In this document: positions 1-64,000 of the stretch, piece after piece
Numbering within the stretch: the stretch's first letter is position 1
Layout of the letters: every line of letters starts with the position of its first letter
Assembly: GCA_041690105.1 (NCBI GenBank)
Contig: JAWLHX010000001.1
Location: 14,939-78,938 of the forward strand
Length of the DNA: 64,000 nt
Direction: 5' to 3'
DNA from: Phycisphaerae bacterium
GTDB taxonomy: Bacteria; Planctomycetota; Phycisphaerae; FEN-1346; JAACEH01
Translations under genes and position numbers: made by a program
Notes under the pieces: generated by a model
Databases searched by the model: none
Seen by the model: the letters and a program-made list of their open reading frames with translations, nothing else
Told to the model about the DNA's origin: nothing

Positions 1-96
1 GTCAACAGTATTTTGACAATTTTTAATTTGTTAATTGTTTTTGCTCTCTGGGCTCTGTACATTTTCCGCAAGAACATCGAATTTTGGGAGCAAGCC

Positions 97-2202
97 ATGT
101 CTTCTCATCGTCAGCCAAAGTTATCACGCCTGACACAACTGTCGGCTTTGCTTACGGCAACAGTGTTGCTTGCCGCGGCCGGGCTTAAAGCCCACCAGCT
201 GGCTACGCGTCCTGTGCTTGAGCAGACTTGGCTTGATCAGCGGTGGCTTTTGACGGCAGGAGTGGGATACGAGCTGGTGCTTGGCCTTCTACTGCTTAGC
301 GGGCTGTGGCGCAGACCGGTGTGGTTTCTGGCTCTGGCAACATTTCTTTTCTTCACTGTCGTCTCGCTTTACAAGGCCATATCAGGTGAGGCGTCGTGCG
401 GCTGTTTCGGCGTCATTTCAGTCTGGCCATGGTACACAGTGGCTCTCGATGCAGGCTTGGTTGCGTTATTACTCCTGTTCTTTCCGCGAGCCAGTAACAC
501 TGGCTTTCAACCTCCCGCTCAAAAGCCAAGCCGGCCTCGTCTGCGTTTCGCGACGGTCGCTGCCGCCAGCCTGGTTCTTGGTGCTCCCGCTATGGTTGCC
601 ATGGTTGCTTACGAGCCAGCCAGGCTTTCAAACGATGGCGACATACTGGGCGATGACCAGTTTGTCTTGCTTGAGCCTCAAGCCTGGACAGGTTTGAGAT
701 TTCCGCTGCTTAAGTATCTGGCGGTTGATAATGAGCCCGGCAGCACAGAGAATGAGGTGGCTGAGGGAAACTGGGCAATCGTTCTCTATCATAATGACTG
801 CGGACGCTGCAGGAAAGTGCTGGGCGAGCTGGAGAAGCGTGCTTCTACCCTTAGCTCTCTCGATGGCTGGCCGGAAAACGTAGCCATGGTCGAACTGCCG
901 CCGTTTGCTGACCAGCGGTTGAGCCTGCACACAAAAGGATGGAAGTACGGTCGCCTGAGTACTGAAAGGGACTGGTTTGTAACAACCCCGGCGGTGATTC
1001 GATTACAGGATGGAGAGGTTGTAGCGGCAGCCGATTCGGTTAGTGATATGAAACAGCTTATTGCCATTGCCTCAACAAAAGCAGTTCCGGCAGCGACTGA
1101 CGCAGGTACGGCCTCAGCAGCGACCACTGACGGCACTGACCCTTCAACGCCGACAGTGGCGGGCGGAACAAGCCAATCGGTCTCGGCGGCACCTGCTGCT
1201 GAAGAGAAGAAGCAAAAGACAAGAGTGCATCAGACAGTATCGGTTGATTGGGATGACGGAAAGGCGGAGTTTGACTTTGGCTTCAGCAGACCGGAAAGCC
1301 GACACAAGGTTAACATCGTACTGACCCGAAAGGATCAGCCACTGCCGGCACTGGGACCAATCAGATCAGAATGCAAGTGCATGACAGGCAAAGAGATCCG
1401 TTCCGCCGCAGAAGACCCACGACAATCCCTAACTCTGGAACTGGTTTTCGAGGCACCGAACGAGCCGCTTTTCTACAGTAAGCGCCTGCTTATTTCGTCC
1501 GCCCAAAACCCGAGCGAGAAGTTCGTTCTCACGGTCAAATCTCGCGTGGGGATGCCGCTTTCAGTTGAACCGGAACAGGTTGATGCAGGTGTACTTATTG
1601 TCGGCCAGAAGTGTCGGCTGAACGTGGTCTGTGTTAACGAAGGAGACGAGGAGATAAGGCCTGTCTATGGCATATCTTCTGACCCGGCGTGCACCGCACT
1701 TGTTCCTCGCTCGCCAATTGCCCGTGACGGTGGGCGACTTTCCGTGCCCATTGTCATTGACGCATCCCGCGCCAGGGCAGGATCGACAAAAGCTCGCATT
1801 TCCATCAGCACGACAAGCAAACTGCAGCCAACAATTAACGCAGCGGTATCTTACTCAGTGACCGACCGCTTCACCATCAGCCAGGGTGAAGTAGCCCTTG
1901 GTTCAGTAGCGGCCGGTTCCAGAACCAGCCACAGTATCCTCATAGGTGCCAGAGATTCGCAGGAGAGAATTGTCGAGCGGCATGAATTACTGGCATTTCA
2001 GAATCTCGAGGCTATACTCACGCTTGATGAACAGCCGGGTAAGGCTTTGCTGAAGGTTGTCTGTCTGGCAGGCAACAGCCAGGGGCCGATGAGCGGGACG
2101 ATCCGCCTTCATCTTCAAGGCCATTCTCAGCCGGTTGATCTTTACATTTCTGGCAAGGTGAAAGAGGCCGGGGCGGTTTCCGCCGCGGCCGCGCCGCAGT
2201 AA
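97..2202 (+). CDS. Membrane protein with N-terminal DoxX/MauE-like polytopic domain, thioredoxin-like CxxC segment and C-terminal DUF1573-like beta repeats
   Basis: ORF 13..2202. The likely true start is ATG 97, preceded by GGGAG (MSSHRQ...). There are 4-5 hydrophobic helices in the first ~150 aa, a DCGRC motif, and repeated segments of the form FDFGxS..., VLIVGQKCRLNVVCVNEG... and ISQGEVALGSVAAG..., which resemble DUF1573. Confidence 0.5.
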   Translation: MSSHRQPKLSRLTQLSALLTATVLLAAAGLKAHQLATRPVLEQTWLDQRWLLTAGVGYELVLGLLLLSGLWRRPVWFLALATFLFFTVVSLYKAISGEASCGCFGVISVWPWYTVALDAGLVALLLLFFPRASNTGFQPPAQKPSRPRLRFATVAAASLVLGAPAMVAMVAYEPARLSNDGDILGDDQFVLLEPQAWTGLRFPLLKYLAVDNEPGSTENEVAEGNWAIVLYHNDCGRCRKVLGELEKRASTLSSLDGWPENVAMVELPPFADQRLSLHTKGWKYGRLSTERDWFVTTPAVIRLQDGEVVAAADSVSDMKQLIAIASTKAVPAATDAGTASAATTDGTDPSTPTVAGGTSQSVSAAPAAEEKKQKTRVHQTVSVDWDDGKAEFDFGFSRPESRHKVNIVLTRKDQPLPALGPIRSECKCMTGKEIRSAAEDPRQSLTLELVFEAPNEPLFYSKRLLISSAQNPSEKFVLTVKSRVGMPLSVEPEQVDAGVLIVGQKCRLNVVCVNEGDEEIRPVYGISSDPACTALVPRSPIARDGGRLSVPIVIDASRARAGSTKARISISTTSKLQPTINAAVSYSVTDRFTISQGEVALGSVAAGSRTSHSILIGARDSQERIVERHELLAFQNLEAILTLDEQPGKALLKVVCLAGNSQGPMSGTIRLHLQGHSQPVDLYISGKVKEAGAVSAAAAPQ

Positions 2203-2223
2203 CCTGACCGACAGCCGCACAAC

Positions 2224-4601
2224 ATGCAGAAAGAGAACGCCATGAATCGTCGCCTGATATACGTTCTGACGCTGCTTTCTGTGGCCGCGTTTTCAATTCA
2301 AACAGCTTCGGCGCAGCAGTCCCCTCAGGCAGAAGCAGAGACCCCTGCCCCACCGCCGTCCCCCAATCAAACCTCTGCCGACGATCAGATGGCGACACAG
2401 GAAGCCGCTGCTGCCGAGCCGGAGATGGTACAACTTAATTTCCCCGAGAATGTCGAAGTCAAGGTTCTCATTGACTATGTGGCCAAGCGCCTGGGCATAA
2501 AGCTGATGTATGATGAGGCCCTGGTGAAGAAGCGCATCACCATGATCATCCCTCAGCGCATTCCGCTGGAGAGCTTGCCGGGAGTTCTGCAGAGTGTTCT
2601 GAAGATGGCAAATCTGACCATGGTTGATGGCGACGAACCTGGCTGGAAGAAGATCGTGGCCGTGCAGGATCTGCCAACGGTAGTTCGAGACCTGCAGCTG
2701 ACTGGTGAGGCCTTTCGAACAGCCGAAGCGACTGTTCTGATGGCCCAGGCATTCGAGCTTCGCTCGGCGAGCGTGGCCCAGGTTGACCAGGTGATCAAGC
2801 CATTCCTCAGCAAGCCTGGAGGCAGCACCTTTCTGCTGGCTGATCAGAACACCATCATGGTCATGGACTACGCTGACGTTCTGCGCCGTGTGGCTCCGCT
2901 GATCGATCTGGTTGATCGGCCTGGAGATCAGCTGGAAATGCGTTTTGTGCCCGTGCGCCATTGGGAGGCGGACCTGCTGGCGAGGCAGGTTACGGCGCTT
3001 CTTACCGAGAAGAATCGCCTTGCCGGCGGCGGCAGGCAGCTGCGCGTCAGCATGTCGACTGAGCCACGGGGCAACCAGATTGTGCTTATCGCCCCTCCAG
3101 CCCAGGAAAAGGAAGCCCTCGAACTGATCGAGAAGCTGGATATTCCGGGGCAGGTGGAGACCAGGACTTACCGCTTTCTGCACGTACCGCCTGAGCGCGT
3201 AGACAGGCTGGTTCGCGGGGCTTTTGGAGACAAGGACCGGTATAAATCGATGATCGATGCCGAGAGCGGCATGCTCATAGTGACGGCATCATCGATTGTT
3301 CAGCAGCACGTGGAAGCGCTGAAAAGGGACCTTGATGTTCCGCTCCGCGAAGAAGAGAGCCATGTCCGCTTCTACAAGATCATGAATCGAACGGCAGCAG
3401 AGGTTATGGCTACCATAAGAGCGCTGGAGGCGGGCGGCGGATTGACGGCCGACGCCCTGGCCGGCATGGATGGGCCAGTGGCCTCGGACCACGAATTACC
3501 GAGGGAGAGAGTCTTTCCACCGGACCGAATGTCCCTCCAAGCCCACCTGGCGTTGCTCCACCCAGGCCGCCGATGGATCCCGCGGATTCGGCGGCGACTG
3601 CCCCAAAAACCGACCCGGAATCCGCCGCACAGCCTCGCGGAGCGATCGCCGCAGCCAGCGGAGAATCAGCAACACAGGCCGTCGTAACGGCCGACCCGAT
3701 TACAAACTCCATAGTGGTCATAGCACCTCCTGCCACGCAGAAGGTTTATGCCAAGCTGATCGAGATGCTGGACACGCGCTTGCCGCAAGTAATGGTCGAG
3801 GTCACGCTTATTACGCTCGACACTTCGGACAGTTTCTCTCTGGGCATTGACGTAGCCAAGGCCGGCGAGGCGGGAGACGATGGCAGATACCTTGTTTTCA
3901 GCTCAACAGGCCTGAGCTCTGTTGATCCGCTCACCGGCGCCTTGACGCTGGCTCCAGGGCTGGGCTTTAATGGCGTACTGCTTGATCCTGACACAGTCAA
4001 TGTAGTGGTGAGGGCTCTGGCCAGTCACGCCCGAGCCAAGGTTGTATCGGCTCCCAAAGTCCTGGTAAACGATAATGGTACAGCCACCCTTTCCAGCATA
4101 GCCGAAGCTCCATACGTCAGCATCAATGTCGGCGACACAGTCTCCACCACCAGTTTCGCGGGCTATGCATCGGCCGGCACTACCGTAACAGTCACCCCTC
4201 ACATCAGCCAGGGAGATTACCTGCTCCTGAACTATGCCTTTACACTGAACAGCTTCACCGGATCGGGAGCAGCGGGCGTACCGCCGCCTCGGCAGACCAA
4301 TACCATCAACAGCACCGTCACGGTACCAGACGGACACGCCGTAATAGTCGGCGGCCTTACGCGGCGTGACATCAGCAAAAGCATCGCCGGGCTTCCGTAT
4401 CTGGTCCAGCTGCCGTTGCTCAAATATCTCTTCGGTAACGAGACCAGGAACGACAATGAAACGACGCTCTTTGTGTTCATCCGGCCGGTGATATTGCGGG
4501 ATGATCAGTTCACGGACCTGAAGTATATTTCCGAAGTGGCCTCGGGCACGGCAGGACTTCAGCCGGAATACCCCGAGAGCGAACCAATGATGATGCCATA
4601 A
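2224..4601 (+). pseudogene. gspD: Type II secretion secretin GspD, split into two frames (ORFs 2224..3687 and 3573..4601)
   Basis: The N-terminal part has a signal peptide and secretin N0/N1-like segments (VQLNFPENVEVKVLIDYVAKRLGIKLMYDE). The C-terminal ORF has the secretin core (VVSAPKVLVNDNGTATLSS...TLFVFIRPVIL). The frame changes between ~3480 and 3530 in the tract cgagggagagagtc. A Pro-rich linker reads through in frame 0 from 3420. Confidence 0.75.
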
Positions 4602-4643
4602 TTGCAAGGCAAGTCTGGTCGAGCACGCGGAAGACAGGGAGAT

Positions 4644-6383
4644 ATGGAAGTAGCAGAATTAACATCATGTGCTGGCGAGAATCTGGCCGTGGGGACGCCG
4701 CCGACCATAGCTGCCCGCTTTGCCGCGGCAGTCAAGGGGCAGCTGAAGGGACTTCATGCCACCTTGAATGAGATGCCGGACAACCTGCCAAAGGCTCGCC
4801 AAGCGCAGATTGATGAAACAGTCATTGCCAGGGCCGCGGCCGAGGCATTATCAGTGCCTTTCGTCGAAAGCCTCAGCGGCCTCGCACCCAGCCATGTTTT
4901 TCTTTCTTCAGTACCGATTGCCTTTGCCCGGCAGCATCACATGCTGGGTTTGGCTGGAGAGGCCGGAGAGCAGGAGCTGACGGTTGTAATCTGCGATATT
5001 GCCTCCTGGCCGCAGTTGCAGGTCATCAGCAAGCTCATCGGCCGTCGGGTACGGCCGATCCTGGCCACAAAGGACGAGATAGAACGAGCGGTGAATCTGG
5101 CTTACCAGCAGCAGAATGGCCAGGCCGAGAAGGTCATTCAGCAGCTCGATGAGGAAGCGCTGCAGCAAGAGCTGCTCAGTGCTGTAACAAACGAAGATCT
5201 GCTGAACGTGGCCAGTCGTGATCCCGTGATCAAGATAGTCAATCTGGCAATTTTCGATGCCATCAAGCGACGCGCCTCGGATGTCCACATTCAGCCGACG
5301 GAAGATGCCCTCATTGTCAGATTCCGGGTCGACGGGGTGTTGCACGATGTCCTCCATCCTCCAAAGTCACTGCAGGAAGAGATAGTCAGCCGCATCAAGG
5401 TAATGGGCGGCATGAACATAGCCGAACGCCGCCTGCCGCAGGACGGCCGGGCAACGGTGGAGGTGGGTGACCGCGTTGTGGACCTGAGAATAGCCACCTT
5501 ACCTACCAGCTTTGGCGAGAGGGCGGTGATTCGCCTGCTGGACAAGAGCGCCAGACTGTATCGACTGGGCGAACTGGGCATGCCGCCAGAGATTATGACG
5601 GGTTTTCGCAGCCTCATTCACCGCGACCATGGCATTGTCCTGGTAACCGGCCCTACCGGCAGTGGCAAATCGACAACCCTTTATGCCGCTCTTCAGGAAG
5701 TTAACTCTCAGGAACTTAACGTACTGACGCTGGAGGACCCGGTCGAGTATCGGCTGGAAGGTATCAGTCAGACGCAGATCAGCGAACGCAAGGGCATGAC
5801 TTTCGCCAGCGGCTTGAGAAATGTCCTGCGGCAGGACCCGGACATCATAATGGTCGGCGAGATTCGGGATGCCGAGACTGCCCGCATGGCCATTCAGTCG
5901 GCTCTGACCGGCCACCTGGTTTTCTCTACTTTGCACACAAATGATGCCGCCGGGGCCGTCTCTCGTATGCTTGACCTGGGGGTCGAGCCTTATCTGCTGG
6001 CGAGCAGTCTGCTTGGAGTCCTGGCCCAGCGGCTTATCAGGCGCATCTGCCCGCAGTGTCGTCAGGCCGTGGAACCCGCGGCTGACGAGACCCAGCTGTT
6101 CGCCGCCAATGGCCACCAGGAGATCGAGGGACTGTTTGTTGGCCGTGGCTGCCAGGAATGCCTCAACACAGGCTACCGCGAGCGAATGGGTATCTTCGAG
6201 TTGCTTACGGTGACCGAGACGATACGGGAGCTGGTCCTTTCGCGAGCCAAATCCTCGACCATAAAAGGTCAGGCAGTGGCGGACGGCATGGTTACATTAC
6301 GGAGCTGTGGCCTTTCCTGGGCGGCCGAAGGATGGACTACGCTCAGCGAGGTGACGCGCATAACCAGCTGCGACGATTTTTGA
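4644..6383 (+). CDS. gspE: Type II secretion ATPase GspE
   Basis: GspE N-terminal domain, Walker A motif GPTGSGKST, Asp/His boxes and a C-terminal CxxC...CxxC pair (CPQC...CQEC). ATG 4644 has a GGGAGA ribosome-binding site. Confidence 0.9.
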   Translation: MEVAELTSCAGENLAVGTPPTIAARFAAAVKGQLKGLHATLNEMPDNLPKARQAQIDETVIARAAAEALSVPFVESLSGLAPSHVFLSSVPIAFARQHHMLGLAGEAGEQELTVVICDIASWPQLQVISKLIGRRVRPILATKDEIERAVNLAYQQQNGQAEKVIQQLDEEALQQELLSAVTNEDLLNVASRDPVIKIVNLAIFDAIKRRASDVHIQPTEDALIVRFRVDGVLHDVLHPPKSLQEEIVSRIKVMGGMNIAERRLPQDGRATVEVGDRVVDLRIATLPTSFGERAVIRLLDKSARLYRLGELGMPPEIMTGFRSLIHRDHGIVLVTGPTGSGKSTTLYAALQEVNSQELNVLTLEDPVEYRLEGISQTQISERKGMTFASGLRNVLRQDPDIIMVGEIRDAETARMAIQSALTGHLVFSTLHTNDAAGAVSRMLDLGVEPYLLASSLLGVLAQRLIRRICPQCRQAVEPAADETQLFAANGHQEIEGLFVGRGCQECLNTGYRERMGIFELLTVTETIRELVLSRAKSSTIKGQAVADGMVTLRSCGLSWAAEGWTTLSEVTRITSCDDF

Positions 6384-6430
6384 CAATGGCCTGATTGCTT
6401 CGGCATAATTCCAGAAAGGACGTTTCTTCT

Positions 6431-7636
6431 ATGGCGGTCTTCGCTTACGAAGCCATGGAAAAAGATGCATCGCTGGTGGCCGGCACGATCATTGCCGATA
6501 CACCCCGGCAGGCTCGCGACCAGCTTCGCCAGCGCGGGCTGACGATCACGCAGATCACCGTCTGCAACAGTGGCCGAGCCAATGGCTTTATTTCCCGTCG
6601 CCGCGGGCGACAGAGTGATGTGCAGGTTACGGCCTTTATTCGAGAGCTGGCGACACTGACGCGAGCGGGGATTCCGCTGCTTGATGGCCTCGAAACTCTT
6701 GCCGATCAGCACCGGGGAATATTTCGTACTGTCATACAGCATCTTTCGGATGATGTTCGCGGCGGACAAAGCCTTTCTGAAGCCATGAGGCGACAGGGAG
6801 TTTATTTTGACGAGTTCTGCGTCAACATCACCAGGGTTGGCGAAAACACAGGCTCAATTGATCTTGCCCTGAGGCAGCTGGCGGCTTTCAAGGAAAAGAG
6901 CCAGCGCCTGCGCGGCAGAGTGGTCAACGCGCTGCTCTACCCTCTGGTGGTCTGTGCAATCGGTTTTGCGGTAATGATTTTTCTGATGACTTATGTTGTG
7001 CCTAACCTTCTGAGTACTCTGACGCAGTCAGGCAAAGAACTGCCTGCCCTGACCCTGGCGGTCCAGTCGGTAAGCCGCCTGTTGATTGACTGGTGGTGGC
7101 TGCTGCTCGGTGGATTATCGGTTCTGGCATTGCTTGTCCGTCATTTCTCGCTGACCGAATATGGCGGTCGTTTTATGAATCGTTGCACTCTGTGGCTGCC
7201 AGTGGTGGGTGAACTGCTGCGCAAAGAGCTGACCAGCCGCTTTGCGGTAGTCTTGTCGGCCCTGCTGCGGAGTGGCTTGCCTTTTATCGAAGCCCTGCAG
7301 ATTACGCGGAGGACACTGCGCAACAGGGTCTTCCAGCAGGCCCTGAAGCAGTATGAAATGGCAGTAAACGCTGGCCGGGATGTCGCAGCCCCACTGGCCG
7401 CAAGCGGAGTTTTCAGCCCGATGGTCGTGCAGATGCTGGCGGTCGGCCAGCAGAGCGGCCAGCTGGAGGAGATGCTGGAGCAGCTTGCTGAAACTTACGA
7501 CGAAGAAGTCGACATGGCTACGCAGCGGCTTACGGCAGTGCTGGAGCCGCTGCTTATTGTACTATTGGCACTAATGGTTGGGACAGTGGCTTTCGCCACG
7601 ATTCTGCCGATCCTGGAGGTAAGCAATGTACTTTGA
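6431..7636 (+). CDS. gspF: Type II secretion inner-membrane platform protein GspF
   Basis: MAVFAYEAMEKDASLVAGTIIADTPRQARDQLRQRGL is a typical GspF/PilC N-terminus. The protein has two repeated GspF domains and three TM segments. Confidence 0.85.
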   Translation: MAVFAYEAMEKDASLVAGTIIADTPRQARDQLRQRGLTITQITVCNSGRANGFISRRRGRQSDVQVTAFIRELATLTRAGIPLLDGLETLADQHRGIFRTVIQHLSDDVRGGQSLSEAMRRQGVYFDEFCVNITRVGENTGSIDLALRQLAAFKEKSQRLRGRVVNALLYPLVVCAIGFAVMIFLMTYVVPNLLSTLTQSGKELPALTLAVQSVSRLLIDWWWLLLGGLSVLALLVRHFSLTEYGGRFMNRCTLWLPVVGELLRKELTSRFAVVLSALLRSGLPFIEALQITRRTLRNRVFQQALKQYEMAVNAGRDVAAPLAASGVFSPMVVQMLAVGQQSGQLEEMLEQLAETYDEEVDMATQRLTAVLEPLLIVLLALMVGTVAFATILPILEVSNVL

Positions 7637-8066
7637 CCACCCCTGCCGGCGCATGAGAACAGCCGGCTTTTCGCTGGTTGAGCTGATGGTCGTCATCGTC
7701 ATTATCGGTCTTCTGGCCGGGACAATAGCCATACAGGTCAGCAGCTACCTCTCGCGTGCTCGCCAGACCACGGCTCGTTCTGAATTGTCGACTATAAAAC
7801 AAGCCCTGGACACCTTCTATGGCGTGTATGGTGATTATCCCAGCAATGACCAGAGCCTGAATGTACTTGCCCAGCCGAGCGAAAAGCTGCCAATACCGCC
7901 GCTGGAGCCTGGAACAACCTTCAAGGACCCCTGGGGCAACCTGTATGTCTACAACAAGCCCGGCGTGGGCGGCGCTCCTTACGATCTTGTCTGCCTTGGA
8001 GCGGACGGCCGCCAGGGTGGCGATGGCATCAACGCTGACATCAGTGCCTTTGACTTGAAGGAGTGA
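7626..8066 (+). CDS. gspG: Major pseudopilin GspG
   Basis: Prepilin leader then GFSLVELMVVIVIIGLLAGTIA (type IV pilin N-methylation motif), with a conserved GspG-like C-terminal segment (KDPWGNLYVY...). Confidence 0.8.
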   Translation: MYFDHPCRRMRTAGFSLVELMVVIVIIGLLAGTIAIQVSSYLSRARQTTARSELSTIKQALDTFYGVYGDYPSNDQSLNVLAQPSEKLPIPPLEPGTTFKDPWGNLYVYNKPGVGGAPYDLVCLGADGRQGGDGINADISAFDLKE

Positions 8067-8078
8067 CAGAAGTTGAGG

Positions 8079-8603
8079 ATGGCAAGGCCGGCATTCTCGA
8101 TGGTCGAGCTCATTGTTGTGCTGGTATTGCTGGGCCTCATGGCGGCCACGATTACCCTTCGACTTCACAGTCCGCTTTATCTGGCCAGGATCAATGATTT
8201 CAAGGAGAGTATGGCTGCTTATGACCGGCTGACCAGGAGAATCTGTCTGGAGCAGGATCGCCCGGTACGACTATGGGTGGACCTGTCCGAAGGCCGCATC
8301 GAACGCCGCTCAGCCGATGGCGGCAACGAGCTTGGCACAGCACTTCAGCTGCCTCATGGCCTGAAGCTTATTGCCTTGCGTGTGGGCCGAGACGAGATCG
8401 TCGCTGGGCGTTATGTTATTCCCTTCAGCCGCCGGGGTCTCTGTACAACCTATGGACTCTGCATCGAAGCTCGCGAAGGCGACCGGCATTGGCTGGTTAT
8501 CAGTGGACTGACGGGACAGACGCTGGAGCCCGAGGAGGATCTGGATGTGCGCGAAATGTTTCTGGCTGACCCGGCAACGCCAGGCGGGTTCAACCCTCGT
8601 TGA
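8079..8603 (+). CDS. Minor pseudopilin (GspH-like)
   Basis: Pilin-type N-terminus FSMVELIVVLVLLGLMAATIT; position after gspG. Confidence 0.6.
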   Translation: MARPAFSMVELIVVLVLLGLMAATITLRLHSPLYLARINDFKESMAAYDRLTRRICLEQDRPVRLWVDLSEGRIERRSADGGNELGTALQLPHGLKLIALRVGRDEIVAGRYVIPFSRRGLCTTYGLCIEAREGDRHWLVISGLTGQTLEPEEDLDVREMFLADPATPGGFNPR

Positions 8604-8973
8604 GGCCATCGTTTCGATGGCTATCCTGGGCAGCCTCGTTGTCAGCATTGTGGTGGCCGCCGGCAGAATGACGGCTCAAACCGGGCTGGCTAATGAACGC
8701 ATAAAGGCCTGCCGCCTGGCGGACCAGCTGTTGGAGGGCTGGTGGGCAGACCGTGACAGCTTTCCGGTGCAGAGCGCGGGAATCTTTGCTGACGAAACAC
8801 TCTGGCGCTGGAGGACAAGCATTGTGGAGAAGCGGAATGCTGAAGTATTGCAGGCCGATGTAGTGGCCCTGGAAATCTTTGCTCCGGTTAAAAACGCCGG
8901 AGTGGAAATGGCTGCGGCCAGCGAAAAGGCCACCTTGCGACTTGAAGTGCTGTTACCACGGAAAGAAAGATGA
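8545..8973 (+). CDS. Minor pseudopilin (GspI-like)
   Basis: Pilin-type N-terminus AGSTLVEAIVSMAILGSLVV; small size. The start is uncertain and overlaps the upstream gene. Confidence 0.55.
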   Translation: MCAKCFWLTRQRQAGSTLVEAIVSMAILGSLVVSIVVAAGRMTAQTGLANERIKACRLADQLLEGWWADRDSFPVQSAGIFADETLWRWRTSIVEKRNAEVLQADVVALEIFAPVKNAGVEMAAASEKATLRLEVLLPRKER

Positions 8974-9500
8974 TAAAACGCCCCGGGCTGACTCTGGTCG
9001 AAATGATGATCACGCTGGCCATTACGGCCATGCTGACGGCTGGGGCTTTAAGGCTTATCACACGCCTGTCGCAGAATGCAGCGGCCATGGAATCTGCAGC
9101 AATGGAAATGCCGGCACCGCACGAGGCGGCTCTGGCAAGACTTCTGGAGGAGGATCTGCAGCAGGCCCGCCGCATGAGACTGGCCAGACATGGTTTTGAG
9201 CTGCAGACTGTTTGTGCACTGAACAGACAATCGCTCGAGGTTGAGCACAGGCCGATCACTGTCGGATATCAGGTGCAGCAGGTGGGACAGAGGAAATGGC
9301 TGCTTCGCATACAGCAGGACGAGAGCAGCAGACTCTGGAGCGAGAAAGTCTTGTGCGATATACAGTCGATCGAGGTGAGCACATCTGGAGGCCCACGCGC
9401 TTCTCTCTCCAGCAACTGGGGGTCTCCCGGCGATGTAGTTGCCATTACGCTGTCGCTGGTGGAAGGTCCACCAATGAATTTCGTCTTTCGCAGGAAATGA
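8970..9500 (+). CDS. Minor pseudopilin (GspJ-like)
   Basis: N-terminus GLTLVEMMITLAITAMLTAGA; ATGA overlap with the upstream stop. Confidence 0.55.
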   Translation: MIKRPGLTLVEMMITLAITAMLTAGALRLITRLSQNAAAMESAAMEMPAPHEAALARLLEEDLQQARRMRLARHGFELQTVCALNRQSLEVEHRPITVGYQVQQVGQRKWLLRIQQDESSRLWSEKVLCDIQSIEVSTSGGPRASLSSNWGSPGDVVAITLSLVEGPPMNFVFRRK

Positions 9501-10384
9501 TTATGATCGCTCGGCGCTCAACCAAGAGAGGCTTTGCACTGGTGCTTGTGCTGCTGGTGCTTGTTCTGGCCGGCAGCTATCTCGGCCTTGCCGCTCATCG
9601 CAGTGGCAAAGCAGCATTGGCTGCTGCCAGTGCTCAGGAGGAGTTACAGCTGAAGTGGGCTTTTCTCAGTGCCAGGGCGGCAGCGCTGCCGGCGGTTGAA
9701 CGGCTGCTGGAGGAGCAGCTGGCAATCTCTGGCAGACCTGCATCCACTGCCCGAGTGGACCTGACACTCAACGGCAGGCAATTGACAATTGTGGCAGGCG
9801 ATGAGCAGGCCAAAGCCAATGCTAACATGCTGCTGGAGCGACACGGCATGAGATCTTTGATCGATACGCTGAGGAGCTTGCAGGCTGACCAAAGGGAGGC
9901 CTTGGCGGTTGAACCACGCCCGGCGGCAGAACCACCGGCGAATCTGATCTCACGCTGGCCTCAGAGATTCGCGGCCCTGGGCCAGCTCTTTGCTCCTGGA
10001 AAAAGGATGTCGGTGCCACAGATGAAATACGACAGCTGCGTCAATCAGCACATCACCTGCTGGGGCAGCGGTGCCGTCAATATACTGCGTGCTGACGCTC
10101 TGGTGCTGCGGGCAACGCTGGGCGATCTGCTCAACGAAAACGAGATTGATCAACTGCTGAAGTGGCGACTCGACAACCCGCAAGGCACTGTCGATGCAGC
10201 CATGGAAAGCCTGGAAATCGAGAAGAAACGCCGCGAGAGCTTGAGACGACTTTTAACCAGCCGCTCTTATTGCCATAGCATCTGGCTCGTTGTCCGCAGC
10301 GGCTCCCGAGATTGGCAGCGTCTCTACGTGAATCAGCAGGGCGATGCAGAGAATGACTCCCAGGAGTGGACTTTTCTATGGTGA
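9497..10384 (+). CDS. GspK-like minor pseudopilin
   Basis: Start ATG 9497 overlaps the upstream stop. N-terminal TM segment GFALVLVLLVLVLAGSY. About 295 aa, in the position of gspK. Confidence 0.45.
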   Translation: MIMIARRSTKRGFALVLVLLVLVLAGSYLGLAAHRSGKAALAAASAQEELQLKWAFLSARAAALPAVERLLEEQLAISGRPASTARVDLTLNGRQLTIVAGDEQAKANANMLLERHGMRSLIDTLRSLQADQREALAVEPRPAAEPPANLISRWPQRFAALGQLFAPGKRMSVPQMKYDSCVNQHITCWGSGAVNILRADALVLRATLGDLLNENEIDQLLKWRLDNPQGTVDAAMESLEIEKKRRESLRRLLTSRSYCHSIWLVVRSGSRDWQRLYVNQQGDAENDSQEWTFLW

Positions 10385-10875
10385 CAATGACACTGCGGTC
10401 CTGGAAGAGACTGCTTAAATTGACGTCTGCTCTTGCCTCGCTTGGCATCGCGGCTATTATCGCCGGTGCCCTGCTTCTTCCTTTGGACGTGGAGATGCCG
10501 ACTACTGTTCCGACGACAGAATCCTCCAATGAGAATCCTATAGTTGCAGCCGTTCAGGGCGGGCCTCTTCAAGACTATGCGGTCATTTACCAAAGCAAAT
10601 TGCTTCAGACGCTCGTAGATCCCGAGCCGGCGGCACCACCACCGCCCCCTCCTCCACCACCGCCCCCTGCCGTAGTTCTCGAAGGTACGGCCATTGAGCC
10701 AGGGTTCACCATGGCCCTGCTTCGTCCAGCTCGTGGACAGGCACAGTGGGTAAGCGTCGGCCAGAAGCTTGAAGATGTCGAAGTGCTGGAAATCCGGCAG
10801 GACGAAGTAGTGCTGAAACATCGCGGCCGCAGTGTTACCCTGAAGTCTGCCTCCTCAGAGGGAGGCAGGCCATGA
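10378..10875 (+). CDS. GspC/PilP-like T2SS protein: N-terminal signal anchor, poly-Pro linker, C-terminal HR-like beta domain
   Basis: TM segment LASLGIAAIIAGALLL, then PAAPPPPPPPPPPPAVV, and a C-terminal segment WVSVGQKLEDVEVLEIRQDEVVLKHRGRSVTL resembling the secretin-binding HR domain. Confidence 0.4.
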   Translation: MVTMTLRSWKRLLKLTSALASLGIAAIIAGALLLPLDVEMPTTVPTTESSNENPIVAAVQGGPLQDYAVIYQSKLLQTLVDPEPAAPPPPPPPPPPPAVVLEGTAIEPGFTMALLRPARGQAQWVSVGQKLEDVEVLEIRQDEVVLKHRGRSVTLKSASSEGGRP

Positions 10876-19900: not shown

Positions 19901-22900
19901 ACGATAGGGGCGACCGGCTGAGTTATACTCGGTGCGGCTGAGGATGTACTTGGCTGAGTTGCCGGCCAGAGGACTGGAGAGGACAGCATAGTAGTCCTGG
20001 GTACCGGTGGTCTCGGGGTCAAAGTCGCAATCATACGTATAGAGACTGACGCCGCCGTTAGTGCCATAATTGGCTGAGAACACGGGGCGCTTGGTTTCAG
20101 CGTCGTACCAGGTGGCGGAGTAGCTTACCCTGAATCCACCATCGTCGCGGCGCAACAGGTGGGCCGTGCGCATAAGCTGGCCGCCACTGCCGTTCTGACT
20201 ATCGTCATAGAGGTAGTTCGTTCTTTCATAGACGGTATCGCCAGTGACGGTGGTGGCATCGGCGTAGCTGGAGTCGCTGCTGTCGCCGCAAAGATAGGCA
20301 TCGATTGTGCGGCCAAGGCTGTCGTAGCTGGTTTTGGTGAAAAGGTTGTTTGGATTAGCTACCTTGATAGTTCTGCCTGCGGCATCGTACCAGTAGTTGG
20401 TCTCCAGGTAGTCGGCATTGACAGCGTCAAACGTGCTGCCGCCAACGACGTTATAGGTACGGCTGCGGAAGCGGCGTCCGCGGGCGTCATAGTATTCTTC
20501 CGTGCGGGAAATCATTTTGCCAGTGTCCGGCTGCCAGTCGTTGTCGCCGTCATAGAAGCTTTCTGTTACTGAAACGCGGCCGCCGCCTGTAAACTGCTCG
20601 CTTTGTGCAGAGACGATGTTGTCAGCGCCGACAGACTTCTCCAGCCTGTTTCGCCAATCGTATAGCTTTCTGGTGAGATAGTAGTTGCTGGCATCGTAGT
20701 AGACGCGGGTACTGGTAAGATTGCCATCACCGACGCCCTCCGTTCCACTGCCAGGCACCGATTCGTCGTAGAAATTCTCGGAAACCTTCACCAGGGCCTG
20801 AAGGTCAGTCCCCTGATAGACAGCTCGAGTGCGGCCAAGCGCATCGTAAGCCGTCTGCCGGTAAGTGCCGTCCCAGCCTTTTTCGAGATAGTGACGGCCC
20901 TGAGTATCGTAGTAATAGTATTGTCGATAAAAGTGCGTTCCTTCGACCGGGTCGCCTGTGGCGGGAATGGTGTGGAAGGAGTCGACCGAGGCTACCTGTC
21001 CGCCATCGTTGTAGTTTGTGCGGGTCCAGGCGACATAGTGAGTTCTGTCGTAAGACTCATTGCCGGTAAGGGTTGATCCGAAGGACATATTAGAGGAATC
21101 CAGCGTGATATTGTCGGTCACCTGCCGAAGCATGCCATATTTGGTGACCTGAATGGGGAGTTTGGGTTTTCCATCCGCGCCGATGGCTGGATAGACACGT
21201 GTCTCATTGGCACCGTAGAAAGTCAGTGTCTCAACGCCGGCGGCATCGGTTGATTTAACCATGCGCCCGAGTCGGTCGTATTCAAACTTCTGAGTCCTGT
21301 TAAGTGGGTTTTGAGCAAAACTCCGCTGCACTTCCGTTGGCGCATCGCCGCTCCAGGCGATCCAGAGACCATTGCCGTCACTAGCCACCTCTGCCGGCAT
21401 GTTCGCTGCTGAGGTGGCAACGTCATTGACAACCAGTGCCCTCCGCCCGTTGACAGGGTGGTAGGAATGGTAAGTGACAATGCCCAATGCGTCCTTCACC
21501 CATCGCAGACGTCCCTGCTGATCGTAGTACTCGATTTCAAATTGAGCCACAGTGCCAGGCCCGTTGTGGCTCTCGCTGACATCAGCAAGAACCCTTTTCC
21601 TGGTCTTAAGCTGTTTCTCATCGGCATCCCAGAAAGCATATTCGAAATCTGTCTTTACTGCTGTGCTGCCGCGAGCTTGGGTGTAGAGGGTATCCACGAC
21701 GTAGTCGTATGTAGAGGCCGGCAGACGCGAAGGAGTTGTAAGGCCGTCGCCATAGTCTGTCGAGCGGGTCACGTATTCAGCGCCAGCTTGGCTGCCATTC
21801 CACTCCACTACAGTTGCGTCGATCAGACGCGTGTCAGAGTTATAGTAGTACTTTCTGACGATGCCGGTTGTGCCAGCGGCCGCGCCCAAGGTGTCAACAT
21901 CGTTACTGCCATACTGAGGCTTGAGGAACTTCCTTAAATCCTCAGCCGAAGTTATTCGCGAGTGAGCCGATGGACCCCGTTCTTCAACCACAAGCCCTTC
22001 ACTGTTGAGTATCTTCGACCGGCAATAATACTTCTCCTGGTCGTTGACCCGCACAATTGTTACCTCTCGCAGCGCCACACCGTTGCTATTAAGGCCGTAA
22101 ATTCGTCTGGCTATTTTGGTGTCATCCGCAACAGTTTCAGTGGCTGTCAAGTCTTGAATGGTGAGATAGACTACATTGTTTGGGTCAGTGGTGTCTGCGT
22201 CGCTGTGCTGCAGGTAGAAAAACGTGTGCTTGACTGTTCCATCACTTCCGCCGCACGATCCGCAATTGCTGTGCACAAGTTCGCTCTTCACCATTGGTGG
22301 CACGCGAACTCCAATCTGTGCCCCTTCTGTCAGCGTCACCTCGCCTTCGTCGCGATCATCCGCGCCGTAAAGATTATTTAGGTTTTGACTGCCGCCCCAC
22401 GGTGTGCTGATGTTGGAACCTGTGTCAACATGGTACGAGTAATAGCTGAATTCCTTCAGTACCTGCGAACCGGTAACACCATAAGTTGACTTGGTGACCT
22501 TGGTGAGCTGATACAGGAACATGTATTCGTACTGAATTTGTTCTATTGCCCCTCGAACGATGAAAAAGCTGTCAGTCGCAGTAACAGCACTAGCCAGATC
22601 CGAAAACGTGATCGTCACGTAATCTCCGCTGACCGAAGTACTTGCAATCGTGCGGATAACGCGGTTGTAACTGCTGTAAGGATTAACCATCACCAGCTTC
22701 ATCTGATCGAACTGGCCTGGGACTACACCTGCTGCTTCGAATGTAAGTGACGTCTTGGTGCCATTGGCTGATGCCATCTTCGACACGACCACGTCTTCGC
22801 AACGGGTTACTTTCGCAAGGTCACCACGTGACCCACGGTAGTAAGGATAGCTTGAGGAGTCATCGCAATAATCATAGGCGACGCCATTGACCGGGCCATC

Positions 22901-23917
22901 AGCATTGGAAACAGTAATGCCGACAATCTTGCCGTTCTCTGTGCCGGGATGAAAACGATATTCATAAGTGATGCGGTCGCCATTGTCATTCGAGACTTCC
23001 GTTATGCGGCCATTGGTACCGATTGTGGAATCATACTTGAATTCCAGAAAACGACCATAAGCATTGCGCTTCCACAGCAGCATTCCCTGCTGTGCCCCCC
23101 AATCGTCATGCGATCCTGCAAACTCAAATTTCATCCCGCTGTCTGGATAGTAAAGAACGATTCGATCGAGAATCTTGAAGTTAGCATTGGCAGGAACAGT
23201 CGGCAGCGGTCGGTCAACATGAACGACACTACCTGAATGCGATACAATCACTCTAAGCTCATAACCTGATCCCATGTCAACCTGGAGCACCCTGTCGACC
23301 ACGTCCAGACCCGGATCCACGCTCAAGGTCACTTCAGTGCCGCTGCTGCCAGTGACCGTATCACTGCCTGAGTTGACCCTGGAGCACGTGAAGAACTTCA
23401 TCTCTGCTCTATAGTCATCCGGCGCCTCATACGTGCTGGGGTCCTGAGTCGCAGTGAACGTCCTTTTATGCGTAGCATCTTTTATCAGGGCAATACTGCC
23501 ACTTGAAACCTGCACGCGCTCGGTAAGCATGTTTACTTCCCAGCGCGCTCCTTGAGGGTCAGGCATCCATTGATTACGTGCCTTGAGGTTAATAAGACGA
23601 CTGTTGTAGGTACGCGTATGAGACCATGACATTCCGTCAGTGGATATGCTGGCGTCGGTCTCGGTCTCAATTACAAAACCATCCTGGAGATTCACCGGGT
23701 CCGATGTGGTGGCGCTGGAGGAGGACGCCCCGGCGCCATTATTGCAACCGCCGGGATTACATTCCGGCGTATTGGGTTCTGTTTCATCATAAGGATTCTC
23801 AGCGCAGCCCTGGGCATTCACCGTCCCCGCCGCCACAGACATGACGATAACAGCTGCCAGCGTCAGAAGAATGGCCGCACTCAAACTCTTAGCAGAATCC
23901 GCGTGGAGATGCTTCAT
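16940..23917 (-). CDS. rhs: RHS/YD-repeat polymorphic toxin with Sec signal peptide and C-terminal zinc-dependent phospholipase C-like tip
   Basis: Start MKHLHADSAKSLSAAILLTLAAVIVMSVAAGTVNA with an AAGGA ribosome-binding site. The 7068-nt ORF extends to 24007, but that N-terminal extension is probably not translated. Dozens of YD repeats (YxYDxxGR/N), then the RHS core end ...HAVDPLGL. The ~290-aa tip carries THKQL, LHVLQDSYSHEGW and GQWKWKDHP, resembling PC-PLC motifs (EDKHKEG, LHYLGDVNQPMH, GYWNWKG). Confidence 0.85.
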   Translation of the reverse strand: MKHLHADSAKSLSAAILLTLAAVIVMSVAAGTVNAQGCAENPYDETEPNTPECNPGGCNNGAGASSSSATTSDPVNLQDGFVIETETDASISTDGMSWSHTRTYNSRLINLKARNQWMPDPQGARWEVNMLTERVQVSSGSIALIKDATHKRTFTATQDPSTYEAPDDYRAEMKFFTCSRVNSGSDTVTGSSGTEVTLSVDPGLDVVDRVLQVDMGSGYELRVIVSHSGSVVHVDRPLPTVPANANFKILDRIVLYYPDSGMKFEFAGSHDDWGAQQGMLLWKRNAYGRFLEFKYDSTIGTNGRITEVSNDNGDRITYEYRFHPGTENGKIVGITVSNADGPVNGVAYDYCDDSSSYPYYRGSRGDLAKVTRCEDVVVSKMASANGTKTSLTFEAAGVVPGQFDQMKLVMVNPYSSYNRVIRTIASTSVSGDYVTITFSDLASAVTATDSFFIVRGAIEQIQYEYMFLYQLTKVTKSTYGVTGSQVLKEFSYYSYHVDTGSNISTPWGGSQNLNNLYGADDRDEGEVTLTEGAQIGVRVPPMVKSELVHSNCGSCGGSDGTVKHTFFYLQHSDADTTDPNNVVYLTIQDLTATETVADDTKIARRIYGLNSNGVALREVTIVRVNDQEKYYCRSKILNSEGLVVEERGPSAHSRITSAEDLRKFLKPQYGSNDVDTLGAAAGTTGIVRKYYYNSDTRLIDATVVEWNGSQAGAEYVTRSTDYGDGLTTPSRLPASTYDYVVDTLYTQARGSTAVKTDFEYAFWDADEKQLKTRKRVLADVSESHNGPGTVAQFEIEYYDQQGRLRWVKDALGIVTYHSYHPVNGRRALVVNDVATSAANMPAEVASDGNGLWIAWSGDAPTEVQRSFAQNPLNRTQKFEYDRLGRMVKSTDAAGVETLTFYGANETRVYPAIGADGKPKLPIQVTKYGMLRQVTDNITLDSSNMSFGSTLTGNESYDRTHYVAWTRTNYNDGGQVASVDSFHTIPATGDPVEGTHFYRQYYYYDTQGRHYLEKGWDGTYRQTAYDALGRTRAVYQGTDLQALVKVSENFYDESVPGSGTEGVGDGNLTSTRVYYDASNYYLTRKLYDWRNRLEKSVGADNIVSAQSEQFTGGGRVSVTESFYDGDNDWQPDTGKMISRTEEYYDARGRRFRSRTYNVVGGSTFDAVNADYLETNYWYDAAGRTIKVANPNNLFTKTSYDSLGRTIDAYLCGDSSDSSYADATTVTGDTVYERTNYLYDDSQNGSGGQLMRTAHLLRRDDGGFRVSYSATWYDAETKRPVFSANYGTNGGVSLYTYDCDFDPETTGTQDYYAVLSSPLAGNSAKYILSRTEYNSAGRPYRSIDNVGRVTEATYDALGRTAQVVEDKGTDPANINRTTRYEYDSKGRLATLIAVNVIDGTTTVDQKTRYVYDCGHDASLPTAVIYPDSQSTFIQDPGTKIWSLDPLSSHDHVSFNYDYVGRRTKVTDQLQVVHNYGYDSAGRLITDSTNGLDDPSFPASVDDRVLRIEMSYDDFGRTTHVTSYNAATAGNIVDQIHYTYNNDDWGALSESRQEHIGAVDVNSSPKVGYLYETAGDGPLASASNSARYSRLKDVVYPGPATARSVRYIYNSSLPGNDRLEKIIRPMSSFQYANYTAGDLVGQVGYGTPVYFFYGYDTQTNTYVHGDIGWGGNYPAWDDFNRTVQVRWSGSGSYDSFNYGYDNAGNRFWRQVAVSGQGDKSEFYTYDRLNRLVSAERGTLVGTSPNFTGVTGKNRAHDWTLDHLGNWTEFQQDDDGLGWDLQQQRGHNEVNEVTSITGGSWVVPVYDAAGNMTQGPKTVSPQNGQTLVYDAWNRLVRVEEEIGETLVPVAEYHYDGLLRRTAKLVRHDDGQQVTWTRTDYYYNENWQVLEERRLKGLASLDAARSAVVDLPSTPDPNYWGCQYVWDSRYIDSLISREEDTNGDGDCLDSSGSRRLIYLQDANYNVTSLVTMVNGSYQVDERYLYDAYGQVTVLDGNWTPRVGNTSAYDNEILYCGYRFDPETGRYHVRHRYYDPLLGRWVTRDPCIRDTAGSYYQTVLGQPIHAVDPLGLYEEYTHKQLTADIASNPISGLRLQDADRIAAADQGADDWLHQASTQAIVSVLTSGLFGRDYQLHFPGARQPDMWYLIFGDHSASNYVYPGFLNDVVVQMVYDAVESCDADRLGTSLHVLQDSYSHEGWPERGFHPEFFDPNVGAIDNPGDPRGQWKWKDHPKAFQDQDGERRIGLHEGINDKIGFKQFMMDSVAPQWKRRVWRIEDEKNRGPTALDNPLLDNSRHQKAMDDTRMVMAEFRRHCCQQQDDGSWKTVGAQP

Positions 23918-23973
23918 ATTAATGTTCCTTACCAGTAGCCCAATAAGATGTCCATTTCCCGGCCATATCTTTC

Positions 23974-26457
23974 TCAACGTAGATTCTTCAGCTTTTCCTG
24001 ACGCCATTTGATGCGCTCCGCCAGATGCTGCCTCTGCTCCTCCTCAAGCCTTGAACGCCATTGCTCAATTTGTTCCACAGCAGTCGCCGCTGAAAATTGC
24101 GGAGAGATGCTTTCCAGCATCGAAAGCCCCTCCTCGTAACGGTTAGTCAAAGAAAAGCCTTCAACAAGTTCGCTCAGCACAAGAAGACGACAGCTTTCAG
24201 ACTGACTGATCGCCAATGCCTCGTCCAGGTGCTGCTTGCCGTCCAGCGGCAGGCGTTCCTTGCCGATGTTCCGAATGCTTGCTGAATAGGCCTTCACCAT
24301 AAGCCATTTTGCTTTAGCGTCGCCGTTGGCGGCTTTAACATGCTCGTCAATCTGTTCCTCCCAGTGCTTCTCCTTGAGCAATTTTCGGTAGGACCAGGTC
24401 AGAATGTTTGCCACCTCAATCCGCACGTGCCCTTGCTCGTCATGCAGGAGTTCTTCAAACATCTGCTGTGTTTCAGGGGTCCCGAGGCCGCGAGCGATTA
24501 TGTTGTGCGTCCGCCAATCAGTCATCGGCAGCTTGCCCTCCACCGCCAGACGCCGCATCACTTGAACGTATCCTTCGTACCCGCGTCCCGGGCCAATCAG
24601 CTCCGCCTGCCGCAGCAGAATCCCAATACGCCTCAATACTGCCATGTCCGCGGCAGCTCTCATTTCCTCAGTCCCAAGAGCCAGGCCATAGGCACGTTCA
24701 GTCCATCTCTTACCGCGCTCTTTATCCCCGCTGGCTATCCAGGCTTCAGCCACGCCACAAGTCGACTGCCACGAAAGCTTCCCCTCCTGGAAGGCCTTGT
24801 CCCACTGAGGCTCGAACTGCAGCAGAAGATCACGCGATGCATCTCCACTGGCGGCAGCCACAGTCGCCAAGGATGTCGTCACCTCCGCACTGTCGCCTTC
24901 GGCAGTTCCAGCTACAGCGCCGATTTTCAACGCTTCGCCCGAACTCAGCACGGAAAGAGCCGCCGCCAAATCCTTCAGTTGTGCCGGTGTTAGAGAAGAC
25001 TTCACCCCCTCGTTCTCAAGATAATTTGCAGTCAAGCTGCGAGCCCATCGCTCACGCTGCTCAATAGGCAGCTCAGGGCCAACGAGAGTTGCCAAAAATC
25101 GCCAGTTGGAAACCCCTGCCTTAATGGTGGTCTCCGGATCCGATAGCGGCACCTCAACCAGGTGAGCGCCAAGTTTCGCCAGAGAACTTCTGGAAGCAGG
25201 TGGCTTGTTCAGCTGGCGCGCCAGCCAGAGCATATCCTGCACAGTCCAGGATCTCCAACCGTCCTGCTTATCGACCATTTCCGCAAGAACCGAAGGGAAG
25301 CTTGTTTCGGAAACCGCTGCAAGTGAAAGCTCCAGTGCCCGCACATCCCCGGTTGGCATCTCTGCGAGACGCCCAGTATCTGCTGCAAAAGTTGCCTTCA
25401 GAACCGCCGCCACGCGATTCTTCTGCAACTCATCAAGGTCGGCCCGACACACTTTCAGTACCGACTGCCATTGTCTGGGAGTCAACAGCTGCGCCTTGTC
25501 GGCATCAGCGCCGTATACATCAATCGCGTAAGTCATGGCCTTTTGGTACGCTCCCGCCCCGTTCTCACCAACCTTCTGAAGGTCGCTCAGCAGACCACCA
25601 AGATATGCCACTCCAACAGTTTCAAGTTTTCCGCCGCTGTTTATCCACACAGCAGGAACGTCTAAGGCCTGCTTGTGACCGAGCCCTCGCAGGCTGCTGC
25701 CAATGCTCATCATCCCCGCGCCATCCATTAAAGCGCATGCCTGCGGATCAGCAAGGTATGCCGCCCAAATACGTTCAGCCAGAGACGACTTGGATTCAGC
25801 ACCTATTTCACTATTTAAGTCGCGGACGTAAGAGGAGATGATCTGTGGCTTGACCTTGCGAACAGACTCAGCATCCTTCAGTATCACTTTGTCGATCTTA
25901 TCCACCAGCCGCTTGCGACCAGCCTGCTGAAGTTGACTTGATCCCTTAATGCGACTGGCAACCGTAGAGATGCCTCCAGAGCTGAAACTATCAACCATTG
26001 CAGACTGACTCGCCCACTTGCCCAGCACATCGGCCGACCCGGCATCTCCCAGCGAACTCAATGACTGCCCGAGAGCCAGTGCCTCATTACCGTCGAGTGC
26101 AAGCAATGTGTCATCGTTCACAAAGGCCGCTTTCAGAGCGGTAAGCCAGCGGCTGCGACTATCTTGAGTAAAATCTTGCTGGAACGACTTCACCAGAGAT
26201 GACCACTGCCGCGGTGAGATCTCGCGAGTACGGGCCGCAGAGGAGAAATACTGCTCGGAAATATAACCTTCCAGCAGCTGACGCTGCTCCTCAGCGGACT
26301 TGCCTTGGGCGGCCAGATCCTGCGCCAGCTTAACCAGCTCACTGCTCTCCATCGCCTGCCATTCAGCCGGAACCTCGGCAGACGCATTTTGGCCCAAAGC
26401 CAGTCCCCCCAGGAATACTACCAGTGTCATGATTGCTGAAAGCTTTCGGCCTGGCAT
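23974..26457 (-). CDS. Large secreted alpha-helical repeat protein upstream of rhs
   Basis: ATG at 26457 after AAGGAG. Signal peptide MPGRKLSAIMTLVVFLGGLALGQNASA. Low-complexity helical repeats. It ends ~56 nt before the rhs start. Confidence 0.6.
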   Translation of the reverse strand: MPGRKLSAIMTLVVFLGGLALGQNASAEVPAEWQAMESSELVKLAQDLAAQGKSAEEQRQLLEGYISEQYFSSAARTREISPRQWSSLVKSFQQDFTQDSRSRWLTALKAAFVNDDTLLALDGNEALALGQSLSSLGDAGSADVLGKWASQSAMVDSFSSGGISTVASRIKGSSQLQQAGRKRLVDKIDKVILKDAESVRKVKPQIISSYVRDLNSEIGAESKSSLAERIWAAYLADPQACALMDGAGMMSIGSSLRGLGHKQALDVPAVWINSGGKLETVGVAYLGGLLSDLQKVGENGAGAYQKAMTYAIDVYGADADKAQLLTPRQWQSVLKVCRADLDELQKNRVAAVLKATFAADTGRLAEMPTGDVRALELSLAAVSETSFPSVLAEMVDKQDGWRSWTVQDMLWLARQLNKPPASRSSLAKLGAHLVEVPLSDPETTIKAGVSNWRFLATLVGPELPIEQRERWARSLTANYLENEGVKSSLTPAQLKDLAAALSVLSSGEALKIGAVAGTAEGDSAEVTTSLATVAAASGDASRDLLLQFEPQWDKAFQEGKLSWQSTCGVAEAWIASGDKERGKRWTERAYGLALGTEEMRAAADMAVLRRIGILLRQAELIGPGRGYEGYVQVMRRLAVEGKLPMTDWRTHNIIARGLGTPETQQMFEELLHDEQGHVRIEVANILTWSYRKLLKEKHWEEQIDEHVKAANGDAKAKWLMVKAYSASIRNIGKERLPLDGKQHLDEALAISQSESCRLLVLSELVEGFSLTNRYEEGLSMLESISPQFSAATAVEQIEQWRSRLEEEQRQHLAERIKWRQEKLKNLR

Positions 26458-26892
26458 GTTCTTAGTCTCCTTAGCCATATCAACGACGGACGTGGATTGT
26501 GTCTGTTGCCCCAAATTCTGCATGGACAATACATGCACTTCTTGAAATTGTCAATATAGAGTCTTCCCCTTTTATTAAGTTTTACTATCCTCTGTTGCCA
26601 ACTGTTACAGCGCACTCCTGATGCAACAACCAAGCACATGACTAGGGGCATGATTACCTTAAGAAGTTTCTGTTCCGCGCCTTAAAGATGATCGGCAGCC
26701 GAATTAGCCTTGATATTCATCTCTAATAGCATTATCCTCACACCCACTCGACTGGCCACTGGAGAATCCTGGTAATCGGGTAGAGTCGAGATCTGGCGCG
26801 GCGGTGTAGGCAGGGCATATCTGTTACCGGCCCTTTCGGTTGCCGGTGCCTCACTATCTCTGCCGTGCTCCGTTTCCAGTATCCCGCTCACC

Positions 26893-26925
26893 GAACCGGA
26901 CGCGCGGTTTTCCCGCATCCGGCTC
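26893..26925 (-). ncRNA. Group II intron domain V
   Basis: Near-consensus 33-nt hairpin gagccggaugcgg-gaaa-accgcgcguccgguuc. Confidence 0.75.
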
Positions 26926-27133
26926 TCGGACAAGGCCCGACGCCCTTCGCTCACGAGTCGCTGACAGGCCGCGCCTGGAGCCGAAAGAGCCCCAGTTCTT
27001 GATAGAGGTACTCGTCCGGGTATCGTGAGGCCCCAATCGGCTCGCCCTGCGGCGTGCCGCGTCCTTGGTCCTTGTTACGGGTCGTTCGCTGCTTCCGTCC
27101 ATGGTTGTCCGTTTCTTCCACCGGTACCCGTAG

Positions 27134-27667
27134 TCACATCTTGACAAGCTTGAGAACCTGCCGGTCGCTGATGCGGCGGGTCACGGAGGTCATCAGTTCA
27201 CCGTGGGGGATGCTGTCGAAGTAACCGCTCAAGTCTGCGTCCACCACCTCCCTGTGCCAGCCATCGAGCAACGTCATGACCTGTCTAATAGCATCATGAG
27301 CGTTACGTCCGGGTCGGTAGGCATACTGCTCCGGCGGCAGGTCCGTCTCGAAGATCGGCCCCAAGACCAGCACTGCCGCCATCTGCACGACGCGATCACG
27401 GACCGTCGGGATACCCAAGGGCCGTTGCTTGCCGTCCGGTTTGGGAATGTAAACCCGCCGGACAGCCTGCGGACGATATTCCTTCTTCCTGAGTTCCTCC
27501 GTCAGTTCACCCAGCCACCGTTCCACCCCGTACAGTTCGATCCCGTGGAAGTCCTGGCCGCCCACCCCCGCCGCACCGCCGTTACCCGGCTTCGTCGGTA
27601 CTACGGGGCCTCTCCGCCACCCCAAGCAGCCTGGCCTGTCCCTCGCGGGTCGCCAGTTGAAGGTCAC
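27134..27667 (-). pseudogene. Group II intron reverse transcriptase/maturase, truncated
   Basis: Encodes only RT motifs 0-4: [34 protein letters not shown] ... [13 protein letters not shown] ... [15 protein letters not shown] ... RQVLKLVKM, then stop. No YADD. Immediately after the stop the same frame reads ...PDEYLYQELGLFRL, resembling the extreme C-terminus of IEPs, so this is an in-frame internal deletion. Confidence 0.8.
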
Positions 27668-28124
27668 GCGCCTTCACCGCTTCGGGTTTCCCGTGTTGCG
27701 TTCGATCTCCTCTGTCGGCATGCCGTCGCCACTACCCCGGCGGGATCGTCAGGTTCTATCGCTCATTCTTCGCCTGACGACGGCGGCCTTCCCCGTTACA
27801 CGGCCGGGTCGGCTCCCGCATTGTCCTTTTCGAGGCCTGCTCAGCGTTCACTCACGTTACGGCCTGTCGACTTGCCGAGTCGCCCAAGGCGACCCTTTAC
27901 ATCAGAGGTTTCGGCAATTTCGTTACCTCCATTGCCGCTCCGATTGCTACCGGCTGGAGCGATCAGTTGCCGGGCGGGATTGGCCCGCTGGAGCTCGACA
28001 CCTTTTCACGGCACACCATGTAAAACGGACCCGCCTAGGGAGGATAATCGGCGTATAATTTGGGCCCACCCCAGCGGCCTCCGATCTGGTATGCATTACG
28101 CACACCAGATGAAGGAGGCAGAGG

Positions 28125-28271
28125 ATGCTGACGGTGGACGATTTTGGACAGATTCGCAGGGCGCACCGCGATGGCATGAGTATTTGGGCCAGCCGGAAGG
28201 AGATGGGCGTCCATGGAAAAGCAAGATGGAGTATGTCCTTTCTTGTTCCCTTAACTCTCTTGCAGGCCTGA
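28125..28271 (+). pseudogene. IS21-family istA N-terminal remnant
   Basis: GAAGGAGG then ATG 28125: MLTVDDFGQIRRAHRDGMSIWASRKEMGV..., similar to the IstA N-terminus (MLT.E.w..IRRl...G.S....AR.LG.). It then degenerates and terminates. Confidence 0.45.
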
Positions 28272-28767
28272 TGTATGTGGAAAGTCTTATTGGCTGCAAC
28301 AGAATGGTGGGGCAAACGGCGCTGTAATTAAACTCCTCTAAAAGAGGCATCTTATGCGCAACCGCTTATCACAGAAGGTGTTAGATAAGACGCACCCAGC
28401 GCTGAAGATGTTCCGCGAGTCGGCAGTGTTAAGTAAATATCAGGTATAAAAAATAGCGCATATGAGGGGGCAAAATCGCTGTAACTCAAATGCTCTAAAG
28501 AGAATCACCTGCTAGCCGGCCCAACAGCCTATTACAGTCACGGGATGGGTTACTTCAGTGCTGGGCTCTCGAGCAGAGTCGAAAACGGCCGCAGTAAACC
28601 GTCAGCCTCTTCGTCGCCTCGTAGATAATCACTCCGGTTCCAAGCCTGAAGGTCGTCGCGGAGCCTTCGCGCACATGGCGCTACACACGATGGGAGGCGG
28701 TTTTCAGCGTTTCTCACGGTTTTCCCGAGAAACAGAGGCTGTCCGGTTACATCGCGCTACACACGCG

Positions 28768-30227
28768 TCAGGCCCAGAACGGCACGTACTTGGCATCCTT
28801 CTTCGACTCACTAGCCTGGCCATGAGGCTTAATGAGGCCAGCTTCGATGGTGTCCCTGATGATCCGAGAGGCGATGGGGTAGTTCTTGTCGCTGATGCCA
28901 AGCCGTTTGCGCAGCGTGGCGTTAGTCATCTGCTTGCCGGATACGACCAAGAGACCGGCATGTTGATAGCAGGCGCGGATGCGATCTGCCTTGTCCATGT
29001 CGGCGAACTTACGTGGACCAAAAAGAACGGCAATCGTATGACCGGGCGAAACCCTGAAGTCCGGCGCCGGCAACTGAAACATTTCGACGCTGAACACAAC
29101 CTTGTCAATGCCACTGCCGCGCTCTTCACAAATCTGCATCCGCCGCATAACAGCAGCCAAGTCCTCGTTCCGGGATCGCGGGGGTTCATCGATGAAGCGA
29201 AGCGTGTCGATCAAGGGGACACCCGGGTTGGAGATCTCTATCCGGTCGCTGAATAACTCCACCATCGGTCCGGTGCCCGTTATATGGAATTCCTGGTGAA
29301 TGAGGGCATTCGCCACCAGTTCCCGGACGGCGACCTCCGGGAACATACGCACTTCCTTGCGCAGTGCCTGTCCCACGGCTTCGTTCTGAGGCAATTGACT
29401 GTTGATGAATTCAATGGCGGCCTCGAAGCCGGAGGCATAGCCCTTGGTGACGACCTGTTCGCGTAGCGTCTCAATCCGATTGACACCCTTGTAGACGACG
29501 ATTCGCAGGGCCTTGCGGGCCAGGTGCTCAAACGCATCAAGGCTTTTCGCAAAAAGGATCGCCCCCAAGTTCGTAATGTCGTAGCGATCAGTCGTTCGAG
29601 CGACGATAAAACGTTCAGAGACCAATCGCTTCAAAATGGCCGAACGGTTCTCCGGCAGGTTCTGCCGCGACATCTCGAGGTAGGCTGGGTAGTCGAGCAT
29701 CGCCAGTACGTCATCTGCCCCGGCTCCCTCAAAGGCCAAGCCCTTTTCAAATGGCTGCTTGGCAAACAAAGCCCAGAGGGATCGCTCCTTCTCCGGGAAT
29801 TCCTTGAGCTTCTTCTTGTAGCTGCCCGAACGGATGAACTCGGTGCCCTTGAACTGCACTGGCGTATGGGTGGCCCGAGGGACGCTGAAGATAACGAACT
29901 CTTTGCCGGCTGCTTGGAACTCATGAATGCGAAAGTCAATTCGCGGAGCCAGCTGTATGGCCAGCCAGTTCTCCAGTTCCTCGTTGCCGACCTTCTCGCA
30001 CCGCGGTTTGAATGTTGTGCCGACGAGAGCGTGGGTTTTGTCAGCGACGCCCCAGACAATGTAGCCTTTGTTCTTGCCATGCAGAGCGGCGGAGTTAGCA
30101 ATCGCCGAGAGGTACTCGCCAATATCTTCCGGCGCCCAGTTATTGACCTTAAACTCGACCCATTCTGTTTCACCGGGCATAGAGGCCAACTCGTGCAAGA
30201 GCGCCGCCAGTTGATCGTGCCTCATCC
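28768..30227 (-). CDS. AlbA_2 (Schlafen-like divergent AAA) plus HATPase_c_4 plus C-terminal wHTH regulator-like protein
   Basis: Start MRHDQLAALLHELASMPGETEWVEFKVNNWAPEDIGEYLSAIANSAALHGKNKGYIVWGV... with a GGAAATGAGGTAAGG ribosome-binding site. Central HATPase-like region. C-terminal HTH LRKRLGISDKNYPIASRIIRDTIEAGLIKP. The longer ORF up to 30489 is probably not translated. Confidence 0.7.
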
Positions 30228-30577
30228 TTACCTCATTTCCTCTGCTGGCAACTCCCTGCGCAAGGACTCGCAAGGTCGGACAACCCTCACAGCCCGGAGG
30301 CCGCAGACAACCGGCGGTCTCCGCCCCGTCTGTTGCGAGCACAATTGTCGTGACAGCGTCACGACAGTCCCCTTCAACCACACCTAATTCCGAATACTGG
30401 CCAGAACAGCCAGCCCCCGGACTGTTCGGCGCGTCTTGGCATGATGATCGGGTGGAATTATAGAGTCTGCAAGCATCTTTCACAAGCATTCCCCTTCACC
30501 CGACTTCGCCAGCATCCTACAGGTAGCGATCTGGAGATTCGCTTGGCAACCATGTCGCCTTCTGGCATAATCCCGGC

Positions 30578-33500
30578 ATGGCCACCTTAGATCGCCCAGC
30601 AACTATCGGTCCCGCCCAGTTTATCTCCAAGTGGCAGCGCGTCGCCCTTCCGGAGCGGGCCGCAAGCCAGGAGCATTTTCTGGACCTCTGCCGGCTGCTG
30701 GGCCAGCCCACGCCGGCGGAGCACGATGCCACGGGAGCGGAATACACTTTCGAGAAGGGCGTCAGCGTTACGGCCGGGGCCTCAAAAGGGGCCAAGGGCG
30801 ATGGCGGCTTCGCCGACGTCTGGTGGCGCGGCAAATTCGGCTGGGAGTACAAGCGCAAGGGCAAATACAAGGACCTTGCCGATGCCTACCGCCAGCTCTG
30901 CCAGTACCGCGAGGCCTTGGAGAATCCGCCGCTGCTGGTCGTCTGCGACATCTCGCGCACCGAGATTCACACCAACTTCACCGGCACCGCCAAGCAGGTC
31001 CACACCGTACTGTTGGAGCAGATGGATCAACCGGAGAGCCTCTCGCTGCTGCGCCGCGTCTTCACCGCGCCCGACAGTTTCCGCCCGACGATCACCGTGC
31101 AGAAGGTCACCGAGCAGGTGGCCCGTGATATCGCCCACCTGGCCCAGTGCCTGCGCGAGCGCGGCCACGAGCCCCACGCCGCCGCTCATTTCCTGATGAA
31201 GTGCATGTTCTGCCTGTTTGCTGAAGACGTGGGCCTCTTGCCGGGCAACCTGTTTTCGCGCATCCTCGACACTTGGCACAATCAGCCGCTTGATCTGCAG
31301 AAGCGCCTGGCGGAGCTTTTCACCGCCATGAGTCGTGGCGGAGCCTTCGGAGTCGAGGCCATCCCGTGGTTTAACGGCGGTCTGTTTGACGACACGCCGC
31401 CTATCGAATTGACGAGCATTGAGGCTGAGGCCCTTCGCGCTGCCGCCCGGCAGGACTGGTCGAGCGTCGAGCCGGCCATCTTCGGCACGCTCTTCGAGCG
31501 GTCGCTTGACCCGTCGAAGCGAGCCCAGATCGGCGCCCACTACACCAGCCGCGACGATATTCTGCTCATCGTCAACCCGGTGGTCATGGCCCCGCTGAGG
31601 CGTCAGTGGGCCGGGGTTCAGCAGGAGGTCGAGCGGCAACTTGCCCGCCGCAAGGCCCTCGACCCCCGAGACAGGAGCCGCAAGGCCGACGCCACGCGCC
31701 GCACCGTCAGCAAGGCCGTCAGTAAGGCCATTCAGGACATGCTGCACCAACTGGCCGCCGTCCGCATACTCGATCCGGCCTGCGGCTCGGGCAACTTTCT
31801 CTACGTGGCCATTCAGCAACTGCTGGAGCTGGAGAAAGAGGTTATCACCTTTGCCGCCAAGCCGGAAATCGGCATCGGATTCTTCCCTCACGTGCGGCCC
31901 ACTCAACTGAAGGGGCTGGAGCTTAACCCCTACGCCGCGGAACTGGCCCAGGTGGTCATCTGGATAGGCTACCTGCAGTGGATGCGCGACAACGGCTTCA
32001 ACATGCCGCGCGACCCGATTCTCGAACCGCTCCAGTCCATCGAGTGCCGCGATGCTATTCTTGACCTGCCGCCGATAACCGGCGGGCTGGCCGCGGCCGG
32101 GGGCACGCAGGCGGCCTCGCCCAACGTTCTGACAACGCCGGCCGAGTGGCCTGAAGCGGACTACATCATCGGCAATCCGCCGTTTCTGGGCTCCAAGGTC
32201 TTCCGCCAGAACGGCCTGACGGATGATTACATTGGGGCCATGTACGCTGCCTACGATCTGCCGAAGACAAGCGACCTGTGCTGCTACTGGTTCGAGCAGG
32301 CGCGACGGGTGATCGAGCGCCGTCCGCACGTGCGGGTGGGGCTGCTGGCGACGCAGGGCATTCGAGGCGGGGATAATCGGAAGGTTCTGGAGCGGATCAA
32401 GAAGACGGGCGACATCTTCATGGCCTGGAGCGACCGCGAGTGGGTGCTCGACGGCGCGGCGGTGCATGTTTCGATGGTCGGGTTTGATGCCGGCAATCAG
32501 ACGGAGCGGCGACTTGATGGCCACGACGTCCAGTCAATACACGCCGACCTGACATCCGCCACCGATACGACTATCGTTCGCCGACTGTCGGAGAATCGTG
32601 GGATTGCCTTCATGGGCGATACGAAAGGCGGGGCGTTCGACATTCCCCGCGCAGAGGCACGGTGGCTACTTGCGCAGCCGAATCCGACGGGCAAGCCAAA
32701 CAGTGACGTGGTTAGACTATGGGTCAACGGCAGCGATGTCACCAGACGGCCGAGAGCCATGTTCATCATCGATTTCGGCTGTGACATGCCAATGGGCGAG
32801 GCGGCGGGCTATGAAGGCCCGTTCAAGGCAGTCGATACATACGTCAAGCCTGAGCGCATCAAGAACCGTCGCCGCGCCTATGCCGAACGATGGTGGATTC
32901 ACGTGGAACCGCGACCGGCGATGAGGGCATCCCTGCCTTGCCAACGATACCTTTGCACACCGAACGTAACCAAGCACCGTCTATTCGCATGGCTTTCCGC
33001 AGAAGTCTTGCCCGACCATCAGCTGATTGCTTTCGCCCGCAGCGACGACTATTTCTTCGGTGTCCTGCACTGCAGCATTCATGAATTATGGGCACGGCGG
33101 ATGGGTACGCAGCTTCGCGAGGTGGAATCAGGATTCCGTTACACGCCAACGACCTGTTTCGAGACCTTTCCGCTGCCCTGGACGCCGGGCAAGGAGCCAA
33201 CCGACAGCCCGCTTCATGCCCGCATCGCCGAGGCCGCCCGAATTCTGAACGAACAGCGCGAGCGCTGGCTCAATCCGCCAGAATGGCTGGACGAAGTAGC
33301 GGCAGCCGTCGACCGCGAGGATGACTTCCACGACGTGCCGGTAAATGTCCGCCCACTTATCCGGCAGTCGGCGATCATGGCCCGGGCCGCAAATCACCGG
33401 GAACTGAAGCGCCGCACACTCACCAATCTCTACAACGAGCGACCCACCTGGCTGCGCCTCGCCCATCAGCAGTTGGACAGGGCTATGCTGGCCGCCTACG

Positions 33501-33673
33501 CCTCCACCGACCCGGCGGGCGAGTGGAACGAGACTTGGGCTGAAGCCTGGCTCGACACCGGCGCCGGCCAACCCCTGCCGTCAGATCATCCCTTAATGGC
33601 ACGCCGCAGCGAGATTGATGAACGCGTCCTAGAGAACCTGCTGCGGCTCAATCAGACGCGGTCAGCACGGTGA
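30578..33673 (+). CDS. MmeI-family Type IIL restriction-modification enzyme (single-polypeptide endonuclease plus gamma-class N6-adenine methyltransferase plus TRD)
   Basis: N-terminal nuclease region GFADVWWRGKFGWEYKRKG...YRQLCQYREALENPPLLVVCDISRTEIHTNF aligns with MmeI GFVDLFWPGILLIEMKSRG...VLVCDFQRFRLTD, with D-x(n)-ExK intact. Also GAHYTS, motif I LDPACGSGNFL and motif IV IIGNPPFLG. Confidence 0.85.
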   Translation: MATLDRPATIGPAQFISKWQRVALPERAASQEHFLDLCRLLGQPTPAEHDATGAEYTFEKGVSVTAGASKGAKGDGGFADVWWRGKFGWEYKRKGKYKDLADAYRQLCQYREALENPPLLVVCDISRTEIHTNFTGTAKQVHTVLLEQMDQPESLSLLRRVFTAPDSFRPTITVQKVTEQVARDIAHLAQCLRERGHEPHAAAHFLMKCMFCLFAEDVGLLPGNLFSRILDTWHNQPLDLQKRLAELFTAMSRGGAFGVEAIPWFNGGLFDDTPPIELTSIEAEALRAAARQDWSSVEPAIFGTLFERSLDPSKRAQIGAHYTSRDDILLIVNPVVMAPLRRQWAGVQQEVERQLARRKALDPRDRSRKADATRRTVSKAVSKAIQDMLHQLAAVRILDPACGSGNFLYVAIQQLLELEKEVITFAAKPEIGIGFFPHVRPTQLKGLELNPYAAELAQVVIWIGYLQWMRDNGFNMPRDPILEPLQSIECRDAILDLPPITGGLAAAGGTQAASPNVLTTPAEWPEADYIIGNPPFLGSKVFRQNGLTDDYIGAMYAAYDLPKTSDLCCYWFEQARRVIERRPHVRVGLLATQGIRGGDNRKVLERIKKTGDIFMAWSDREWVLDGAAVHVSMVGFDAGNQTERRLDGHDVQSIHADLTSATDTTIVRRLSENRGIAFMGDTKGGAFDIPRAEARWLLAQPNPTGKPNSDVVRLWVNGSDVTRRPRAMFIIDFGCDMPMGEAAGYEGPFKAVDTYVKPERIKNRRRAYAERWWIHVEPRPAMRASLPCQRYLCTPNVTKHRLFAWLSAEVLPDHQLIAFARSDDYFFGVLHCSIHELWARRMGTQLREVESGFRYTPTTCFETFPLPWTPGKEPTDSPLHARIAEAARILNEQRERWLNPPEWLDEVAAAVDREDDFHDVPVNVRPLIRQSAIMARAANHRELKRRTLTNLYNERPTWLRLAHQQLDRAMLAAYASTDPAGEWNETWAEAWLDTGAGQPLPSDHPLMARRSEIDERVLENLLRLNQTRSAR

Positions 33674-33694
33674 CCTGTTGGGCAACGCGTCTTA

Positions 33695-34369
33695 TCAGTT
33701 TGAACCGCAAAACATGAGAAGGATGTGGTAGAGAGTTACAGGCTGGCCCACTGAAGGCCGCTTGTGAACAGTGCGATAACAATGCTTCAACTCCGGTATC
33801 ACCTGCTCAGCCGACCACTGTTCAGACAAGTTCAAAGAAGAGGCGTCACCGTTGACCTTGTCACAGAGCTTTGCGGCCCACTGGTCCGAGTCATCCGACT
33901 GAACATATCCTAACATTCCTGCTTCAGCCTCGCCCGTGGAGTAGCTGCCGTCAAGGAAAGCCCCAAGTCCCTCAGCACCAAGGTAGCCGCTGACCCCATG
34001 CGAACCAGTACACAGTCTCTTGGCTTCAAACGCATAACGGGCATGGGGTCCAACTTGGGTTCTTTCGAATCTAATATCCAGGCGTGGCCGGCGCTTTCCA
34101 CGGCGACCTCCAACATTCTCCGGCGGATCGTCATGTACCGCGTATCGCGACGCCCACCCCGGCGCGCTGCGATCATCGATTACTTCTCTAATCACCCGTA
34201 CGAGTTCACCGGTGATGTTCTGTTCCTCGGCCTTCTCACAATTGGTGGCCTTAATGCGGTCATACCCCATCTTCAGCAGCCCGAGCACCTGCTTACGAAA
34301 GACGCGGCGATAGACTTCTTCGTCTCCCGCGTCTGTCCTAGGAACTTGTGGGCCCGCTGTAATCGGCAC
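33695..34369 (-). CDS. Hypothetical protein translationally coupled downstream of the second MTase; possible PD-(D/E)xK nuclease-like motif
   Basis: ATG 34369 lies 6 nt after the upstream stop. The segment GKRRPRLDIRFERTQVGPHARYAFEAKRL carries a D...E-x-K-like motif. Confidence 0.5.
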   Translation of the reverse strand: MPITAGPQVPRTDAGDEEVYRRVFRKQVLGLLKMGYDRIKATNCEKAEEQNITGELVRVIREVIDDRSAPGWASRYAVHDDPPENVGGRRGKRRPRLDIRFERTQVGPHARYAFEAKRLCTGSHGVSGYLGAEGLGAFLDGSYSTGEAEAGMLGYVQSDDSDQWAAKLCDKVNGDASSLNLSEQWSAEQVIPELKHCYRTVHKRPSVGQPVTLYHILLMFCGSN

Positions 34370-34374
34370 GTCGC

Positions 34375-37300
34375 TCAGCCCTTTGCTGTGACAAGTTTGT
34401 CAGCAATGAATTCGTCCGCATCAACATAAGCCTGACTCTTGAGCCAGTGCAGGCGTTCACGCGGCTTGAACAAATACGTGGCCTTTCCATCATAGACCCT
34501 CAAGCCACGTTCAAAGTAAAGCCACTGCCGGTGCTGTTGCAGCAGACTCCTGTAAACGTTGCTTAGCCCCTTGTCAACGCCGCTTTGTACGTCAATCTCG
34601 GAGGCCAGGGCCGCCGCTCGCCCTTCAAGATATTCAACTCTCACAACACCCAACCGCTCCGCGTACCCAACCGTGACCCGATGCTGTTGTTGAGAGGTTG
34701 CTCCGACAAAAACATCTAACTCTTTCTTCAATGTCTTGGCATACGCCCTGATCTCCGCCTCGCTTGCCGGTTGGGTGGCAGCCTCTGCAACCTTGCCTTG
34801 ATTCAAGTCCATCCGCACATTCAGCAGATCGTGAACCAGCACTTGCTCGGCTTTGCTGAGGCCAAGCAGAGAGAACACCATGACATTCACTTCATGCTCA
34901 AGCTCTCTCATGCGATCAGGGCGTTGATTCTGGGCGAGAAGTGGTTGCCCGGAGCACTGAGAACGTCGAAACTGTTCTTCTGCTACGAGCGCCCTCTGGA
35001 GCTTGGCCAGTTCTGAGACCTCCTTCTCGCTCTGGCCATCGAATGGCACAGGAAGTGTAAGCAGGGTATCCAAGGTAGTGGTGGATTTCTGCACGCCCCA
35101 CTGCGCCGACATAAAGAACTGATGGTACTGAGCAAAGTCTGAGCACAAGAAAAGCGATAAGGCCCGAAGCATCACCTCGTTCTCTTGGGTGGATGATATC
35201 CCCAATTGACCATGTGGCACCACGACAAAAGAATTTGAAAAAACGGCGAATCGCCTCGCGCAATCAACCACTACATGCGGTGGGCGGCAGATCCTCAGAG
35301 GGGCAGCACCGCCGCGAGTTCTGATATAAGCCCAGTCGCTTGGAACAGTGTCCAATGCTTCCTTGGGAAAGGCGTAGATTCTTCCGCACTCTTTCAGGGC
35401 CTGCATGAGGATTCTGTTTTGGCCGATGACTTCGGGAGCGGGTTTAACGGCCTCCTCTCCGTCCCGCGTGCGCAATTGCGGTCCTTCGTGAACGAGAATG
35501 TTTTTCGCTGCGGCAAAGTCGGCGAAGGTTGGGAATTGCGAGGCAAGCGAATCCAGAACATGCTTGTCCCTCGCCGTTCCCCACATGGCCAGTTTCCACG
35601 GTAATCCGTCGCCGGTTGCCGCATCTGCGACGGGTACCTCCCGCACTTCGGCCCGGTTGACGGCGATGCTCCAAGTGTCTTGTCGGCTGTGGGCCTCTGG
35701 AGGGCAGTTGGCAATCTGATTAACCACCATCGGCGAGTAGGTCAAAACAGTTTCCTGTCCGTCTCGCTCTTCGCCTTCGCCAAGACCTGTGTAAAAGAGA
35801 GCCGCTGCGGGCAGCCGCGATCTACCGGCAAACAGAACCTCAGCTAGATTGGCGAAGTTCGCGATACACCAAACGCGGTTGCGTTTGAAAAACTGCTGCC
35901 GCATTAACTTCGCGGTCTTGGAGGACTTGAAAAGAAGCATCGCAGGTAACAGTAATCCCACCACCCCATTCCCCGTGGTAAAGTCAGCAGCTTTCCACGC
36001 AAACGCCTCTGCCAGTTGCTTGTCGCCGGTCGGGCAGCGTGAAGCGTTCTTGCCCATCCAGGTGAGTGCGTGCTTGTCGCTGGGGGTCAGGTTTTTGTGA
36101 AGTCTCTTCCATGGAGGATTGCCCACCACCCAATCGAACCGGGCCAGTGGTTCGGTCGGCGGCGTGCCAAGCTCCGGATCGAAAAGACCACCAGGAAGAT
36201 GCACTATGTTCCGGTCCCGCAAAGTAGGGAGCTTGAAGTTTGGCGAACCCATCAGGTCGGGCGGACGCACATAGTCCAGCAGCGTCATGACGAGGCTGAG
36301 TTCCGTAACGCTGCACGCATCAGCATCTACGTCAAGACCAAAGATGCTGCTGGTGAGCAGCTCTCGCAGGTCAGAAGGCCGGAGGCGCCGGCTCGGGCTG
36401 GCCGCAACCTTTCGCTCTATCAGCCTGCGATAGCACTGGACAAGAAACGCGCCAGACCCGCACGCCGGATCGAACACCTTCATTCCAGTCTTCAGCGGAT
36501 GCTTGGCGTCGAGTTCATCCAAAATGAAGTTGACAAGATGAATCGGTGTGTAGTAGGCCCCCAGGCCCTTTCCTTGGCCCTCGGAGTGCAAGAACTGCTC
36601 GTACACCACCGAAAGAGTTTCAATCGGGATATGCTGAAAATCGTAGGCCTGAAAATCAAGATGCATCTGGCCAGTGAGCGGCTCGTCTCCGCTGAATGTG
36701 CCGGCCACTTTGCGCACATGCTCTTGGTCAGGAGATGCCTTGCCCGACTTTGGAATCGGGAAGATGCTACCATTGAGCCAGTCCGCCAGCCTGTCAACGA
36801 CAGAGAAAAGCCCATGGCGTGAAGCGTTTGGTCCGAATACAGACTCTTGTTTGATACCCCAGTCGTCAAGTCGCCGCGGCGAAAGTATGCCGCGATCCCG
36901 CAAGTAGCTCAGGTACACATACTGTCCAATGATCGCGTGTGCCGTTTCTTTGGGCAGATCGTGGTTTCGCAGCCATTGCCCCAACAGTTTCAGGTTCTCC
37001 AACAATTTCCAGTCAACCCTTGTCTCCGGGCTTACCGTTTGCGACCAACGCCGCCATAGCGTCCCCTGGTCAATCGCCTGGGCCTTGAAATCCGCGAACT
37101 TGTCCAAAACATCCGCGGCATCGCTGACTACGCTCACGAGAGACTGGTCTTGGGGGCCGGCCCCCGTAGCGTCCGGCGTGTCATACCTGAAACCGCGATA
37201 AAGGCGGAAATGAGTCGGGGTGCTCATCAGCAGGAAAGGGGCAACGTTCTGGTTCCAGACAAATCTGTGTATCTCTGCTGCCTCAGCGTCCGAGGCGGCC

Positions 37301-37509
37301 TCACAGACATAGACGAGTGGCACAATTGAACCGCCTGTAGCCTGATGACCGGATGGCTCATTCAGGACATAGACGCCGCGCAGTTTGCAGGTTTCCGTTG
37401 CCCGGCGGAAGATATGGGAGTACCCGGGGTGTTTCTCCAGATGGTCTCCCCATAGGAATGCCGACGATTGATCGTACTCAAGGAGGCTCAGAAGATTAGT
37501 CAAATTCAT
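34375..37509 (-). CDS. MmeI/PglX-like gamma-class N6-adenine DNA methyltransferase with degenerate N-terminal nuclease motif
   Basis: Start MNLTNLLSLLEY. Motifs GAYYTPIHLV, FDPACGSGAFL and VVGNPPWKRL. The N-terminal region ...PLVYVCEAASDAE...FRLYRG aligns to the MmeI nuclease region but lacks the catalytic D and K. Confidence 0.7.
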   Translation of the reverse strand: MNLTNLLSLLEYDQSSAFLWGDHLEKHPGYSHIFRRATETCKLRGVYVLNEPSGHQATGGSIVPLVYVCEAASDAEAAEIHRFVWNQNVAPFLLMSTPTHFRLYRGFRYDTPDATGAGPQDQSLVSVVSDAADVLDKFADFKAQAIDQGTLWRRWSQTVSPETRVDWKLLENLKLLGQWLRNHDLPKETAHAIIGQYVYLSYLRDRGILSPRRLDDWGIKQESVFGPNASRHGLFSVVDRLADWLNGSIFPIPKSGKASPDQEHVRKVAGTFSGDEPLTGQMHLDFQAYDFQHIPIETLSVVYEQFLHSEGQGKGLGAYYTPIHLVNFILDELDAKHPLKTGMKVFDPACGSGAFLVQCYRRLIERKVAASPSRRLRPSDLRELLTSSIFGLDVDADACSVTELSLVMTLLDYVRPPDLMGSPNFKLPTLRDRNIVHLPGGLFDPELGTPPTEPLARFDWVVGNPPWKRLHKNLTPSDKHALTWMGKNASRCPTGDKQLAEAFAWKAADFTTGNGVVGLLLPAMLLFKSSKTAKLMRQQFFKRNRVWCIANFANLAEVLFAGRSRLPAAALFYTGLGEGEERDGQETVLTYSPMVVNQIANCPPEAHSRQDTWSIAVNRAEVREVPVADAATGDGLPWKLAMWGTARDKHVLDSLASQFPTFADFAAAKNILVHEGPQLRTRDGEEAVKPAPEVIGQNRILMQALKECGRIYAFPKEALDTVPSDWAYIRTRGGAAPLRICRPPHVVVDCARRFAVFSNSFVVVPHGQLGISSTQENEVMLRALSLFLCSDFAQYHQFFMSAQWGVQKSTTTLDTLLTLPVPFDGQSEKEVSELAKLQRALVAEEQFRRSQCSGQPLLAQNQRPDRMRELEHEVNVMVFSLLGLSKAEQVLVHDLLNVRMDLNQGKVAEAATQPASEAEIRAYAKTLKKELDVFVGATSQQQHRVTVGYAERLGVVRVEYLEGRAAALASEIDVQSGVDKGLSNVYRSLLQQHRQWLYFERGLRVYDGKATYLFKPRERLHWLKSQAYVDADEFIADKLVTAKG

Positions 37510-37865
37510 GAACTGTGTCCCCTGTACCGCGGACGCGCGGCACTCCCAAGTTATTCTAAGAAACCACACGGAGAATGCAATACTTAGAGCTACACCGTCT
37601 TGTTTTTGTGTGCTACCGCCACCTGCTGCTCCCGCATGTACGGCACCAGCTTGTTGAGCAGGTCGTGCCGCTTCTCGCAGTCGCAGGCCGAGGGGGACGC
37701 TGCGGCCGGATCGGCCCGCGTAGGAGTCCCCAGAATGCGGTTTTTCGCCTCAAGTCTCAAAGTCTCATGTTCTTTCGTCCTGCACCCCCTAGGGTCACGA
37801 GTATGAACGGTTCATCCGCAATTACCATAGCCAGTTCTGCGGACGCTGGGAGCGGTAGCCGGCCC

Positions 37866-38168
37866 TCACGTCGTGTCCGCAACGATCCCTGCAAACCGCT
37901 CAAAATCCGGCACCGTGCCTGTCTGCTGATACGCCTTCCGCGCCTCCCGGATCGCATCATGCAGTTCCGGCCAGGCCTGCGATTCTTCCTCGGCCTCGTG
38001 CAGGTGGCCGATGGCTAGGAGGCGGTGGGGGTAGCCGTTCTGGTGCTCGGTGATAAGCACCCAGGCGGCGCCCAAGTGCTTCTCGCAACACTCCATGCAC
38101 GACGGCCGCGTTACCTGCTTCCGCCGCGACAGCGGCCCCAGGCGGTGTTTTTCGAGATTATTGGCCAT
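37866..38168 (-). CDS. Small hypothetical protein near the left end of the prophage
   Basis: MANNLEKHRLGPLSRRKQVTRPSCMECCEKHLGAAW...; no recognisable domain. Confidence 0.35.
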   Translation of the reverse strand: MANNLEKHRLGPLSRRKQVTRPSCMECCEKHLGAAWVLITEHQNGYPHRLLAIGHLHEAEEESQAWPELHDAIREARKAYQQTGTVPDFERFAGIVADTT

Positions 38169-38184
38169 TTTACTGGATCCGCAA

Positions 38185-39153
38185 TCACCCATCGCAGCAC
38201 GCTCCACAGTCAATCAGGTTTCTGTACACCTTGGCCACAGGGGCTTCGGGATTGTCAATCACGTCGGCGATCTCGTAGCACGGCACCAGGTCGCCGGGGT
38301 TGGCTGGCTCATCAATGATAATTACGCCGCTGGCGCTCGACGGTACACGGCGCTCCAGGATGCAGCCGTGGATGCCGACGTTGCGGTCATATGGGGTCTG
38401 GCCATCGAAGATGTACCAGCAGTCCGGCGGGGTTGGCTTCTCGCCTGCCGGCCGGTTGAGCGGCTCCACCCAGTCGGCTAGTTCCATGTCGTGCCAGGTA
38501 ATCTTCAGGACGAAGTCGTCGCACCCCTCGGGCGGCGGGCCGGCGTAGGGGCAGATGCCGATGTTGAAGACTCTGTCTTCGCCGTACGGCGCATAGCCCG
38601 AGGCGGTATCGTAGGCGATGCTGACGCCATTTTCGCCGCTCCAGTTCATTGTGCAGGTGCCGTGGCCCGGCCCGGAGCAGGTATGGTTGCCGACGGCGAA
38701 CTTCGGCGGGCAGTAATTGCAGTCGGGCCACTGGACGCCGGGCAGCGCGTCGCAATCACCCTCCTGCCAAGGGTGATTGGCCGGAAAGCGGGCCTCGTAA
38801 TTCCAGCCGCCCCAGACCTTGAGGTCGGTCTCGATGCCGGGGCTGGCGCAGCCATCGGCCTCCTCGCAGTAGCGGAGGCGATAACACTGACCGCCGCGGA
38901 CGATCAGCACGTCCTGGGCCCACAGGTGACCATCGGCTTCGGGCGCGAAATCGAACTCGCGGAAATCATTGCGGCAGCAGATCGGCGCGCCGCCCCCGCA
39001 CGGCTCCAGGACGAAGACCGGGAAGCACGGCATGAGCAGCACGGGCGTCAGGCCGCACCCGTTGACGAGATGGCCGCCCGCGTTCTTAACCAGGTGACCC
39101 GTGGTGGCGGACTTCTTCAGGTGGGCCACGTCAGCAGTCCTCCGGGGTGTCAA
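38185..39153 (-). CDS. Cys-rich phage distal tail/tip protein
   Basis: Last gene of the tail module; 30+ cysteines (CPPKFAVGNHTCSGPGHGTCTMNW...). Confidence 0.45.
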   Translation of the reverse strand: MTPRRTADVAHLKKSATTGHLVKNAGGHLVNGCGLTPVLLMPCFPVFVLEPCGGGAPICCRNDFREFDFAPEADGHLWAQDVLIVRGGQCYRLRYCEEADGCASPGIETDLKVWGGWNYEARFPANHPWQEGDCDALPGVQWPDCNYCPPKFAVGNHTCSGPGHGTCTMNWSGENGVSIAYDTASGYAPYGEDRVFNIGICPYAGPPPEGCDDFVLKITWHDMELADWVEPLNRPAGEKPTPPDCWYIFDGQTPYDRNVGIHGCILERRVPSSASGVIIIDEPANPGDLVPCYEIADVIDNPEAPVAKVYRNLIDCGACCDG

Positions 39154-39934
39154 TCTCGATGCGCGTCTCGGCCGTCGCGGCCACCAGGCATCCTCGGCTG
39201 TCGAACTTCAGGTCACGATGGAAGGCGTAAAGCTTCTGGTCGCCAAGTTCGTTGTAGGCGGTGCGGGTCTGGATGCGGACGGTCACGCCGTCCTTGGCGG
39301 CGGGCTGCCCGGTAATGTCCCACGTGTCAATTGCGGCCAGTTCCTGCTCGAAATCGGCCGGCTCCAGCACCGCCGGGTCGTCCGCCGTGCCGGGGGCGCA
39401 GTCGAAGCGGACGATGGCCCACTTTTCGCCGGTGCCGGCCTCTTTCCAGAGGATGGCCGCCGAACCCGTGGCGCCGCTCTTCAGCCGCGCGGTGCCGCCA
39501 TCGATCTCTGCCCACTGGTGGCCGGCATCGGTAACGTTAAGTTTCGCGGGGAAAGTGCCGCTCGCGTAGCCGCGGCCGATCCCGCCGGCCTTGACCGGCC
39601 CGGAGAGGACAACGAAGCGGCCGAGGTGGTTGGGATCGATTGGCATGACGCCCTTGACCGTCAGCGTGGTCTTGAATTGACTGGCGGGCATTGCACCGTC
39701 CGAAGGCAGCACCAGGACGCCGTCGATGCCGAGCACGTCGAACTCGTCGCGATCGGCACCACTGTCGTTCCGCACAATGACCGGTGCGGGCGCGGAGAGG
39801 CCGAGGGCGGACATACCGGCTGCGTCCATGCCGCCGCCCTCAAATGCCTGCGCCAGCCGCATCAGGGCGTTCCAGGCGCGGGCCGAAGGGCGGAACGGCT
39901 CGCCGCTGGTGACGGGTCGGAAGGGATTGCTCAT
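39131..39934 (-). CDS. Phage tail protein (hypothetical)
   Basis: Position between tape-measure-proximal genes; overlaps its neighbours. Confidence 0.45.
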   Translation of the reverse strand: MSNPFRPVTSGEPFRPSARAWNALMRLAQAFEGGGMDAAGMSALGLSAPAPVIVRNDSGADRDEFDVLGIDGVLVLPSDGAMPASQFKTTLTVKGVMPIDPNHLGRFVVLSGPVKAGGIGRGYASGTFPAKLNVTDAGHQWAEIDGGTARLKSGATGSAAILWKEAGTGEKWAIVRFDCAPGTADDPAVLEPADFEQELAAIDTWDITGQPAAKDGVTVRIQTRTAYNELGDQKLYAFHRDLKFDSRGCLVAATAETRIEIDTPEDC

Positions 39935-40767
39935 GTGCCGATCCCCAGCCCGCTGAAATCCCCCTCGTCATACACCCGCTCGACATAAGCGGCGCACGGC
40001 CGCTTGACCAGCATCTTCGCTGTTGTGTCGAGCACGTCGTGATACCTGATCCACAGGTACTCCCAGCCTTTTTTCGAGACCACGGTGATCGAGGGGATTT
40101 CGGTGATGCTGGTCCGGTTCGGGCTGCTGGCGAAGCGGAACGTTATCTCCCAGTCGCTCTCGCCGCGCTTCGAGCCACTGGCCCCCAGAAACAGCACCTC
40201 GCCGGCCTGAAAGCCCTTGAATGCGCCGCTATTGGTCTTGCCGGTCAGGCCGAAGAGCGTGCCGCGATAGGCGAGCGTCACCGCACTGTCAGCCTTGTAG
40301 TGCGTCTCGCTCCAGTTGTAGACCGGCACGATGATGTCGCAGCCTTCGATGCTGCTGTCGGTGACGTTGATCGCCCCCTTGAAATCGGGGGCCGTATCGC
40401 CGGCCTGGCCGAAGCGGCCCTTGTTCTCCTTGCTCTGGGTGATGTGCTGCGAGCCGCCGCCGGTGTCGAAATTGAAGACGCTCTCGCCGGTGGCCGGCGG
40501 TTCCTTCTTCTCCAACTTTCCGGGCGTGACATACTCGACTGTGCCGAGCCAGAAGTCGGCCCGCTCGGTCTCGGCCACGCGACAGGTGCCCAGAACCAGC
40601 AGCGTCCCGATGCTGGCCGGAGCGTAGGCCGCCAGAGCCGCCCGCGCGGCTGACTCATCGCCGACATCATCGTCGGTCTGAAAGATGATATAGCGCCGCG
40701 AGGCGGAGTTGTTCCGCCCGGCCTCATACTCGCGACTTTCTGGCGCTTCCAGCACGGTTACTGCCAT
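39931..40767 (-). CDS. Phage distal tail protein (hypothetical)
   Basis: Immediately downstream of the tape measure gene, as expected for a Dit-like protein. Confidence 0.45.
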   Translation of the reverse strand: MAVTVLEAPESREYEAGRNNSASRRYIIFQTDDDVGDESAARAALAAYAPASIGTLLVLGTCRVAETERADFWLGTVEYVTPGKLEKKEPPATGESVFNFDTGGGSQHITQSKENKGRFGQAGDTAPDFKGAINVTDSSIEGCDIIVPVYNWSETHYKADSAVTLAYRGTLFGLTGKTNSGAFKGFQAGEVLFLGASGSKRGESDWEITFRFASSPNRTSITEIPSITVVSKKGWEYLWIRYHDVLDTTAKMLVKRPCAAYVERVYDEGDFSGLGIGT

Positions 40768-40780
40768 CGGCTCTTGCCCC

Positions 40781-43147
40781 TTACTGTTCGAACGTCAACC
40801 CGCCATCACCGGCCATATCCACCAGCCGGTCGGTATTCTCGGCAGTCTTCTCCGCCGCCTTGGCGGTCCGCTCCGCGGCCGATGCACCGCCGATGCTGAG
40901 GCCCTGCAGAGCGACGGCGCTGAAGGTGCCGATGGTCGCGAACTTCGACTGCACCTCGGCCACGCCCTTGGCCAGCCACGGGAACATATCCGTGTTGGGC
41001 TGTATCTTCGGCCCGCCCTGCTTCGCCCCGCCTGGCTTGCCCGGTGCCTCTTGCCCCGCCGGCGTCTGCTTCTTCTTCGTCTCGGCGATGGCGTCCTGCC
41101 ATTCCTTCCGGGCCGCGTCAACTTCGTCCTGGGCCGCGGCGATCCGCTGGTCGTATTCATCGTCAAGGGCCTGCTTTTTGGCCTCCTGCTCGGCCGTGAG
41201 CTGGTCCATGACGGCATTGTGCAGCGATTCCTCCTGACGACGTTCGGCGTCGCGCTGGGCCTCGCGGGCCCGGACGGCGCCATTGGCCTGCTCGTCAACC
41301 TTCTTGTTCTCCGCCTCCAGCCAAGCGTCGGCCCCGGCGTTGGCGGTATTGGAGTCGAAGCTGTCGTCAAAGAGACCCTTCAGCCAGTTCCAGGACTTCG
41401 AGACCTGCGCCCCCGCCCAGTTCCAGGCTTTGCCGATGCCCTGGCAGAACCGCGTCCAGGTGGTCGAGAGGAAGCTGGTCGTTTCGATCCAGGCAATCTC
41501 CAGCCCGTGCCAGACCGTCTCGGCCGCCCGCACCGCTCCGTAGAAGGCGTCGTAGGCCAGGCGGATGAAGAAGTTGCGGAAGTCGAGCCATAGCTTCGAG
41601 AGCCAGGCGATACCCTTCTGCCACTGGAGCTTCAGCGTCAACCACAGCACCTTGGCCGCCAGACCGATGTCGCCCGAAGCCAGGGCCGCACCGATGGCGC
41701 CAAAGGCCTCGCCCGCGTCGGCTGCCAGATCGCCGAAGACGCCCTTCAGCCATTCCAGAGCCTTGCCGCCCGCGCCGGTCCAGTAGAGGATGGCCGCACC
41801 AAGCGCCACGACGCCCACAATCACCAGGCCGATGGGCGAAAGGATCGCCCCGAGAATTGAGCCCGCCACGCCGAGCACCGTGCCCAGCACTGTGACAATA
41901 GTTGCCAGCCCGCCGATGGCCGTGGCCACCACGCTGGCGGCCAGCCCGAGGCCGATGAGTACCGCGCCCACTGCCGCCACGCCGACCGCCACTTTGGCGA
42001 TGATGACCACCAACGGCTTGTTGGCCTTGACGAATCCGGTCACAAAGCCCGCCGCTTTGCTCAGCCAGTCAGCAATGTCCGAAATGGCCGGTGCCAAAGC
42101 GTCGCCGATAGAGAGGGCAATGCCCTCAACCGCCGACCAGAACCGCCGCAAGGCTCCGCCGATGCCGGCATCCATCTCCGTGGCCGTCCGCGCCGCCGTG
42201 CCTGCCGCATTGTCGATGGCCTCGTTCAGCCGGTCGAATGACGCCCCCGTCAGCTTGGCTGCACCGGCAATGGCCCGGTCGCCGAAGAGTTCCGACAAGA
42301 GCGACACGCGCTCGGCCTGCCCCATGTTCTGCATGGCCTGGCCCACATCCGAAAGGATCGCCGAGACCGTCCGCAGGTTGCCGCCGGCATCGGTTACAGC
42401 CACGCCCATTCCTTCCAGCGTCTTCTGCACCTGGGGATTGGCGATCTGGAGCATGACCCGCTTCAGGGTGTTGCCGGCCATGGAGCCCTTGATGCCGAAG
42501 TTGGCCAGTGCTCCCAGCGTCTTGGCGGTCTCCTCCAGCGTCAGGCCGTAGGTCGAGGCCACCGGGGCAGCGTACTTCATGGACTCGCCCAGATCGGTGA
42601 TGGTCTGGGCGGAGCCATTGGCCGTGGCCGTCAGCACATCGGCCACGCGGCCCATCTCGGCAGCCTCCAGATCGAAGGCCCGCAGCGACGCTCCGGCGAT
42701 GTCGGCGGCCTCCGAAAGCTCGACACCCGTAGCCCGCGAGAGGTTCAGGATGTCGCCGATGGAGGCGTTGATCTCGTCCGACGAGAATCCCGCCCGCCCG
42801 AGTTCGGTCATGCCGGCGGCCACCTGGGCGGCGGTGAAGCTGGTGGTGCGGCCCAGTTCCTTGGCTGTCTCGGTGAGCATCTCAAACTGTTCGGCCGAGG
42901 CCCCGGTGACGGCCTTGACCGTCCGCATCTGGTCGTCGAAGGCCATAAAGACGCGGGTCGCCAGGGCGAAGCCGCCGGTCATGGCCGCCCCGGCAGCGAA
43001 GACTCGCGTGCCAGCCGAACGCAGCGTGCGGCCGAAGGCCTGAAGCTTCCGCTGCGCCGCCCGCAGCCCGCGCACGAGCTTTGAGTCGTCGGCGAAGAGC
43101 TCGACGAAGGCGCGACCGGCGCGGATGGAACCAGCGCTGTTTGCCAT
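40781..43147 (-). CDS. Phage tail tape measure protein (TP901-type core)
   Basis: FTAAQVAAGMTELGRAGFSSDEINASIGDILNLSRATGVELSEAADIAGASLRAFDLE...TDLGESMKYAAPVASTYGLTLEETAKTLGALANFGIKGSMAGNTLKRV, Gly-rich TM helices and C-terminal coiled coil. 788 aa. Confidence 0.85.
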   Translation of the reverse strand: MANSAGSIRAGRAFVELFADDSKLVRGLRAAQRKLQAFGRTLRSAGTRVFAAGAAMTGGFALATRVFMAFDDQMRTVKAVTGASAEQFEMLTETAKELGRTTSFTAAQVAAGMTELGRAGFSSDEINASIGDILNLSRATGVELSEAADIAGASLRAFDLEAAEMGRVADVLTATANGSAQTITDLGESMKYAAPVASTYGLTLEETAKTLGALANFGIKGSMAGNTLKRVMLQIANPQVQKTLEGMGVAVTDAGGNLRTVSAILSDVGQAMQNMGQAERVSLLSELFGDRAIAGAAKLTGASFDRLNEAIDNAAGTAARTATEMDAGIGGALRRFWSAVEGIALSIGDALAPAISDIADWLSKAAGFVTGFVKANKPLVVIIAKVAVGVAAVGAVLIGLGLAASVVATAIGGLATIVTVLGTVLGVAGSILGAILSPIGLVIVGVVALGAAILYWTGAGGKALEWLKGVFGDLAADAGEAFGAIGAALASGDIGLAAKVLWLTLKLQWQKGIAWLSKLWLDFRNFFIRLAYDAFYGAVRAAETVWHGLEIAWIETTSFLSTTWTRFCQGIGKAWNWAGAQVSKSWNWLKGLFDDSFDSNTANAGADAWLEAENKKVDEQANGAVRAREAQRDAERRQEESLHNAVMDQLTAEQEAKKQALDDEYDQRIAAAQDEVDAARKEWQDAIAETKKKQTPAGQEAPGKPGGAKQGGPKIQPNTDMFPWLAKGVAEVQSKFATIGTFSAVALQGLSIGGASAAERTAKAAEKTAENTDRLVDMAGDGGLTFEQ

Positions 43148-43200
43148 TAACCCACTCCAGACTGTTGCGTCCTGCCATTTGGTATTGCTATCATTGTGGC

Positions 43201-43746
43201 ATGACGATTTCAGAGATAAACTTCACGGCACTCTCGGCTTTTGCAACAGTGGCACGCGAATACATCATTTTCATTGATTCCTTCAGCTCAGGCAGACCTG
43301 ACAGGCTCTATCATCGACTTGAGGCACTATTACAGCATGTGCATCAGGCAATTGTGCCCGTTGAAATCGAAATTCCGAAAACTAAGCATGCCAAGTCAGA
43401 ATCCTTGGCTATGAGCACCGATGAGGCTGCTGCTGTCTCTCGCATGGTTCATGAACTCGTTGCGCCCGAGTCTTATGCGCTGCTTGAGCGGCATGAGGAG
43501 TTTGCTGATGCCGATATGAAAGGCAAAGACCCTGCCGCTACTCGAGCATTCATGCTTTTCGACGATCTGGCTGATATCTACCGCGACGTGCACCATGGCT
43601 TGGCCGTGTGGAATGTCGGTACACCCGACGCTCAAGCGGAGGCCGCATGGCAGTGGCGGTGGGGATATGAGAACCACTGGGGCGAGCACCTTTTTCGGGC
43701 CATGCTGACGGTTCACGAAATGCGTTATTGGCTTGTTGAAGAATGA
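43201..43746 (+). CDS. Moron: opposite-strand, lower-GC hypothetical protein inserted between tape measure and tail chaperone genes
   Basis: ATG 43201 (MTISEINFTALSAFATVAREYIIFIDSF...). The local region 43150-43450 is visibly AT-richer. It is the only plus-strand gene in the tail module. Confidence 0.55.
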   Translation: MTISEINFTALSAFATVAREYIIFIDSFSSGRPDRLYHRLEALLQHVHQAIVPVEIEIPKTKHAKSESLAMSTDEAAAVSRMVHELVAPESYALLERHEEFADADMKGKDPAATRAFMLFDDLADIYRDVHHGLAVWNVGTPDAQAEAAWQWRWGYENHWGEHLFRAMLTVHEMRYWLVEE

Positions 43747-43756
43747 CGGCCGAATG

Positions 43757-43945
43757 TCAACCCTTTCGGGCCTCCGCCCACTTCGCATCCGCCGCATCGG
43801 CCCGCGAAAACGCCGCGTCCACCTGCTCACGCGTGACCTGCCGCTGGCCGTTCTCGATGGCCCGCGACACCAGGCCCAGCAGTTCGTTGGCGATGTAGAG
43901 CACCAGCAGCGCGTCGAGCATTTTTCCCTCCTGTCTCCCGCTCAT
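43757..43945 (-). CDS. Small phage protein (hypothetical)
   Basis: 62-aa ORF coupled to the lipoprotein gene. Confidence 0.3.
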   Translation of the reverse strand: MSGRQEGKMLDALLVLYIANELLGLVSRAIENGQRQVTREQVDAAFSRADAADAKWAEARKG

Positions 43946-44286
43946 TGCCCGGCCTCCCTCTTCTCGGATTCAACCTTCAGCCGCTCCTGGAGCAGGAGCC
44001 GCACGGCGTCATTGAACTGCAGCGCCGCCGATTCCGTCGGCAGCCCGTTTTCGGCCGCCTCGTGCCAGCTATCAAGCGCCGCGCGGGCCAGCGAACGGTA
44101 TACTTCGATCCGCTCCGCCGTTGCATCGTCAATCTTTCCCGCCTGCCGGGCCTCGGCCAACACATTGACTGTCGAGGCATAGCCATCGACCGCCGTCACG
44201 AGCGGCAGGCGCGGATCATTCTTAACTGCGCAGCCCACCAGCAGCACGCACAGCGCCAACACCATCAGCATCAATTGCTTCATCAT
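43942..44286 (-). CDS. Phage-encoded lipoprotein
   Basis: GGAGGG then ATG: MMKQLMLMVLALCVLLVGC (lipobox LVGC). Confidence 0.5.
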   Translation of the reverse strand: MMKQLMLMVLALCVLLVGCAVKNDPRLPLVTAVDGYASTVNVLAEARQAGKIDDATAERIEVYRSLARAALDSWHEAAENGLPTESAALQFNDAVRLLLQERLKVESEKREAGQ

Positions 44287-44296
44287 CCGCCCTCCG

Positions 44297-44644
44297 TTAC
44301 AGGTTGCCCGCCGCTTCCAGGTCTGCATGCGTCACCTGAATCCCGTTCTTCAGGTCGGCCACCTCGGCCGACGTGGCCACGCGCCCCCTGGCCTGCTCGT
44401 ACACGGCCACTACCATCTTCAGGGCCGCATCCAGCCGGGCCAGGCCCGCGTGCGGCGTCTCGTCGGGGATCTCCTTCTCGGCCCACTTCACCGCCGAGAT
44501 GATTTCGCCCTCGTACTGCTGCCACAGAGGCTTGGCTGCATAGAGCCGCCCCAGCAGCCACAACAGCGCCGTCGCCAGCAACGTGATCGCCGCCGGAGAA
44601 TTTACCACCGCCCATAATCCCGATAACACTCCCGTCCAGTTCAT
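44297..44644 (-). CDS. Small membrane protein (phage)
   Basis: Two hydrophobic helices in the N-terminal half. Confidence 0.4.
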   Translation of the reverse strand: MNWTGVLSGLWAVVNSPAAITLLATALLWLLGRLYAAKPLWQQYEGEIISAVKWAEKEIPDETPHAGLARLDAALKMVVAVYEQARGRVATSAEVADLKNGIQVTHADLEAAGNL

Positions 44645-45383
44645 TGCTGCTTTCCTTTCTTCGCAAAGGCCTTCAGAATGCTTATGTTTGCCGCCGCAAG
44701 GGGTATGCCGCGACGCTCCGGGCGGCGCAGCGGATGAAAATCAATGGGCCTGGCCGCAGTCTGCCGCTTCGGATCGCGGTTGGCGTTGAAGATCATCGCC
44801 AGCACGGTGCTGGTGTGATCCCAGGCCTCCTGCCGCTTCGCCTCGGCCATCAGGGCCAACTCGCGAAGCGTAAGCGGGCCGGGATCGACTCCGACGACCC
44901 CCGCCAACTGCCAGATCAGCCGCCAGCAGGCGTCTTTGCTCCCGAGGCCGTCTCGATCTCGGCCAGCTGCTTTTCGACCTCCGCCATGAGCCGCGGGTCG
45001 TCGAGCCGGCTCTCCACCGCCCGAAGCGCCCTCTCCTCCAGCACCCGCAGCTTGCCGAGGGCCTTCGTGAGGACCGCCCGCTTCGGGCTCGGGAAAAAAC
45101 CCACCATCTCCTCCAGGAAGGCAGCGGTCGCCGCCTCGATCACGTCGCCGCCCATGGCCCGGCCGAAGTCCTCGTCCGAGATGCCCTTGGCGTCGAGCTC
45201 CGGCTTGCAGACGGCATAGAGCACGTCGCATAGGAGAATCGGATCGTTGGCCAGACGGCCCAGCAGGTCGCCCTCGAAGATCTCCAGCAGGTTCACCCCG
45301 CACAGCGTCCGCACCCGCTTGATGGCGTCCACGTTGACGGCCACGGTCCAGGTGCGGCCGGCGTTATCAATAAATGTTTTCAA
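44641..45383 (-). CDS. Tail assembly chaperones G (44916..45383) and frameshift extension T (44641..~44930)
   Basis: Two overlapping frames directly upstream of the tape measure gene. The 155-aa G-like product ends ...EIETASGAKTPAGG. The alternative frame extends ~95 aa further (...LTLRELALMAEAKRQEAWDHTSTVLAMIFNAN...). Confidence 0.55.
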
Positions 45384-45397
45384 TCAAGGTTCCTTTC

Positions 45398-45847
45398 TCA
45401 GGCTGCGGCGATGGTCTTCCACTGCGGCGGGTTCGCCGAGTAGGTCGGCTTCAGCGTCACCTTGACCGTCAGGGCTTCCTCCAGCGGCTCGGAGCGGCTG
45501 AAGTCAATCACCGCCATGTCGGCCCACAGGCCCTGGCGTCCCGCCTCGGTGACATCCCCGTCCATGGCCGCGATGCCGATGGCCGTGTCGTTGAAGTAAG
45601 CCGCCTGCAGCGCCGCGAAGCCGGTGTCGTCGGTGTCCCAGACCATCTCGAACTCGATGGAGCCTTCCTTCAGCGTGCCCACGCTGGCCTTCCAGCCGTT
45701 GTTGCCGCGGGTCGTCACGTCGGCCTCGCCCTTCTGGAGACTGACGTCCACGTTCTTGACGTTCGTCAGCTCCGTCCAGAGCGGCGTGCCGCCAATGCCG
45801 TCCGCGCAGAAATACAGTTTTGCGTCCTTGCCCAGTACGATGCTCAT
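45398..45847 (-). CDS. Phage major tail protein
   Basis: 149 aa, MSIVLGKDAKLYFCADGIGGTPLWTELTNVKNVDVSLQKGEADVTTRGNNGWKA...; position upstream of the G/GT chaperones. Confidence 0.7.
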   Translation of the reverse strand: MSIVLGKDAKLYFCADGIGGTPLWTELTNVKNVDVSLQKGEADVTTRGNNGWKASVGTLKEGSIEFEMVWDTDDTGFAALQAAYFNDTAIGIAAMDGDVTEAGRQGLWADMAVIDFSRSEPLEEALTVKVTLKPTYSANPPQWKTIAAA

Positions 45848-45884
45848 CGTTCTCTCCCTATCGTTCTCGGGGTTACTTGTCTGG

Positions 45885-46616
45885 TCAGCCTGCTCTGACC
45901 GAAGAGGCCCAAAGCCGCGGCAACTCCGGTCTTACTTTCGCCAGCGCCGGCCGCATGTACGGGCGGGCTTCAACAAACATGACCTTGTACATCGGGCCGT
46001 ACAGTTGCTCGTTCAACCGATTGGCTCGCGACACCTGGGCGGCGGACTTAAGTTTCGTGTAGAACACCCGTCCGCCGCGAATATTGATTTCGCCGCCACC
46101 GCCGACACGTCGCCTGCGCCGCTGTTTATTGCGTACCCGCGTGCGACCGCCGAACTCCAGCGTCTCCGGAGCGCCGCTGCCACGCGGAAACCCCACCGGC
46201 CCGATGACCACCGACTGCGCCACCGGCTCAAAGGCGTAGAAGAGGTTCTTGCGAACCCACGGGTGCGGCTTGATGGCTCGCGGCGGCTGGCCCGGCGAAC
46301 TCACGCTCGGGTCCCGCGCCTCCTTCTTGCGGAGGCCAGCGGCAACGCGCCGCTCCTGCTCCCGGCGGCTGGTAACGTAGCGCATCGACGTCTGCGCTGC
46401 CCGGCGAATCTTGCGCCCCGCATCCTGCAGGGCCTGCCGGCTTCTGGCGTCCATGTAGTTCTTGACGCGCTGGCGGTCAAAGAACCACCGTTTGACGTCG
46501 AACCGCAGCGTGAGGCCCGACCCCGGCGAGCCGCCGCCTCCCGCCAGCCGCGAGAGCGACCCGCCCAGCCCGGAGCCCGACAGCTTGCCGATCATGCCCC
46601 CGAAACCCGCCATCAC
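45885..46616 (-). CDS. Phage neck/tail-completion region protein (hypothetical, Gly/Arg-rich)
   Basis: Position between neck genes and major tail. Confidence 0.4.
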   Translation of the reverse strand: MMAGFGGMIGKLSGSGLGGSLSRLAGGGGSPGSGLTLRFDVKRWFFDRQRVKNYMDARSRQALQDAGRKIRRAAQTSMRYVTSRREQERRVAAGLRKKEARDPSVSSPGQPPRAIKPHPWVRKNLFYAFEPVAQSVVIGPVGFPRGSGAPETLEFGGRTRVRNKQRRRRRVGGGGEINIRGGRVFYTKLKSAAQVSRANRLNEQLYGPMYKVMFVEARPYMRPALAKVRPELPRLWASSVRAG

Positions 46617-47045
46617 TTACCTCATCACGCGGAACGTCACCGTCAGCACGCTCGTAAACTGCCGCAACTCTTCCAGATGCCCCGGCGAGTAGACCGGCTC
46701 GTTGGCGGTGGCGATCCATGAGGCCCGCGGATACTGCGACAGCTTCCGCTGCCGGAAGAAATCCGCGATCTCCTCAACCAGGTTCATCAGCGGATCGATC
46801 TCGGCGGCGTCTTCAGTCTGGAGCTTCTTCTGCACCGCCACGTCAACCGACACGTCACACTGCACGCCACTGCGGCTGGCGATGCCGATCTCGATGCCTT
46901 TGGGCACCACCGTCACGTGCAGGTCGACCATCTCCACCAGGTCGAACTGCGGCCGATAGAGCCGCCGGGCGGTGAACGTTTGGGTGAACTCCCCCGCGTT
47001 AAGCTCCACGACGACCGCATCGGCAATGTCCACGATCAATGCCAT
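46617..47045 (-). CDS. Phage neck protein (hypothetical)
   Basis: Start MALIVDIADAVVVELN; TGACATGG stop/start coupling with the upstream gene. Confidence 0.4.
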   Translation of the reverse strand: MALIVDIADAVVVELNAGEFTQTFTARRLYRPQFDLVEMVDLHVTVVPKGIEIGIASRSGVQCDVSVDVAVQKKLQTEDAAEIDPLMNLVEEIADFFRQRKLSQYPRASWIATANEPVYSPGHLEELRQFTSVLTVTFRVMR

Positions 47046-47046
47046 G

Positions 47047-47979
47047 TCAGCTTCCCACCCGCCCGAAACCAACCTGCCGCACGCCCGACCGCACTTCTCC
47101 CCAAGCAACTTCCGGCCGCATCAGAAAGATATTTGTCACGTCGCCTGGCATCGTCTGGTTGTCGACCACGCCGGACATCAGTTCGATGCGGCTCGCACTG
47201 ATGCCGCCAAGAATGCTCGTCGTTCCGTAAAGCCGAAGGAGCGATACGCTGGCGCCCAAGCCTATGATCTCGCAGTCAAAGAGCGTCATCAGATCAACGG
47301 TGCCGCCGTAGACGTCAATCGACGTGCCCGTGCAGGTCAACTCGCCAACCGTGCCGACACCGAGAAGCACGCCGCCGTTGACCGTCAGCTTGTTGGCCGT
47401 TATGCCAAAGGTGGCCACACCCGAGAGATTGAGGACCGCTTCATCGCAGCTGAAGTCGCCGCAATCGTTGAACGTGCTCGTCACCGTGACCTTGCCGCCA
47501 ATGGTTCCACCGAGGATCTGGGCGCCGTCGTTGATGGTCACGTTGCTGTCCACCGTGCCGCCGGTCATGTAACCCAGCGCCATGAGTGAACTGAAAGTGG
47601 CGTCGCCGGTGACGCGTCCGGCCGACATCACACCATCCCAGCAATCCAGTGCCGCCGTGGTCACGTTGGCCCACATGATAGGAACGTCCAGATTGCCGTT
47701 GGCGTACAGTTCATCGGTAGAGAGCGAGGCCAGCGTCGGAGCGTTAGCCAGTGTCGGCCCCGTCCAGCAGGTCTGAATGATCTGGAACTCCGGATTGCCG
47801 TTTGCATCATCCGCCCAAAAGCCGTACAGCCCGACATGATCGGCGAAATTAGCCGGATCGAGCCCCGGCAGGACTGTGGCCGGTTCACTGGCAGCGCCGT
47901 TCCAGACCCGCCAGTTGCCGAGGACGTTCCAATCGGCATCGACCTCGCCCGTCCAGCGATAGTGCCGTAAAGTGGCCAT
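47047..47979 (-). CDS. Gly/Thr/Val-rich repeat protein with possible parallel beta-helix fold, located in the head-tail connector module
   Basis: Repeats such as GGTVDSNVTINDGAQILGGTIGGKVTVTSTFND...LTVNGGVLLGVGTVGELTCTGTSIDVYGGTVDL. Confidence 0.45.
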   Translation of the reverse strand: MATLRHYRWTGEVDADWNVLGNWRVWNGAASEPATVLPGLDPANFADHVGLYGFWADDANGNPEFQIIQTCWTGPTLANAPTLASLSTDELYANGNLDVPIMWANVTTAALDCWDGVMSAGRVTGDATFSSLMALGYMTGGTVDSNVTINDGAQILGGTIGGKVTVTSTFNDCGDFSCDEAVLNLSGVATFGITANKLTVNGGVLLGVGTVGELTCTGTSIDVYGGTVDLMTLFDCEIIGLGASVSLLRLYGTTSILGGISASRIELMSGVVDNQTMPGDVTNIFLMRPEVAWGEVRSGVRQVGFGRVGS

Positions 47980-48299
47980 CAGAAGATTCTCCTGTGGGCC
48001 AGCCAGTAGGCCCGGGCCTCTTCACCAGTCGGGACCGGCCGCACGGCCTTCTTCATCGCTTCAGCTTCGGTGGTGCCGCGAAGGCTCGGCTTGGTCCACT
48101 CCGGCACCACGATATCGTCAGCCTCCAGCCGCCGCTTGCGCCACTCCCATAGCATGTCGGCGATGATCTTGCCCGCGGCGTCAGACTTTGCTGCCGTCTG
48201 CAGCGTCTGGAAAGCCTGCTGCACTCCGGTGGGCCAGGCATCCAGCTGCAGCGTCGGCGCCTTCCGCAGGGCCAGCATGATTCGAATCGGAACGTTCAT
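47979..48299 (-). CDS. Phage head-tail connector region protein (hypothetical)
   Basis: Position only. Confidence 0.4.
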   Translation of the reverse strand: MNVPIRIMLALRKAPTLQLDAWPTGVQQAFQTLQTAAKSDAAGKIIADMLWEWRKRRLEADDIVVPEWTKPSLRGTTEAEAMKKAVRPVPTGEEARAYWLAHRRIF

Positions 48300-48313
48300 C
48301 AGGAGAAAACTCC

Positions 48314-48676
48314 TCAGGCGAAGATGCGGTAGACGACGCCTTCGCCATTGGCGTTGGCCTTGACGTACAGCTTGCTGGCATTATCGATGGCGATGGTCAG
48401 CCCCTCGAAGTTCGCCGGCATGACCGGAATGTTCTGTCCGGCCGAGTCGCCGATGAAGACGGGCTTCGTATTCTGGGCCACACCCGCCGTCGTAACCCGC
48501 GGGCCAATCCAGACTGCCCGACACGGTGTCGACGCCGCCGCCAGCTTCTCGGCCACCGCCTGGTTGGCGCAAGTCTTCGTCCCACCCGCCAGCGACGTCG
48601 GCGGCGAGCTGCTCACGGCCAGCGCCCCGGCGTCACTGATTTCCACGTCAGCCGACTGAATCCACTTCCTCGCCAC
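48314..48676 (-). CDS. Phage head-tail connector region protein (hypothetical)
   Basis: Position only. Confidence 0.4.
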   Translation of the reverse strand: MARKWIQSADVEISDAGALAVSSSPPTSLAGGTKTCANQAVAEKLAAASTPCRAVWIGPRVTTAGVAQNTKPVFIGDSAGQNIPVMPANFEGLTIAIDNASKLYVKANANGEGVVYRIFA

Positions 48677-48679
48677 GGC

Positions 48680-48919
48680 CTACCCTCCGAACAATGCCTG
48701 CCAGGCCGCGCTTGCCGCCATGGTGATAGCCGAGCCGGCAATCAGCCACAACAGGCGACTGCGCGACTTTTCCGAAAGCTCCAGCCGATCAAGCCGCAGC
48801 TGAATGCCGGGCTTACCGTTGCCGCGAACTGAATGATCGAGGGCGTCGAGTTTGCGGTGAATCTCCGCAAACTCGTCCCGGCAGACATCGTTGTAGCGAT
48901 CATCACAGTGCGCGCTCAT
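48680..48919 (-). CDS. Small membrane protein (phage)
   Basis: Start MSAHCDDRYN; ATGA overlap with the upstream gene; C-terminal TM segment LLWLIAGSAITMAASAAW. Confidence 0.3.
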   Translation of the reverse strand: MSAHCDDRYNDVCRDEFAEIHRKLDALDHSVRGNGKPGIQLRLDRLELSEKSRSRLLWLIAGSAITMAASAAWQALFGG

Positions 48920-49281
48920 CAGGCGACCTCTTTCGTGTGAATCCGCAGCGTCCGGCGGTAACCGTCGCTCCAGCGCCATGGCGTTCGCCCGGCCGGGGCC
49001 AGCACTTCATAGACGAAGCTCTTGCCGCCGACCGTGTCGGTGATCCTGTCGCCCCGCTCCGGAAGGCCGAAGGCCACCATGTCCTCGGCAGAAACAAGAA
49101 AATCCCGCGACTGCCATTGCTGCACGATGCCATAGTCGTCAGCGACCTCGAACTCGGTCTTACCGACCGTGGCCAGGATCTCCTGGACAACATCGCCGCG
49201 ACTGTAAGTCACCAGCCGCGACAGAAACCTCCGCCGCTGATCGTCCAGCCACTGTGAAGCCTGCTCCAGGAGGTCAGCCAC
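48919..49281 (-). CDS. Head-tail adaptor-like protein
   Basis: 120 aa, downstream of the capsid/DUF2190 genes as for gp6-like adaptors. Confidence 0.45.
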   Translation of the reverse strand: MADLLEQASQWLDDQRRRFLSRLVTYSRGDVVQEILATVGKTEFEVADDYGIVQQWQSRDFLVSAEDMVAFGLPERGDRITDTVGGKSFVYEVLAPAGRTPWRWSDGYRRTLRIHTKEVA

Positions 49282-49293
49282 TGTCGAGATTCC

Positions 49294-49629
49294 TTACTGG
49301 CTGAGCCGCACGCGGACAGTGGTGTCGGCATCGGCCGCAGTCTTGACGACTTTGCCGATCAGCTTATTGGCACCGGTTTCAGAATCCGCCTGGACCACGC
49401 CGGGATCGGCCTTCCAGTAGACAGTGGTGCCGACTGTGATGCCGGTCCCGACGCCGGTCGCCTTCGGAAAGTCGAAAACTCCCGTCACCGAGAGGCTGCC
49501 CAGCGCATCGGCTGCGATCGGCGTGCGGGCCACGCCCACCAGATCCCCCTGAACAACGACCGCCCCGGCCGCCACCGCGGAACTCGGGGTATAATCCACA
49601 GCGCCGCCTTCATGCACAAAAGTCGCCAT
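49294..49629 (-). CDS. DUF2190-family phage protein
   Basis: MATFVHEGGAVDYTPSSAVAAGAVVVQGDLVGVA... is characteristic of DUF2190 proteins found next to HK97-type capsid genes. Confidence 0.6.
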   Translation of the reverse strand: MATFVHEGGAVDYTPSSAVAAGAVVVQGDLVGVARTPIAADALGSLSVTGVFDFPKATGVGTGITVGTTVYWKADPGVVQADSETGANKLIGKVVKTAADADTTVRVRLSQ

Positions 49630-49711
49630 CGTTACTGTCTCCTCTGTGATTACTTATGGAGCCGGGCGGCAGCCTGAAGGCCACTCGCCCGGCCCCGACA
49701 TGTTCAGTTGA

Positions 49712-51787
49712 TTACGCCTCGCCCTTGGCCTTTACACCGCCCCGCGGGTCCTGCAGAGCCACGCCGAAGTCGTGATAACCGCGCATCTGGACGCCGAGGA
49801 CGTTGAAGTCGGCCTCCGCCGTCTCGATGGTGGGCGACTCCTGGCCATTGAGGAACGCCACCTCGATGACCGGCAGGTCGCCCGGGTCGGCCAGCAGGTA
49901 CCAGGCTTTTGAACTTGCGCCCGTGTAGCGGCTGTTGCTCAGGTAGCGGCTGACCTCGGTCCGGAACTTCCCGGCGTGCGGGTTGGCCACCGGGTACTTG
50001 GTGCTGGAGGTCGTATCGCGAATCTCCAGACTCTTGTGCAGCACCATGGCCATGGCCGACAGAGCCGTGGGTACCAGCAGGATGCTGGGCATGATGCCGA
50101 TCGGCTTGTTGTCGGCGTCGACCTGATCCATGAAGGTCACTTCGCCCTTCGTCAGACCATCGATCCCCAGCACTGTGTCGGCGCCACTGACGTAATTGGC
50201 GTTACCGGCGGAGAAAAAGCTGCTGTTGGCCAGGAATACCGACCAGAAGACGTCGTTGATCTTCAGCCCCGAGCCGCGGCCCAGCTTCCTGGGCACCGTG
50301 GTGATGGCCCCGAGATCATCATTTATGATGTCGCGGCGATCCACTGAGAGCATCAGGCCGTAGGTGTCGGCCCTGTTGGCGTAGCTTTCCTCCCCGAGCG
50401 TTCCGTGCTTCAGTTCGCCGCCGGGGGCCACGATTTCATACTGGTCCTTGCCGACCAGCCGGTAGCTGGTGACCGTCTTGAAATCCCGCACGCTGCGCAG
50501 AGCGCAGATGTTCCGCCAGACCCGCTCCACGCTGAAGAAGCCATCAAGCAGAAACTTGTTGGCCACGTTCGACAGGATGCCGCCGATGTCGACCGTCGAG
50601 AAACCAGCCTGAATGTCGGCAAAGGCATGGCGCAGCACCGCCCGGCTGTCGCGGAACGTGCGGCCCGTGTAGCCGTTGGCCCAAGCGGCCTCCAGCAGCA
50701 GTTCCTGCAGCCCCAGGCCACCCCGGAAGCGCTTGTCAGCGGCGTCGAGGGTCTTTTCGTCGAACTCCTTCTCCACGCCCTCAAACCTGGCGGAGATCAT
50801 GCAGGCCGCTTCCAGCAGACGCCCGCTCATCGGGTTATCCGGTACGTGGGCCGCAGGCGCCTTGGGCCTTGAGGCCCTGAGTACTTCCAGTTCTGTCTTC
50901 GTCTCGTCCCAGCCCTCCTCGATGGCTTTGGCCTCGATTTCGGCGAACCTGCCGTTGCAGATCCGCCGGATGGCGCTGATGCGGTTGGTTTCAAGCAGCG
51001 CCCGGGCACGGATCTCCTTCACCGGATCGGCCGCCTCCACCGTGCCAGCGGTCTGCTGCTCCAGAGTCTGAACAGGGGCCGCCACCTGACCCTTGCCTTC
51101 GCCGGTCGCCGTCTGCTCGTGGCCTTCCACACTGTTCTGTTCCGTGACAACCTCGGTCGTCTCGTTCGTCACCACGTCCATATGCTCTTTCTCCCTGGCG
51201 GCTCCTGTGCCCGCCGCGATACTGGCTGACGTCTGATCGTCCGCCCCGTTGCCCACGAAACTCACTTCCGACAGTTGCGACCGCCGAGCCACATTGATCG
51301 GCCCGCTGACCTCCCTGCCGTTGACATTCAAGGTCCTGCCTTCGGGAACGAACTCCACCTCCTGCACGCTCGCTCCGATTGAGGCCTGCCACGGATAGCC
51401 ATTTTCGGCGTCGGCCACCACCTCACGGGCCGCGGCACTTGTCGAACTGACCACACCGGTCACCCGTAGCCGGCCACCGAGTACGTTCACAGCCTCCAGA
51501 TGGCCGACCCGCGCCGTGCGATTGTGATCGAGGTAGACCTTGGCTCCGCCACGGATCGACAGGCCGTCCAGATCGACAACCACCGGAAAACGCCAGCCCG
51601 CGAGGGTCAGGGGACCGCCGGTATAGGCATCCATGTGGAACTTCCGCGGCCGGGCGGGCATGCCTTCGCCACCAGTGACAGCCTCGGCCGCCTCAATATT
51701 GATGTCGGCGCTCAGCGTCAGTTCACGCGGCACGTCGGGTTTCTCCGTCAGCATTCTGGTCATCTTCATCCTTCTCCTCGTTTTCAT
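49712..51787 (-). CDS. Prohead protease - scaffold-like linker - HK97-fold major capsid protein fusion
   Basis: N-terminal ~200 aa are protease-like, followed by an acidic low-complexity linker. The C-terminal ~400 aa carry capsid-like segments (...ARFEGVEKEFDEKTLDAADKRFRGGLGLQELLLE...SYRLVGKDQYEI...). Confidence 0.7.
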   Translation of the reverse strand: MKTRRRMKMTRMLTEKPDVPRELTLSADINIEAAEAVTGGEGMPARPRKFHMDAYTGGPLTLAGWRFPVVVDLDGLSIRGGAKVYLDHNRTARVGHLEAVNVLGGRLRVTGVVSSTSAAAREVVADAENGYPWQASIGASVQEVEFVPEGRTLNVNGREVSGPINVARRSQLSEVSFVGNGADDQTSASIAAGTGAAREKEHMDVVTNETTEVVTEQNSVEGHEQTATGEGKGQVAAPVQTLEQQTAGTVEAADPVKEIRARALLETNRISAIRRICNGRFAEIEAKAIEEGWDETKTELEVLRASRPKAPAAHVPDNPMSGRLLEAACMISARFEGVEKEFDEKTLDAADKRFRGGLGLQELLLEAAWANGYTGRTFRDSRAVLRHAFADIQAGFSTVDIGGILSNVANKFLLDGFFSVERVWRNICALRSVRDFKTVTSYRLVGKDQYEIVAPGGELKHGTLGEESYANRADTYGLMLSVDRRDIINDDLGAITTVPRKLGRGSGLKINDVFWSVFLANSSFFSAGNANYVSGADTVLGIDGLTKGEVTFMDQVDADNKPIGIMPSILLVPTALSAMAMVLHKSLEIRDTTSSTKYPVANPHAGKFRTEVSRYLSNSRYTGASSKAWYLLADPGDLPVIEVAFLNGQESPTIETAEADFNVLGVQMRGYHDFGVALQDPRGGVKAKGEA

Positions 51788-53213
51788 CCTGCGGCTCGGC
51801 CTTCGTCCGCGGCTGCGCCTCGGCCAGGCCCAGTTCCTTCATCAGGGCCAGCTCCTTGGCCCTCTGCCGCAATTCCGTCTCCCAGTCCTTGCCCTGCCGG
51901 GCATATTCCGTGGCCAGCGTGGTTGTGTTGGATGCCAGGCGAGTGGCCTGAGCATTGGCTTCCTTGGCCGGATCAACGTGTTCACGGCCGTCCCAGAACC
52001 ACTGGTGCGGCGCATTTTCCGGCAGCGCCCATCGGTACACCCTCACGGCCTCGGCCAGCCACGCCGTCAGAATCCTGTCCAGCACCAGCGTCTCAACGTG
52101 CGATTGCTCAACCCTGATCGATTTGTAGTAGGTCTGGTGATCCAGTCGCCCCGAGGCATAGTTGTAGCCGCTGGAGTTGCAGGCGGCGATGTTGAACGGC
52201 ATGTTCAGGCAGCGGGCGATTTCATTGAGAATCTCGTGCTTGAACTCGCTGTAAGTCGTGGCCGGCTGCTCCGCCTTGATCTGGCTCGGCTCCCACCCTT
52301 CCGGGCCGAAAACAGCCATGTTCGGCTCGAACTCCATGGTCACGCCGGCATCGACTTCAGCCGCCTCGCCACCGGTGGGGGCGTTTGTCTTCATGAAGAT
52401 CGCCACGTTGGCCGCCGACTCGGCCGCCGCGATCACCGCCAGCGTATAGCGCCTCAGCTGGGCAAAGAGCGGCAGGGCAGGCAGGATGTCTGGCAATCCG
52501 CGTGACTGGCCCGGGCGGTCCTGCCGCAACCAGTGCACCACGGCCTCCGCGGGAATGCGGTCGTAGTCCCGGCCGAAGCAACCGGCACCGTCACCGGGGT
52601 GGGCCTTCAGAACGTGGTATTCCACGGGGTTGCCTGCATCATCAAAGACAATTCCGTCAACCGCATGCCTCCCCGGCGTTCGGTCCGGCGTCGTCACCTG
52701 GTCGGCCTCGACCAGCCGCAGGTCAAGCTGCACCGCGGTATCAAGGGCCGGATTATCAAAGAGCACGGCAAAGGCCTCGCCGTCCTGCGCGCGGGCCATC
52801 CGCATCGTCCGCAACTTGCCGGCCAGATCGACCTCTCGCGCCCAGCGGCAGAACTCCTGCTCGATAACGTGGTTCAGACTGCTATTGAGTCCGTCGCCGA
52901 GCAGCATCTGCAGCCGTGGTCCGGTGCCGATGACGTCATTGGCCAGTGTCAGCACGATGCCACGGGCATAGCTGTTGTTGGCCACTTCATACCGCGCCCG
53001 GCTCCGCAGCACGCGCCGCACTTCCGGGCTGGCAGCCGCGTTGGCTGACAGATGATCGGCATTGGCCCAATGGCGACGATTGTCGGGCGTGGTCTGGGCG
53101 GAGTCGAATCTGGCCCGGACAAACAGTTGCTGCACGGCCGTAATGGCCCGCCGGCGGCGTCTTTCCCCGGCACCCGACCACACGCCCTTGAACTTGTCGA
53201 TAATGCGTCCCAT
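51723..53213 (-). CDS. Phage portal protein (lambda-like family)
   Basis: Start MGRIIDKFKGVW. Size and acidic C-terminal tail are typical of portals. Overlaps the capsid fusion gene start. Confidence 0.8.
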   Translation of the reverse strand: MGRIIDKFKGVWSGAGERRRRRAITAVQQLFVRARFDSAQTTPDNRRHWANADHLSANAAASPEVRRVLRSRARYEVANNSYARGIVLTLANDVIGTGPRLQMLLGDGLNSSLNHVIEQEFCRWAREVDLAGKLRTMRMARAQDGEAFAVLFDNPALDTAVQLDLRLVEADQVTTPDRTPGRHAVDGIVFDDAGNPVEYHVLKAHPGDGAGCFGRDYDRIPAEAVVHWLRQDRPGQSRGLPDILPALPLFAQLRRYTLAVIAAAESAANVAIFMKTNAPTGGEAAEVDAGVTMEFEPNMAVFGPEGWEPSQIKAEQPATTYSEFKHEILNEIARCLNMPFNIAACNSSGYNYASGRLDHQTYYKSIRVEQSHVETLVLDRILTAWLAEAVRVYRWALPENAPHQWFWDGREHVDPAKEANAQATRLASNTTTLATEYARQGKDWETELRQRAKELALMKELGLAEAQPRTKAEPQDENEEKDEDDQNADGETRRAA

Positions 53214-53427
53214 GCTCACACGGCCCCCGGCGGCACGATCTTCACTTTCCGTAGCCCCATGTTGCGGGATGACATGGCCCGCTTGCCCGCCAGATACTTG
53301 TCCGCCGTAATCTGATCCGCCAGCGAGTGCTGCTCCATGCTGCCGGAATCGCCGCTGGCTTTGCGCGGCCCGGCGGCATTCTGCTGAATTGCGTTTTCCA
53401 GTTCTTCCGGCACCTTTATCTCCTTTG

Positions 53428-53502
53428 GACGCGGGAGTTGGACGCGAACCAGCGCAATCGCCTTTTGAGCCCCGCGCTCTGCCAATTGAGCTATCCCGCA
53501 AG
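53428..53502 (-). tRNA. tRNA-like element with encoded CCA; anticodon stem does not pair (probable pseudo-tRNA)
   Basis: Minus strand: TGCGGGA-TA-GCTC-AATTGGCA-GAGC-G-CGGGG-CTCAAAA-GGCGA-TTGC-GCTGG-TTCGCGT-CCAAC-TCCCGCG-T-CCA. Acceptor (7 bp with one G.U), D-arm and T-arm fold well. The anticodon loop is CU-CAA-AA. Positions 39-43 (GGCGA) cannot pair with 27-31 (CGGGG). Confidence 0.35.
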
Positions 53503-53647
53503 CGGACAACGCGACCGTTTGTTGTCCGGTCTGGTTGTGTGGCCTATCTATATCGTCGTCCGAATGTCACGCCAGCGGAAACAGAGGCGACGGAATTGAG
53601 GATTCCAGATCTGGAAAGAAACTGTGCCGAAGGTTATCCTGTTGTCC

Positions 53648-54562
53648 ATGGACTCCAGAAAACAGACATCCCAATACATCCTGCTTGCCGCGGTGATAGT
53701 CGCAGTGAGCGCCGTTGTGTTGCTTTGCGCCGTCGTGGAATGGCAGCAGCCTTCGAGACAACCCACAGTACCTGCAGTTGCTGACGAGCCACGAGCCGGC
53801 GATCCGGTCGTACAGACTGGCCATGATCCTATTCCTGAAGCCTTGCCGGCAACGGCCGCGGATCGCATACATGCCTATGCCGGGCTGCCCCGCTCCACAG
53901 GCCCTGTGACGGTGCTGGTGAACAGCGGCTATGTCGTCGGTTATTGTGACACGCGTCAGAATCCCCTGTGGGTCTGTTACCGTCTATCGCGAGTCGCTCC
54001 GTCCAGGGCTCCGCCCAGGCCAAGCCGCTTCATTACCGACATGCGCACCCAAGCCCGTGTCACGCATGATGCCTACACCCACAGCGGCTACGACCGCGAC
54101 CATATGGCTCCAAACTACGGCATCGCCACTCGCTACGGCGTTGAAACCCAGATTGAGACATTTCGGATGTCCAACGTGGTGCCGCAGACGCCTACGCTCA
54201 ACCAGGGTATTTGGCGGCGACTGGAGCAGCTTGAGGCAGACAAGTATGCCCAGGTGTTTGAGGATGTCTGGGTAATCACGGGCCCGATCTTCGGCGATGA
54301 TGCCCGAAGGCTGCCAAGCGGAGTGTTAATACCAGATGGCTGCTTTAAGATCATTCTGAAGGAGATCGATGGGCATCCGCATGTGCTGGCGTTCATCATA
54401 CCTCAGGACGTTACCACCAAGGCCATCCTTGAATCATATCTGACCAGCGTCAGGGAGATCGAGCGACTGACGGGACTGGATTTTCTGGCTGACCTGCCGG
54501 ACAGTCTCGAAGAGCTGTTAGAAATGCAGACAGCCACAGCCCTGTGGCTGTCGCCCAACTGA
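53648..54562 (+). CDS. Secreted DNA/RNA non-specific endonuclease (Serratia NucA-like)
   Basis: N-terminal signal anchor QYILLAAVIVAVSAVVLLCAVV. Catalytic region DRDHMAPNYGIATRYGVETQIETFRMSNVVPQTPTLNQGIWRRLE, with a DRGH-like motif. GTG 53624 is an alternative start. Confidence 0.8.
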   Translation: MDSRKQTSQYILLAAVIVAVSAVVLLCAVVEWQQPSRQPTVPAVADEPRAGDPVVQTGHDPIPEALPATAADRIHAYAGLPRSTGPVTVLVNSGYVVGYCDTRQNPLWVCYRLSRVAPSRAPPRPSRFITDMRTQARVTHDAYTHSGYDRDHMAPNYGIATRYGVETQIETFRMSNVVPQTPTLNQGIWRRLEQLEADKYAQVFEDVWVITGPIFGDDARRLPSGVLIPDGCFKIILKEIDGHPHVLAFIIPQDVTTKAILESYLTSVREIERLTGLDFLADLPDSLEELLEMQTATALWLSPN

Positions 54563-54968
54563 CGCCCGTCAAAGGATCGTTCGATCCCAGCCAACCGGCA
54601 GATTGGAAGTCCGCCGCCAAAGCCCGTATCTGATAACCGCCGACGATATAAGCCCGATCTGGCAAAGGATATCCACTGGTTCTGAATGCATTCCGAGAGA
54701 ATCCGCCGCTAATATTCGGGCCGCTCATCCTGCAGCCGCTTGGCTAGGTCCACCTGCCGCAAACATCGCACCGTCTGGCCAGAATGGCGGCGACTTTTTC
54801 GTTGCGCTCGCGCGCCGTCATCTCCGGCGGCTTCCTAAGAGCGTACATTGAGCCTCCTTGCCTATATACTGTTAACATACCGGAAACGAAAGCGGTTTGG
54901 TTGTAACGGGCCTTGGATTCCTGGGAAAAACTTGGGGAACCGGGAGAGGACAAGTGGTGAGTAGGTGA

Positions 54969-57900
54969 CTATCGTCCTCGATGTTTTCTCTTGGCTCGTC
55001 TGCATCGCCAACGCCTCAGGAAGCGGGATAGTCGCCTCCATTTTCTGCGACTGCGTTCGGGCAGGGCATTCAGAGGAGTTCTGTAGACGGGACGCGCTAT
55101 GACGGGGCCCGAAAGGGCGCGCGGCATTCTTTCCAGCAACTGCTCGATGAGTTTGGCCGCTTGACGTTCTTTTGGACAGCGGAACCATATCTTCGCGATG
55201 AGTTGGCTCGTCAGGAAGCAGTTCTGGGAGTTCATTGGAACGACTGCGGCAATGAAATCAATGGTGCGCATGGCAGGCTCGCGGTCACCGTCCCAATTGG
55301 CCTCCGAGAACAAGTACACCGCGGCATCTGCCGTCAGCCGTGGTGCGACATAGCCCCAGCTGAATGCTTTTCCGAGAGCTTCATTTACAGCTGTCGAGCC
55401 AAGCTCCCGTGCTGTTGAGACAAGGACGCTCTGTGTCCACACGGACTCAACACCCCAGCTCTGTGCGGCCATAACAGCAACAACAAGATCGTCGGTCCAA
55501 AGCGGGGCCTTCCTCTGGCGGGCAATGGCAATTGCATGGACCGCACCAGCCCCGAGCATCCGAGTTAATGCGGTGCGTTGATCGTGAGGCAGATCGAGGA
55601 CAGCGCTGCCGCCAACCACCTCACAGTCGTGTGCGATCGTTATGATGAGTTCGTCGAGCTGTGCTGCCCAGAGGGCCTCCTGCTCCCGCGAAGACTCCCG
55701 GAACACTGGCCGCCCATCGTGAAATCCCAGATACCCGGCACGCTCTGTGCCTGGGTCATGTTTGCTTCGCAACTCGCGTAGCTGGTGCAGGGAGGCCTCC
55801 GTCACAATGCAACGAAAAGGCAAGTCCCTGAGCCGTGCATGAACGCCGAGCAGGAACAAAGATGCTATTGCAGTTTCATCGAGTACTATGCAGTTGGCTT
55901 CGCGAACGATTATTGCTGACTGTTGCCAGAGGGGCTCGCCCTCCGGACTGCAGCGTACACCGAGATGGCGGCTCTCTGCAAGGTATCCCATGGTTTCCAG
56001 CACTGACCGGCCAAGCAACTGAGCCACAGAAGCGATTGGGATGCCTTGTTGTGCGTAGAGCCCCTCTACGGCGGTCTGTCGCTCATGCTCTTCCTCCAGA
56101 TACTGATACACCTCTCCCAAGGCCGCTTTCGGCTCCGCGATTGTGCCAAGATTGGGTGACACGGTGAAGCGGCGAATCGAAGGGTTGTTGGGAAATGCTT
56201 CCTCGAATCCTTCGAGGCACTCGCGGGCCCTGTATACTATTTTCGACTCTATGCTGATGATCTTATAGTCATGCCCTTGGAAGCTGAAGGTCTCCCCCAC
56301 GGCCTTGCCCAGCATCGCCTCCGCAAGGCCATGATCCGGGGCATACTCATGGCGAGTGACGCTCGGTGTCAGGCCAGGCTCAATGACCGCAACAAGTAAC
56401 CGTCCAGACGCCACCTCTTGGTAGCGAACCGAGCTGTCTGCATCTATCCGTTCGGGCGGGGCGAAGGTGGGCTTTCCCGGAGAGGGGTCAAGAACCGCAC
56501 GGATGAGCGTGTGCTGGGCCGCCTGAACATCGGGGAACTTGCGCCAGAGGTCGTAGGCATAGTTGGCGGCAAGCATGGCATCGGGGCCATGGCGGAGAAC
56601 GTGATAAACAACCGCGCCCGCTTCGGCCGCCGTCAGTTCGGACACCGAGGGTAACTTGACGGCATCCGTTTCCACCAACTCTGGAAAGTTTCGCTCAATG
56701 GCCAGGCTGGAGAGATTGAGACGCATTATCTTGTCGTCTGGGTGTGCCGTCAGCCATTCCTGCATGAGCGATATCGCCTCGCGGTGCTCATGGCACCTGA
56801 TGAGGACATCGGCTTCCGACTCGTAAACATGGCGGGTCACAATGCCATTCGCGCGCAAGGCACGACACAAGGTGAGAATGTAACCGTCGTCCTGAGCAAG
56901 CCTCGCAGTAACTAGAGCACGCTGCGTATCGCTGTTGAACAGCTTCGGGGTCACGATAGTCCGCCACAGCAACAACGACAGCTGATAGTCACCAAGACTG
57001 TGGGCAAGAATGGCGGCTTCTCGGCGGTATTCCCACACACCGCGATCCATCAACTGCGTGATGGCAAGGCCAAGCGCGGACCTGGCCCCTTCCTTGTCAC
57101 CCGCGTTGAACAAGATGCGGGCGAGGATGGTCTCCCGGCAGCCGCTGTCAAGCAACTCCTGCGGTACACTCTCAACGGCGTTCCTCGCATCTTGCGGTTG
57201 AGCCAAGTCGCTAAAGAGCATTGCCAGCAGGCCCACAACATCGGACCGATCTGACTCTGACAGTGCTGGGAGCCGCTGCATCCAAGGCTGGAGCACCGCG
57301 ACGGCCTTCTTCCGGTCACCGTCTGTCCCTCTTTCCCTGAGAAGCACCGCGAGAAGAAATGATGCCCGCTGGTGGGATGCAAGTGCCGGCAGCGACTCAA
57401 GAAGGGCAATGGCTTGATCCCGGTGCCCTTCATGATCCAACATCGCAGCCATAACCACGGCGATTTCGGGTTCGCCCGGATTTCGCCGATGCGATTCTCG
57501 TATGTCCTCGCCCGCCTCCGTGGTCTTACCCAGTAAGCGTCGTGCCGACGCACGATTCAGATAAGCCGCGGGCAGCAGTTTGGCCGGGTCAGAGGCAGGA
57601 ATCAGCTGAATGGCCTCGTTCAGCAGAGACTCTGCTTCTTGCATGCTTTCACGGCTCTCTGGAATCAAACCCCTGTCAACATCGGGCAACGCACGCAGTC
57701 GCTCTCTCTTCAGCAGAGCCCCAGACAGGTTGACGAGACCGTACGGCCATTCTGGTGCTCCGTGCACGGCGCGCCGCCCGTATTCCACGGCCTTTTCCAC
57801 CAAATCCTGCTCAAAGGCTAGGCCACCAAGAGCGCCCGCCACTTCAGCATCGTTCAGAAGGGCGTCAGGGATCAAGGATTCCGCTTCTTCTAGGGAGGTC

Positions 57901-59339
57901 CCTTCAGGAAGCGACGCGATTAGGAGCCAATGTGCTCGACCAAAGCTAGGCTCTTGTTCACACAACTGCCTCGCCAGCCCGTGTGCAATTGGGTACTCTC
58001 TTCGGAGAACATAGGCCATTATCCGAAAAGCGAGAGCGTCGCGAGTGTCTCGAAGCGCTGCCGCCTGAAGGTACTGCTCTGCCGCTTTGTCCATCTCACC
58101 CATGCTGTAATAAGCATTCCCGATATTGGCGCGAACGCGATACTTGAGCCTTGGTGTAAGCCTATTTCCCTCACGCTGCTCAATCCTTTCGTATAGCTCG
58201 ACGGCCGTGTGCGGTTCCCCGCGTTTCACGTAACGGAAGATCTCATCGATCTCCGTGTCAACTGGGGTCCGTTCATTACCAGCGACGTCTGACCCAGCGG
58301 ATTGCCCCTGCGATGAAGCCAAAGCACTCCAGCTTCTGCCTGTCGCGTTCTGAATTGCGCCCGTCACGGCGCGCTGGGCTTCCGCCAATATAATTGGGCT
58401 GTCCTTGATCACGTCCTGAAGCGCGGCTACGGCCATCGTCTGAGCAACTCGTGCGACTTCCTCGCCGTCGGAACGTACAGCCCGGAGTCGTTCGACATCC
58501 AGTCGCAGTTGAGCCATGAAAGGAATAATTGCTTCATGGTTTCCCGACTTTGGATAGAAGATAGGACGAATCCTGTATCGCCGCTCGATTCGCTCACGGA
58601 GGGCCGACTCCTCGCCCGCCGCGGGCTGCTCCAATAGAGCAAAATGTTTCGGTTCCCCCTCACCCAACACTGCCGCCACGAAACGCAGGGGCTCAAGGTC
58701 ACTTTCGTTCATGCCACAGCCGATAAACACGCATCGACACACTGTAAAGATGGTAGCCAACGAGTGGCGGGCTAAAGTTTCTCGATGGTACCTGCGATTG
58801 TAGTCATCGAGAGTCAATATGATGCCCGAGGACTTGCCGACCGAACCATGCACGTGTACCACGTTTCTGTCAGCGATACGAGAAGTCAGGTTGTCCAGGA
58901 ATTGCCGAAGGAGGGCTTCTTCCTGAAAATCGAAATGCCGGGCCTCAAGCCCAGCGACCTCCAGGTGAGCGGCTTCCAGAACGTAATCATAGTTGAACGT
59001 CAGGTAATGGGTGAAAGGCAGCCGCAAGAGGTCGCGGTGGAAATCACTTAGACGGGCCTTCGCGGGTGCAAATATGCCTGCAACCATAGCCAGCAAAGCA
59101 TCGCGCCCCAGTAGTTCTTCACAGCAGGCTGCCTCGACCAATGCGTCTTTGCTCTGTCGAAGCGATGCTAGCCTCAGGGCCGCTTCCGGATGAGTCCGGA
59201 GTATCTCGCCGGAAATGAACTTCAACAAACCATCCCAAGAGGGATAGCCAGCACCCATGCTGCTCCCTGCGCCAACCATGGCGATGGCGCCATTGGCAAT
59301 CGCCTGCACCAGGCTCTCGTAGTCTTCTCGATTCTGCAT
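54969..59339 (-). CDS. 1456-aa SIR2-like (SIR2_2) - TPR array - GreA/B C-terminal-like - PIN-like protein; candidate single-gene anti-phage defence system carried by the prophage
   Basis: aa 1-230: GAGSSMGAGYPSWDGLL, THYLTFNYDYVLEAA, VVHVHGSVGKSSGIILTLDDY (SIR2_2 signatures TxNYD and HxHGS). aa ~300-950: TPR-like repeats. aa ~970-1035: EYAPDHGLAEAMLGKAVGETFSFQGHDYKIISIE (GreA/B-C FKBP-like motif). aa ~1140-1400: CIVLDETAIASLFLLG...LWTDDLVVAV (PIN-like acidic residues). Arg-rich C-terminal tail. No P-loop. Confidence 0.75.
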   Translation of the reverse strand: MQNREDYESLVQAIANGAIAMVGAGSSMGAGYPSWDGLLKFISGEILRTHPEAALRLASLRQSKDALVEAACCEELLGRDALLAMVAGIFAPAKARLSDFHRDLLRLPFTHYLTFNYDYVLEAAHLEVAGLEARHFDFQEEALLRQFLDNLTSRIADRNVVHVHGSVGKSSGIILTLDDYNRRYHRETLARHSLATIFTVCRCVFIGCGMNESDLEPLRFVAAVLGEGEPKHFALLEQPAAGEESALRERIERRYRIRPIFYPKSGNHEAIIPFMAQLRLDVERLRAVRSDGEEVARVAQTMAVAALQDVIKDSPIILAEAQRAVTGAIQNATGRSWSALASSQGQSAGSDVAGNERTPVDTEIDEIFRYVKRGEPHTAVELYERIEQREGNRLTPRLKYRVRANIGNAYYSMGEMDKAAEQYLQAAALRDTRDALAFRIMAYVLRREYPIAHGLARQLCEQEPSFGRAHWLLIASLPEGTSLEEAESLIPDALLNDAEVAGALGGLAFEQDLVEKAVEYGRRAVHGAPEWPYGLVNLSGALLKRERLRALPDVDRGLIPESRESMQEAESLLNEAIQLIPASDPAKLLPAAYLNRASARRLLGKTTEAGEDIRESHRRNPGEPEIAVVMAAMLDHEGHRDQAIALLESLPALASHQRASFLLAVLLRERGTDGDRKKAVAVLQPWMQRLPALSESDRSDVVGLLAMLFSDLAQPQDARNAVESVPQELLDSGCRETILARILFNAGDKEGARSALGLAITQLMDRGVWEYRREAAILAHSLGDYQLSLLLWRTIVTPKLFNSDTQRALVTARLAQDDGYILTLCRALRANGIVTRHVYESEADVLIRCHEHREAISLMQEWLTAHPDDKIMRLNLSSLAIERNFPELVETDAVKLPSVSELTAAEAGAVVYHVLRHGPDAMLAANYAYDLWRKFPDVQAAQHTLIRAVLDPSPGKPTFAPPERIDADSSVRYQEVASGRLLVAVIEPGLTPSVTRHEYAPDHGLAEAMLGKAVGETFSFQGHDYKIISIESKIVYRARECLEGFEEAFPNNPSIRRFTVSPNLGTIAEPKAALGEVYQYLEEEHERQTAVEGLYAQQGIPIASVAQLLGRSVLETMGYLAESRHLGVRCSPEGEPLWQQSAIIVREANCIVLDETAIASLFLLGVHARLRDLPFRCIVTEASLHQLRELRSKHDPGTERAGYLGFHDGRPVFRESSREQEALWAAQLDELIITIAHDCEVVGGSAVLDLPHDQRTALTRMLGAGAVHAIAIARQRKAPLWTDDLVVAVMAAQSWGVESVWTQSVLVSTARELGSTAVNEALGKAFSWGYVAPRLTADAAVYLFSEANWDGDREPAMRTIDFIAAVVPMNSQNCFLTSQLIAKIWFRCPKERQAAKLIEQLLERMPRALSGPVIARPVYRTPLNALPERSRRKWRRLSRFLRRWRCRRAKRKHRGR

Positions 59340-59425
59340 TGCTCGTTGATTATAGTGATGAAGCCAGAAATCAACAATACGAAGATGACAAAGTTCCGTA
59401 ACGTTGCCGTGCTACGCGTGCGTCC

Positions 59426-59446
59426 GCTGTTCGCTAACAGCGAACG
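59426..59446. promoter_or_regulatory. Palindrome ~90 bp upstream of the SIR2-TPR gene start
   Basis: GCTGTTCGCTAACAGCGAAC contains GTTCGCT-aac-AGCGAAC (7-bp arms). CGCTAAC is repeated at 59451. Confidence 0.25.
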
Positions 59447-59797
59447 TGCTCGCTAACCGCCATCGAGGAATTGGTGCTTCGAAGAGAGGTTCTCTCGGGC
59501 ACCCCAGCGAGAGGAAAATTGTTAACCCGAACCGGTGGCGGAAGAGAGCAAATGGAGAGTTCTCGCCGCTGTGGGCGGCCGTCGGGCGGGTACGAGCCTG
59601 GCGGGAAACGCTTCACCCCAAACAGAGAGCGCCGGGCATCGCGAGCCGGAACCGCCGTAAGCCTTTGCAACCAATAGGTTATAGCGATTCTGCTGCGGAC
59701 TATCGGGGACCCGAATACGAGCCAACACTAAAAGCCCACCATTGGTGGGCTTTTAGTGTTGGCTCCCCTATCTGGATGCGGATGTACGGCTCACCGG

Positions 59798-60376
59798 TTA
59801 ACGGCTCATAGGTGTCTCGAACTCTGCTACCAGAGCTTTAACCTGCTTGGCCAGCTGATCGACCGATTCCTGAAGCCGATTGATCGCCCCAAGCACCAAC
59901 AGCTGCTGTGCTTCTCCGTTTTCCATTCTCTGCCATATTCTGGCCAGTTCAGTTGAAAGGTCAAGCTGCGGAAACAGCGTCTTGATTGCCTCCAGTTGCC
60001 TGAGCGTCTGGCTGTCGGCCACGCTGGCGACGGCCTCGTGGCGTTCGTCGCGCGGCTCGTGCCGGTGGTAAGCATACTTATGCGGCGCTCTTTGTCGGAA
60101 CCAGGCGTGACGATTAGCCACATTCTGCGGCTTGAGGTGCGGCTGAAGCTGCGGGTGCTTCTCCAAAAGGGCTCTGCGGATCATCTCCAGCACCTTCGGC
60201 AGTGGCGGGCGGGGCTCCAGTTTCATGGCCGCCTCCCAAGTCCGCTCAAACACCAGATCCATCTGCCATGTCCAGTAAAGACGCCCGTCGCGGCCCACCT
60301 GCACAACGTTATTGCTGCCCATTGGTTCCCTCGTTTCTCGCGTCATGCGCAACATCGCCTCAACAACCAGGTGCAC
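59798..60376 (-). CDS. Hypothetical protein between terminase and defence gene
   Basis: 192-aa ORF with no recognisable domain; start uncertain. Confidence 0.4.
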   Translation of the reverse strand: MHLVVEAMLRMTRETREPMGSNNVVQVGRDGRLYWTWQMDLVFERTWEAAMKLEPRPPLPKVLEMIRRALLEKHPQLQPHLKPQNVANRHAWFRQRAPHKYAYHRHEPRDERHEAVASVADSQTLRQLEAIKTLFPQLDLSTELARIWQRMENGEAQQLLVLGAINRLQESVDQLAKQVKALVAEFETPMSR

Positions 60377-60437
60377 ATGAAGCCAAAAGGTTAAGCATTC
60401 ATCCAGTTAATTCCTGCAATAGCAGGCACTTATGTCA

Positions 60438-60635
60438 TTAATCCAGTATCCGCTCCGAAGTTGTCGCCCGCTGACCGCAGTAGCGGCAATGGCGATAACG
60501 GATAATGCGGCCGCTGGCCCGAGTGGTATGGTCCACGGGCATGTCGCGGCAGCCGCACTTGCGGCACTCCAGACCGCTGGTCTTCTCCGGCGGCCACTTC
60601 TTACGCGTCACATCTGACGTCGTCACCAAATTCAT
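60438..60635 (-). CDS. Cys4 zinc-ribbon protein (Ogr/Delta-like architecture)
   Basis: CRKCGC...x22...CRYCG; 65 aa. ATGA coupling to the terminase stop. Confidence 0.5.
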   Translation of the reverse strand: MNLVTTSDVTRKKWPPEKTSGLECRKCGCRDMPVDHTTRASGRIIRYRHCRYCGQRATTSERILD

Positions 60636-62917
60636 CTCCTCCTCAGGTCATCCTGCGTGTACCGCTTCCGCTGCCGCGCGGGTTTCTCTTCCATGCCCGG
60701 TGCCCGCACGCCGCACATCGAGGCCGCGGCGGCGCAGCCCACCAGGCAGTCGAACCAGTGGTTGTCGGGCTTGGATGGCCGTAGCGACCATTCATGCACC
60801 ACGCGACCATGGCCCTGCGTCTCGACCCACGTTTCGGAGTGAGCCACATGTTCGGCAAGCAACTCGTGATCGCGACCCTTGCGGCCGAAGATCGATAGCG
60901 AACCCGGATCGCCGGCGGCCGTGGCAAAGCCGCTGTGGACGAACGATTTCCAGTAGTTGACGTCCACCGCAACGTGCGGGAACTCAGCCGTCCTGCCGAC
61001 GTTCGGCACGTACCAGAAGTGACCGTGCACTTCGCCGGGCTTGCGGGCGTAAGTTGACATGGGCTTGCGGCCGCTCTTGATGCCCACGCCCTTGGAGAGC
61101 ATCATCACGGCTCCGCCGACCTTGTGCTTGGCGTCCGCCACGAGCCCCGGCTTGTACCCAATGTCCACCAGCAGCCGGTCGATTCTCGTCAAGCCATCGC
61201 CGCGCTTGAAGTCCCGCCCCAGTTGCGTGGAGATGAGCCGCTCCAGCCCGGCGCGTATGGCGCCGTCGCCGCCCATGCCCGGAAAGGCCCGCCCCAGCGT
61301 CCTGCGGGCCTGATACATGGTGAAGTAGCCCTGCGACTGCTCCGGAAAAGTGCCATAATCAACCACATAGCCGGTGAAATTCTCCTCCCAGGCGCAGATG
61401 CACCAGTAGAGCAGCTTTTCGTGGACGTCGATGAACATGGTCAGCCTGGTGGCCGCCAGCGGCACCTCGCCACGGGCTCGGCCGTTTATCTTCTCCATCA
61501 CCTGCTCGGGCCGCAGCAGATCGTCGTGCACCTGCTCCTGCATCGGCTCGTTCTGGTATTCGGCGAAGAAGGCCTCTTCGTCCCGCAGCTTCAGGTTCAT
61601 GGCGTGCTGCAGGGCCGAAAGTTCCTTCCTGGCGTCGAACCGCTCCGGCCAGGCAACCACGGCACCGGCGTCCATGGCCTCGCGATTGGCACGATAAAAC
61701 TCCGTTGCCTCGTCACCGCCATGACCCTGTCGCAGGCTATCGGCCCTGATCGTCGCGTACTGCTGCCACAGCCGTTCGTTTGCGGGGAAGCTATAGATCA
61801 GCTTGGTGCATTCAGCCTGCCATTCCGGGCACTTCTCGTGATCAAGCACCTGGTCGGCGAGGTCGGCTTCATAGATCTTGGTGCAGGTCAGCACACCGGC
61901 GATCTCTTCGCCGGGCCCGGCCAGACCCAGCACGTCACCGTTCAGCAGCTGCAGGCGATACTTCGTCTGAGTCGGCGAGCGGGCCGACTGCCGTGTCTGC
62001 GGATCATCCAGCAGCACCAGCGAGGGCCGAATAGTCGAGCCGTCCATGCGGGTATGCTGCTGGCCGCGCATGTTGGCGTCGAGGCTGGTGATGGTGATGA
62101 TCGAGCCGCTTGATGGGCTGGTCTCCATTCCCGCCTCGCGCAGGGCCTGCGGCAGGTGTTCGGCCTCCACGGTCGGAAAGACCAGCTTGTCCTGACCCCA
62201 CAGGAGGTGCGTCAGACGCCCACGGATGTGCTGCTGGAGTTGCCGCTTTGATGAATTCTCGAGGCTGCGCAGCGGATAGACCGCCTCCGGGAAGTCAGCC
62301 AGCAGGCCGGGATTCTCGAGGATATACTTCTTGATCGGCAGCAGCAGATCCTTGGCCCGCTCGTCCGAGCCACCGATCAGGCAGACAAACGGCCGGGAGC
62401 CGATCAGCACGGCCCACAAGGCCGAGAGGCGGGCCAGCGTCGTCTTGCCAGACCCACGCGGCATGGCGAAAGCGAACAACCCGCCATCCTTGACCGCCCG
62501 CTCGATCTTCGACAGCACCTTCAGATGGTCGTCGCTCCAGTTCCTGTAGAAAGCCCGCGGAAAATAGGTCTCGCAGAACAGACGCAACGAAGCACTTGTG
62601 GCCAGCCGCCGCTCATAGTCCTCGATCTCCGGGATGGGGAAGATGTCCTGGGCGGCCTTGGTACCGGCCCGGTTCTTTTCGGCCTGCCGCCGCCTGGCCT
62701 CCACGTAGTCGATGGGCCTTGTCCGCGGCCGGTCCAGTTCACGCGCCAGCCATGCGGCGTAGCGCACCAGGTGGATACGCTTTCCATCGCCCACACGAAA
62801 GGCAGCCTTATCCATCTGCCGGCGAAGGCGCGAACGATCTATCACCGTGCCCAGGGGCGTGGCGTTGACGATTTGCAGCAGTTCCGTCTGCGACAGGTTG
62901 GTCACATCAATCGGCAC
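60632..62917 (-). CDS. Phage terminase large subunit (GpA-like)
   Basis: Walker A-like FAFAMPRGSGKTTLARLSALWAV. The 761-aa size matches lambda gpA-type terminases. The N-terminal ~70 aa contain a Nu1-like wHTH (HLVRYAAWLAREL). Confidence 0.8.
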   Translation of the reverse strand: MPIDVTNLSQTELLQIVNATPLGTVIDRSRLRRQMDKAAFRVGDGKRIHLVRYAAWLARELDRPRTRPIDYVEARRRQAEKNRAGTKAAQDIFPIPEIEDYERRLATSASLRLFCETYFPRAFYRNWSDDHLKVLSKIERAVKDGGLFAFAMPRGSGKTTLARLSALWAVLIGSRPFVCLIGGSDERAKDLLLPIKKYILENPGLLADFPEAVYPLRSLENSSKRQLQQHIRGRLTHLLWGQDKLVFPTVEAEHLPQALREAGMETSPSSGSIITITSLDANMRGQQHTRMDGSTIRPSLVLLDDPQTRQSARSPTQTKYRLQLLNGDVLGLAGPGEEIAGVLTCTKIYEADLADQVLDHEKCPEWQAECTKLIYSFPANERLWQQYATIRADSLRQGHGGDEATEFYRANREAMDAGAVVAWPERFDARKELSALQHAMNLKLRDEEAFFAEYQNEPMQEQVHDDLLRPEQVMEKINGRARGEVPLAATRLTMFIDVHEKLLYWCICAWEENFTGYVVDYGTFPEQSQGYFTMYQARRTLGRAFPGMGGDGAIRAGLERLISTQLGRDFKRGDGLTRIDRLLVDIGYKPGLVADAKHKVGGAVMMLSKGVGIKSGRKPMSTYARKPGEVHGHFWYVPNVGRTAEFPHVAVDVNYWKSFVHSGFATAAGDPGSLSIFGRKGRDHELLAEHVAHSETWVETQGHGRVVHEWSLRPSKPDNHWFDCLVGCAAAASMCGVRAPGMEEKPARQRKRYTQDDLRRR

Positions 62918-63107
62918 AAGCCATCTCCTTGTTCAGCCAGGCCACGTACTGCACCAGGTTGAGCCTTCCGTCAGGCCCAAGCGGCAGACCACGAGCCACG
63001 TGCTCGCGCACCTTTTCCACAGGCAGAGACAGCAGCCTGGCCGCCTCTTCCATGGTCAGTCCGGCCGGGTTGATGCCGCCCGGCACCGCGGCGATTTGCT
63101 TGCTCAC
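62907..63107 (-). CDS. Nu1-like winged-HTH protein (small terminase N-terminal domain-like)
   Basis: MEEAARLLSLPVEKVREHVARGLPLGPDGRLNLVQYVAWLNKE resembles lambda Nu1 (...PVLRGGGKGNEVLYDSAAVIKWY). Confidence 0.5.
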   Translation of the reverse strand: MSKQIAAVPGGINPAGLTMEEAARLLSLPVEKVREHVARGLPLGPDGRLNLVQYVAWLNKEMACAD

Positions 63108-63244
63108 TTCACACCTCCGCAGCCTTCAGCGGCTGCATACAGTAATTGTGATGTTTTCTGTGGATTGGCCTTGCTTCCCGCGCAGGTTGAGGTAAATGAC
63201 ACACATCCAAAGCGACGTACGCAACAGCCACAGGAGCCACACGA

Positions 63245-63433
63245 ATGAAAACACGCAAGACAACATACATCGGCCAGCGAGCCAGAATCGTCCGGGCCTT
63301 CCAGAACCACGACGGGCAGATGGCTTACGCCCTGAAGACGATGAGTGAGACCATCGCCTTGAGCAAGGACAAGACGCTGCTGATTGATATCGCCGAGGCC
63401 CGCTACCTCGAATTGATCGACATCGCCGGGTAG
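63245..63433 (+). CDS. Small plus-strand phage gene (hypothetical)
   Basis: ORF only; divergent from the structural module. Confidence 0.3.
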   Translation: MKTRKTTYIGQRARIVRAFQNHDGQMAYALKTMSETIALSKDKTLLIDIAEARYLELIDIAG

Positions 63434-63461
63434 CGCTCGGCCCCACCACCGGAGTACAAGA

Positions 63462-63713
63462 ATGAGAATCACCCGCATCGATATCGAAGGCAGCCCCGGC
63501 CACTACGCCACGCTGAGCCGCAAGGCTGACAGCGACCAGATCGAAGTCACCATCCTGACGCCCGCCCTGCAGCGCACCCACCAGGTGCAGGCCGACTGCC
63601 TCGAGGATCAATGGTCGATGGCCCAGTGCCTGCATCAGCATCTCGAAGGCACACCCGGCACCAACAGCGACATTAATGAGTACCACAGGACCCTCGCCCG
63701 CCTCGCCGACTGA
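63462..63713 (+). CDS. Small plus-strand phage gene (hypothetical)
   Basis: ORF only. Confidence 0.3.
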   Translation: MRITRIDIEGSPGHYATLSRKADSDQIEVTILTPALQRTHQVQADCLEDQWSMAQCLHQHLEGTPGTNSDINEYHRTLARLAD

Positions 63714-63727
63714 AAGGACTCTTTCCC

Positions 63728-63949
63728 ATGACCGAGCACGAGATGCAGACAGCCCTTAATGACCTCTTCGCCGAACTGATCCTCGCCACCGACTGTGATG
63801 AATTCCCCGACAACCTGCCCGAGGAGCTGCACGAAGTCGAGATGGTGCAGACATACGAGGAGGCGGGCCTGCTGACCAGCGACGCCGGCATCGTCCTCCG
63901 TATGAAATCAGGCGCAGAATACCAAGTCACCGTCCGGCGCAGCCGCTGA
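63728..63949 (+). CDS. Small plus-strand phage gene (hypothetical)
   Basis: ORF only. Confidence 0.3.
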   Translation: MTEHEMQTALNDLFAELILATDCDEFPDNLPEELHEVEMVQTYEEAGLLTSDAGIVLRMKSGAEYQVTVRRSR

Positions 63950-64000
63950 ATCCCGCACCATCTATTCATCCCTCCAGCCGTTCGCAATTCACCGCGAACG

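Follow-up and report, generated by a model that had tools for sequence, protein, structure and literature searches.

On the minus strand of the 64-kb stretch of DNA analyzed here (the window), a truncated maturase reading frame is followed by a sequence resembling domain V of a group II intron. This raises the question whether the locus holds a true group II intron, where such an intron begins and ends, and whether it still works as a ribozyme after the loss of its maturase or has become a relic. The evidence makes it quite likely that a mobile bacterial group II intron has been inactivated here, one of a widespread family which lacks the endonuclease (En) domain and whose ribozyme is IIB-like, of the class E/F kind.

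Identification of the group II intron

Group II intron covariance models of Rfam match the minus strand of the window in the expected order. The model RF02003 (group-II-D1D4-4, D1-D4-4), which spans just 138 nt of domain I, aligns to 27990..27852 with 94.7 bits and E 1e-19, above its gathering score. RF00029 (Intron_gpII, D5-D6) aligns to 26927..26780 with 43.9 bits against a gathering score of 40; its alignment to domain VI must jump an insertion of approximately 70-95 nt. An earlier note on this DNA, made from the sequence alone, had proposed a group II intron and had named a missing covariance match to domain V or domain I as evidence against it. Both domains are matched, and the presence of the intron is confirmed. 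A 177-codon ORF (27667..27134, minus strand) lies between the two RNA matches. It aligns to positions 1-96 of 205 of RVT_1 (E 5.7e-14) and to positions 14-160 of 353 of TIGR04416, the profile for group II RT/maturases (E 5.2e-52; 177 bits vs a cutoff of 300). The first ~29 codons of this ORF overlie ribozyme sequence and do not encode maturase.

The whole region is collinear with introns of ~2 kb which are annotated as ltrA. Full-length relatives measure ~1,985-1,993 nt and encode proteins of ~395-417 aa consisting of RVT_1 and GIIM (PF08388) without an endonuclease domain. Relatives found by blastn in plasmids align in three pieces, which together span about 1,985-2,016 nt. The En domain, which had been counted among the lost parts of the window copy, was thus never present in this family.

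The intron is located between genes, with one gene on either side. One neighbour is a 573-aa ORF. A small ORF on the plus strand (28125-28271) was considered as the N-terminus of an IS21 IstA, which would place the intron in the end of an IS element, but Pfam, NCBIfam and plasmid tblastn searches were all empty and this reading was rejected. A promoter and terminator scan of 26300-28900 revealed nothing decisive for transcription of the intron, and a repeat scan of 26400-28900 gave short matches only, which are probably due to chance.

Intron boundaries and exon pairing

The ends of the intron and its exon-binding (EBS) and intron-binding (IBS) sites are as follows (all minus strand):

26780..28016: whole intron remnant, 1,237 nt, 5' GUGUGCCGUG to CUCGACUCUAC 3', from homology and end-to-end alignment with full-length relatives
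28023..28017: IBS1 UUACAUG in the 5' exon, complementary to EBS1
28030..28027: IBS2 GUCC in the 5' exon, complementary to EBS2
27796..27802: EBS1 CGUGUAA in the loop GCCGUGUAACGG, covarying with the last 7 nt of the 5' exon
27823..27826: EBS2 GGAC within AAAAGGACAAUG, complementary to exon positions -11 to -14
28099..28103: GUGCG of the first reading, a chance match inside the 5' exon
Predicted ligated exons: ...GUCCGUUUUACAUG/CCGAUUACCAGG..., with the 5' exon ...GGGUCCGUUUUACAUG joined to CCGAUUACCAGGAUUC...

The intron starts with GUGUG at 28016..28012, a pentamer which aligns with GUGCG or GUGUG in more than 100 family copies. Its 5' and 3' parts match the family profiles end to end (nhmmer). 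Five identical active copies (L004-L008) have sequence in common solely from GTGCGCCGTG to ...CTCGACCCTAC, and no sequence upstream of 28016 was found to be common to any relative. The EBS1/IBS1 pairing likewise fits a splice boundary between 28016 and 28017. In the window, all seven EBS1 pairs and four of five EBS2 pairs can form. Among 53 unique introns of the family, EBS1 and the adjoining exon covary, with a mean of 6.09 of 7 pairs compared to 4.31 for shuffled combinations, which is better than all 200 shuffles; the EBS2 loop also differs in sequence among family members. The earlier note had put the 5' end at the GUGCG at 28103, but family boundaries and EBS1/IBS1 pairing show that the true start lies 87 nt further in. 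At the other side, the proposed 3' end at 26830 is 50 nt off and falls inside the long domain VI that is typical of the family, which ends at 26780.

Maturase remnant and lesions

The maturase coding region is interrupted by three lesions, two deletions and one nonsense mutation. Its parts are (all minus strand):

27580..27581: junction of deletion 1, 218-224 nt gone, from DNA alignments with full-length relatives
27137..27583: maturase remnant A, RT0 to RT3/4, ending RQVLKLVKM, 70-77% identity to homologues
27134..27136: in-frame TGA replacing TGG (Trp of KMW), DNA AAGATGTGACTA vs AAGATGTGGCTG, also seen in the protein alignment
27035..27133: maturase remnant B, in the frame of remnant A, to the start of RT4 (LRVPVEETDNHGRKQRTTRNKDQGRGTPQGEPI)
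27034..27035: junction of deletion 2, 531-534 nt gone, placement +/- about 4 nt
26951..27034: C-terminal remnant of the maturase, ASRYPDEYLYQELGLFRLQARPVSDS, stop at 26953..26951

With deletion 1, the 5' element of domain IV was lost together with the ribosome-binding site, the start codon and ~45 N-terminal codons; its joint shows an AAC/GGYGGTG microhomology. As described in the earlier note, the ORF ends with ...RQVLKLVKM*, and domain V begins 209 nt beyond this stop. The stop itself is not the deletion point for which it had been taken. It is a point mutation of a Trp codon, and past the TGA 33 further homologous codons follow in the same frame (LRVPVEETD...RGTPQGEPI) before deletion 2 is reached. 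This second deletion extends over the remainder of RT4, over RT5-7 and over almost the whole X/thumb (maturase) domain (GIIM, PF08388). The frame after it, with ...RYPDEYLYQELGLFRL, can be aligned to the C-terminal ends of homologous proteins, of which the last ~26 residues remain, and its resemblance to the C-terminus of an intron-encoded protein (IEP) was correctly recognized before. The loss of RT5-7 and X proposed in the earlier note is also confirmed, but a single loss of ~1 kb does not account for it; the missing sequence amounts to ~750 nt, from one deletion of ~220 nt and another of ~530 nt. The 1,237 nt of the remnant and the ~750 deleted nt add up to ~1,987 nt, which is the modal length of the full-length form.

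An uninterrupted RT0-7 ORF is not present in the window; the frame reaches from RT0 to the start of RT4 only, contains the in-frame TGA and has no start codon. Protein and DNA alignments agree that the ORF is internally deleted and stop-interrupted, so the element is not autonomous, and because its maturase coding capacity is lost it would depend on outside help for splicing and mobility. Approximately 650 nt of ORF debris, ~60% of the ORF, are still present. In this coding remnant, 3 of 79 positions with at least 95% conservation are altered, and as many alterations are found in only 4 of 50 intact homologues. Judged from these substitutions, the decay of the coding remnant appears to be mild.

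Preservation of the ribozyme core

Domains I-III, V and VI have kept their secondary structure and their conserved nucleotides, in the following parts (all minus strand):

27581..28016: 5' ribozyme part, domains I-III to the start of IV, 436 nt, containing the RF02003 match
26925..26893: domain V, GAGCCGGAUGCGGGAAAACCGCGCGUCCGGUUC, with AGC triad, 2-nt bulge and 5-nt GAAAA loop, from RF00029 and RF04356 alignments
26780..26889: extended domain VI, long basal helix GAG CGGGAUACUGG / CCAGAUCUCG A CUC, with a distal insert of ~85 nt

In the 5' part, the window copy breaks 3 of the 120 consensus pairs with good support (family range 0-10) and deviates at 2 of 194 conserved positions. The corresponding values for the 3' part are 1 of 38 pairs and 1 of 61 positions. 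All these values fall inside the range of multi-copy relatives. Domain V (26925..26893), which had been described as near consensus and lies within the RF00029 match of 43.9 bits, shows no deviation at its conserved positions. It is reproduced by a single-sequence fold, and the fold of D5-D6 has a z-score of -4.26. The domain V loop reads GCGG-GAAAA-CCGC in the window, and GAAAA, GAGAU or GAAAU occur in the loops of relatives. In domain VI, the bulged branch-site A is at position 26786, followed by 6 nt to the 3' end ...UAC at 26780. Among 36 unique family members, domain VI contains 38 well-supported pairs, 25 of them with at least two pair types, so its helix has the support of covariation as well as of the single-sequence fold. 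By these measures of sequence and pairing, the RNA core of the window copy is preserved as well as in active relatives.

Relatives and copy number

Many metagenome-assembled genomes carry multiple copies of the family. It also includes shortened forms, eight of which (721-1,174 nt) were aligned; seven are clean ORF-less forms, several of these multi-copy. ORF-less relatives occur in several genomes in multiple copies, with three copies of 749 nt, three of 919 nt and five of 953 nt, and shortened forms of identical length recur in long-read chromosome-level assemblies. All eight aligned shortened relatives keep the domain IV 5' element CCGGUGGAGGGAAGGGGCCU...GGAGAUUGGC, which is absent from the window copy. 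In the multiplying ORF-less forms this segment comprises ~100-140 nt. In the intron Ll.LtrB, domain IVa is the maturase-binding site. Since the multiplying ORF-less forms all keep the segment and the dead copy has lost it, the segment is the likely docking site of the maturase, and by analogy with Ll.LtrB it is likely the maturase anchor.

No second copy of the family was found in the 64-kb window with covariance models and nhmmer profiles. Representative genomes contain no exact match to the 33-nt domain V, so the source genome and close copies are absent from this collection. Exact 24-mers of the deletion 2 junction and of the EBS1 context gave no match each in metagenome contigs, a search which copies with one mismatch would escape. 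The ORF product forms a singleton protein cluster from one contig. More than one copy of the 1,237-nt derivative was thus found neither in the window nor in representative genomes or metagenomes. The best foreign maturase shows 76-77% identity to the window remnant, and a collection of 5.8 billion proteins, which includes the ORF of the locus itself, contains no maturase with more than 77% identity. One example of a maturase from a close relative is WP_068423085.1 of Planctomyces sp. SH-PL62.

Comparison with known group II introns

The closest described introns are the En-less, IIB-like introns of class E/F, for example Pe.th.I2, Ge.ur.I1 and So.us.I2 (Nagy et al., 2013, PMC3753933; Toro and Martinez-Abarca, 2013, PMC3552965). 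One criterion of class E/F is a domain V loop of 5 nt (PMC3753933). The window family shares this loop (GAAAA, not a tetraloop), a small ribozyme which uses EBS1 and EBS2, a maturase of RT and X domains only and the distance of 6 nt between branch A and 3' splice site. The host phyla overlap with those of class F members; the loci of the window family include Bryobacterales, the order including Solibacter, and Planctomycetota. Judged by features rather than by phylogeny, the window family is thus like class E/F. It differs in the ~85-nt distal insert of domain VI, of which no description was found in the literature consulted, and the window copy differs from class E/F introns in being defective.

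The closest solved maturases to the family maturase (P0055) are those of IIC introns, the GsI-IIC RT (PDB 6AR1; E 4e-54) and the E. rectale IIC maturase (PDB 7UIM; E 1.6e-51). They resemble the family maturase in their length of ~420 aa and in the lack of En, whereas the fingers, palm-end and thumb regions are missing in the window copy. On the RNA level the family differs from IIC in its 7-nt EBS1 plus EBS2, and its targets are sub-lineage-specific sequence motifs without a common terminator hairpin. Targeting of terminators as in IIC, suggested by the solved maturases and by a few 5' exons with hairpins, was therefore rejected; the targets share sub-lineage motifs and covary with EBS1/EBS2.

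Bacterial introns without ORF or with degenerate IEP have also been described (Simon et al., 2008, as cited in Zimmerly and Semper, 2015, PMC4424553). Like these, the window copy has lost its maturase coding and kept its ribozyme. According to the summary in that review, ORF-less bacterial introns usually adjoin closely related intact introns, and none was demonstrated for the window copy. It still carries ~60% of the ORF as debris and, in contrast to the proliferating ORF-less forms of its family, no longer contains the 5' element of domain IV.

Alternative explanations

Several other readings were weighed against an inactivated member of this family. An RT of the retron or DGR type, which the earlier note had considered as an objection, or of the defence type, beside a coincidental domain V-like hairpin, would draw on the generic RVT_1 match and on nothing else. 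The best defence match is Drt3a with E 0.17, against E 5.2e-52 for TIGR04416, so the RT is of the group II type. Two independent RNA models for group II introns also match in the right order on one strand, and the region is collinear with the ltrA introns of ~2 kb, which makes this reading practically negligible. The exact anatomy first proposed, from GUGCG at 28103 to ~26830 with one ~1-kb deletion at the LVKM stop, is highly improbable. The pentamer does exist at 28103..28099 and the ORF does stop after LVKM, but the ends at 28016 and 26780, the homology past the TGA, the two deletions and the lack of En in relatives contradict it. Repeats usually break assemblies, and clean internal deletions are not the usual outcome. 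We consider it very unlikely that the real locus is full-length and that the deletions are artefacts of a collapsed or mis-joined repeat in a metagenome-assembled genome, even if the family is multi-copy in many such genomes. The reading frame stays continuous with homologous sequence across both junctions, the copy has acquired a nonsense mutation independently of the deletions and further substitutions at conserved residues, and same-length shortened forms recur in long-read assemblies.

The remaining reading is a working non-autonomous intron, i.e., a selected ribozyme which is spliced, and perhaps mobilised, by the trans maturase of a related full-length intron. A maintained spliced element would look much like the window copy, with its pairs and conserved positions no more damaged than in active relatives and with EBS1 and EBS2 still fitting the exon. 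Multi-copy ORF-less relatives show that trans-mobilisation occurs in the family, and bacterial ORF-less introns usually share a genome with related maturases, which possibly act in trans (PMC4424553). The trans-supplied maturase suggested in the earlier note is therefore plausible for the family, and a helper maturase may be encoded in the genome beyond the 64 kb analyzed. For the window copy the idea is weakened, because this copy lacks the 5' element of domain IV that each of the eight shortened relatives has, because it is single in the window and in exact scans and its protein cluster is a singleton, and because no maturase of more than 77% identity was found among 5.8 billion proteins. 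The ~650 nt of useless ORF debris also contrast with the streamlined forms of 721-953 nt. For this copy, we regard a trans-served intron as rather unlikely.

Implications for the intron family

The window intron is most likely an ordinary non-autonomous relic, probably an immobile one. It would have been inserted by reverse splicing and reverse transcription at a site matching its own exon-binding sequences and would then have lost its autonomy through a deletion of ~220 nt, the TGG to TGA nonsense mutation and a deletion of ~530 nt. Because the domain IV 5' element is lost and neither a close partner nor a sister copy was detected, the intron is likely immobile and eroding. If transcribed, it may still self-splice or receive help from a related maturase, since its RNA core looks intact and the exon pairing is intact. 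It is distinctly unlikely, however, that it is a working ribozyme under selection, which splices accurately from an intergenic or leader transcript, alone or with a distant (<=77% identical) maturase. A consequence for the host is not obvious, since the intron sits between genes and not within one.

Decay of the RT gene with the RNA core kept is an ordinary fate of such elements, and truncated or degenerate group II introns are a well-known by-product of the turnover of bacterial retroelements. The window copy itself is thus of little import. The worth of the analysis is corrective, as it provides the true ends, the three lesions and the anatomy of the family, in which En is absent, domain VI is long and the domain V loop has 5 nt. 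For the family, the domain IV 5' segment, kept in the multiplying ORF-less forms and lost in this copy, offers a usable contrast.

Intron identity and boundaries

The Rfam scan of the whole window at gathering thresholds revealed two intron matches on the minus strand, both reproduced on a 3-kb slice: RF02003 (group-II-D1D4-4) at 27990..27852 (94.7 bits, E 1e-19) and RF00029 (D5-D6) at 26927..26780 (43.9 bits against a gathering score of 40). The 177-aa ORF at 27667..27134 (minus strand) matches positions 1-96 of 205 of Pfam RVT_1 (E 5.7e-14) and NCBIfam TIGR04416, the group II intron RT/maturase (E 5.2e-52), whereas its sole retron or defence RT match is Drt3a (E 0.17). The group II intron proposed in the earlier note is borne out by these matches, which also speak against the two findings it had named as refuting, a missing covariance-model match to domain V or I and an RT of retron or DGR type.

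Homologues were gathered by protein search with the read-through maturase remnant, which yielded thousands of group II maturases, and the DNA of several was fetched. One maturase (P0101) is present on five contigs. Four of these (L004-L007) have a common sequence of ~1,895 nt, which begins precisely at GTGCGCCGTG and finishes ...CTCGACCCTAC; the fifth (L008) has only the 3' boundary in common, with identity starting ~420 nt further inward. The RF02003 motif sets in 26-27 nt past the 5' end of this common sequence. The corresponding features of the window are:

28016, minus strand: intron 5' end, GUGUGCCGUGAAAAGG, homologous to the relatives' start
26925..26893, minus strand: domain V, GAGCCGGAUGCGGGAAAACCGCGCGUCCGGUUC
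26780, minus strand: intron 3' end, ...CUCGACUCUAC, homologous to the relatives' end

The earlier 5' end, a GUGCG at 28103, lies 87 nt upstream of the true start in sequence common to no relative, and the earlier 3' limit, 26830, falls inside domain VI.

Independent support for the 5' end at 28016 comes from exon pairing. Among 53 unique family members, one loop covaries with the final 7 nt of the 5' exon: on average 6.09 of 7 EBS1/IBS1 positions pair, whereas 200 shuffled pairings had a mean of 4.31 and reached at most 4.64. Its counterpart in the window, by alignment, is GCCGUGUAACGG (27804..27793). In the window all 7 positions pair (CGUGUAA with UUACAUG, one G·U), and GUCC, three nucleotides farther upstream in the 5' exon, has its pairing partner in a second loop, AAAAGGACAA. 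The intron therefore occupies a site matching its own exon-binding sequences.

State of the RNA

Folding consensuses were derived for the 5' part (RNAalifold, 53 unique sequences; 120 well-supported pairs, 88 with at least two pair types) and for D5-D6 (36 unique sequences). The 5' part of the window copy breaks 3 of the 120 pairs (family range 0-10, multi-copy lineages 1-3) and departs from the family at 2 of its 194 conserved positions. In D5-D6, 1 of 38 well-supported pairs is broken and 1 of 61 conserved positions deviates, an A→G change in J5/6; this part folds unaided into the family domain V-VI shape (z = -4.26). Family members share an elongated domain VI helix (window 26780-26889), in which an A bulges out six nucleotides before the 3' end; its distal part holds an insert of ~85 nt, which is why window and relatives align to RF00029 with a large insertion. 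The insert is conserved and covarying in all family members and contains a CACCGG...GAAA...CCGGU hairpin; no description of it was found in the group II intron literature compared.

Lesions of the window copy

Alignment of the DNA with full-length relatives revealed three lesions:

27581|27580, minus strand: deletion 1, 218-224 nt
27136..27134, minus strand: in-frame TGA, TGG in every homologue (KMW)
~27035|27034, minus strand: deletion 2, 531-534 nt

Deletion 1 fuses the domain IV GGGUAAC to the RT0 codons AAC-GGC-GGU (NGGAAG). Lost with it are the conserved 5' segment of domain IV, the start codon with its ribosome-binding site, and ~45 N-terminal codons, so that the first ~29 codons of the 177-aa ORF cover ribozyme RNA and not maturase. 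Beyond the TGA the frame stays clearly homologous for 33 codons (LRVPVEETDNHGRKQRTTRNKDQGRGTPQGEPI). Deletion 2, which extends from just past PQG.PI (RT4) to ...G.GT|SRYPDEY, took out nearly the entire X/thumb domain along with RT5-7, leaving the final 26 codons and the stop (26953..26951). The earlier note had the loss of RT5-7 and X right, but its single ~1-kb deletion beginning at the stop is incorrect in number, size and start. The present 1,237 nt plus ~750 nt give about 1,987 nt, consistent with full-length relatives.

The coding remnant is slightly more decayed than the RNA: 3 of 79 positions conserved at 95% or more are altered (D→G in GVDGQ, G→W, W→stop); as many changes at those positions occur in only 4 of 50 intact homologues. 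The decay thus consists mainly of structural lesions and is probably fairly recent.

An independent family member (L001 4001-4825; protein P0014, GCA_024449935.1) has a still open maturase of 274 aa that lacks an internal stretch without loss of frame (ISPLLNKV|RGQGTTRYPDEY); the ends of this gap fall within ~7 residues of those of deletion 2. Its contig finishes 28 nt past the ORF, before any domain V. The two sequences together point to a possible hot-spot where deletions recur.

The intron family and its relatives

The best foreign maturases in the protein search are 76-77% identical to the window remnant. Complete family maturases (~395-417 aa) consist of RVT_1 and GIIM without an endonuclease domain, so the supposed deletion of En did not take place. 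In a genome-wide pattern scan a conserved domain I 21-mer was found at no fewer than 120 loci; hosts among those listed belong to Planctomycetota, Acidobacteriota, Proteobacteria, Latescibacterota and others. Paired nhmmer matches of 5' and 3' parts among the loci listed give a modal full length of ~1,985-1,993 nt, against 1,237 nt in the window. The window lesions are confirmed independently by blastn against plasmids: 121 records match (best, Planctomyces sp. SH-PL62 pPL62-3, 72.9% identity), each in three pieces with a total span of ~1,985-2,016 nt beneath an annotated ltrA gene.

Lineages IIE and IIF are described with a 5-nt domain V loop, a small IIB-like ribozyme, EBS1 and EBS2, an En-less maturase and 6 nt from branch point to 3' end (PMC3753933; PMC3552965). 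The family has all these features in common with them and is on that basis a candidate member. Its nearest solved maturases are IIC RTs (6AR1, E 4e-54; 7UIM, E 1.6e-51), but target recognition by its RNA is unlike that of IIC.

ORF-less relatives and tandem copies

The nhmmer pairing also revealed, among the loci listed, non-autonomous forms that multiply. ORF-less derivatives of 721-953 nt are frequent there, often with several copies of the same length per genome.

ORF-less family introns
749 nt: three copies in one Latescibacterota genome (MAG)
919 nt: three copies in a Bryobacterales genome
953 nt: five copies on Gammaproteobacteria chromosome OZ241870
755 and 756 nt: two Gemmataceae genomes
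721 and 925 nt: one copy each
Loci: L012 2425-3173; L034; L094; L018/L060/L123; L041/L055/L086/L089; L056; L074; L044; L026

Head-to-tail tandem introns without spacer were observed at three loci (L012 2425-3173 and 3174-5158; L086 3384..2432 and 2431..1479; L060 4523..3605 and 3604..3491), the 3' ...CUCGACYCUAC of the first copy abutting the GUGCG of the next. At a further locus (L080) an intron 3' end followed by a single additional C forms the end of the 5' exon. EBS1/IBS1 pairing is poor at the inner junction (3 of 7 in L012). Since recognition lies almost wholly within the 5' exon, homing of a new copy into an already occupied site would be the likeliest origin.

Genomic surroundings

The window intron is intergenic, outside any gene, and is flanked by:

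28768..30489, minus strand: 573-aa protein with Schlafen AlbA_2 and HATPase_c_4 domains (Pfam)
23974..26538, minus strand: 854-aa ORF with signal-peptide-like N-terminus, without Pfam match

On the opposite strand, 108 nt from the intron 5' end, lies a small ORF (28125-28271, plus strand; MLTVDDFGQIRRAHRDGMSIWASRKEMGVHGKA...) with a good ribosome-binding site; it was considered as an IS21 IstA N-terminus, but Pfam, NCBIfam and tblastn against plasmids were all blank. Two similar ~40-nt stretches (~28308-28350 and ~28466-28510, plus strand, ~155 nt apart; GGGGCAAA..CGCTGTAA..CTCTAAA(A)GAG) were seen by eye where the GC content dips between the Schlafen/AlbA_2-type gene and the intron, and were not reported by the repeat finder. 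A tRNA match at 53429-53500 (minus strand) is barely over the Rfam gathering score (29.8 against 29 bits).

Mobility of the window copy

All listed ORF-less forms and a 1,174-nt degenerate copy retain 100-140 nt from the 5' part of domain IV (CCGGUGGAGGGAAGGGGCCU...GGAGAUUGGC and the start-codon region); among the shortened copies aligned, this segment is absent from the window copy alone. The counterpart of this segment in the IIA intron Ll.LtrB, subdomain DIVa, provides the high-affinity maturase binding site, and by analogy the segment is a putative maturase-binding site of the family. The product of the window ORF forms a singleton protein cluster, on one contig. Exact sequence scans of representative genomes and metagenome contigs found no further copy of the intron, Rfam and nhmmer found no second family member in the 64-kb window, and no maturase more than 77% identical was found in a protein collection that does include the ORF of the window locus. 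Taken together with the loss of the domain IV 5' segment, this argues that the window copy is probably an immobile relic, which, judged from its sequence, may still retain self-splicing chemistry. The observation of the earlier note is confirmed in part, and its interpretation is likewise supported in part. The window copy fits the bacterial introns with degenerate IEP or without ORF, a described category termed rare in a 2015 review (PMC4424553): it is an ordinary decayed group II intron and a further example of what is already known.

Follow-up and report, generated by a model that had tools for sequence, protein, structure and literature searches.

A predicted stand-alone MmeI-family (Type IIL) restriction-modification enzyme encoded beside a prophage in a Planctomycetota bacterium

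Background

Enzymes of the MmeI family serve for long-reach tagging and provide a platform on which new specificities are engineered; natural members usually each bring a new recognition site. The prototype of the Type IIL enzymes, MmeI from Methylophilus methylotrophus, recognizes TCCRAC and cuts 20/18. As defined in the literature (PMC2731913, PMC4833311), members of the MmeI (Type IIL) family are single polypeptides in which an N-terminal PD-ExK nuclease is followed by a helical spacer of about 145 aa, a gamma-class N6-adenine methyltransferase with motifs ordered X, I ... IV, a TRD of shared fold that finishes in an 'FPFP'-like motif, and a C-terminal helical bundle. Their cleavage depends on AdoMet, falls 20/18 nt 3' of an asymmetric site and is efficient with two sites, and m6A is placed on a single strand. 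Mutating the residues D70/E80/K82 abolishes cleavage by MmeI; within the family these three residues are completely conserved, as is a Glu before helix 2 (MmeI E25), and E51 is highly conserved (PMC2731913). For MmeI-like sites, a published specificity code addresses positions 3, 4, and 6, and position 2 in part. Regarding their genomic context, the characterized members have neither an accompanying methyltransferase gene nor a conserved neighbor.

Other proteins resemble MmeI in part. BpuSI cleaves at 10/14, nearer its site by about one helical turn, and YeeA-type relatives, which have a YeeB helicase and YeeC as flanking genes, are devoid of the PD-ExK motif.

Here, we analyzed a gene located in the window (the whole 64,000-nucleotide stretch of DNA under study), which the initial annotation had described as an intact MmeI-family Type IIL enzyme. 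We consider it highly probable, arguing for activity from homology, that the product of this gene is a functional restriction-modification enzyme of the MmeI family (Type IIL / IIG), working as a stand-alone protein.

Results

Gene and family assignment

The open reading frame (ORF) is indeed intact: it runs for 1031 codons on the forward strand without interruption, and its ATG is the first possible start past the upstream stop. It presents a coding signature (GC3 of 0.77 vs. GC2 of 0.47). Relative to its homologues the gene is full length: those of 1000-1050 aa span 98-100% of the protein. Among the genomic homologues, 74 of 80 are single intact ORFs. A consensus scan located a promoter-like site upstream of the gene, matching 10 of 12 consensus positions with an extended -10 TG, as a consensus match alone. 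Its end and the ATG are separated by 6 nt, so that the mRNA might be leaderless or nearly so (Table 1).

The family assignment of the initial annotation was supported by several approaches. The best full-length model was PADLOC REase_MTase_IIG (PDLC03627), which matched aa 12-1030 with E=3e-259, and Pfam MmeI_Mtase and MmeI_hel were also detected. In the PDB, MmeI (5HR4) was the only strong sequence match, with E=3.8e-47, or E=6e-67 when using the subfamily profile. Both proteins are collinear, sharing 25% identity over 858 columns (E=1e-54). The AlphaFold model (pLDDT 85.1, pTM 0.80) gave 5HR4 as its best Foldseek match, with E=3e-29 and a TM of 0.74 on the target over 863 columns; the next fold was CamA (7e-13). 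Thus, domain order, motifs, predicted fold, and the apparent stand-alone context support the membership in the MmeI (Type IIL) family.

Domains and catalytic motifs

The five MmeI domains –nuclease, spacer, methyltransferase, target recognition domain (TRD), and C-terminal bundle– are all present and in the same order (Table 1).

Table 1. Predicted features of the MmeI-family gene and its upstream region, in window coordinates
Feature	Residues (aa)	Position	Strand	Evidence or remark
Promoter-like site		30543..30571	+	TTGGCA, 17 nt spacer, TG-CATAAT; consensus scan
MmeI-family bifunctional restriction endonuclease / N6-adenine DNA methyltransferase (predicted)	1-1031	30578..33673	+	Complete 1031-aa ORF plus stop codon
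PD-(D/E)XK endonuclease domain, N-terminal	1-165	30578..31072	+	Pfam MmeI_N, model core
Catalytic motif D80-X9-E90-X-K92	80-92	30815..30853	+	DVWWRGKFGWEYK; MmeI equivalent D70/E80/K82
Helical spacer	166-310	31073..31507	+	Pfam MmeI_hel, 58.1 bits at aa 200-270
Gamma-class N6-adenine methyltransferase domain	311-640	31508..32497	+	Pfam MmeI_Mtase, 96.4 bits
Motif X, GAHYTS	319-324	31532..31549	+	Same as MmeI GAHYTS
Motif I, LDPACGSGNFL, AdoMet-binding	398-408	31769..31801	+	MmeI counterpart FDPACGCGNFL
Motif IV, NPPF, adenine N6 methylation catalytic motif	533-536	32174..32185	+	MmeI has GNPPF
Target recognition domain (TRD)	641-870	32498..33187	+	End motif FPLPW, aa 864-868
C-terminal helical bundle	871-1031	33188..33670	+	About 65 aa longer than that of MmeI

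The nuclease domain reached 41.9 bits for Pfam MmeI_N (cut-off 27) with aa 1-200 scanned alone and was unlisted in the full-length scan. Its model displays an alpha-beta-beta-beta-alpha-beta... core. By phmmer, profile hmmsearch, and MAFFT, D80, E90, K92, and E59 align to MmeI D70, E80, K82, and E51. All 108 close and 52 distant homologues examined retain the triad D80/E90/K92, and E59 is likewise invariant across these 160. E26 is invariant in the subfamily and sits where the modelled helix 26-41 begins; it is likely the equivalent of MmeI E25 by invariance and helix position, the alignment starting at MmeI residue 49.

All the motifs quoted in the initial annotation were found: DVWWRGKFGWEYK, VVCDISRTEIHTNF (aa 121-134), GAHYTS, LDPACGSGNFL, and NPPF. 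It had also described the N-terminal region as aligning residue-for-residue with MmeI. The MmeI stretch it cited, VLVCDFQRFRLTD, is in 5HR4 and aligns as claimed, but the wording was overstated for two proteins with 25% identity over 858 columns.

The spacer of about 145 aa is helical in the model and collinear with MmeI 156-300; query aa 57-360 and MmeI 49-353 align over lengths that differ by a net single residue. Within the methyltransferase domain, the motifs appear in the order X, I, IV. Invariant residues among homologues are G319, A320, H321, and T323 in motif X and D399, P400, A401, G403, and S404 in motif I. NPPF is invariant in 72 homologues, and also across the 108 close and 52 distant ones.

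For the last two domains, Pfam MmeI_TRD scored 25.8 bits, slightly below its cut-off of 27, and MmeI_C was weak (18.8 bits, under the cut-off). The subfamily profile aligns unbroken to MmeI 345-836 (domain E=3.9e-30). In the C-terminal bundle, TLTNLYNERPTWLRLAHQQLDRA, a conserved TLTxLY...H..LD motif, aligns to MmeI 848-885, and the model of this region is all-helical, with seven helices between 878 and 1030 and a pLDDT of about 90.

Could the protein act in vivo only as a DNA methyltransferase of the orphan/epigenetic, YeeA/DnmA type, its nuclease being silenced or inactive or the gene unexpressed? The homologues are labelled in NCBI just as 'class I SAM-dependent DNA methyltransferase', nuclease-inactive MmeI relatives such as YeeA are known, and Morgan et al. 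report some native MmeI-family genes to be inactive and in need of repair. However, YeeA-type proteins are without the PD-ExK motif whose residues, together with E59, are invariant across the 160 homologues here, and among homologues no domain varies less than the nuclease (mean column entropy of 0.84). Moreover, no YeeB/YeeC-like helicase adjoins the gene, whereas YeeA-type genes are flanked by YeeB/YeeC. We therefore regard a methyltransferase-only role as improbable and favor the bifunctional enzyme; in that case, a name that mentions only the methyltransferase hides the restriction function in the annotation.

Genomic neighborhood

The gene appears to sit alone within a patchwork of defense and mobile genes beside a prophage. 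It is followed by two convergent genes. The nearer (33695-34369) encodes a 223-aa protein, with 21 nt between its stop codon and that of the MmeI-family gene. The farther (34375-37569) lies 700 nt off and encodes a 1063-aa protein with gamma-class methyltransferase motifs, a second Type IIG-like gene. The presence of a methyltransferase-containing gene 700 nt away differs from what is described for the characterized MmeI-family members.

We searched 80 related loci for counterparts of the neighbors –the Schlafen/AlbA_2 ATPase, the 223-aa ORF, the second Type IIG-like gene, the RHS, and the RT fragment– and found none of them. De novo clustering of the flanking ORFs in the same 80 loci detected no conserved partner, the commonest flank being an integrase (7 of 80). 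Since no gene is conserved beside the homologues in these loci, the gene appears to stand alone.

This comparison bears on two other explanations. One is a composite restriction-modification locus formed with both convergent genes, where the neighbor would, for example, methylate the second strand. Its immediate adjacency, with 21 nt separating the convergent stop codons, and the gamma-class motifs of the neighbor fit this idea. Against it, both proteins have in common generic methyltransferase motifs alone (29% identity over 164 aa), and a homologue of the neighbor occurred in 0 of 80 loci, save for a weak 27% match in one locus, inside that locus's own MmeI-like gene. GC3 also differs sharply, 0.77 for the MmeI-family gene vs. 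0.63 and 0.57 for the two convergent neighbors, which suggests separate acquisitions. We judge a composite locus very improbable; the neighboring methyltransferase gene looks like an independent system.

The other explanation, that the protein is the methyltransferase/specificity component of a BREX (PglX), DISARM (DrmMI), or MADS-type multi-gene system, is slightly less credible still and was rejected, as no partner is conserved in the 80 related loci. PADLOC DrmMI models do match the methyltransferase-TRD half (E=7e-66), those of PglX and MAD2 do so weakly, and Foldseek places PglX/BrxX at E of about 1e-11. Nevertheless, NCBIfam BREX and MADS models scored 15-26 bits vs. cut-offs of 400-900, Type IIG was the best full-length model, and PglX and DrmMI are without the N-terminal PD-ExK domain that this protein has. 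None of the nine neighboring ORFs between 15.7 and 39.2 kb matched BrxC, PglZ, DrmA, DrmB, or other partner models.

We also asked whether the gene could be prophage cargo. The last tail-side gene had no relatives in IMG/VR, the boundary ORFs had no matches in PHROGs, and no tRNA or att site was found.

Recognition specificity

The predicted base-contact residues of the enzyme are N796, H814, Q815, L846, E850, G852, and R854. N796/H814, Q815/R854, and E850/G852 occupy the positions of the MmeI contacts, and three alignment methods (phmmer, profile hmmsearch, and MAFFT L-INS-i) agree on this mapping, in which MmeI was the sole characterized member compared and its residues 49-836 were rebuilt from HMMER output.

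Read this way, the sequence points to a possible C at site position 3 (from N796/H814), which is a weak call. We tentatively propose G at position 4 (from R854 and the bulky Q815), a methylated A at position 5, and C or A/C at position 6, where E850 is kept and G852 replaces a guanine-contacting Arg. Altogether, the site may resemble ...(C)G-A-(C or A/C), the penultimate A carrying the m6A. The N796/H814 and E850/G852 combinations are absent among characterized enzymes, and for that reason the site prediction is weak. The expectation that specificity could be predicted from TRD contacts thus holds in part: tentatively for positions 3-6, but positions 1-2 were not callable and the N/H and E/G combinations are uncharacterized.

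Within the subfamily, the contact residues covary in agreement with the published code. At the 751-equivalent position, R pairs with S/D/A/C and never with H, and the pairs at the 806/808-equivalents are E with R and G with D. For the position-6/4 readout, the E-G-R variant is present in 56 clusters –including that of our enzyme– vs. 41 for the MmeI-like E-R-R. For position 3, N/H variants occur vs. R/S. Both swaps take place on nearly identical scaffolds. The TRD is the most variable domain among homologues (entropy 1.61).

Family and clade

The family comprises 13,560 clusters at 50% identity. Close relatives come almost entirely from Planctomycetota metagenome-assembled genomes, and the best match among GTDB representatives is 77% identical. 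We regard it as possible, though less likely than not, that this enzyme belongs to a Planctomycetota-centered clade of MmeI relatives, each about 1000 aa long and none known to be characterized, whose variants swap base-contact residues. A literature search on Planctomycetota methylomes returned nothing directly relevant.

About 10% of the close homologues carry in-frame REP-like hairpin repeats and a tyrosine transposase inserted in surface loops. In the clade, three surface loops are the repeated sites of these insertions, which consist of REP hairpin repeats and a complete Y1 (RAYT-like) transposase. These insertions might be more than neutral parasitism. We searched for REP-like repeats inside the gene studied here and found none, and a literature search on in-frame RAYT insertions gave nothing directly relevant.

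Discussion

At the functional level, we propose a mechanism by analogy with MmeI, from which the enzymatic activity, cut distance, single-strand methylation, and recognition site are all inferred by homology. An asymmetric site of 6-7 bp would be gripped by the TRD and the methyltransferase domain, with its penultimate adenine flipped out. In host DNA, N6 methylation of this adenine by the NPPF/AdoMet site would affect a single strand. Incoming DNA that is unmodified and carries at least two sites would be cut by the PD-ExK domain roughly 20/18 nt downstream, with the 145-residue helical spacer holding this domain about two helical turns from the site. AdoMet would be a required cofactor for cleavage.

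The enzyme is an ordinary addition to a very large known family. It extends this family into an apparently uncharacterized Planctomycetota clade and leaves the understanding of such enzymes unchanged; its value is practical only. Its contact combinations at position 6 (E/G) and position 3 (N/H) fall outside the published code. Provided that the enzyme is active, its recognition site is probably new and may have a relaxed last base; the clade would then supply a set of natural variants, ready to use, with which the MmeI specificity code could be extended.

Among known systems, BpuSI and other Type IIG/IIC enzymes (PDB 3S1S) also have an N-terminal PD-ExK domain, a gamma-class methyltransferase, and a TRD in one chain. 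However, the fold match to BpuSI was much weaker than that to MmeI (E=6e-10, TM 0.26-0.29). BREX PglX/BrxX, DISARM DrmMI, and B. subtilis YeeA/DnmA have homologous methyltransferase, TRD, and C-terminal regions, but are without PD-ExK and depend on partner genes, which are absent near our gene.

The best sequence and fold match in the PDB is MmeI, with the same domain order and with D-X9-E-X-K, GAHYTS, DPACGxGNF, NPPF, and an FPxP-like TRD end in common. Our protein exceeds MmeI by 112 aa: about 30 aa form an inserted helix ahead of motif I, a disordered loop spans 496-526, and the C-terminal bundle is extended. Its base-contact residues (N796/H814, Q815, and G852) are unlike those of MmeI (E751/N773, A774, and R808), which argues that its site is not TCCRAC. 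Finally, it is in line with other characterized MmeI-family enzymes, such as NmeAIII, RpaB5I, CstMI, and ApyPI (PMC2731913): its length falls within their range of 908-1184 aa and, as in them, the gene appears to be stand-alone, the TRD is variable, and the contact positions covary according to the code.

The MmeI-like gene and its family

The MmeI-like restriction-modification (RM) gene is one ORF of 1031 codons that begins at the earliest possible start codon past the upstream stop, and its base composition (GC1 0.66, GC2 0.47, GC3 0.77) identifies it as a real gene of a GC-rich genome. An antisense ORF of 580 aa (30782-32524) was dismissed as the usual high-GC shadow of this gene. The peptide strings quoted in the initial annotation were all found in the ORF where it had placed them, and the MmeI string it had set beside them, VLVCDFQRFRLTD, is part of the MmeI PDB sequence and aligns at the position it gave. 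A promoter-like site ends 6 nt ahead of the ATG, no Shine-Dalgarno sequence is visible before that codon, and the mRNA may be leaderless.

Features of the window and motifs of the MmeI-like protein (aa, residue numbers)
Feature	Position	Strand	Details
RHS protein	16940-24007	-	2354 aa; DUF6531 + RHS repeats
853-aa ORF	23974-26538	-	No family match; directly upstream of RHS gene, overlaps its start
Group II intron	26780-27990	-	Rfam D1-D4 27852-27990, 94.7 bits; domain V/VI 26780-26927, 43.9 bits
Reverse-transcriptase ORF inside intron	27134-27667		176 aa
Schlafen/AlbA_2 + HATPase_c_4 gene	28768-30489	-	572 aa; COG2865-like; PHROG 'DNA helicase', E=3e-38
Promoter-like site	30543-30571	+	Extended -10
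MmeI-like RM gene	30578-33673	+	1031 aa
DVWWRGKFGWEYK	aa 80-92		MmeI-like protein
VVCDISRTEIHTNF	aa 121-134		MmeI-like protein
GAHYTS	aa 319-324		MmeI-like protein
LDPACGSGNFL	aa 398-408		MmeI-like protein
NPPF	aa 533-536		MmeI-like protein
223-aa ORF	33695-34369	-	No family match; 5 nt downstream of 1063-aa gene
Gamma-MTase/Type IIG-like protein	34375-37569	-	1063 aa; GAYYTP, FDPACGSGAFL, NPPW; PADLOC Type IIG E=1e-46
Prophage-like region	about 38000-64000	-	GC 0.63-0.67
Tape measure	40781-43147	-	
Capsid	49712-51787	-	
tRNA-like match, weak	53429-53500	-	Inside prophage; Rfam 29.8 bits (gathering score 29), E=0.037
SIR2_2 + TPR + PIN protein (PIN-TPR-GreABC type)	54969-59339	-	1455 aa; within prophage region; GC 0.58
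Large terminase	60632-62917	-	

At the sequence level, Pfam recognised MmeI_Mtase (96 bits) and MmeI_hel (58 bits) in the full-length protein. MmeI_N was absent from that listing and scored 41.9 bits (cut-off 27) when the first 200 residues were scanned alone, while MmeI_TRD, the target recognition domain (25.8 bits, cut-off 27), and MmeI_C (18.8) fell slightly under threshold. The PADLOC Type IIG model covered aa 12-1030 (E=3e-259). MmeI (5HR4) was the sole strong sequence match in the PDB, at E=3.8e-47 for the single sequence and E=6e-67 for a profile of 72 homologues; the profile gave an unbroken alignment over MmeI 345 to 836 that takes in the whole TRD. By BLASTP, residues 57-865 aligned with MmeI 49-821 (858 columns, 25% identity).

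The 72-sequence alignment yielded a confident AlphaFold2 model (pLDDT 85.1, pTM 0.80). Its top structural match was 5HR4 (E=3e-29; TM 0.74, normalised to MmeI's 751 ordered residues); CamA followed sixteen orders of magnitude behind, and PglX/BrxX, BpuSI and M.BseCI ranked lower still. The nuclease domain, missing from the MmeI crystal, is modelled with the alpha/beta core expected of it; D80 lies within strand 76-83 and E90/K92 lie where strand 87-91 ends, in agreement with D70/E80/K82 as described for MmeI (Morgan et al. 2009, PMC2731913).

For numbering, MmeI residues 49-836 were rebuilt from HMMER output and validated by the 17 residues named in the papers, all of them correct. MmeI D70/E80/K82/E51 correspond to D80/E90/K92/E59. 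No substitution of the D, E or K occurs among 108 close homologues, which are 58-81% identical, or among 52 distant full-length representatives at 37-55% identity. With the triad present and invariant, and YeeB/YeeC partners absent, it is unlikely that the protein is an MTase only, as YeeA is. It is also unlikely to be a component of BREX, DISARM or MADS, since it scores far under those family cut-offs and their partner genes were not found nearby. The ORF, domain matches, fold and conserved motifs together bear out the earlier reading of an intact MmeI-family RM enzyme. Mean column entropy was lowest in the nuclease domain (0.84) and highest in the TRD (1.61), a pattern expected for a family with fixed chemistry and diversifying specificity.

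HMMER, run exhaustively against 1.84 billion cluster representatives, retrieved 13,560 clusters at E<=1e-3, of which 2,127 also passed E<=1e-30. Nearly all close relatives belong to metagenome-assembled genomes of Planctomycetota (Phycisphaerae, Pirellulales, Gemmataceae and others); Chloroflexota contribute a few, and two lie on IMG/VR viral contigs. NCBI labels the close relatives as DNA methyltransferase only. The gene is one intact ORF at 74 of 80 genomic loci; one locus (L067) is frameshifted and the others are unconfirmed as a single ORF.

Genomic context

By the published definition of the MmeI family, its members are accompanied neither by a methyltransferase nor by any conserved companion gene. 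Across the 80 related loci, none of the window's neighbours recurs beside the homologues, and de novo clustering of the flanks returned just mobile-element genes, all rare (tyrosine integrase 7/80, primase-like protein 5/80). Thus, the MmeI-like gene looks self-contained and horizontally mobile.

Convergent to it lies an unrelated RM-like pair formed by the 1063-aa MTase-like gene and the 223-aa ORF, which contains a PD-(D/E)xK-like motif ('LDIRFER...YAFEAKRL'); the two may represent a split MTase-specificity/nuclease system. Cooperation of the MmeI-like enzyme with this adjacent MTase-like gene is improbable, as the pairing occurs at 0/80 related loci. The two proteins have only generic motifs in common (29% over 164 aa) and GC3 differs widely (0.63 vs 0.77), so we treated the adjacent gene as an independent system.

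The RHS gene, the 853-aa ORF, the group II intron and the RM genes form a low-GC mosaic island from ~16 to 38 kb. The intron-encoded protein looks truncated or decayed, given the short reverse-transcriptase ORF. The Schlafen/AlbA_2 gene is divergent from the MmeI-like gene, with 88 nt between them, and is not conserved beside homologues. A sharp GC step lies at ~38 kb, and the sequence from there on is a prophage of 65% GC; the MmeI-like gene, a possible phage cargo gene, sits just outside its tail end. Within the prophage, the SIR2_2 + TPR + PIN gene looks like a phage-carried defence gene, and the tRNA-like match was not called by ARAGORN.

In-frame insertions in homologues

Outside the window, 12 of the 120 closest protein clusters (~10%) reach 1290-1410 aa through the in-frame insertion of a whole Y1_Tnp domain (IS200-like or RAYT-like, PF01797) within the enzyme (P0022, P0031, P0032, P0059, P0067, P0068, P0070, P0077, P0084, P0085, P0088 and P0113), either in the loop right before NPPF or right after the FPLPW motif. 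For three of these homologues, Pfam located the domain in the interior of the protein (26-40 bits, cut-off 23). At one locus (L032, 767-4636), the insert is flanked by REP-like 36-nt units (12 codons), each with the hairpin CCCAGCC-GCCCCC-GGCTGGG; the 12.6 kb contain six copies, every one within the gene and on the same strand, and the reading frame of 1289 codons stays open. In many further homologues the same three surface loops (query aa 494-526, 636-650 and 868-884) hold repeat-derived peptides alone, which belong to several unrelated repeat families; two of these loops are modelled with low confidence or as disordered. Nuclease and MTase motifs are intact in the insertion-bearing homologues, and the window gene contains neither REP-like repeats nor a Y1_Tnp insertion. 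Our literature search found no description of in-frame RAYT insertions; we take the Rickettsia palindromic elements to be the nearest precedent.

Predicted mechanism and recognition site

By homology, the TRD and MTase domain would hold an asymmetric site with its penultimate adenine flipped into the NPPF pocket (PMC2731913, PMC4833311). Host sites would be N6-methylated at that adenine, on that strand only, and the PD-ExK domain would cut unmodified DNA. Nuclease and spacer together align collinearly with those of MmeI and differ from them by a net one residue, and the cut distance is therefore most likely the family's 20/18 nt.

The initial annotation had considered specificity predictable from TRD contacts, which is true of this protein only in part. 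Three alignment methods concurred on the mapping of the MmeI base contacts. At position 4 (MmeI A774/R810; here Q815/R854), the Arg predicts a purine, with G more likely owing to the bulky 774-equivalent. Position 5, opposite the target A (T752/L805; V797/L846), is predicted to be A. For position 3 (E751/N773; N796/H814), C is weakly predicted, since H was once seen with C-recognisers and N never at the first contact position. At position 6 (E806/R808; E850/G852), the prediction is C or a relaxed A/C, as the Glu is kept and the guanine-contacting Arg is now Gly. Positions 1-2 are contacted by TRD-N (Y642/K645 to F678/G680; A723/F737/Y738 to V756/W773/I774): these residues are mostly invariant in the clade, and the two alignments covering the region disagree at Y642 and A723, so we make no prediction there.

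In the clade alignment, R at the 751-equivalent is paired with S, D, A or C but in no case with H, whose partners are N, T, Q, I or M. The pairs at the 806/808-equivalents are E with R and G with D. These columns vary as coupled specificity determinants, mirroring the published code. The enzyme is of real interest only because it probably offers a new recognition specificity; the protein is otherwise an ordinary new member of the large, well-understood family of MmeI.

Follow-up and report, generated by a model that had tools for sequence, protein, structure and literature searches.

On the minus strand of the window (the whole stretch of DNA analysed, 64,000 nucleotides from a contig of a Phycisphaerae bacterium), a gene for a large DNA methyltransferase is directly followed by a gene for a small protein, predicted to be a nuclease. 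The coordinates of the two genes and of their features are given in Table 1. A check of the sequence placed both open reading frames where the preliminary description had put them, while the gap between the stop codon of the first gene and the start codon of the second is 5 nt, and not the 6 nt given there. As for the start of the large protein, the ATG at 37509 leads to a product of 1044 aa; a longer version starting with a GTG at 37569 was considered unsupported, since the alignments of the orthologues begin at residue 1, and the NCBI gene call (P0121), with 982 aa and a start at V63, loses half of the conserved N-terminal domain.

The pair is indeed convergent with an MmeI-family gene, found at 30578-33673, whose product carries D80-x9-E90-x-K92 and matches the PADLOC Type IIG model PDLC03627 with an E-value of 3e-259. 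Defence-type genes near the pair in the window comprise this MmeI-like enzyme and a gene coding for a Schlafen/AlbA_2 protein. The pair is lower in G+C than its flanks, and a prophage adjoins it. DUF1573 and the best homologues point, as a hint, to Planctomycetota. A scan for promoters and terminators around the operon gave counts no better than those of shuffled sequence. Finally, the possibility of a decayed pseudogene accompanied by a chance open reading frame was ruled out, since the two proteins are complete and their conservation extends across phyla.

Table 1. Position in the window of the two genes and of their predicted parts
Feature	Position	Strand	Remarks
Gene of the putative small subunit, 224-aa predicted PD-(D/E)xK nuclease	33695..34369	-	GTG start
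Codons for the predicted catalytic residues D98 (LDIRFE) to E115-A-K117 (FEAKRL)	34019..34078	-	
Spacer, from the methylase stop codon to the GTG start of the small gene	34370..34374	-	5 nt, GCGAC, read from the sequence
Gene of the putative large subunit, 1044-aa predicted N6-adenine DNA methyltransferase with C-terminal recognition region	34375..37509	-	Stop codon 34375-34377
Putative target-recognition and C-terminal region, residues 576-1044	34378..35784	-	PADLOC PDLC03623 up to residue 1035
Methyltransferase core, residues 291-575	35785..36639	-	N6_Mtase at residues 297-572; motif I DPACGSG, motif IV NPPW
Helical spacer, residues 131-290	36640..37119	-	Helices 131-272 in the structure model
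N-terminal alpha/beta domain, residues 1-130, without catalytic residues	37120..37509	-	AF2 pLDDT 84

The small protein has no match in Pfam, PADLOC, NCBIfam, PHROGs or the PDB sequences. It contains both LDIRFE and FEAKRL, the stretches on which a PD-(D/E)xK-like motif had been proposed, and four of its residues, E49, D98, E115 and K117, are invariant in 66 homologues as well as in 75/75 orthologues paired with a methylase. One structure prediction used substrings of database proteins. In the AF2 model of the small protein (pLDDT 93.3), a nuclease-type core is predicted, where the four residues fall on the canonical helix, strand 2 and strand 3: E49 at helix 49-65, D98 at the start of strand 99-103, and E115 and K117 in strand 111-119. 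Alignment and model thus agree on a predicted PD-(D/E)xK nuclease, with D...(D/E)xK on strands 2 and 3 and a glutamate on helix 1. The Foldseek matches are weak and include the sequence-specific enzymes MunI, BamHI and SwaI; a comparison with the MmeI nuclease domain brought only the ExK strand into register, without significance. As a family, the small protein has 2411 representatives at E ≤ 1e-3 and 315 at E ≤ 1e-30.

Concerning the large protein, the motifs GAYYTP, DPACGSG and NPPW, together with PLVYVCEAA and FRLYRG, are all present, as given in the first reading of the locus. Its Pfam matches are N6_Mtase (2.6e-18; 66.8 bits), Eco57I (2.8e-11) and MmeI_Mtase (3.6e-10), the last of which, at 39.9 bits, passes its cutoff of 27 but falls short of the generic N6_Mtase match. 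Two PADLOC models, REase_MTase_IIG PDLC03623 (9e-47) and PDLC03603 (8e-42), cover residues 121-1035 and 64-543, respectively, and over 1600 homologues, about 1040 aa in length, can be aligned with the protein from end to end. In the alignments of 75 orthologue pairs, D347, G351-S352-G353 and N464-P-P-W467 are invariant; with motifs I and IV so preserved, the protein is predicted to be an active gamma-class N6-adenine methyltransferase. Residues 576-1044, in which no Pfam MmeI_TRD match was found, would form the recognition domain. Conservation, averaged over the columns, is 0.61 in residues 576-830 and 0.54 in residues 831-1044.

The N-terminal domain is of another kind. No D, E or K is invariant in residues 1-130 in the alignments of 76 and 75 orthologues (position 70 is an E in only 38/75 orthologues and position 72 is variable), whereas P64, W85-N86-Q87 and P91 do not vary at all in the alignment of 76 sequences and hardly vary in that of the 75 orthologues. 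The absence of the D and K, reported previously, is not a lesion of this particular copy: the whole family is without them. The domain has a conservation of 0.59 vs. 0.54-0.70 for the rest of the protein, and being about as conserved as that rest, yet devoid of catalytic residues, it is under selection for some non-catalytic role.

The proposed alignment of this region with the MmeI nuclease domain was not recovered. With hhalign, the large-protein family aligned to the neighbouring MmeI-like protein over residues 164-468 only (94% probability), that is, the helical spacer and the methyltransferase, and nothing aligned in residues 1-165 when the N-terminal profile was compared with a 38-sequence profile of MmeI N-termini. 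The large protein has no match to Pfam MmeI_N, the nuclease domain carrying D70-x9-E80-x-K82, nor to MmeI_hel. Its N-terminus is therefore best regarded as a distinct conserved domain, and not detectably as a mutated MmeI site lacking two residues. A nuclease-like fold is only hinted at by the structure model: the top Foldseek matches of the domain are DrdV, Hjc, MUS81-EME1, HsdR and RecU, all with an E-value of 0.016 or worse, and DrdV is also the top match for the N-terminal 300 residues. A profile search of the PDB sequences with the domain gave no match, and hhalign found no homology between it and the small nuclease. The label "MmeI/PglX-like" suits the large protein at the superfamily level only; its resemblance to MmeI is confined to the methyltransferase core, with a weak likeness in the helical spacer.

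The association between the two genes was analysed in related genomes. A total of 80 methylase loci was taken, three of which reach a contig edge; in all the 77 informative ones (77/77), from different species, the small gene lies directly downstream of the methylase and on the same strand. Among the metagenome loci found with the small protein and having enough upstream DNA, a methylase C-terminus is directly upstream in 71/71. Spacings of -4 nt (25 loci), 0 nt (20) and -1 nt (6) account for 51 of 75 related loci and imply that the two genes are translationally coupled. There is no conserved third gene, other gene families being present in at most seven of the 80 loci each, and the convergent MmeI-like gene is not among conserved neighbours either. 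Relatives with 21-31% identity, carried by plasmids of Rhizobium, Bradyrhizobium, Mameliella and Clostridium botulinum, have the same layout; their downstream genes are recovered by the small-protein HMM at 1e-12 to 2e-23, with D...E(A/C)K preserved. The pairwise distances of the two proteins are correlated (r = 0.59), a value which linkage alone could explain. As a whole, the family includes at least 315 clusters at 50% identity, distributed among many phyla and plasmids. No relatives of the pair were found in IMG/VR or INPHARED, and it is therefore not a typical phage cargo, despite the prophage beside it here.

Several known systems resemble the pair in part. Single-chain Type IIG/IIL enzymes (MmeI, DrdV, BpuSI and Eco57I) have in common with the large protein a length of about 1000 aa and the order N-terminal domain, helical spacer, gamma-class N6-adenine methyltransferase and C-terminal recognition region. 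However, their PD-ExK site is in the same chain and no partner is needed, whereas here the predicted nuclease site is on a second protein: the methyltransferase motifs of the large protein are invariant and no nuclease motif is present in its chain. Similarly, for the MmeI family (Type IIL) a single polypeptide suffices and no flanking gene is conserved, while the downstream partner was found here in every informative locus of both surveys. The PADLOC Type IIG models match the large protein at 1e-42 to 1e-47 vs. 3e-259 for the true Type IIG neighbour.

A closer parallel is offered by MmeI homologues that are without the PD-ExK motif and in every case have separate helicase and nuclease genes beside them, for which the replaced N-terminal domain was proposed to dock the helicase and nuclease partners (Morgan et al. 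2009, PMC2731913). Like the pair, the YeeA/DnmA-YeeB-YeeC system (PMC2731913; PMC9973331) combines a large protein of the MmeI/Type IIG superfamily, in which a non-catalytic domain stands in place of roughly the first 100 residues, with an invariably linked and separately encoded nuclease. It differs by having three genes, the partners being an SF2 helicase and a GIY-YIG/T5orf172 protein, vs. a single PD-(D/E)xK protein of 220 aa and no helicase here; neither SF2 helicase nor GIY-YIG/T5orf172 genes are conserved neighbours of the pair in the 80 loci. Moreover, YeeA/DnmA belongs to the MmeI family, of which the large protein is not a member outside the methyltransferase core. As for BREX, PglX/BrxX likewise fuses a recognition domain to a large gamma-class adenine methyltransferase and needs partners to restrict, but it has BREX partners and a different N-terminus, while the pair is without such partners and scores far below the family cutoffs. 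A likeness by analogy may also be seen with heterodimeric Type IIS enzymes (R.BspD6I large and small subunits, BtsI, BsrDI), where a large subunit recognises the site and a small one, of about 180-220 aa, contributes a nuclease active site. Unlike the large protein of the pair, their large subunits are active nickases themselves and not methyltransferases. No published description of the pair was found in the literature, including a paper on BREX diversity and the MANTIS preprint; REBASE was outside the scope of this search, which counts as absence of evidence only.

The best explanation, with a probability of about 0.6, is that the pair constitutes a self-contained two-subunit restriction-modification module of Type IIG/IIL ancestry, with its nuclease in trans. 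The large protein would recognise a DNA site via its C-terminal half and methylate an adenine, so that the host DNA would be protected. It has no nuclease active site itself, the usual N-terminal PD-ExK domain being replaced by a catalytically empty alpha/beta domain (bearing WNQ) and the helical spacer. The co-translated 224-aa protein would provide the PD-(D/E)xK site (E49, D98, E115 and K117) and cut unmethylated DNA, thereby restricting foreign DNA, and would most likely be recruited or licensed by the large subunit via its N-terminal domain. The preliminary description had suggested either such a split system, with a nuclease-dead methylase-recognition protein and a separate small nuclease, or an orphan PglX-like modifier. 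The former fits the strict two-way coupling, the overlapping or abutting codons, the invariant E...D...ExK and the nuclease-type core of the model; the latter does not fit, because the nuclease gene is never lost and the BREX methyltransferase scores are far below the cutoffs. More tentatively, the pair might represent an undescribed restriction-modification subtype, a "split Type IIG", in which the empty N-terminal domain of an adenine methylase docks and licenses a generic small PD-(D/E)xK nuclease.

Two observations count against the two-subunit module. The recognition region is fairly conserved (0.61) and not hypervariable, as diversified specificities might predict, and the DnmA-YeeB-YeeC locus of B. 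subtilis displayed no restriction in tests (PMC9973331), so conserved methylase-nuclease operons are not always restriction systems. The first of these is related to a rival reading, that of a conventional Type II pair, in which the small protein would be an independent sequence-specific endonuclease acting on the same site as the methylase, with no interaction between them, and the N-terminal domain would have a regulatory, oligomerising or other role. The moderate conservation of both the methylase recognition region and the nuclease, as if one specificity were common to the family, is in line with it, and so are the Type IIP size of the small protein and its weak matches to sequence-specific enzymes. 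It is nevertheless unlikely: Type IIP endonucleases are rarely large conserved families tied to one methylase family down to 21-31% identity, and the conserved non-catalytic N-terminal domain and spacer, placed where the nuclease of a Type IIG enzyme sits, would be left unexplained.

The second observation brings in a regulatory or housekeeping methylase comparable to DnmA, whose nuclease-fold partner would not restrict unmodified foreign DNA, being instead a modification-dependent nuclease, a repair/recombination factor or an inactive sensor. The cluster of B. subtilis shows that conservation may go without restriction (PMC9973331), and defence proteins often contain nuclease-fold domains that are inactive (PMC12839542). 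However, the E, D, E, K set is invariant in 75/75 partners, so that the partner is not an inactive sensor, and the defence-type neighbours (MmeI-like and Schlafen/AlbA_2), the plasmid carriage and the lower G+C fit a mobile defence cargo. This reading is more improbable still than the conventional pair. Finally, a BREX remnant or satellite, in which the large protein would be a PglX without its partners, is effectively refuted: the matches to PglX/BrxX models and structures are weak and concern the methyltransferase core only, with 14-33 bits vs. cutoffs of 400-900 for the methyltransferase models (32.6 bits vs. 400 for the best NCBIfam one), BrxX begins with a helical bundle (PMC12839542) and not an alpha/beta domain, and, in agreement with the initial observation that BREX partners are absent nearby, no brxA, brxB, brxC, pglZ or brxL was found among the large open reading frames scanned in the window or conserved in the 80 loci.

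At present, members of the family are annotated as an N-6 DNA methylase plus a hypothetical protein (the latter being the RefSeq label of the partner in the plasmid relatives), or else wrongly called as Type IIG enzymes of a single chain. What annotation tools take for a single-protein enzyme is probably a restriction-modification system of two subunits, and a widespread one. Should the pair function in the proposed way, the large protein would be called a complete Type IIG enzyme by PADLOC-style models, and censuses of defence systems would misclassify hundreds of loci, with the real nuclease overlooked. In evolutionary terms, a methylase-recognition protein recruiting a detachable nuclease would stand as an intermediate between the multi-subunit Type I systems and the fused Type IIG enzymes, and recognition and cutting modules carried by separate chains would be attractive for enzyme engineering.

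The 1044-aa N6-adenine methyltransferase (large protein) and the 224-aa predicted PD-(D/E)xK nuclease (small protein) are read here, with a probability of roughly 0.6, as a two-subunit restriction-modification module. Their genes are separated by 5 nt (GCGAC), not by the 6 nt of the preliminary description, whose quoted strings (GAYYTP, DPACGSG, NPPW, PLVYVCEAA, FRLYRG, LDIRFE and FEAKRL) were all found in the sequence. In a 76-sequence alignment, homologues align with the large protein from residue 1, which supports the ATG start and indicates that the 982-aa NCBI gene call P0121, starting at V63 and omitting 62 residues conserved in orthologues, is truncated.

The left 14 kb of the window carry type II secretion or type IV pilus-like genes, and a prophage, recognised by its terminase, portal, capsid and tape measure genes, occupies 38 to 63 kb. 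The interval holds an RHS-repeat protein, a degenerate group II intron, a Schlafen/AlbA_2 protein, an MmeI-like enzyme and the pair, the latter with a lower G+C content (0.55-0.58) than its flanks (0.61-0.66); it forms an island in which defence and conflict genes are mixed, adjoining the tail end of the prophage. As previously described, the pair is convergent with an MmeI-like gene. The stop codons of this gene and of the small gene are 21 nt apart on opposite strands. This neighbour carries D80-x9-E90-x-K92 and scores above the Pfam cutoffs for MmeI_Mtase and MmeI_hel (slightly below for MmeI_TRD), and is a genuine, apparently intact MmeI-family (Type IIL) enzyme. The Schlafen gene is divergent from it, with starts just 88 nt apart.

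Concerning the other elements, the RHS gene and the 854-aa ORF directly upstream on the same strand may form a polymorphic-toxin locus. The intron domains D1-D4 and D5/D6 are just ~1.2 kb apart (26780-27990) and enclose a truncated reverse-transcriptase ORF, so that the element looks like a degenerate group II intron. Between the terminase and portal genes, the phage morphogenesis module seems to carry a defence-type gene, that of the SIR2_2/TPR/PIN protein. A marginal Rfam tRNA match in the portal gene region was not confirmed by ARAGORN and is probably spurious. Also, the secretin is split over two overlapping ORFs; a GspD-like gene may have undergone a frameshift here or been misread in sequencing.

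Features of the window and of related plasmid loci
Feature	Position	Strand	Details
Secretin, first ORF	2224-3687	+	Secretin_N, N0
Secretin, second ORF	3573-4601	+	Secretin_N, Secretin
RHS-repeat/DUF6531 protein	16940-24007	-	2355 aa
854-aa ORF	23974-26538	-	No family match; 34-nt overlap with RHS start
Intron D5/D6	26780-26927	-	Rfam, 43.9 bits
Truncated reverse-transcriptase ORF	27134-27667		RVT_1 positions 1-96 of 205; phrog_1423
Intron D1-D4	27852-27990	-	Rfam, 94.7 bits
Schlafen AlbA_2 + HATPase_c_4 protein	28768-30489	-	573 aa
MmeI-like neighbour	30578-33673	+	1031 aa; PADLOC Type IIG model PDLC03627, E = 3e-259
Small protein ORF	33695-34369	-	GTG at 34369; 224 codons
Large protein ORF	34375-37509	-	ATG at 37509, TGA at 34375-34377; 1044 codons
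Segment omitted by P0121	37321-37509	-	62 residues
Portal	51723-53501
Marginal tRNA match	53429-53500	-	29.8 bits; gathering score 29
SIR2_2, TPR repeats, PIN-TPR-GreABC PIN domain	54969-59339	-	1456 aa
Terminase	60632-62917
Extra ~155-aa gene	L081:3289-3753; L082:3300-3776; L084:4348-4824		Alphaproteobacterial plasmid loci

The coupling of the two genes extends well beyond this locus. A scan of one genome per species with the methylase returned 80 loci, 77 of which have the small gene immediately downstream on the same strand, while the other three end at a contig edge; the gap was -4 nt in 25, 0 in 20 and -1 in 6 of the 75 loci measured. Conversely, a metagenome search with the small protein returned 80 loci, and the methylase C-terminus was directly upstream in all 71 with enough upstream DNA. 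Twelve metagenome loci had been flagged as methylase-free: ten were filter artefacts, the methylase ORF being present, and the remaining two have just 159-217 nt of upstream sequence. All-against-all clustering of the flanking ORFs gave no other family in more than seven loci; hence, the module consists of the pair alone, and the association with the MmeI-like neighbour is not conserved.

Distant relatives (21-31% identity) with the same layout were found on plasmids of Rhizobium, Bradyrhizobium elkanii (pBel61), Mameliella and C. botulinum Okra (pCLD); in every case, the annotation gives an 'N-6 DNA methylase' and, after it, a ~220-aa 'hypothetical protein'. The proteins encoded downstream are recognised by the small-protein HMM (1e-12 to 2e-23) and retain D...E(A/C)K, and the methylase N-termini keep WNQ-like motifs (WSQ, WNQ, WNA) and likewise lack D...ExK. 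The alphaproteobacterial plasmid modules have an additional ~155-aa gene, overlapping the methylase start by 4 nt and absent from the window and from pCLD, which may code for a third subunit or a regulator in this sub-branch. No phage relatives of the pair were found in IMG/VR or INPHARED.

The small protein had no match in Pfam, PADLOC, NCBIfam, PHROGs or PDB sequences, and 'hypothetical protein' is the sole name that sources give. Its family counts 2411 representatives (50% clusters) at E <=1e-3, 979 at <=1e-10 and 315 at <=1e-30; none of the top 150 is a fusion, all being separate proteins, mostly of ~220 aa (156-267). Residues invariant in 66 homologues include E49, R94, D98, E115, K117, R118, Q157, H202 and H215, and E49, D98, E115 and K117 are 100% conserved in 75 paired orthologues. 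In the AF2 model (pLDDT 93.3, pTM 0.88), a helix (49-65) is followed by strands 76-80, 99-103 and 111-119, a helix (135-139) and a strand (149-156), with D98 at the start of the second strand and E115-x-K117 in the third. Foldseek gave no significant match in the PDB (best PaqCI, E = 0.044; the top list includes MunI, BamHI, SwaI, MspJI and MUS81), so the nuclease prediction is based on motif and topology.

As for the large protein, its sequence identifies it as a gamma-class N6-adenine methyltransferase (Pfam N6_Mtase 2.6e-18, Eco57I 2.8e-11, MmeI_Mtase 3.6e-10), with motif I (D347, G351-S-G353) and motif IV (N464-P-P-W467) invariant in the 76-sequence alignment. It has more than 1600 homologues, the best 120 of which are about 1040 aa long and 44-52% identical over the full length. 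PADLOC Type IIG models cover nearly the full length at just 9e-47 (residues 121-1035) and 8e-42 (64-543), and BREX methyltransferase models reach <=32.6 bits (cutoffs 400-900). Among solved structures, the methyltransferase core alone matches, about equally to Type I HsdM, MmeI, DrdV, PglX and TaqI. The earlier label 'MmeI/PglX-like' therefore holds at the superfamily level only.

Its N-terminal domain occupies the position where Type IIG enzymes have their nuclease. No acidic residue or lysine is invariant within residues 1-130, either in the 76 homologues or in the 75 paired orthologues (at position 70, 38/75 have E and the others K, R or D; position 72 varies; G45 is nearly invariant), so that, judging from these alignments, the domain cannot be a PD-(D/E)xK catalyst. 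It is nonetheless under selection, its mean column conservation (0.59) falling inside the range of the other domains (0.54-0.70): the 76-sequence alignment shows P64, W85-N86-Q87, P91, Y104 and F107 without variation, and of those rechecked in the paired orthologues, P64 and W85-N86-Q87 are each kept in 73/75. The AF2 model of residues 1-300 (pLDDT 84) shows an alpha/beta part, then a helical bundle; its weak Foldseek matches in the PDB (best E 0.016), among which nuclease-fold proteins predominate at the top (DrdV, Hjc, MUS81-EME1, EcoR124I HsdR, RecU, Cas4), are suggestive, not proof, of a nuclease-type fold. The N-terminus had been described as alignable to the MmeI nuclease domain; this was not borne out, since the profile comparison of the full family with the MmeI-like neighbour aligned residues 164-468 only, and that of the N-terminal profile with a 38-sequence MmeI N-terminal profile aligned nothing before residue 166. 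The situation corresponds to that reported by Morgan et al. 2009 for their second group of MmeI homologues, in which the first 100 residues diverge and the motif is missing (PMC2731913).

The split system already suggested in the preliminary description is the best-supported reading: gene coupling, motif conservation and the predicted nuclease core are demonstrated, and cleavage, restriction and docking are inferred. The large protein would read the site and methylate adenine, the small protein would be the sole nuclease, and the conserved, catalytically empty N-terminal domain would probably recruit or license it. The main rival is that the two form an ordinary Type II pair, with the small protein acting independently as a sequence-specific endonuclease. 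It agrees with a recognition region that is moderately conserved (0.61) and with weak fold matches that include Type IIP enzymes, but leaves the conserved N-terminal domain unexplained; we regard it as less probable. DnmA-YeeB-YeeC of B. subtilis shows that a methylase-nuclease cluster may be conserved and yet not restrict in tests (PMC9973331); an orphan methylase (the PglX-like option initially raised) or a regulatory one is nevertheless unlikely here, since loss of the nuclease gene is never seen and its catalytic residues do not vary. A BREX origin was refuted on every feature tested, for example the methyltransferase model scores.

The two-subunit module fits the picture of a restriction-modification system with Type IIG ancestry whose nuclease acts in trans. 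By the membership tests applied, it is neither MmeI, a single-chain Type IIG enzyme, PglX nor a DnmA-type system. Its concept is not categorically new. Among described arrangements, the motif-less MmeI homologue YeeA/DnmA with its separate partners YeeB and YeeC comes closest, and Morgan et al. proposed the same docking logic for it (PMC2731913). However, the YeeA/DnmA partners are a helicase and a GIY-YIG-type protein, whereas the present partner is a single small PD-(D/E)xK protein. No prior description of the pair was found in the literature searched, including the BREX-diversity paper and the MANTIS preprint, REBASE being outside the scope. The two-subunit hypothesis is easy to test, and the family concerned is large, unannotated and likely miscalled by automated tools.

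Follow-up and report, generated by a model that had tools for sequence, protein, structure and literature searches.

The tail genes of a prophage in a Phycisphaerae bacterium are interrupted, directly ahead of the tape measure (TMP) gene, by a gene that reads in the opposite direction and has a markedly lower GC content than its surroundings. Is this gene a part of the tail machinery, or is it cargo, and if it is cargo, where was it acquired and what does it serve? We examined these questions in a window of 64,000 nucleotides, which is the whole stretch of DNA analyzed and to which all positions below refer. The reading that we consider likely is that of a single-gene moron cassette, in which a cellular gene of the DUF5063 family was captured by a temperate siphovirus and would serve the lysogen or the prophage, not the virion. 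Read in this way, the locus adds one more case to a known class: a planctomycete prophage carries, in the slot between chaperone and TMP genes that is canonical for morons, a DUF5063 gene that stems from a host, and current understanding is not overturned by it.

The opposite-strand gene and its prophage setting

A type II secretion (T2SS) operon of the host (GspD/E/F/L) occupies the left part of the window (about 1–12 kb), and a siphovirus-type structural module on the minus strand extends from about 37.9 kb to the right window edge. With a chromosomal T2SS operon on its left side, the phage module is taken to be a prophage. Homology to related phages stops near 37.9–39 kb, and the right end of the window falls inside the phage. 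The nearest named relatives of the host GspE come from Phycisphaerae/Planctomycetota MAGs and are 62–70% identical to it, which indicates that the host is a sparsely sampled planctomycete.

The minus-strand genes of the module are those for TerL (60632–62917), a lambda-family portal (51723–53501), a protease-capsid fusion (49712–51787), a decoration protein (49294–49629), and the major tail protein (45398–45847; PHROG major tail protein, E = 5.4e-12). Beside the latter is the tail assembly chaperone (155 aa, 44916–45383), an arrangement also seen in 38 relatives, which together with its overlapping frameshift (“T”) extension frame spans 44641–45383; the extension peptide LTLREL...DPK is kept in relatives. 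There follow three small minus-strand backbone genes, which encode a 115-aa protein with an N-terminal hydrophobic helix (44297–44644; homologs in L013, L015, L079, and L080, these and similar labels denoting individual related phage contigs), a predicted 128-aa lipoprotein with an LVGC lipobox (43942–44328; homologs in L013, L072, and L073), and a 62-aa protein (43757–43945; 94% amino acid identity in L013/L177 and a similar form in L072/L073). The TMP gene (788 aa, 40781–43147, minus strand; PHROG tape measure, E down to 3.7e-94) and then the distal tail genes come next, and two type IIG RM enzymes adjoin the tail genes. Between the portal and TerL genes is a host-like cargo island of 7 kb with a 1456-aa SIR2_2-TPR-PIN protein (Pfam E-values of 1.3e-17 and 3.3e-14; PADLOC ThsA/Dsr1-like, 1e-15) and a secreted DNA/RNA non-specific endonuclease (53624–54562, plus strand; Pfam Endonuclease_NS, E = 1.3e-35).

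An earlier note, made from the sequence, had placed a plus-strand open reading frame of 181 codons for an acidic protein within 43150–43760, between the TMP start and the small genes of the chaperone region. All of this was borne out. The gene runs from an ATG at 43201 to 43746 on the plus strand and is bounded by the start of the TMP gene (43147, minus strand) and by the stop of the 62-aa gene (43757, minus strand), with which it is convergent; the protein has a pI of 5.21, with 29 Asp/Glu versus 16 Lys/Arg residues. The same note was mistaken in calling it the only plus-strand gene from the terminase to the tail tip, since the endonuclease gene at 53624–54562 is also on the plus strand. The AT-rich flanks that it described amount to just 53 bp of divergent spacer at 43148–43200 (49% GC), which carries the RBS of the TMP gene (minus-strand GGAG), and to the 10 bp at 43747–43756 that separate the convergent stops; the low GC belongs to the gene itself.

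Homolog N termini align at the ATG at 43201, and we therefore take it as the correct start. Two other starts were rejected. An in-frame TTG at 43081 would make the gene run into the TMP gene and receives no support from homolog N termini, while an internal GTG, apparently the start in the source annotation (P0001, 130 aa), would remove a conserved helix and fits the homolog N termini less well than the ATG. In the 181-aa product, no membrane segment and no signal peptide were detected (the highest 19-residue Kyte-Doolittle average is 1.16, versus a threshold of about 1.6), and the protein is predicted to be soluble and cytoplasmic.

The protein matches Pfam family PF16702 (DUF5063) with E = 4.9e-18 and 66.5 bits, versus a gathering cutoff of 27, and its residues 11–176 cover positions 7–166 of the 167-position profile. 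A search of 5.8 billion proteins returned 29 homologs, every one of them with a PF16702 match, at 50–61% identity and with E-values down to 1e-65; the best full-length homologs are 57–61% identical, and none in this set is closer than 61%. The prophage copy retains each of the 12 invariant and 11 near-invariant columns of the alignment, among them D121, D122, L123, G133, W150, W152, H159, W160, G161, H163, A167, and H172. The C-terminal motifs DDLADIYRD and W-x-W-R...HWG-x-H...H, common to distant members from six phyla, are present as well. The last of these motifs was considered as a possible metal site, an idea weakened by the absence of its second His from Bacteroides members, including the one of solved structure.

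An AlphaFold2 model computed with the homolog alignment as input is all-helical (pLDDT 94.7, pTM 0.91). Its sole significant structural match is 3nrh_A (Foldseek E = 7.8e-5, probability 1.00, TM 0.70/0.80); 3NRH is BF1032 of Bacteroides fragilis, the solved structure of the DUF5063 family. Consistently, a profile search against the PDB led to 3NRH with E = 4.2e-12. Two chains are present in 3NRH and a tandem-duplicated relative exists, so the protein, modeled as a helical bundle, is probably dimeric. That the reading frame might be a chance opening in a non-coding low-GC spacer, a notion to which only its atypical composition lends anything, is hardly conceivable in view of the full-profile Pfam match, the homologs, and the confident 3NRH-like fold.

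DUF5063 comprises about 2,700 clusters at 50% identity, nearly all of them stand-alone proteins of 150–200 aa, and is spread over Bacteroidota, Planctomycetota, Acidobacteriota, and Verrucomicrobiota. Longer forms are rare: we found the one tandem duplication and one protein that a gene-calling error has probably joined to part of a hydrolase. The only mention in the literature concerns a P. gingivalis member, which belongs to a cluster that responds weakly to iron and also includes an rRNA methyltransferase and a 3′-5′ exonuclease (PMC10434189). Searches of PADLOC, NCBIfam, and PHROGs with the 181-aa protein gave no meaningful match.

An exchangeable cassette between the chaperone and tape measure genes

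The most direct evidence on the status of the gene comes from related phages, for which we used 80 of the 538 IMG/VR relatives of the protease-capsid fusion. In blastn comparisons, window positions 45416–43756 correspond to positions 1112–2785 of relative L013 (81% nucleotide identity) and window positions 43147–41946 to its positions 3304–4505 (90% identity). Between these blocks (window 43148–43755; L013 2786–3303), blastn found no similarity. In L013, and in L177, a longer contig of that same phage, the slot is filled by an unrelated opposite-strand open reading frame of 148 aa with two hydrophobic (TM) helices. In alignments, one breakpoint coincides with the stop codon that ends the 62-aa gene and the other with the TMP gene's RBS/ATG; the exchangeable cassette thus spans 43148–43756 and comprises all the sequence between the TMP start and the stop of the 62-aa gene. 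In L174 the slot is empty, and a same-strand lipoprotein gene is followed by a 128-bp spacer and then by the TMP gene. Neither flanking direct or inverted repeats, as would be a sign of a transposon or att site, nor an Rfam RNA family were found at the cassette.

None of the 80 relatives carries a DUF5063 gene. Their tblastx matches cover 39–53.5 kb and 60–64 kb of the window, drop at 43–44 kb, and fall to zero at 54–60 kb. The gap between the chaperone and TMP genes varies across the relatives from 279 bp, where only the frameshift extension is present, to 2296 bp, and other lower-GC opposite-strand reading frames occur right upstream of the TMP gene, encoding an HNH protein (L041), a protein with a weak GIY-YIG match (L094), and a P-loop protein (L043). 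At the level of sequence comparison it is strongly supported that the chaperone-TMP interval is a recurrent cargo slot in this phage family. Our results suggest that siphoviruses in general take up cargo at this junction. Together with the portal-terminase island, the cassette shows that this prophage family uses junctions of the structural module as cargo slots.

The composition of the gene also sets it apart. In 100-bp windows, GC content is 46–56% across 43150–43750 and 62–75% on both sides, so that the low GC that the earlier note had reported, and had proposed to check against the surroundings, is real. The gene as a whole has a GC content of 0.520, compared with 0.646 ± 0.020 for all 546-bp windows in the phage block at 38.2–53.5 kb (z = −6.3); the slot is the lowest point of this block, the minimum elsewhere being 0.599. 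Chromosomal DUF5063 genes are, for their part, mostly below the GC content of their own genomes (0.54 versus 0.63, 0.62 versus 0.70, and 0.49 versus 0.61). The dip is therefore partly a trait of the family, and low GC alone is weak evidence for foreign origin.

Codon usage was scored from synonymous codons as the per-codon log2 likelihood ratio of host over phage. The DUF5063 gene scores +0.361 and is host-like, as are the T2SS genes of the host (+0.03 to +0.38), whereas 14 phage backbone genes score −0.03 to −0.29. The adjacent small genes are phage-like (62-aa gene, −0.25; 128-aa gene, −0.12; 115-aa gene, −0.13). The case for cargo rests on codon usage and the comparison with relatives, not on GC content alone.

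Taken alone, the location between the chaperone and TMP genes might suggest a conserved component of tail morphogenesis acting alongside these two proteins. We regard this as very improbable. The gene is absent from 80 of 80 relatives, including L174 and the near-identical backbone of L013/L177, it lies on the opposite strand, its codon usage is host-like, and its homologs are chromosomal. Furthermore, a search for a homolog that is a conserved tail component returned none, and a library of predicted viral structures contained no match to the DUF5063 model (best E = 0.2). Given the cassette swap in L013/L177, the absence from L174 and the 80 relatives, the composition, and the chromosomal homologs, it is well supported that the DUF5063 gene is a horizontally acquired accessory gene, or moron, and not a structural component; the proposal of the earlier note that it is a moron without structural role stands. 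Morons in the sense of Juhala and Hendrix are defined by criteria summarized in PMC3594210, and the DUF5063 cassette conforms to two of them, in that close relatives lack it at the corresponding position and in that its composition is unlike that of its neighbors; the definition further includes a promoter and a terminator of the moron's own and expression from the repressed prophage.

Chromosomal homologs and the origin of the captured gene

The homologs of the captured gene are stand-alone chromosomal genes, mainly of Planctomycetota. On long contigs their neighbors include genes for sugar metabolism, permeases, ribosomal protein S2, Rho, and fatty-acid synthesis, and phage genes are lacking in the vicinity. 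At none of 89 chromosomal DUF5063 loci was a homolog of the structural proteins of this phage present within 10 kb. Clustering of the flanking reading frames at 77 species-level loci revealed no family-wide partner; conserved neighbors are confined to one narrow Phycisphaerales lineage and represent plain synteny.

In a neighbor-joining tree, the prophage copy falls inside a Planctomycetota clade as sister to P0002/P0003, and its root-to-tip length is normal (0.853, compared with 0.832 ± 0.022). Its host-like codon usage suggests derivation from a genome resembling that of the host. The 59–61% identity to chromosomal copies fits capture from the host lineage, since even the GspE of the host has nothing closer than about 70%. 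From these sequence comparisons, the most likely source of the gene is the Planctomycetota/Phycisphaerae host lineage itself.

Phages seldom carry members of this family, which is almost always chromosomal. DUF5063 was detected in 2 of 50,697 phage records. The gut Anaerosphaera phage PV036460, which is unrelated to the prophage studied here, also has a genuine DUF5063 gene, which is next to a DNA invertase within an accessory region; the family assignment has an hhalign probability of 99% (E = 3.5e-18). A scan of IMG/VR with patterns from the planctomycete clade found no DUF5063; such patterns miss divergent members, and the rarity that the scan indicates holds for close relatives. Capture of DUF5063 copies by at least two unrelated phages offers a modest lead on a broad family with a solved structure.

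Expression of the cassette and its possible roles

It is strongly supported that a cellular DUF5063 gene from a genome of host-like composition was captured by a temperate siphovirus and now has its place exactly between the stop of the 62-aa gene and the start of the TMP gene, opposite to the late structural operon. The captured gene most likely keeps the activity of chromosomal DUF5063 proteins, as judged from its sequence, because it is intact and conforms to the family at every conserved position. In the mechanism that we propose, a promoter of its own in the 53-bp divergent spacer would be active in the repressed prophage. Minus-strand transcription must cross the cassette to reach the TMP gene, whose RBS is in the spacer shared with the start of the DUF5063 gene; by analogy, such late-operon transcription, antisense to the DUF5063 gene, may dampen its expression during lytic growth. 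The benefit would go to the lysogen or prophage, as an extra dose or a variant of a host function or through a role in conflict or defense.

A scan for consensus sigma-70-type promoters found none, with a tool that does not include planctomycete promoters, which are poorly defined. No terminator of its own was found for the DUF5063 gene by scanning or hairpin folding: hairpins at 43747–43756 are no better than those of shuffled sequence (z of −0.3 and −0.8), and the only terminator-like match at the convergent stops is weak and on the minus strand. By eye, the sequence TGcTATCAT at 43186–43194, which directly precedes the ATG of the DUF5063 gene, might be an extended −10 element; an mRNA started from it would be almost leaderless.

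These empty scans would also be expected if the gene were a neutral passenger, inserted by illegitimate recombination, possibly with the aid of homing endonucleases that visit the slot, and carried harmlessly and without benefit. The HNH and GIY-YIG-like reading frames in the slot of relatives are typical of selfish elements, and the combination of this phage with this cargo is unique in the databases searched. The state of the gene speaks against such an origin: the reading frame is intact and of full length, all 23 conserved positions are kept, and the branch length is normal, whereas an unexpressed gene should decay, though a very recent acquisition would look identical. Phage genomes are, moreover, under packaging-size pressure. 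On balance, we consider it unlikely that the gene is merely carried along.

Our preferred reading, a moron that serves the lysogen or prophage, has a close parallel in gene 15 of HK97, the first moron. This gene, which encodes the YebO-related superinfection exclusion protein gp15, is part of the tail operon, with the tail assembly chaperone gene on one side and the TMP gene on the other, and its mostly chromosomal homologs imply capture from a host (PMC3594210). Both genes occupy the chaperone-TMP slot, are missing from close relatives, deviate in composition, and have mostly chromosomal homologs; the prophage studied here thus provides a clean moron case in the HK97 gene 15 slot for a phage from Planctomycetota, a group that is poorly studied. 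The products differ. HK97 gp15 is a small inner-membrane protein, whereas the DUF5063 protein has 181 aa, is predicted to be soluble, has no TM segment, and bears no sequence relationship to gp15. While gp15 is far diverged from YebO, the prophage DUF5063 copy is a typical member of its family. The DUF5063 gene is also on the strand opposite to the tail genes, and whereas a promoter, a terminator, and lysogenic expression are established for HK97 gp15, the corresponding scans for the DUF5063 gene found neither promoter nor terminator. The earlier note had named superinfection exclusion and host fitness as frequent roles of such morons. A block of injection in the style of gp15 is made less likely by the absence of a membrane segment, and a classical membrane-form exclusion role is unlikely for a protein of this sequence.

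A second parallel is provided by the Tai prophage defense of phi80 (taiEcA/atiEcA), in which taiEcA is a divergent gene that interrupts the late operon (a “noncontiguous operon”); taiEcA is active in the lysogen, and its expression falls once the late operon is turned on (PMC11364771). The DUF5063 gene shares with it the opposite orientation inside the late operon, its ATG being separated from the TMP start by the 53-bp spacer. Tab of JBD26 is likewise a late-operon moron, and its target is the TMP of invaders (PMC10884400). All three are accessory genes within a late structural operon, yet they differ in place: Tai is upstream of the packaging module, Tab is between terS and terL, and the DUF5063 gene is between the chaperone and TMP genes.

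This architecture is one reason to ask whether the DUF5063 protein could be a prophage conflict factor, serving in cytoplasmic defense against superinfection like Tab and Tai, whose target is tail assembly, in anti-defense, or in self-immunity, and turned off in the phage's own lytic cycle. Such a function would suit a prophage that also bears the SIR2_2-TPR-PIN protein and a secreted nuclease and has two type IIG RM enzymes next to its tail genes, and the occurrence of DUF5063 in the accessory region of PV036460 would agree with it. Several observations nevertheless make this role improbable to us. Tai and Tab come with a cognate counter-defense gene, whereas the DUF5063 cassette consists of one gene with no such partner evident; the 62-aa gene is not a cargo-specific partner, because it is also present in L013/L177, which hold different cargo. 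PADLOC, as noted above, gave no match, and no sequence or fold similarity of the DUF5063 protein to Tai or Tab was detected. The chromosomal homologs are in housekeeping neighborhoods and not in defense islands, they lack a conserved partner, and just two phage records contain the family. Finally, the prophage copy has not undergone accelerated divergence, unlike HK97 gp15 relative to YebO.

A wider version of the same idea is that DUF5063 proteins at large are widespread, unrecognized cytoplasmic factors in phage-host or phage-phage conflict, and that the prophage copy behaves like Tai, on in the lysogen and turned off by antisense late transcription. We find this doubtful, more so than a conflict role for the prophage copy as such. 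If this wider version were nonetheless correct, it would provide the first functional handle on DUF5063 and its roughly 2,700 clusters; an example of the role it envisages would be that of a sensor or inhibitor of phage late proteins or nucleic acids.

Slot before the tape measure gene and other variable points of the tail module

We examined the position immediately preceding the tail tape measure protein (TMP) gene in the phage relatives. In L013, L041, L043, and L094, this slot is occupied by unrelated ORFs of lower GC content that lie on the opposite strand: a protein with two transmembrane (TM) segments (L013, 2800–3246, minus strand), an HNH endonuclease (L041, 15716–16465, minus strand; E = 2.6e-5), a P-loop protein (L043, 7260–7802, minus strand), and an ORF with a weak GIY-YIG match (L094, 15434–15901, minus strand). 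Cargo turnover at this site may be driven by genes of the homing-endonuclease type.

Between the chaperone gene and the DUF5063 cassette, the window carries three small phage-backbone genes (43757–44644, minus strand). Their products, a 62-aa protein, a 128-aa lipoprotein with an LVGC lipobox, and a 115-aa protein with an N-terminal hydrophobic helix, matched no family; analogous small TM proteins and lipoproteins are found in the same interval of relatives. The three genes may constitute a membrane-acting or lysis-like set. A further small indel site of the tail module is located between the chaperone and major tail genes, where L013/L177 (one phage on two contigs) contains ~270 bp (L013, 838–1111) that are missing from the window (~45410–45416). 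At the distal end of the module, a gene with phage-like codon usage (38185–39153, minus strand) encodes a 322-aa Cys-rich protein, a candidate receptor-binding protein, for which no family matches were obtained. Homology to relatives stops around this gene, except for a short match to L174 at 37902–38111.

Block between the portal and TerL genes

A lower-GC block of ~7 kb (53510–60630; GC 0.57–0.58) with host-like codon usage separates the portal and TerL genes, and no homology to it was found in 80 phage relatives. Because the TerL-portal gap in relatives is only ~0.4–4.4 kb, we consider this block a second variable cargo slot. It contains a 1,456-aa ORF (54969–59339, minus strand) whose product starts with a SIR2_2 domain (E = 1.3e-17), continues with TPR repeats, and has a PIN-TPR-GreABC domain at its C-terminus (E = 3.3e-14). 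In PADLOC, its SIR2 matches were ThsA/Dsr1/LmuA-like (best E = 1e-15). The ORF likely encodes an anti-phage defence protein carried by the prophage. Another gene of the block lies on the plus strand within the structural module and has host-like codon usage; it encodes a DNA/RNA non-specific endonuclease (53624–54562; Endonuclease_NS, E = 1.3e-35) that carries a hydrophobic anchor at its N-terminus.

Genes to the left of the phage-like genes

On the left, the last phage-like genes are directly adjoined by genes for two large restriction-modification enzymes, both of type IIG and MmeI-like (30578–33673, plus strand, and 34375–37569, minus strand; PADLOC REase_MTase_IIG, E = 3.4e-259 and 1e-46). 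The pair may be prophage cargo or else part of a host defence island. Near these genes, the 28768–30489 interval (minus strand) gave a weak match to a SIR2 protein associated with prokaryotic Argonaute. Two very large ORFs of 2,355 and 854 aa (16940–26538, minus strand) had no match in PADLOC, and a Pfam scan of the 854-aa ORF returned no match; their region includes the lowest-GC stretches of the window (~0.48–0.53).

DUF5063 gene start, base composition, and phage homologs

The apparent source-genome annotation of the DUF5063 gene, a 130-aa protein, begins at an internal GTG (V52) and leaves out 43201–43353, with a conserved N-terminal helix. The ATG start (181 aa) matches the DUF5063 family. 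At chromosomal loci (L001–L012, L095–L154), DUF5063 genes are systematically below the GC content of their own genomes, typically by 0.05–0.12, and nonetheless reside in housekeeping neighbourhoods; low expression or frequent transfer may account for this. A true 148-aa DUF5063 member, annotated as hypothetical, is encoded by an Anaerosphaera phage from the human gut (PV036460.1, 51050–51496; positions 2664–3110 of locus L172), where it adjoins a DNA invertase gene at the genome end. The remaining "phage" match, MT837929 (UNVERIFIED), carries a copy resembling Bacteroides fragilis BF1032 and may be Bacteroides chromosomal DNA.

Follow-up and report, generated by a model that had tools for sequence, protein, structure and literature searches.

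What occupies the space between the large terminase gene and the portal gene of a Planctomycetota prophage, and are the genes found there part of the phage core or exchangeable cargo? In the window (the whole 64,000-nucleotide stretch of Phycisphaerae bacterium DNA that was analysed), TerL (60632-62917) and portal (51723-53213) are spaced 7,419 bp apart, and the structural genes are all on the - strand. The preliminary description, which reasoned that portal directly follows terminase in lambda/HK97-like genomes, judged the 7.4 kb to be consistent with an accessory or defence hotspot, made up of a zinc-ribbon gene, a 192-aa hypothetical, a SIR2-TPR gene, small ORFs, a convergent nuclease and a tRNA-like element. 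Every one of these elements is present, and a conserved 65-aa gene (53216-53413) had been overlooked. The premise is approximate only: the zinc-ribbon and 65-aa genes are core genes that lie between terminase and portal. In lambda, gpW has a location between terminase and portal. The conserved frame consists of:

60632-62917, - strand: TerL, large terminase subunit, 761 aa (Pfam GpA_nuclease, E = 8e-12); conserved left flank
60438-60635, - strand: zinc-ribbon protein, 65 aa, four-Cys, NrdR N-terminal type (family profile against PDB)
53429-53500, - strand: decayed tRNA-Met(CAT) gene (Rfam tRNA and a profile of relatives' tRNA-Met)
53216-53413, - strand: 65-aa core protein in the lambda gpW position (AAGGAG ribosome-binding site, GTG start)
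51723-53213, - strand: portal protein, lambda family (Pfam Phage_portal_2, E = 8e-60), with its real ATG at 53213; conserved right flank

TerL relatives (33-88% identity) were gathered from IMG/VR (80 loci) and GTDB genomes (42 loci), for a total of 122; both flanks are available in 102, of which 80 are non-redundant and derive mostly from Phycisphaerae/Planctomycetota. The order of the core, in phage orientation, is a small HTH ORF, TerL, zinc ribbon, gap, sometimes tRNA-Met, the 65-aa gene, portal and capsid, and this order of the flanks (with the zinc ribbon where present) is kept in all 102 loci and thus in the 80. What varies is the gap. The distance from TerL to portal ranges from 274 to 6,369 bp in the 80 non-redundant relatives (median 803) and is less than 900 bp in 41 of them; the interval of the window exceeds every one. 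About half of the 80 carry cargo at the slot and the contents differ by locus, with more than 14 unrelated Pfam families represented at occupied sites: defence-type genes (GmrSD, AbiEi/AbiEii, Panacea, PIN_3 with an HTH as a PIN toxin-antitoxin, REase-ARP and HNH), kinase-HD and radical SAM genes, and genes that are not defence-related (an aquaporin, an ABC transporter, a PEP-CTERM surface protein and DUF445). Because of these last, the slot has to be seen as one for accessory genes in general rather than as a defence island. Even close relatives disagree: the slot is empty in L002 (84% TerL identity) and filled with different cargo in L001 (88%). Cargo GC is lower than that of the flanks in the measured occupied and intermediate relatives, with the exception of L011 and L013, each of which has a single ~135-aa ORF in the gap, at flank-level GC. 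The comparison of flanks that had been proposed at the outset thus upholds the hotspot reading across the 80 relatives, with flanks conserved and the interval variable in length and content; the same genes in conserved synteny were not found.

Two genes and a tRNA remnant belong to the frame rather than to its contents. The zinc-ribbon gene overlaps the TerL stop by 4 nt and is translationally coupled to TerL. Its family retains four invariant cysteines (C24, C27, C50, C53), and a profile built from it finds the zinc ribbon of NrdR in PDB (E = 1.2e-4). Following TerL directly in 57 of 80 non-redundant relatives, it is core and not the cargo that it had been listed as. The 65-aa gene ends close to portal, with its stop 2 nt short of the portal ATG, and is carried by 67 of the 80. 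Its likeness to lambda gpW is confined to position and size; searches of Pfam (with 24 family members), PHROG and PDB (with a profile) return no match. The tRNA-like element is recognized by the Rfam tRNA model just above the gathering score (29.8 bits; gathering score 29) with its anticodon arm unaligned, has a fold z-score of -0.22, and draws no ARAGORN call at 53429-53500. A profile of the relatives' tRNA-Met genes scores it at 25.6 bits, as against 37-61 for intact copies. Decay is limited to the internal anticodon arm, the acceptor, D and T arms having stayed intact; the complete cloverleaf of a functional tRNA gene is not found at 53429-53500. Thirteen non-redundant relatives have an intact tRNA-Met(CAT) gene no more than 73 nt upstream of the 65-aa gene; among the 11 loci where ARAGORN makes the call, the spacing is 4-37 nt in 10. 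The element is a decayed tRNA-Met(CAT) and part of the conserved right-hand frame; it does stand between the flanks, as had been noted, but not as cargo. The slot is filled more often at loci that have the tRNA (11/13) than at loci without it (18/67; Fisher p = 1.5e-4, a statistic that ignores phylogeny).

DNA homology to the relatives stops exactly after the zinc-ribbon stop and returns at the tRNA-like element. The true cargo is accordingly ~53,501-60,437 (~6.9 kb), so that the slot exists but the 7.4-kb boundaries first assigned to it were wrong. It comprises three unlinked cassettes and a doubtful ORF:

59798-60376, - strand: cassette 1, p192, a helical protein (ORF call, 192 aa)
59719-59765, no strand: perfect 23-bp inverted repeat with a 1-nt spacer (repeat search, 100% complementary)
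59349-59354, - strand: perfect TATAAT hexamer (read from sequence), 9 nt upstream of the ATG of cassette 2
54969-59339, - strand: cassette 2, SIR2-TPR-GreA/B-C-PIN (TGP-type) protein, 1456 aa (Pfam and structure model)
54744-54953, - strand: orf69, doubtful small ORF, 69 aa, in the convergent intergenic region
53624-54562, + strand: cassette 3, Serratia-type non-specific DNA/RNA endonuclease, 312 aa (Pfam Endonuclease_NS, E = 1e-35)

The cargo is compositionally distinct from the core genes. GC is 0.54-0.61 in all 500-nt windows from 53250 to 60250 and ~0.61-0.69 in the flanking structural genes (overall, 0.58 for cargo versus 0.64); GC3 is 0.62-0.69 for the genes of the cargo, as against 0.77-0.82 for the 65-aa gene, TerL, portal and capsid. 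The composition check suggested earlier therefore places cargo GC and GC3 below those of the structural genes. The repeat search of the interval finds neither flanking direct or inverted repeats nor a second tRNA fragment, and no integrase, transposase or recombinase gene emerges from its ORFs and a Pfam search. Elsewhere the three cassettes are unlinked: in L001 the nuclease is accompanied only by an HNH gene, and homologs of the SIR2-TGP protein occur without p192 or the nuclease. At this site, the only part of the window's cargo to recur is the nuclease, which a single locus shares (L001, 65% identity); none of the 122 TerL-family loci has orf69, the 192-aa gene or the SIR2 gene.

Of cassette 1, the ORF stands as described but the protein is probably 174 aa, the likely start being M19 at 60322 (from homologs and the NCBI call P0156). 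It has no Pfam, PHROG or PADLOC match, and its AF2 model (pLDDT 66) yields no fold match. Homologs with 73-82% identity follow a module of DUF2924, serine recombinase and a 150-aa gene, or sit at a prophage-host junction. The 23-bp hairpin, ~30 nt past the p192 stop and bordered by an A-run before and a T-run after, looks on its sequence like a bidirectional terminator; so strong a hairpin within the late operon could mean a crippled prophage. The same hairpin also gave spurious Rfam hairpin matches on both strands. Promoter and terminator calls here are consensus matches, and their counts in the region are not above those in shuffles.

The nuclease of cassette 3 also falls in a PHROG nuclease family (E = 2e-22). 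Its gene is antisense to the structural genes and convergent with them, and the homolog in L001, alone among the relatives, has the same position and orientation and independently confirms the junction between nuclease and 65-aa gene. The motifs DRDH, NVVPQ and LNQGxW..LE we take to be intact by comparison with NucA, and an N-terminal hydrophobic helix leads to the prediction that the protein is exported or membrane-anchored. Lambda morons and the streptococcal prophage-encoded secreted DNases Sda1 and Spd1 are known counterparts, likewise prophage accessory genes with their own orientation and signals and, in the DNases, non-specific nucleases with an export signal such as is predicted here; the likeness to Sda1/Spd1 is by description, and the host here is not a known pathogen. 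orf69 matches no Pfam, PHROG or PADLOC family and has no homolog at any surveyed locus.

Cassette 2 is a single gene for a large composite protein. The name SIR2-TPR, under which it was first described, is correct as to both parts but incomplete; a GreA/B-C module and a PIN domain follow, making it a TGP protein:

58530-59318, - strand: SIR2 (NADase-type) domain, ~aa 8-270 (Pfam SIR2_2, E = 1e-17)
56700-58232, - strand: TPR array, ~aa 370-880 (several Pfam TPR families)
56196-56627, - strand: GreA/GreB/Gfh1-like module, ~aa 905-1048 (AF2 model and Foldseek)
55464-55886, - strand: PIN nuclease domain, aa 1152-1292 (PF20698 PIN-TPR-GreABC, 53.8 bits, cutoff 27.8)

The GreA/B-C domain is not detected by Pfam. 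The AF2 model of aa 900-1456 (pLDDT 84.8) nevertheless points to its presence between the TPRs and PIN, the top PDB matches in Foldseek being GreA, Gfh1, Rnk and GreB at probability 0.97-1.00 and marginal E-values (1.5e-3 to 0.17). Foldseek reported no aligned query residues, so the range of the module was taken from the secondary structure of the model (helices at 6-51 and a beta domain at 60-133 of the modelled fragment). The PIN domain finds VapC and PIN structures at probability ~1.0 and TM 0.6-0.68. The subfamily comprises 27 full-length members, the window's protein and 26 homologs, which all share the SIR2 N-terminus. In at least 26 of the 27, T114, N116, Y117, D118, H162, H164 and G165 of SIR2 (the TxNYD and HxHG motifs) and the acidic residues D1154, D1283 and D1284 of PIN are kept. 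The C-terminal module has 1,482 relatives at E < 1e-3. In the relatives P0004 and P0005 PadR replaces the SIR2 N-terminus, P0004 also bearing Mrr_cat. One SIR2-TGP homolog (P0003) adjoins a DUF2924 and serine-recombinase module. The TATAAT hexamer, which the consensus promoter scan missed because its -35 is weak, is a candidate for the gene's own promoter and would yield a near-leaderless mRNA.

TGP systems combine a constant C-terminus of TPR, GreA/B-C and PIN with a variable N-terminal effector, SIR2 being named among 13 effector types; most are standalone genes, and they were described computationally together with a model of RNA-polymerase sensing (Kaur, Iyer, Burroughs & Aravind 2021, PMC8195603). 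PIN, GreA/B-C, the TPR array and a variable N-terminal effector are all found in the window's protein, which has no architectural difference from that description; its gene lies in a prophage head operon. In the literature we found no experimental test of a SIR2-bearing TGP protein, only Bab/Agp having been tested. Agp, a TGP protein of E. coli ECOR25, acts with Bab in abortive-infection defence against T5 from a prophage hotspot, and its defence requires an intact GreA/B-C domain (bioRxiv 10.1101/2024.11.07.622273). Bab/Agp shares with the present case a TGP protein in a prophage hotspot. The two differ in that Agp (1094 aa, as compared with 1456 aa) uses an N-terminal amyloid motif to signal to Bab, which is a separate pore-like effector, whereas here SIR2 is fused and a Bab-like neighbour is lacking. 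ThsA, DSR1/DSR2 and Lamassu LmuA-SIR2 have the same SIR2_2-type domain, a presumed NADase with TxNYD and HxHG motifs, but their sensor parts are unrelated; the window's protein has neither a SLOG domain nor the DSR C-terminal region. Membership in Thoeris, DSR or Lamassu was considered and rejected: the PADLOC matches (ThsA, Dsr1, LmuA, Dsr2) are to the SIR2 part only (aa 8-270), no PADLOC model matches the whole protein, and no ThsB or LmuB/LmuC partner genes are near the gene. With its predicted catalytic residues intact, the SIR2-TGP protein is a candidate anti-phage effector.

How, then, is the interval best explained? We consider it very likely that it is a recombinational cargo slot, a moron/defence hotspot, in the packaging/head operon of lambda-like siphoviral Planctomycetota prophages, mostly of Phycisphaerae. 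The notion that the genes between terminase and portal are instead lineage core genes, required in packaging or in building the head rather than open to exchange, draws on the frequency of the zinc ribbon (57/80) and the 65-aa gene (67/80), and on conservation of tRNA-Met in a subclade, and for those elements it is apt. As an account of the interval it is extremely improbable, and for the three cassettes it is ruled out by their absence from relatives and by the short intervals: p192, SIR2-TGP and orf69 occur in 0/122 loci and the nuclease in one, the 41/80 intervals below 900 bp have no room for the cassettes, and cargo GC3 (0.62-0.69) falls below that of the core (0.77-0.82).

A discrete self-mobile element (an integrative element, transposon or tRNA-targeting island) that inserted at tRNA-Met and damaged it would account for the tRNA gene that borders the slot, the missing anticodon arm of the window's copy, the excess of occupied slots at tRNA loci (11/13 against 18/67) and the p192 homologs in serine-integrase modules elsewhere. 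Yet the interval has no integrase or transposase, no flanking repeats and no second tRNA fragment, and the three cassettes are found separately elsewhere. An integrated element usually comes to lie 3' of the tRNA that its integrase targets; this cargo is 5' of the tRNA, and decay of only the internal anticodon arm is unlike an insertion scar. We regard such an element as quite unlikely. Hardly less unlikely is the view that the prophage is defective and decaying, or the assembly in error, and that the foreign DNA interrupting the late operon is not a functional phage feature. The perfect 23-bp terminator-like hairpin in the late operon, the decayed tRNA, an apparently metagenome-type source assembly and a second island at 28.7-37.6 kb of the window, composed of non-structural genes with restriction-modification among them, speak for this last reading, but none of the flanking structural ORFs is truncated, their identity to relatives is 70-88%, the same slot is filled in many independent viral contigs and MAGs, L001 confirms the junction of nuclease and 65-aa gene, and cargo is normal in about half of the family.

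The frame of the slot is conserved: TerL and the NrdR-like zinc ribbon stand on one side, the 65-aa gene and portal on the other, in some cases preceded by a terminator and tRNA-Met(CAT). The occupants in this prophage are p192, which travels elsewhere with a serine-integrase module, the single-gene SIR2-TGP cassette, and a nuclease, predicted to be exported, that is antisense to the late operon. Cassettes presumably enter by illegitimate recombination and would then pass between related phages when the conserved flanks recombine homologously; because they appear to carry their own expression signals, expression in the lysogen is possible. The SIR2-TGP protein most likely guards the lysogen against other phages, as proposed for TGP proteins: sensing or binding of RNA polymerase captured by an invader would fall to its TPR and GreA/B-C parts, PIN would cut transcripts, and SIR2 could act as an abortive-infection back-up by depleting NAD+. 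For the nuclease the most likely role is breakdown of nucleic acid outside the cell or in the periplasm, in nutrition, in biofilm turnover or in excluding incoming DNA.

P2 and P4 prophage/satellite hotspots carry defence genes, the P2 old/tin locus lying between gpA and portal gpQ (Rousset et al. 2022, PMC9122126). As here, they are fixed sites between conserved genes of temperate phages, adjoin the portal gene, and hold alternative gene sets (restriction enzymes, abortive infection, toxin-antitoxin) that in P2/P4 are defence-enriched. They belong to another phage family and host phylum (here Planctomycetota) and are cos-proximal, between replication and portal genes; the present slot is set between TerL/zinc ribbon and 65-aa gene/portal, admits non-defence cargo (aquaporin, ABC transporter, surface protein) and often has tRNA-Met in its frame. 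The site illustrates well a kind of phage defence hotspot that is already known, and does not amount to a new kind of system. It extends known concepts, which it leaves unchanged, to prophages of Planctomycetota, whose phages are barely studied, and its location inside the packaging/head operon is unusual. A bolder and distinctly tentative reading makes the block of terminator, tRNA-Met(CAT) and 65-aa gene the driver of cargo turnover, as a landing pad or homology arm; this would be a previously undescribed, tRNA-marked class of defence hotspot in the head-morphogenesis operon of a Planctomycetota phage family that is widespread, with a cargo pool shared with a serine-integrase-proximal slot because p192 and SIR2-TGP homologs adjoin integrase modules elsewhere. 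If true, the site could be a place to look for new defence genes in a phylum where phage biology has hardly begun.

Phage-borne hotspots are a productive source of new anti-phage systems and explain how lysogens gain immunity. A natural prophage-borne SIR2-fused TGP protein with both predicted catalytic sites intact is a good subject for the RNA-polymerase-sensing model, and the comparison yields a specific list of ~40 occupied sites. Among the relatives' cargo are large proteins of 392, 419, 435, 476, 518, 675 and 700 aa without a Pfam match, which are candidate unknown defence genes.

The terminase-portal interval of the lambda-like prophage, singled out in a preliminary description as a 7.4-kb cargo hotspot, is confirmed where it had been placed by gene calls, domain matches, GC content and third-position GC (GC3). 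The structural genes all lie on the minus strand, and the region is listed from right to left:

62907-63107, minus: ORF of 66 aa, HTH-like by eye, without a match in any library searched
60632-62917, minus: terminase (TerL), Pfam GpA_nuclease
60438-60635, minus: zinc ribbon of 65 aa with four Cys, overlapping the TerL stop by 4 nt
59798-60376, minus: ORF of 192 aa (p192), cargo
59719-59765: perfect 23-bp inverted repeat flanked by A and T runs, 3' of p192
between p192 and the 1456-aa gene: non-coding stretch of 458 bp, starting with the 23-bp inverted repeat
54969-59339, minus: 1456-aa SIR2-TPR-GreA/B-C-PIN (SIR2-TGP) gene, cargo
54744-54953, minus: doubtful ORF of 69 aa
53624-54562, plus: Endonuclease_NS nuclease gene, convergent
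53429-53500, minus: tRNA-like element
53216-53413, minus: 65-aa gene with a GTG start preceded by an AAGGAG ribosome-binding site, its stop 2 nt before the portal ATG
51723-53213, minus: portal, Phage_portal_2 (E = 8e-60)
49712-51787, minus: protease-capsid fusion

Across 53250-60250, GC drops from ~0.64 to 0.54-0.61; the four cargo ORFs have GC3 values of 0.62-0.69, the zinc ribbon one of 0.74, and TerL, portal, capsid and the 65-aa gene values of 0.77-0.82. The region's GC minimum (0.39) falls in the 61 bp (60377-60437) that separate the p192 ORF from the zinc-ribbon stop, exactly at the left cargo junction.

Relatives of TerL were collected from IMG/VR (80 loci, 33-88% identity) and from GTDB species representatives (42 loci), and the window's proteins were placed on all of these loci by tblastn. 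Nearly all GTDB records with a TerL of this family are MAGs assigned to Phycisphaerae, Phycisphaeraceae or another group of Planctomycetota. These records point to Planctomycetota as the host range of the phage family, and the host of the window's prophage is deduced from such relatives. The order small ORF, TerL, zinc ribbon, gap, 65-aa gene, portal, capsid is kept across loci. Dereplication at 95% identity left 80 loci with both flanks, in which the distance from TerL end to portal start ranges from 274 to 6,369 bp (median 803). It is below 900 bp, too short to hold more than the zinc-ribbon and 65-aa genes, in 41 of the 80 and longer in the other 39; the window's interval, at 7,419 bp, is longer than all of them. 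A search across the relatives for the same genes in conserved synteny found differing cargo instead. Interval length and content thus vary between conserved flanks in 80 relatives, and the hotspot interpretation is supported.

The boundaries of the hotspot must be redrawn. The zinc ribbon and the 65-aa gene are detected in 57 and 67 of the 80 relatives, respectively, and therefore belong to the core. In DNA alignments, homology breaks off directly after the zinc-ribbon stop on the left and at the tRNA-like element on the right. The cassettes are cargo, as had been proposed, but the zinc ribbon and the tRNA element, which had been counted with them, belong to the frame; the 65-aa gene, in the position of gpW, had been overlooked. 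It is like lambda gpW in size and position only: searches of Pfam, PHROGs and the PDB gave no match to the 65-aa family, and its identification as gpW has no sequence support from these sources. In the zinc-ribbon family, C24, C27, C50 and C53 are invariant within the motif R-x-R-x-C-R-H-C-G..T-T-x-E, and a profile search of the PDB matches the N-terminal zinc ribbon of NrdR (E = 1.2e-4). The protein probably binds nucleic acid as a factor coupled to TerL. The motif resembles that of Ogr/Delta-type late activators; the searches gave an NrdR-type zinc ribbon, and a role as such an activator is not claimed.

The larger gap ORFs of the relatives were scanned with Pfam, with the following result:

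L001: DUF3427-HNH and a homolog of the window's nuclease (65% identical)
L007: MIP aquaporin
L017: SocA/Panacea
L018, L063: AbiEi
L122: AbiEii
L027, L029: GmrSD
L058, L060: radical SAM-SPASM
L070: kinase-HD protein, 866 aa
L026: ABC-transporter cluster, 6 kb
L077: AAA_28 NTPase, placed between the TerL and zinc-ribbon genes
L084: DUF445
L087: REase-ARP
L097: PIN_3 with HTH_17
L098: PEP-CTERM/dockerin surface protein, 1104 aa

Cargo genes are seen in both orientations, and at the measured loci the gaps are poorer in GC than their flanks, with the sole exceptions of L011 and L013 (one ORF of ~135 aa with flank-level GC). Its annotated cargo marks the slot as one for accessory genes in general, with many defence-type genes among them. 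At several loci, large cargo proteins (392-700 aa) are not matched by any Pfam family and are candidates for accessory or defence functions not yet characterised:

L004:12350-13528, 392 aa
L019:9121-11148, same as L095:10804-12831, 675 aa
L022:2824-4083, 419 aa
L026:15887-17989, 700 aa
L069:1063-2370, 435 aa
L093:2499-3929, 476 aa
L120:457-2013, 518 aa

A second, rarer insertion point lies on the TerL side of the zinc ribbon (L077:377-2697, L058:2042-2912, L060:2042-2567). At two further loci (L114:12459-22214 and L123:10417-20232), neither a 65-aa gene nor a portal follows TerL and the zinc ribbon within ~10 kb. The L114 stretch holds a 2071-aa ORF and masked N runs; these stretches could represent much larger cargo, a rearrangement, a truncated prophage or masked sequence.

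The tRNA-like element marks the right edge of the slot. ARAGORN calls no tRNA in the window; the Rfam tRNA model scores the element at 29.8 bits against a threshold of 29, aligning the acceptor, D and T arms and leaving the anticodon arm unaligned, and its predicted fold is no more stable than that of shuffled sequence (z = -0.22). Among the relatives, an intact tRNA-Met(CAT) precedes the 65-aa gene by at most 73 nt (by 4-37 nt at 10 of the 11 ARAGORN-called loci). It stands just upstream of that gene in L003, L004, L005, L007, L069, L070, L083, L087, L088, L089, L093 and L098; similarity adds three further tRNA-like copies, as well as those of L044/L045. A profile of the relatives' tRNAs scores the window's element at 25.6 bits, compared with 37-61 for intact copies, and, the anticodon arm excepted, the element is almost identical to the tRNA-Met of L083 (84% TerL identity). 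On account of this near-identity and the profile match, it is a decayed ortholog of a frame element and not cargo. Cargo is found at 11 of the 13 tRNA-bearing loci, as against 18 of the 67 that lack the tRNA (Fisher p = 1.5e-4, phylogeny ignored); because the tRNA-bearing loci are phylogenetically clustered, this association is a lead and not a result. A conserved terminator-like hairpin stands ahead of the tRNA-Met in L003, L004 and L007.

A repeat search around the slot found no flanking att-like repeats and no duplicated tRNA fragment, and neither a recombinase nor flanking repeats are present at the slot. Exchange between related phages could use the homology supplied by the conserved flanks, and new cassettes would enter by illegitimate recombination. 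The cassettes appear to bring their own signals, in that a perfect TATAAT lies 9 nt upstream of the SIR2-TGP start, a hairpin follows p192 and the nuclease gene is antisense; in consensus scans, counts of intrinsic promoters and terminators in the region do not exceed those of shuffled sequence. Rfam matches to a miRNA and to TCV_H5 at 59718-59768 are artefacts of the perfect hairpin.

The largest cassette had been described as a SIR2-TPR gene. Both of these parts are present (Pfam SIR2_2 at aa 111-260, TPRs at aa 370-880), and the fuller identity of the product is a SIR2-TGP protein: PF20698, "PIN domain associated with the TPR-GreAB-C-PIN system", matches aa 1152-1292 with 53.8 bits (cutoff 27.8), and an AF2 model of aa 900-1456 (pLDDT 84.8) has GreA, Gfh1, Rnk and GreB as its best PDB matches (probability 0.97-1.00, E = 1.5e-3 to 0.17) and also matches VapC-type PIN domains (probability ~1.0, TM up to 0.68). 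PADLOC matches the SIR2 part only (ThsA, Dsr1, LmuA, Dsr2). An exhaustive HMMER search among 1.84 billion cluster representatives found 1,482 relatives of the C-terminal module at E < 1e-3 and 205 at E < 1e-30, where a word-indexed search with the C-terminal half gave one protein. Of the proteins listed, 27 (the window's and 26 homologs, 1,355-1,507 aa each) have a homologous SIR2 N-terminus; the SIR2 motifs TxNYD (T114, N116, Y117, D118) and HxHG (H162, H164, G165) and the PIN acidic residues D1154, D1283 and D1284 are each kept in at least 26 of the 27. In more distant TGP relatives PadR replaces SIR2, and one of these homologous proteins, P0004, also has an Mrr-type REase domain.

This architecture is exactly that of the TGP proteins of Kaur, Iyer, Burroughs and Aravind (PMC8195603), in which a constant TPR, GreA/B-C and PIN region is joined to one of 13 N-terminal effectors, SIR2 being named among them. 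The window's gene therefore belongs to the SIR2 subfamily of a known family that was defined computationally. TGP proteins are predicted to act on virus-hijacked RNA polymerase, with PIN cleaving the transcript and the N-terminal effector serving as back-up (PMC8195603), and we infer the same mechanism for SIR2-TGP. Agp, a TGP protein that sits in a prophage hotspot, provides abortive-infection defence against T5 together with Bab, and this defence needs the GreA/B-C domain (bioRxiv 10.1101/2024.11.07.622273). The finding adds a new member to two known kinds, the prophage defence hotspot and the TGP system, in a little-studied group of phages and at an unusual genomic position.

Of the other two cassettes, the nuclease has an N-terminal hydrophobic helix (~aa 17-40) and the motifs DRDH, NVVPQ and LNQGxW..LE, which correspond to the catalytic residues (His, Asn and Glu) of the Serratia nuclease NucA. 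Its homolog is found only in L001, at the corresponding site and likewise antisense, next to DUF3427-HNH where the window has the SIR2 gene. The p192 protein probably starts at M19 (174 aa). It has no Pfam, PHROG or PADLOC match, and its AF2 model (pLDDT 66, from a shallow alignment) retrieves nothing below E = 3 in a Foldseek search of the PDB. Its homologs (73-82% identical) come after a module of DUF2924, serine recombinase and a 150-aa gene, some of them at a prophage-host junction adjoining a Na+/H+ exchanger gene, and no TGP gene was found in the neighbourhoods examined. A role for p192 as regulator or antitoxin of SIR2-TGP is rejected, its homologs occurring without a TGP gene and TGP homologs without p192.

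The three cassettes of the slot are unlinked. P0003, a full-length SIR2-TGP homolog from a Phycisphaeraceae MAG, lies directly upstream of the DUF2924 and serine-recombinase module and is thus also associated with a mobile element; the p192 homologs lie directly downstream of the module. Because two of the three cassettes thereby have relatives at an integrase-proximal accessory position in other Planctomycetota prophages, the evidence suggests a cargo pool common to the terminase-portal and integrase-proximal slots. The module itself, made up of DUF2924, a large serine recombinase and a gene of 140-150 aa, turns up repeatedly in Planctomycetota prophages, TerL-family contigs included (L081:10001-17330, L125:738-3790, L023:18439-20911, L018:3775-4934).

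Elsewhere in the window, a second non-structural block (28768-37569) lies on the left-hand side of the tail genes, of which the tape measure spans 40781-43147:

28768-30489, minus: Schlafen/AlbA_2 with HATPase_c_4
30578-33673, plus: MmeI-like type IIL restriction-modification enzyme
34375-37569, minus: Eco57I/N6_Mtase-type protein, 1064 aa

This block is probably a further island of defence genes, located at the prophage's tail end. Three large minus-strand ORFs at 15737-26538 (394, 2355 and 854 aa, with RHS repeats in the 2355-aa ORF and GC3 ~0.6) may be a host toxin locus or part of the prophage. The plus-strand genes at 13-14191 (a MauE-like protein, a secretin with Secretin_N, a T2SSE ATPase and a TPR protein) look like host genes, and their GC3 of 0.56-0.68 is near that of the hotspot cargo and below that of the phage core genes.
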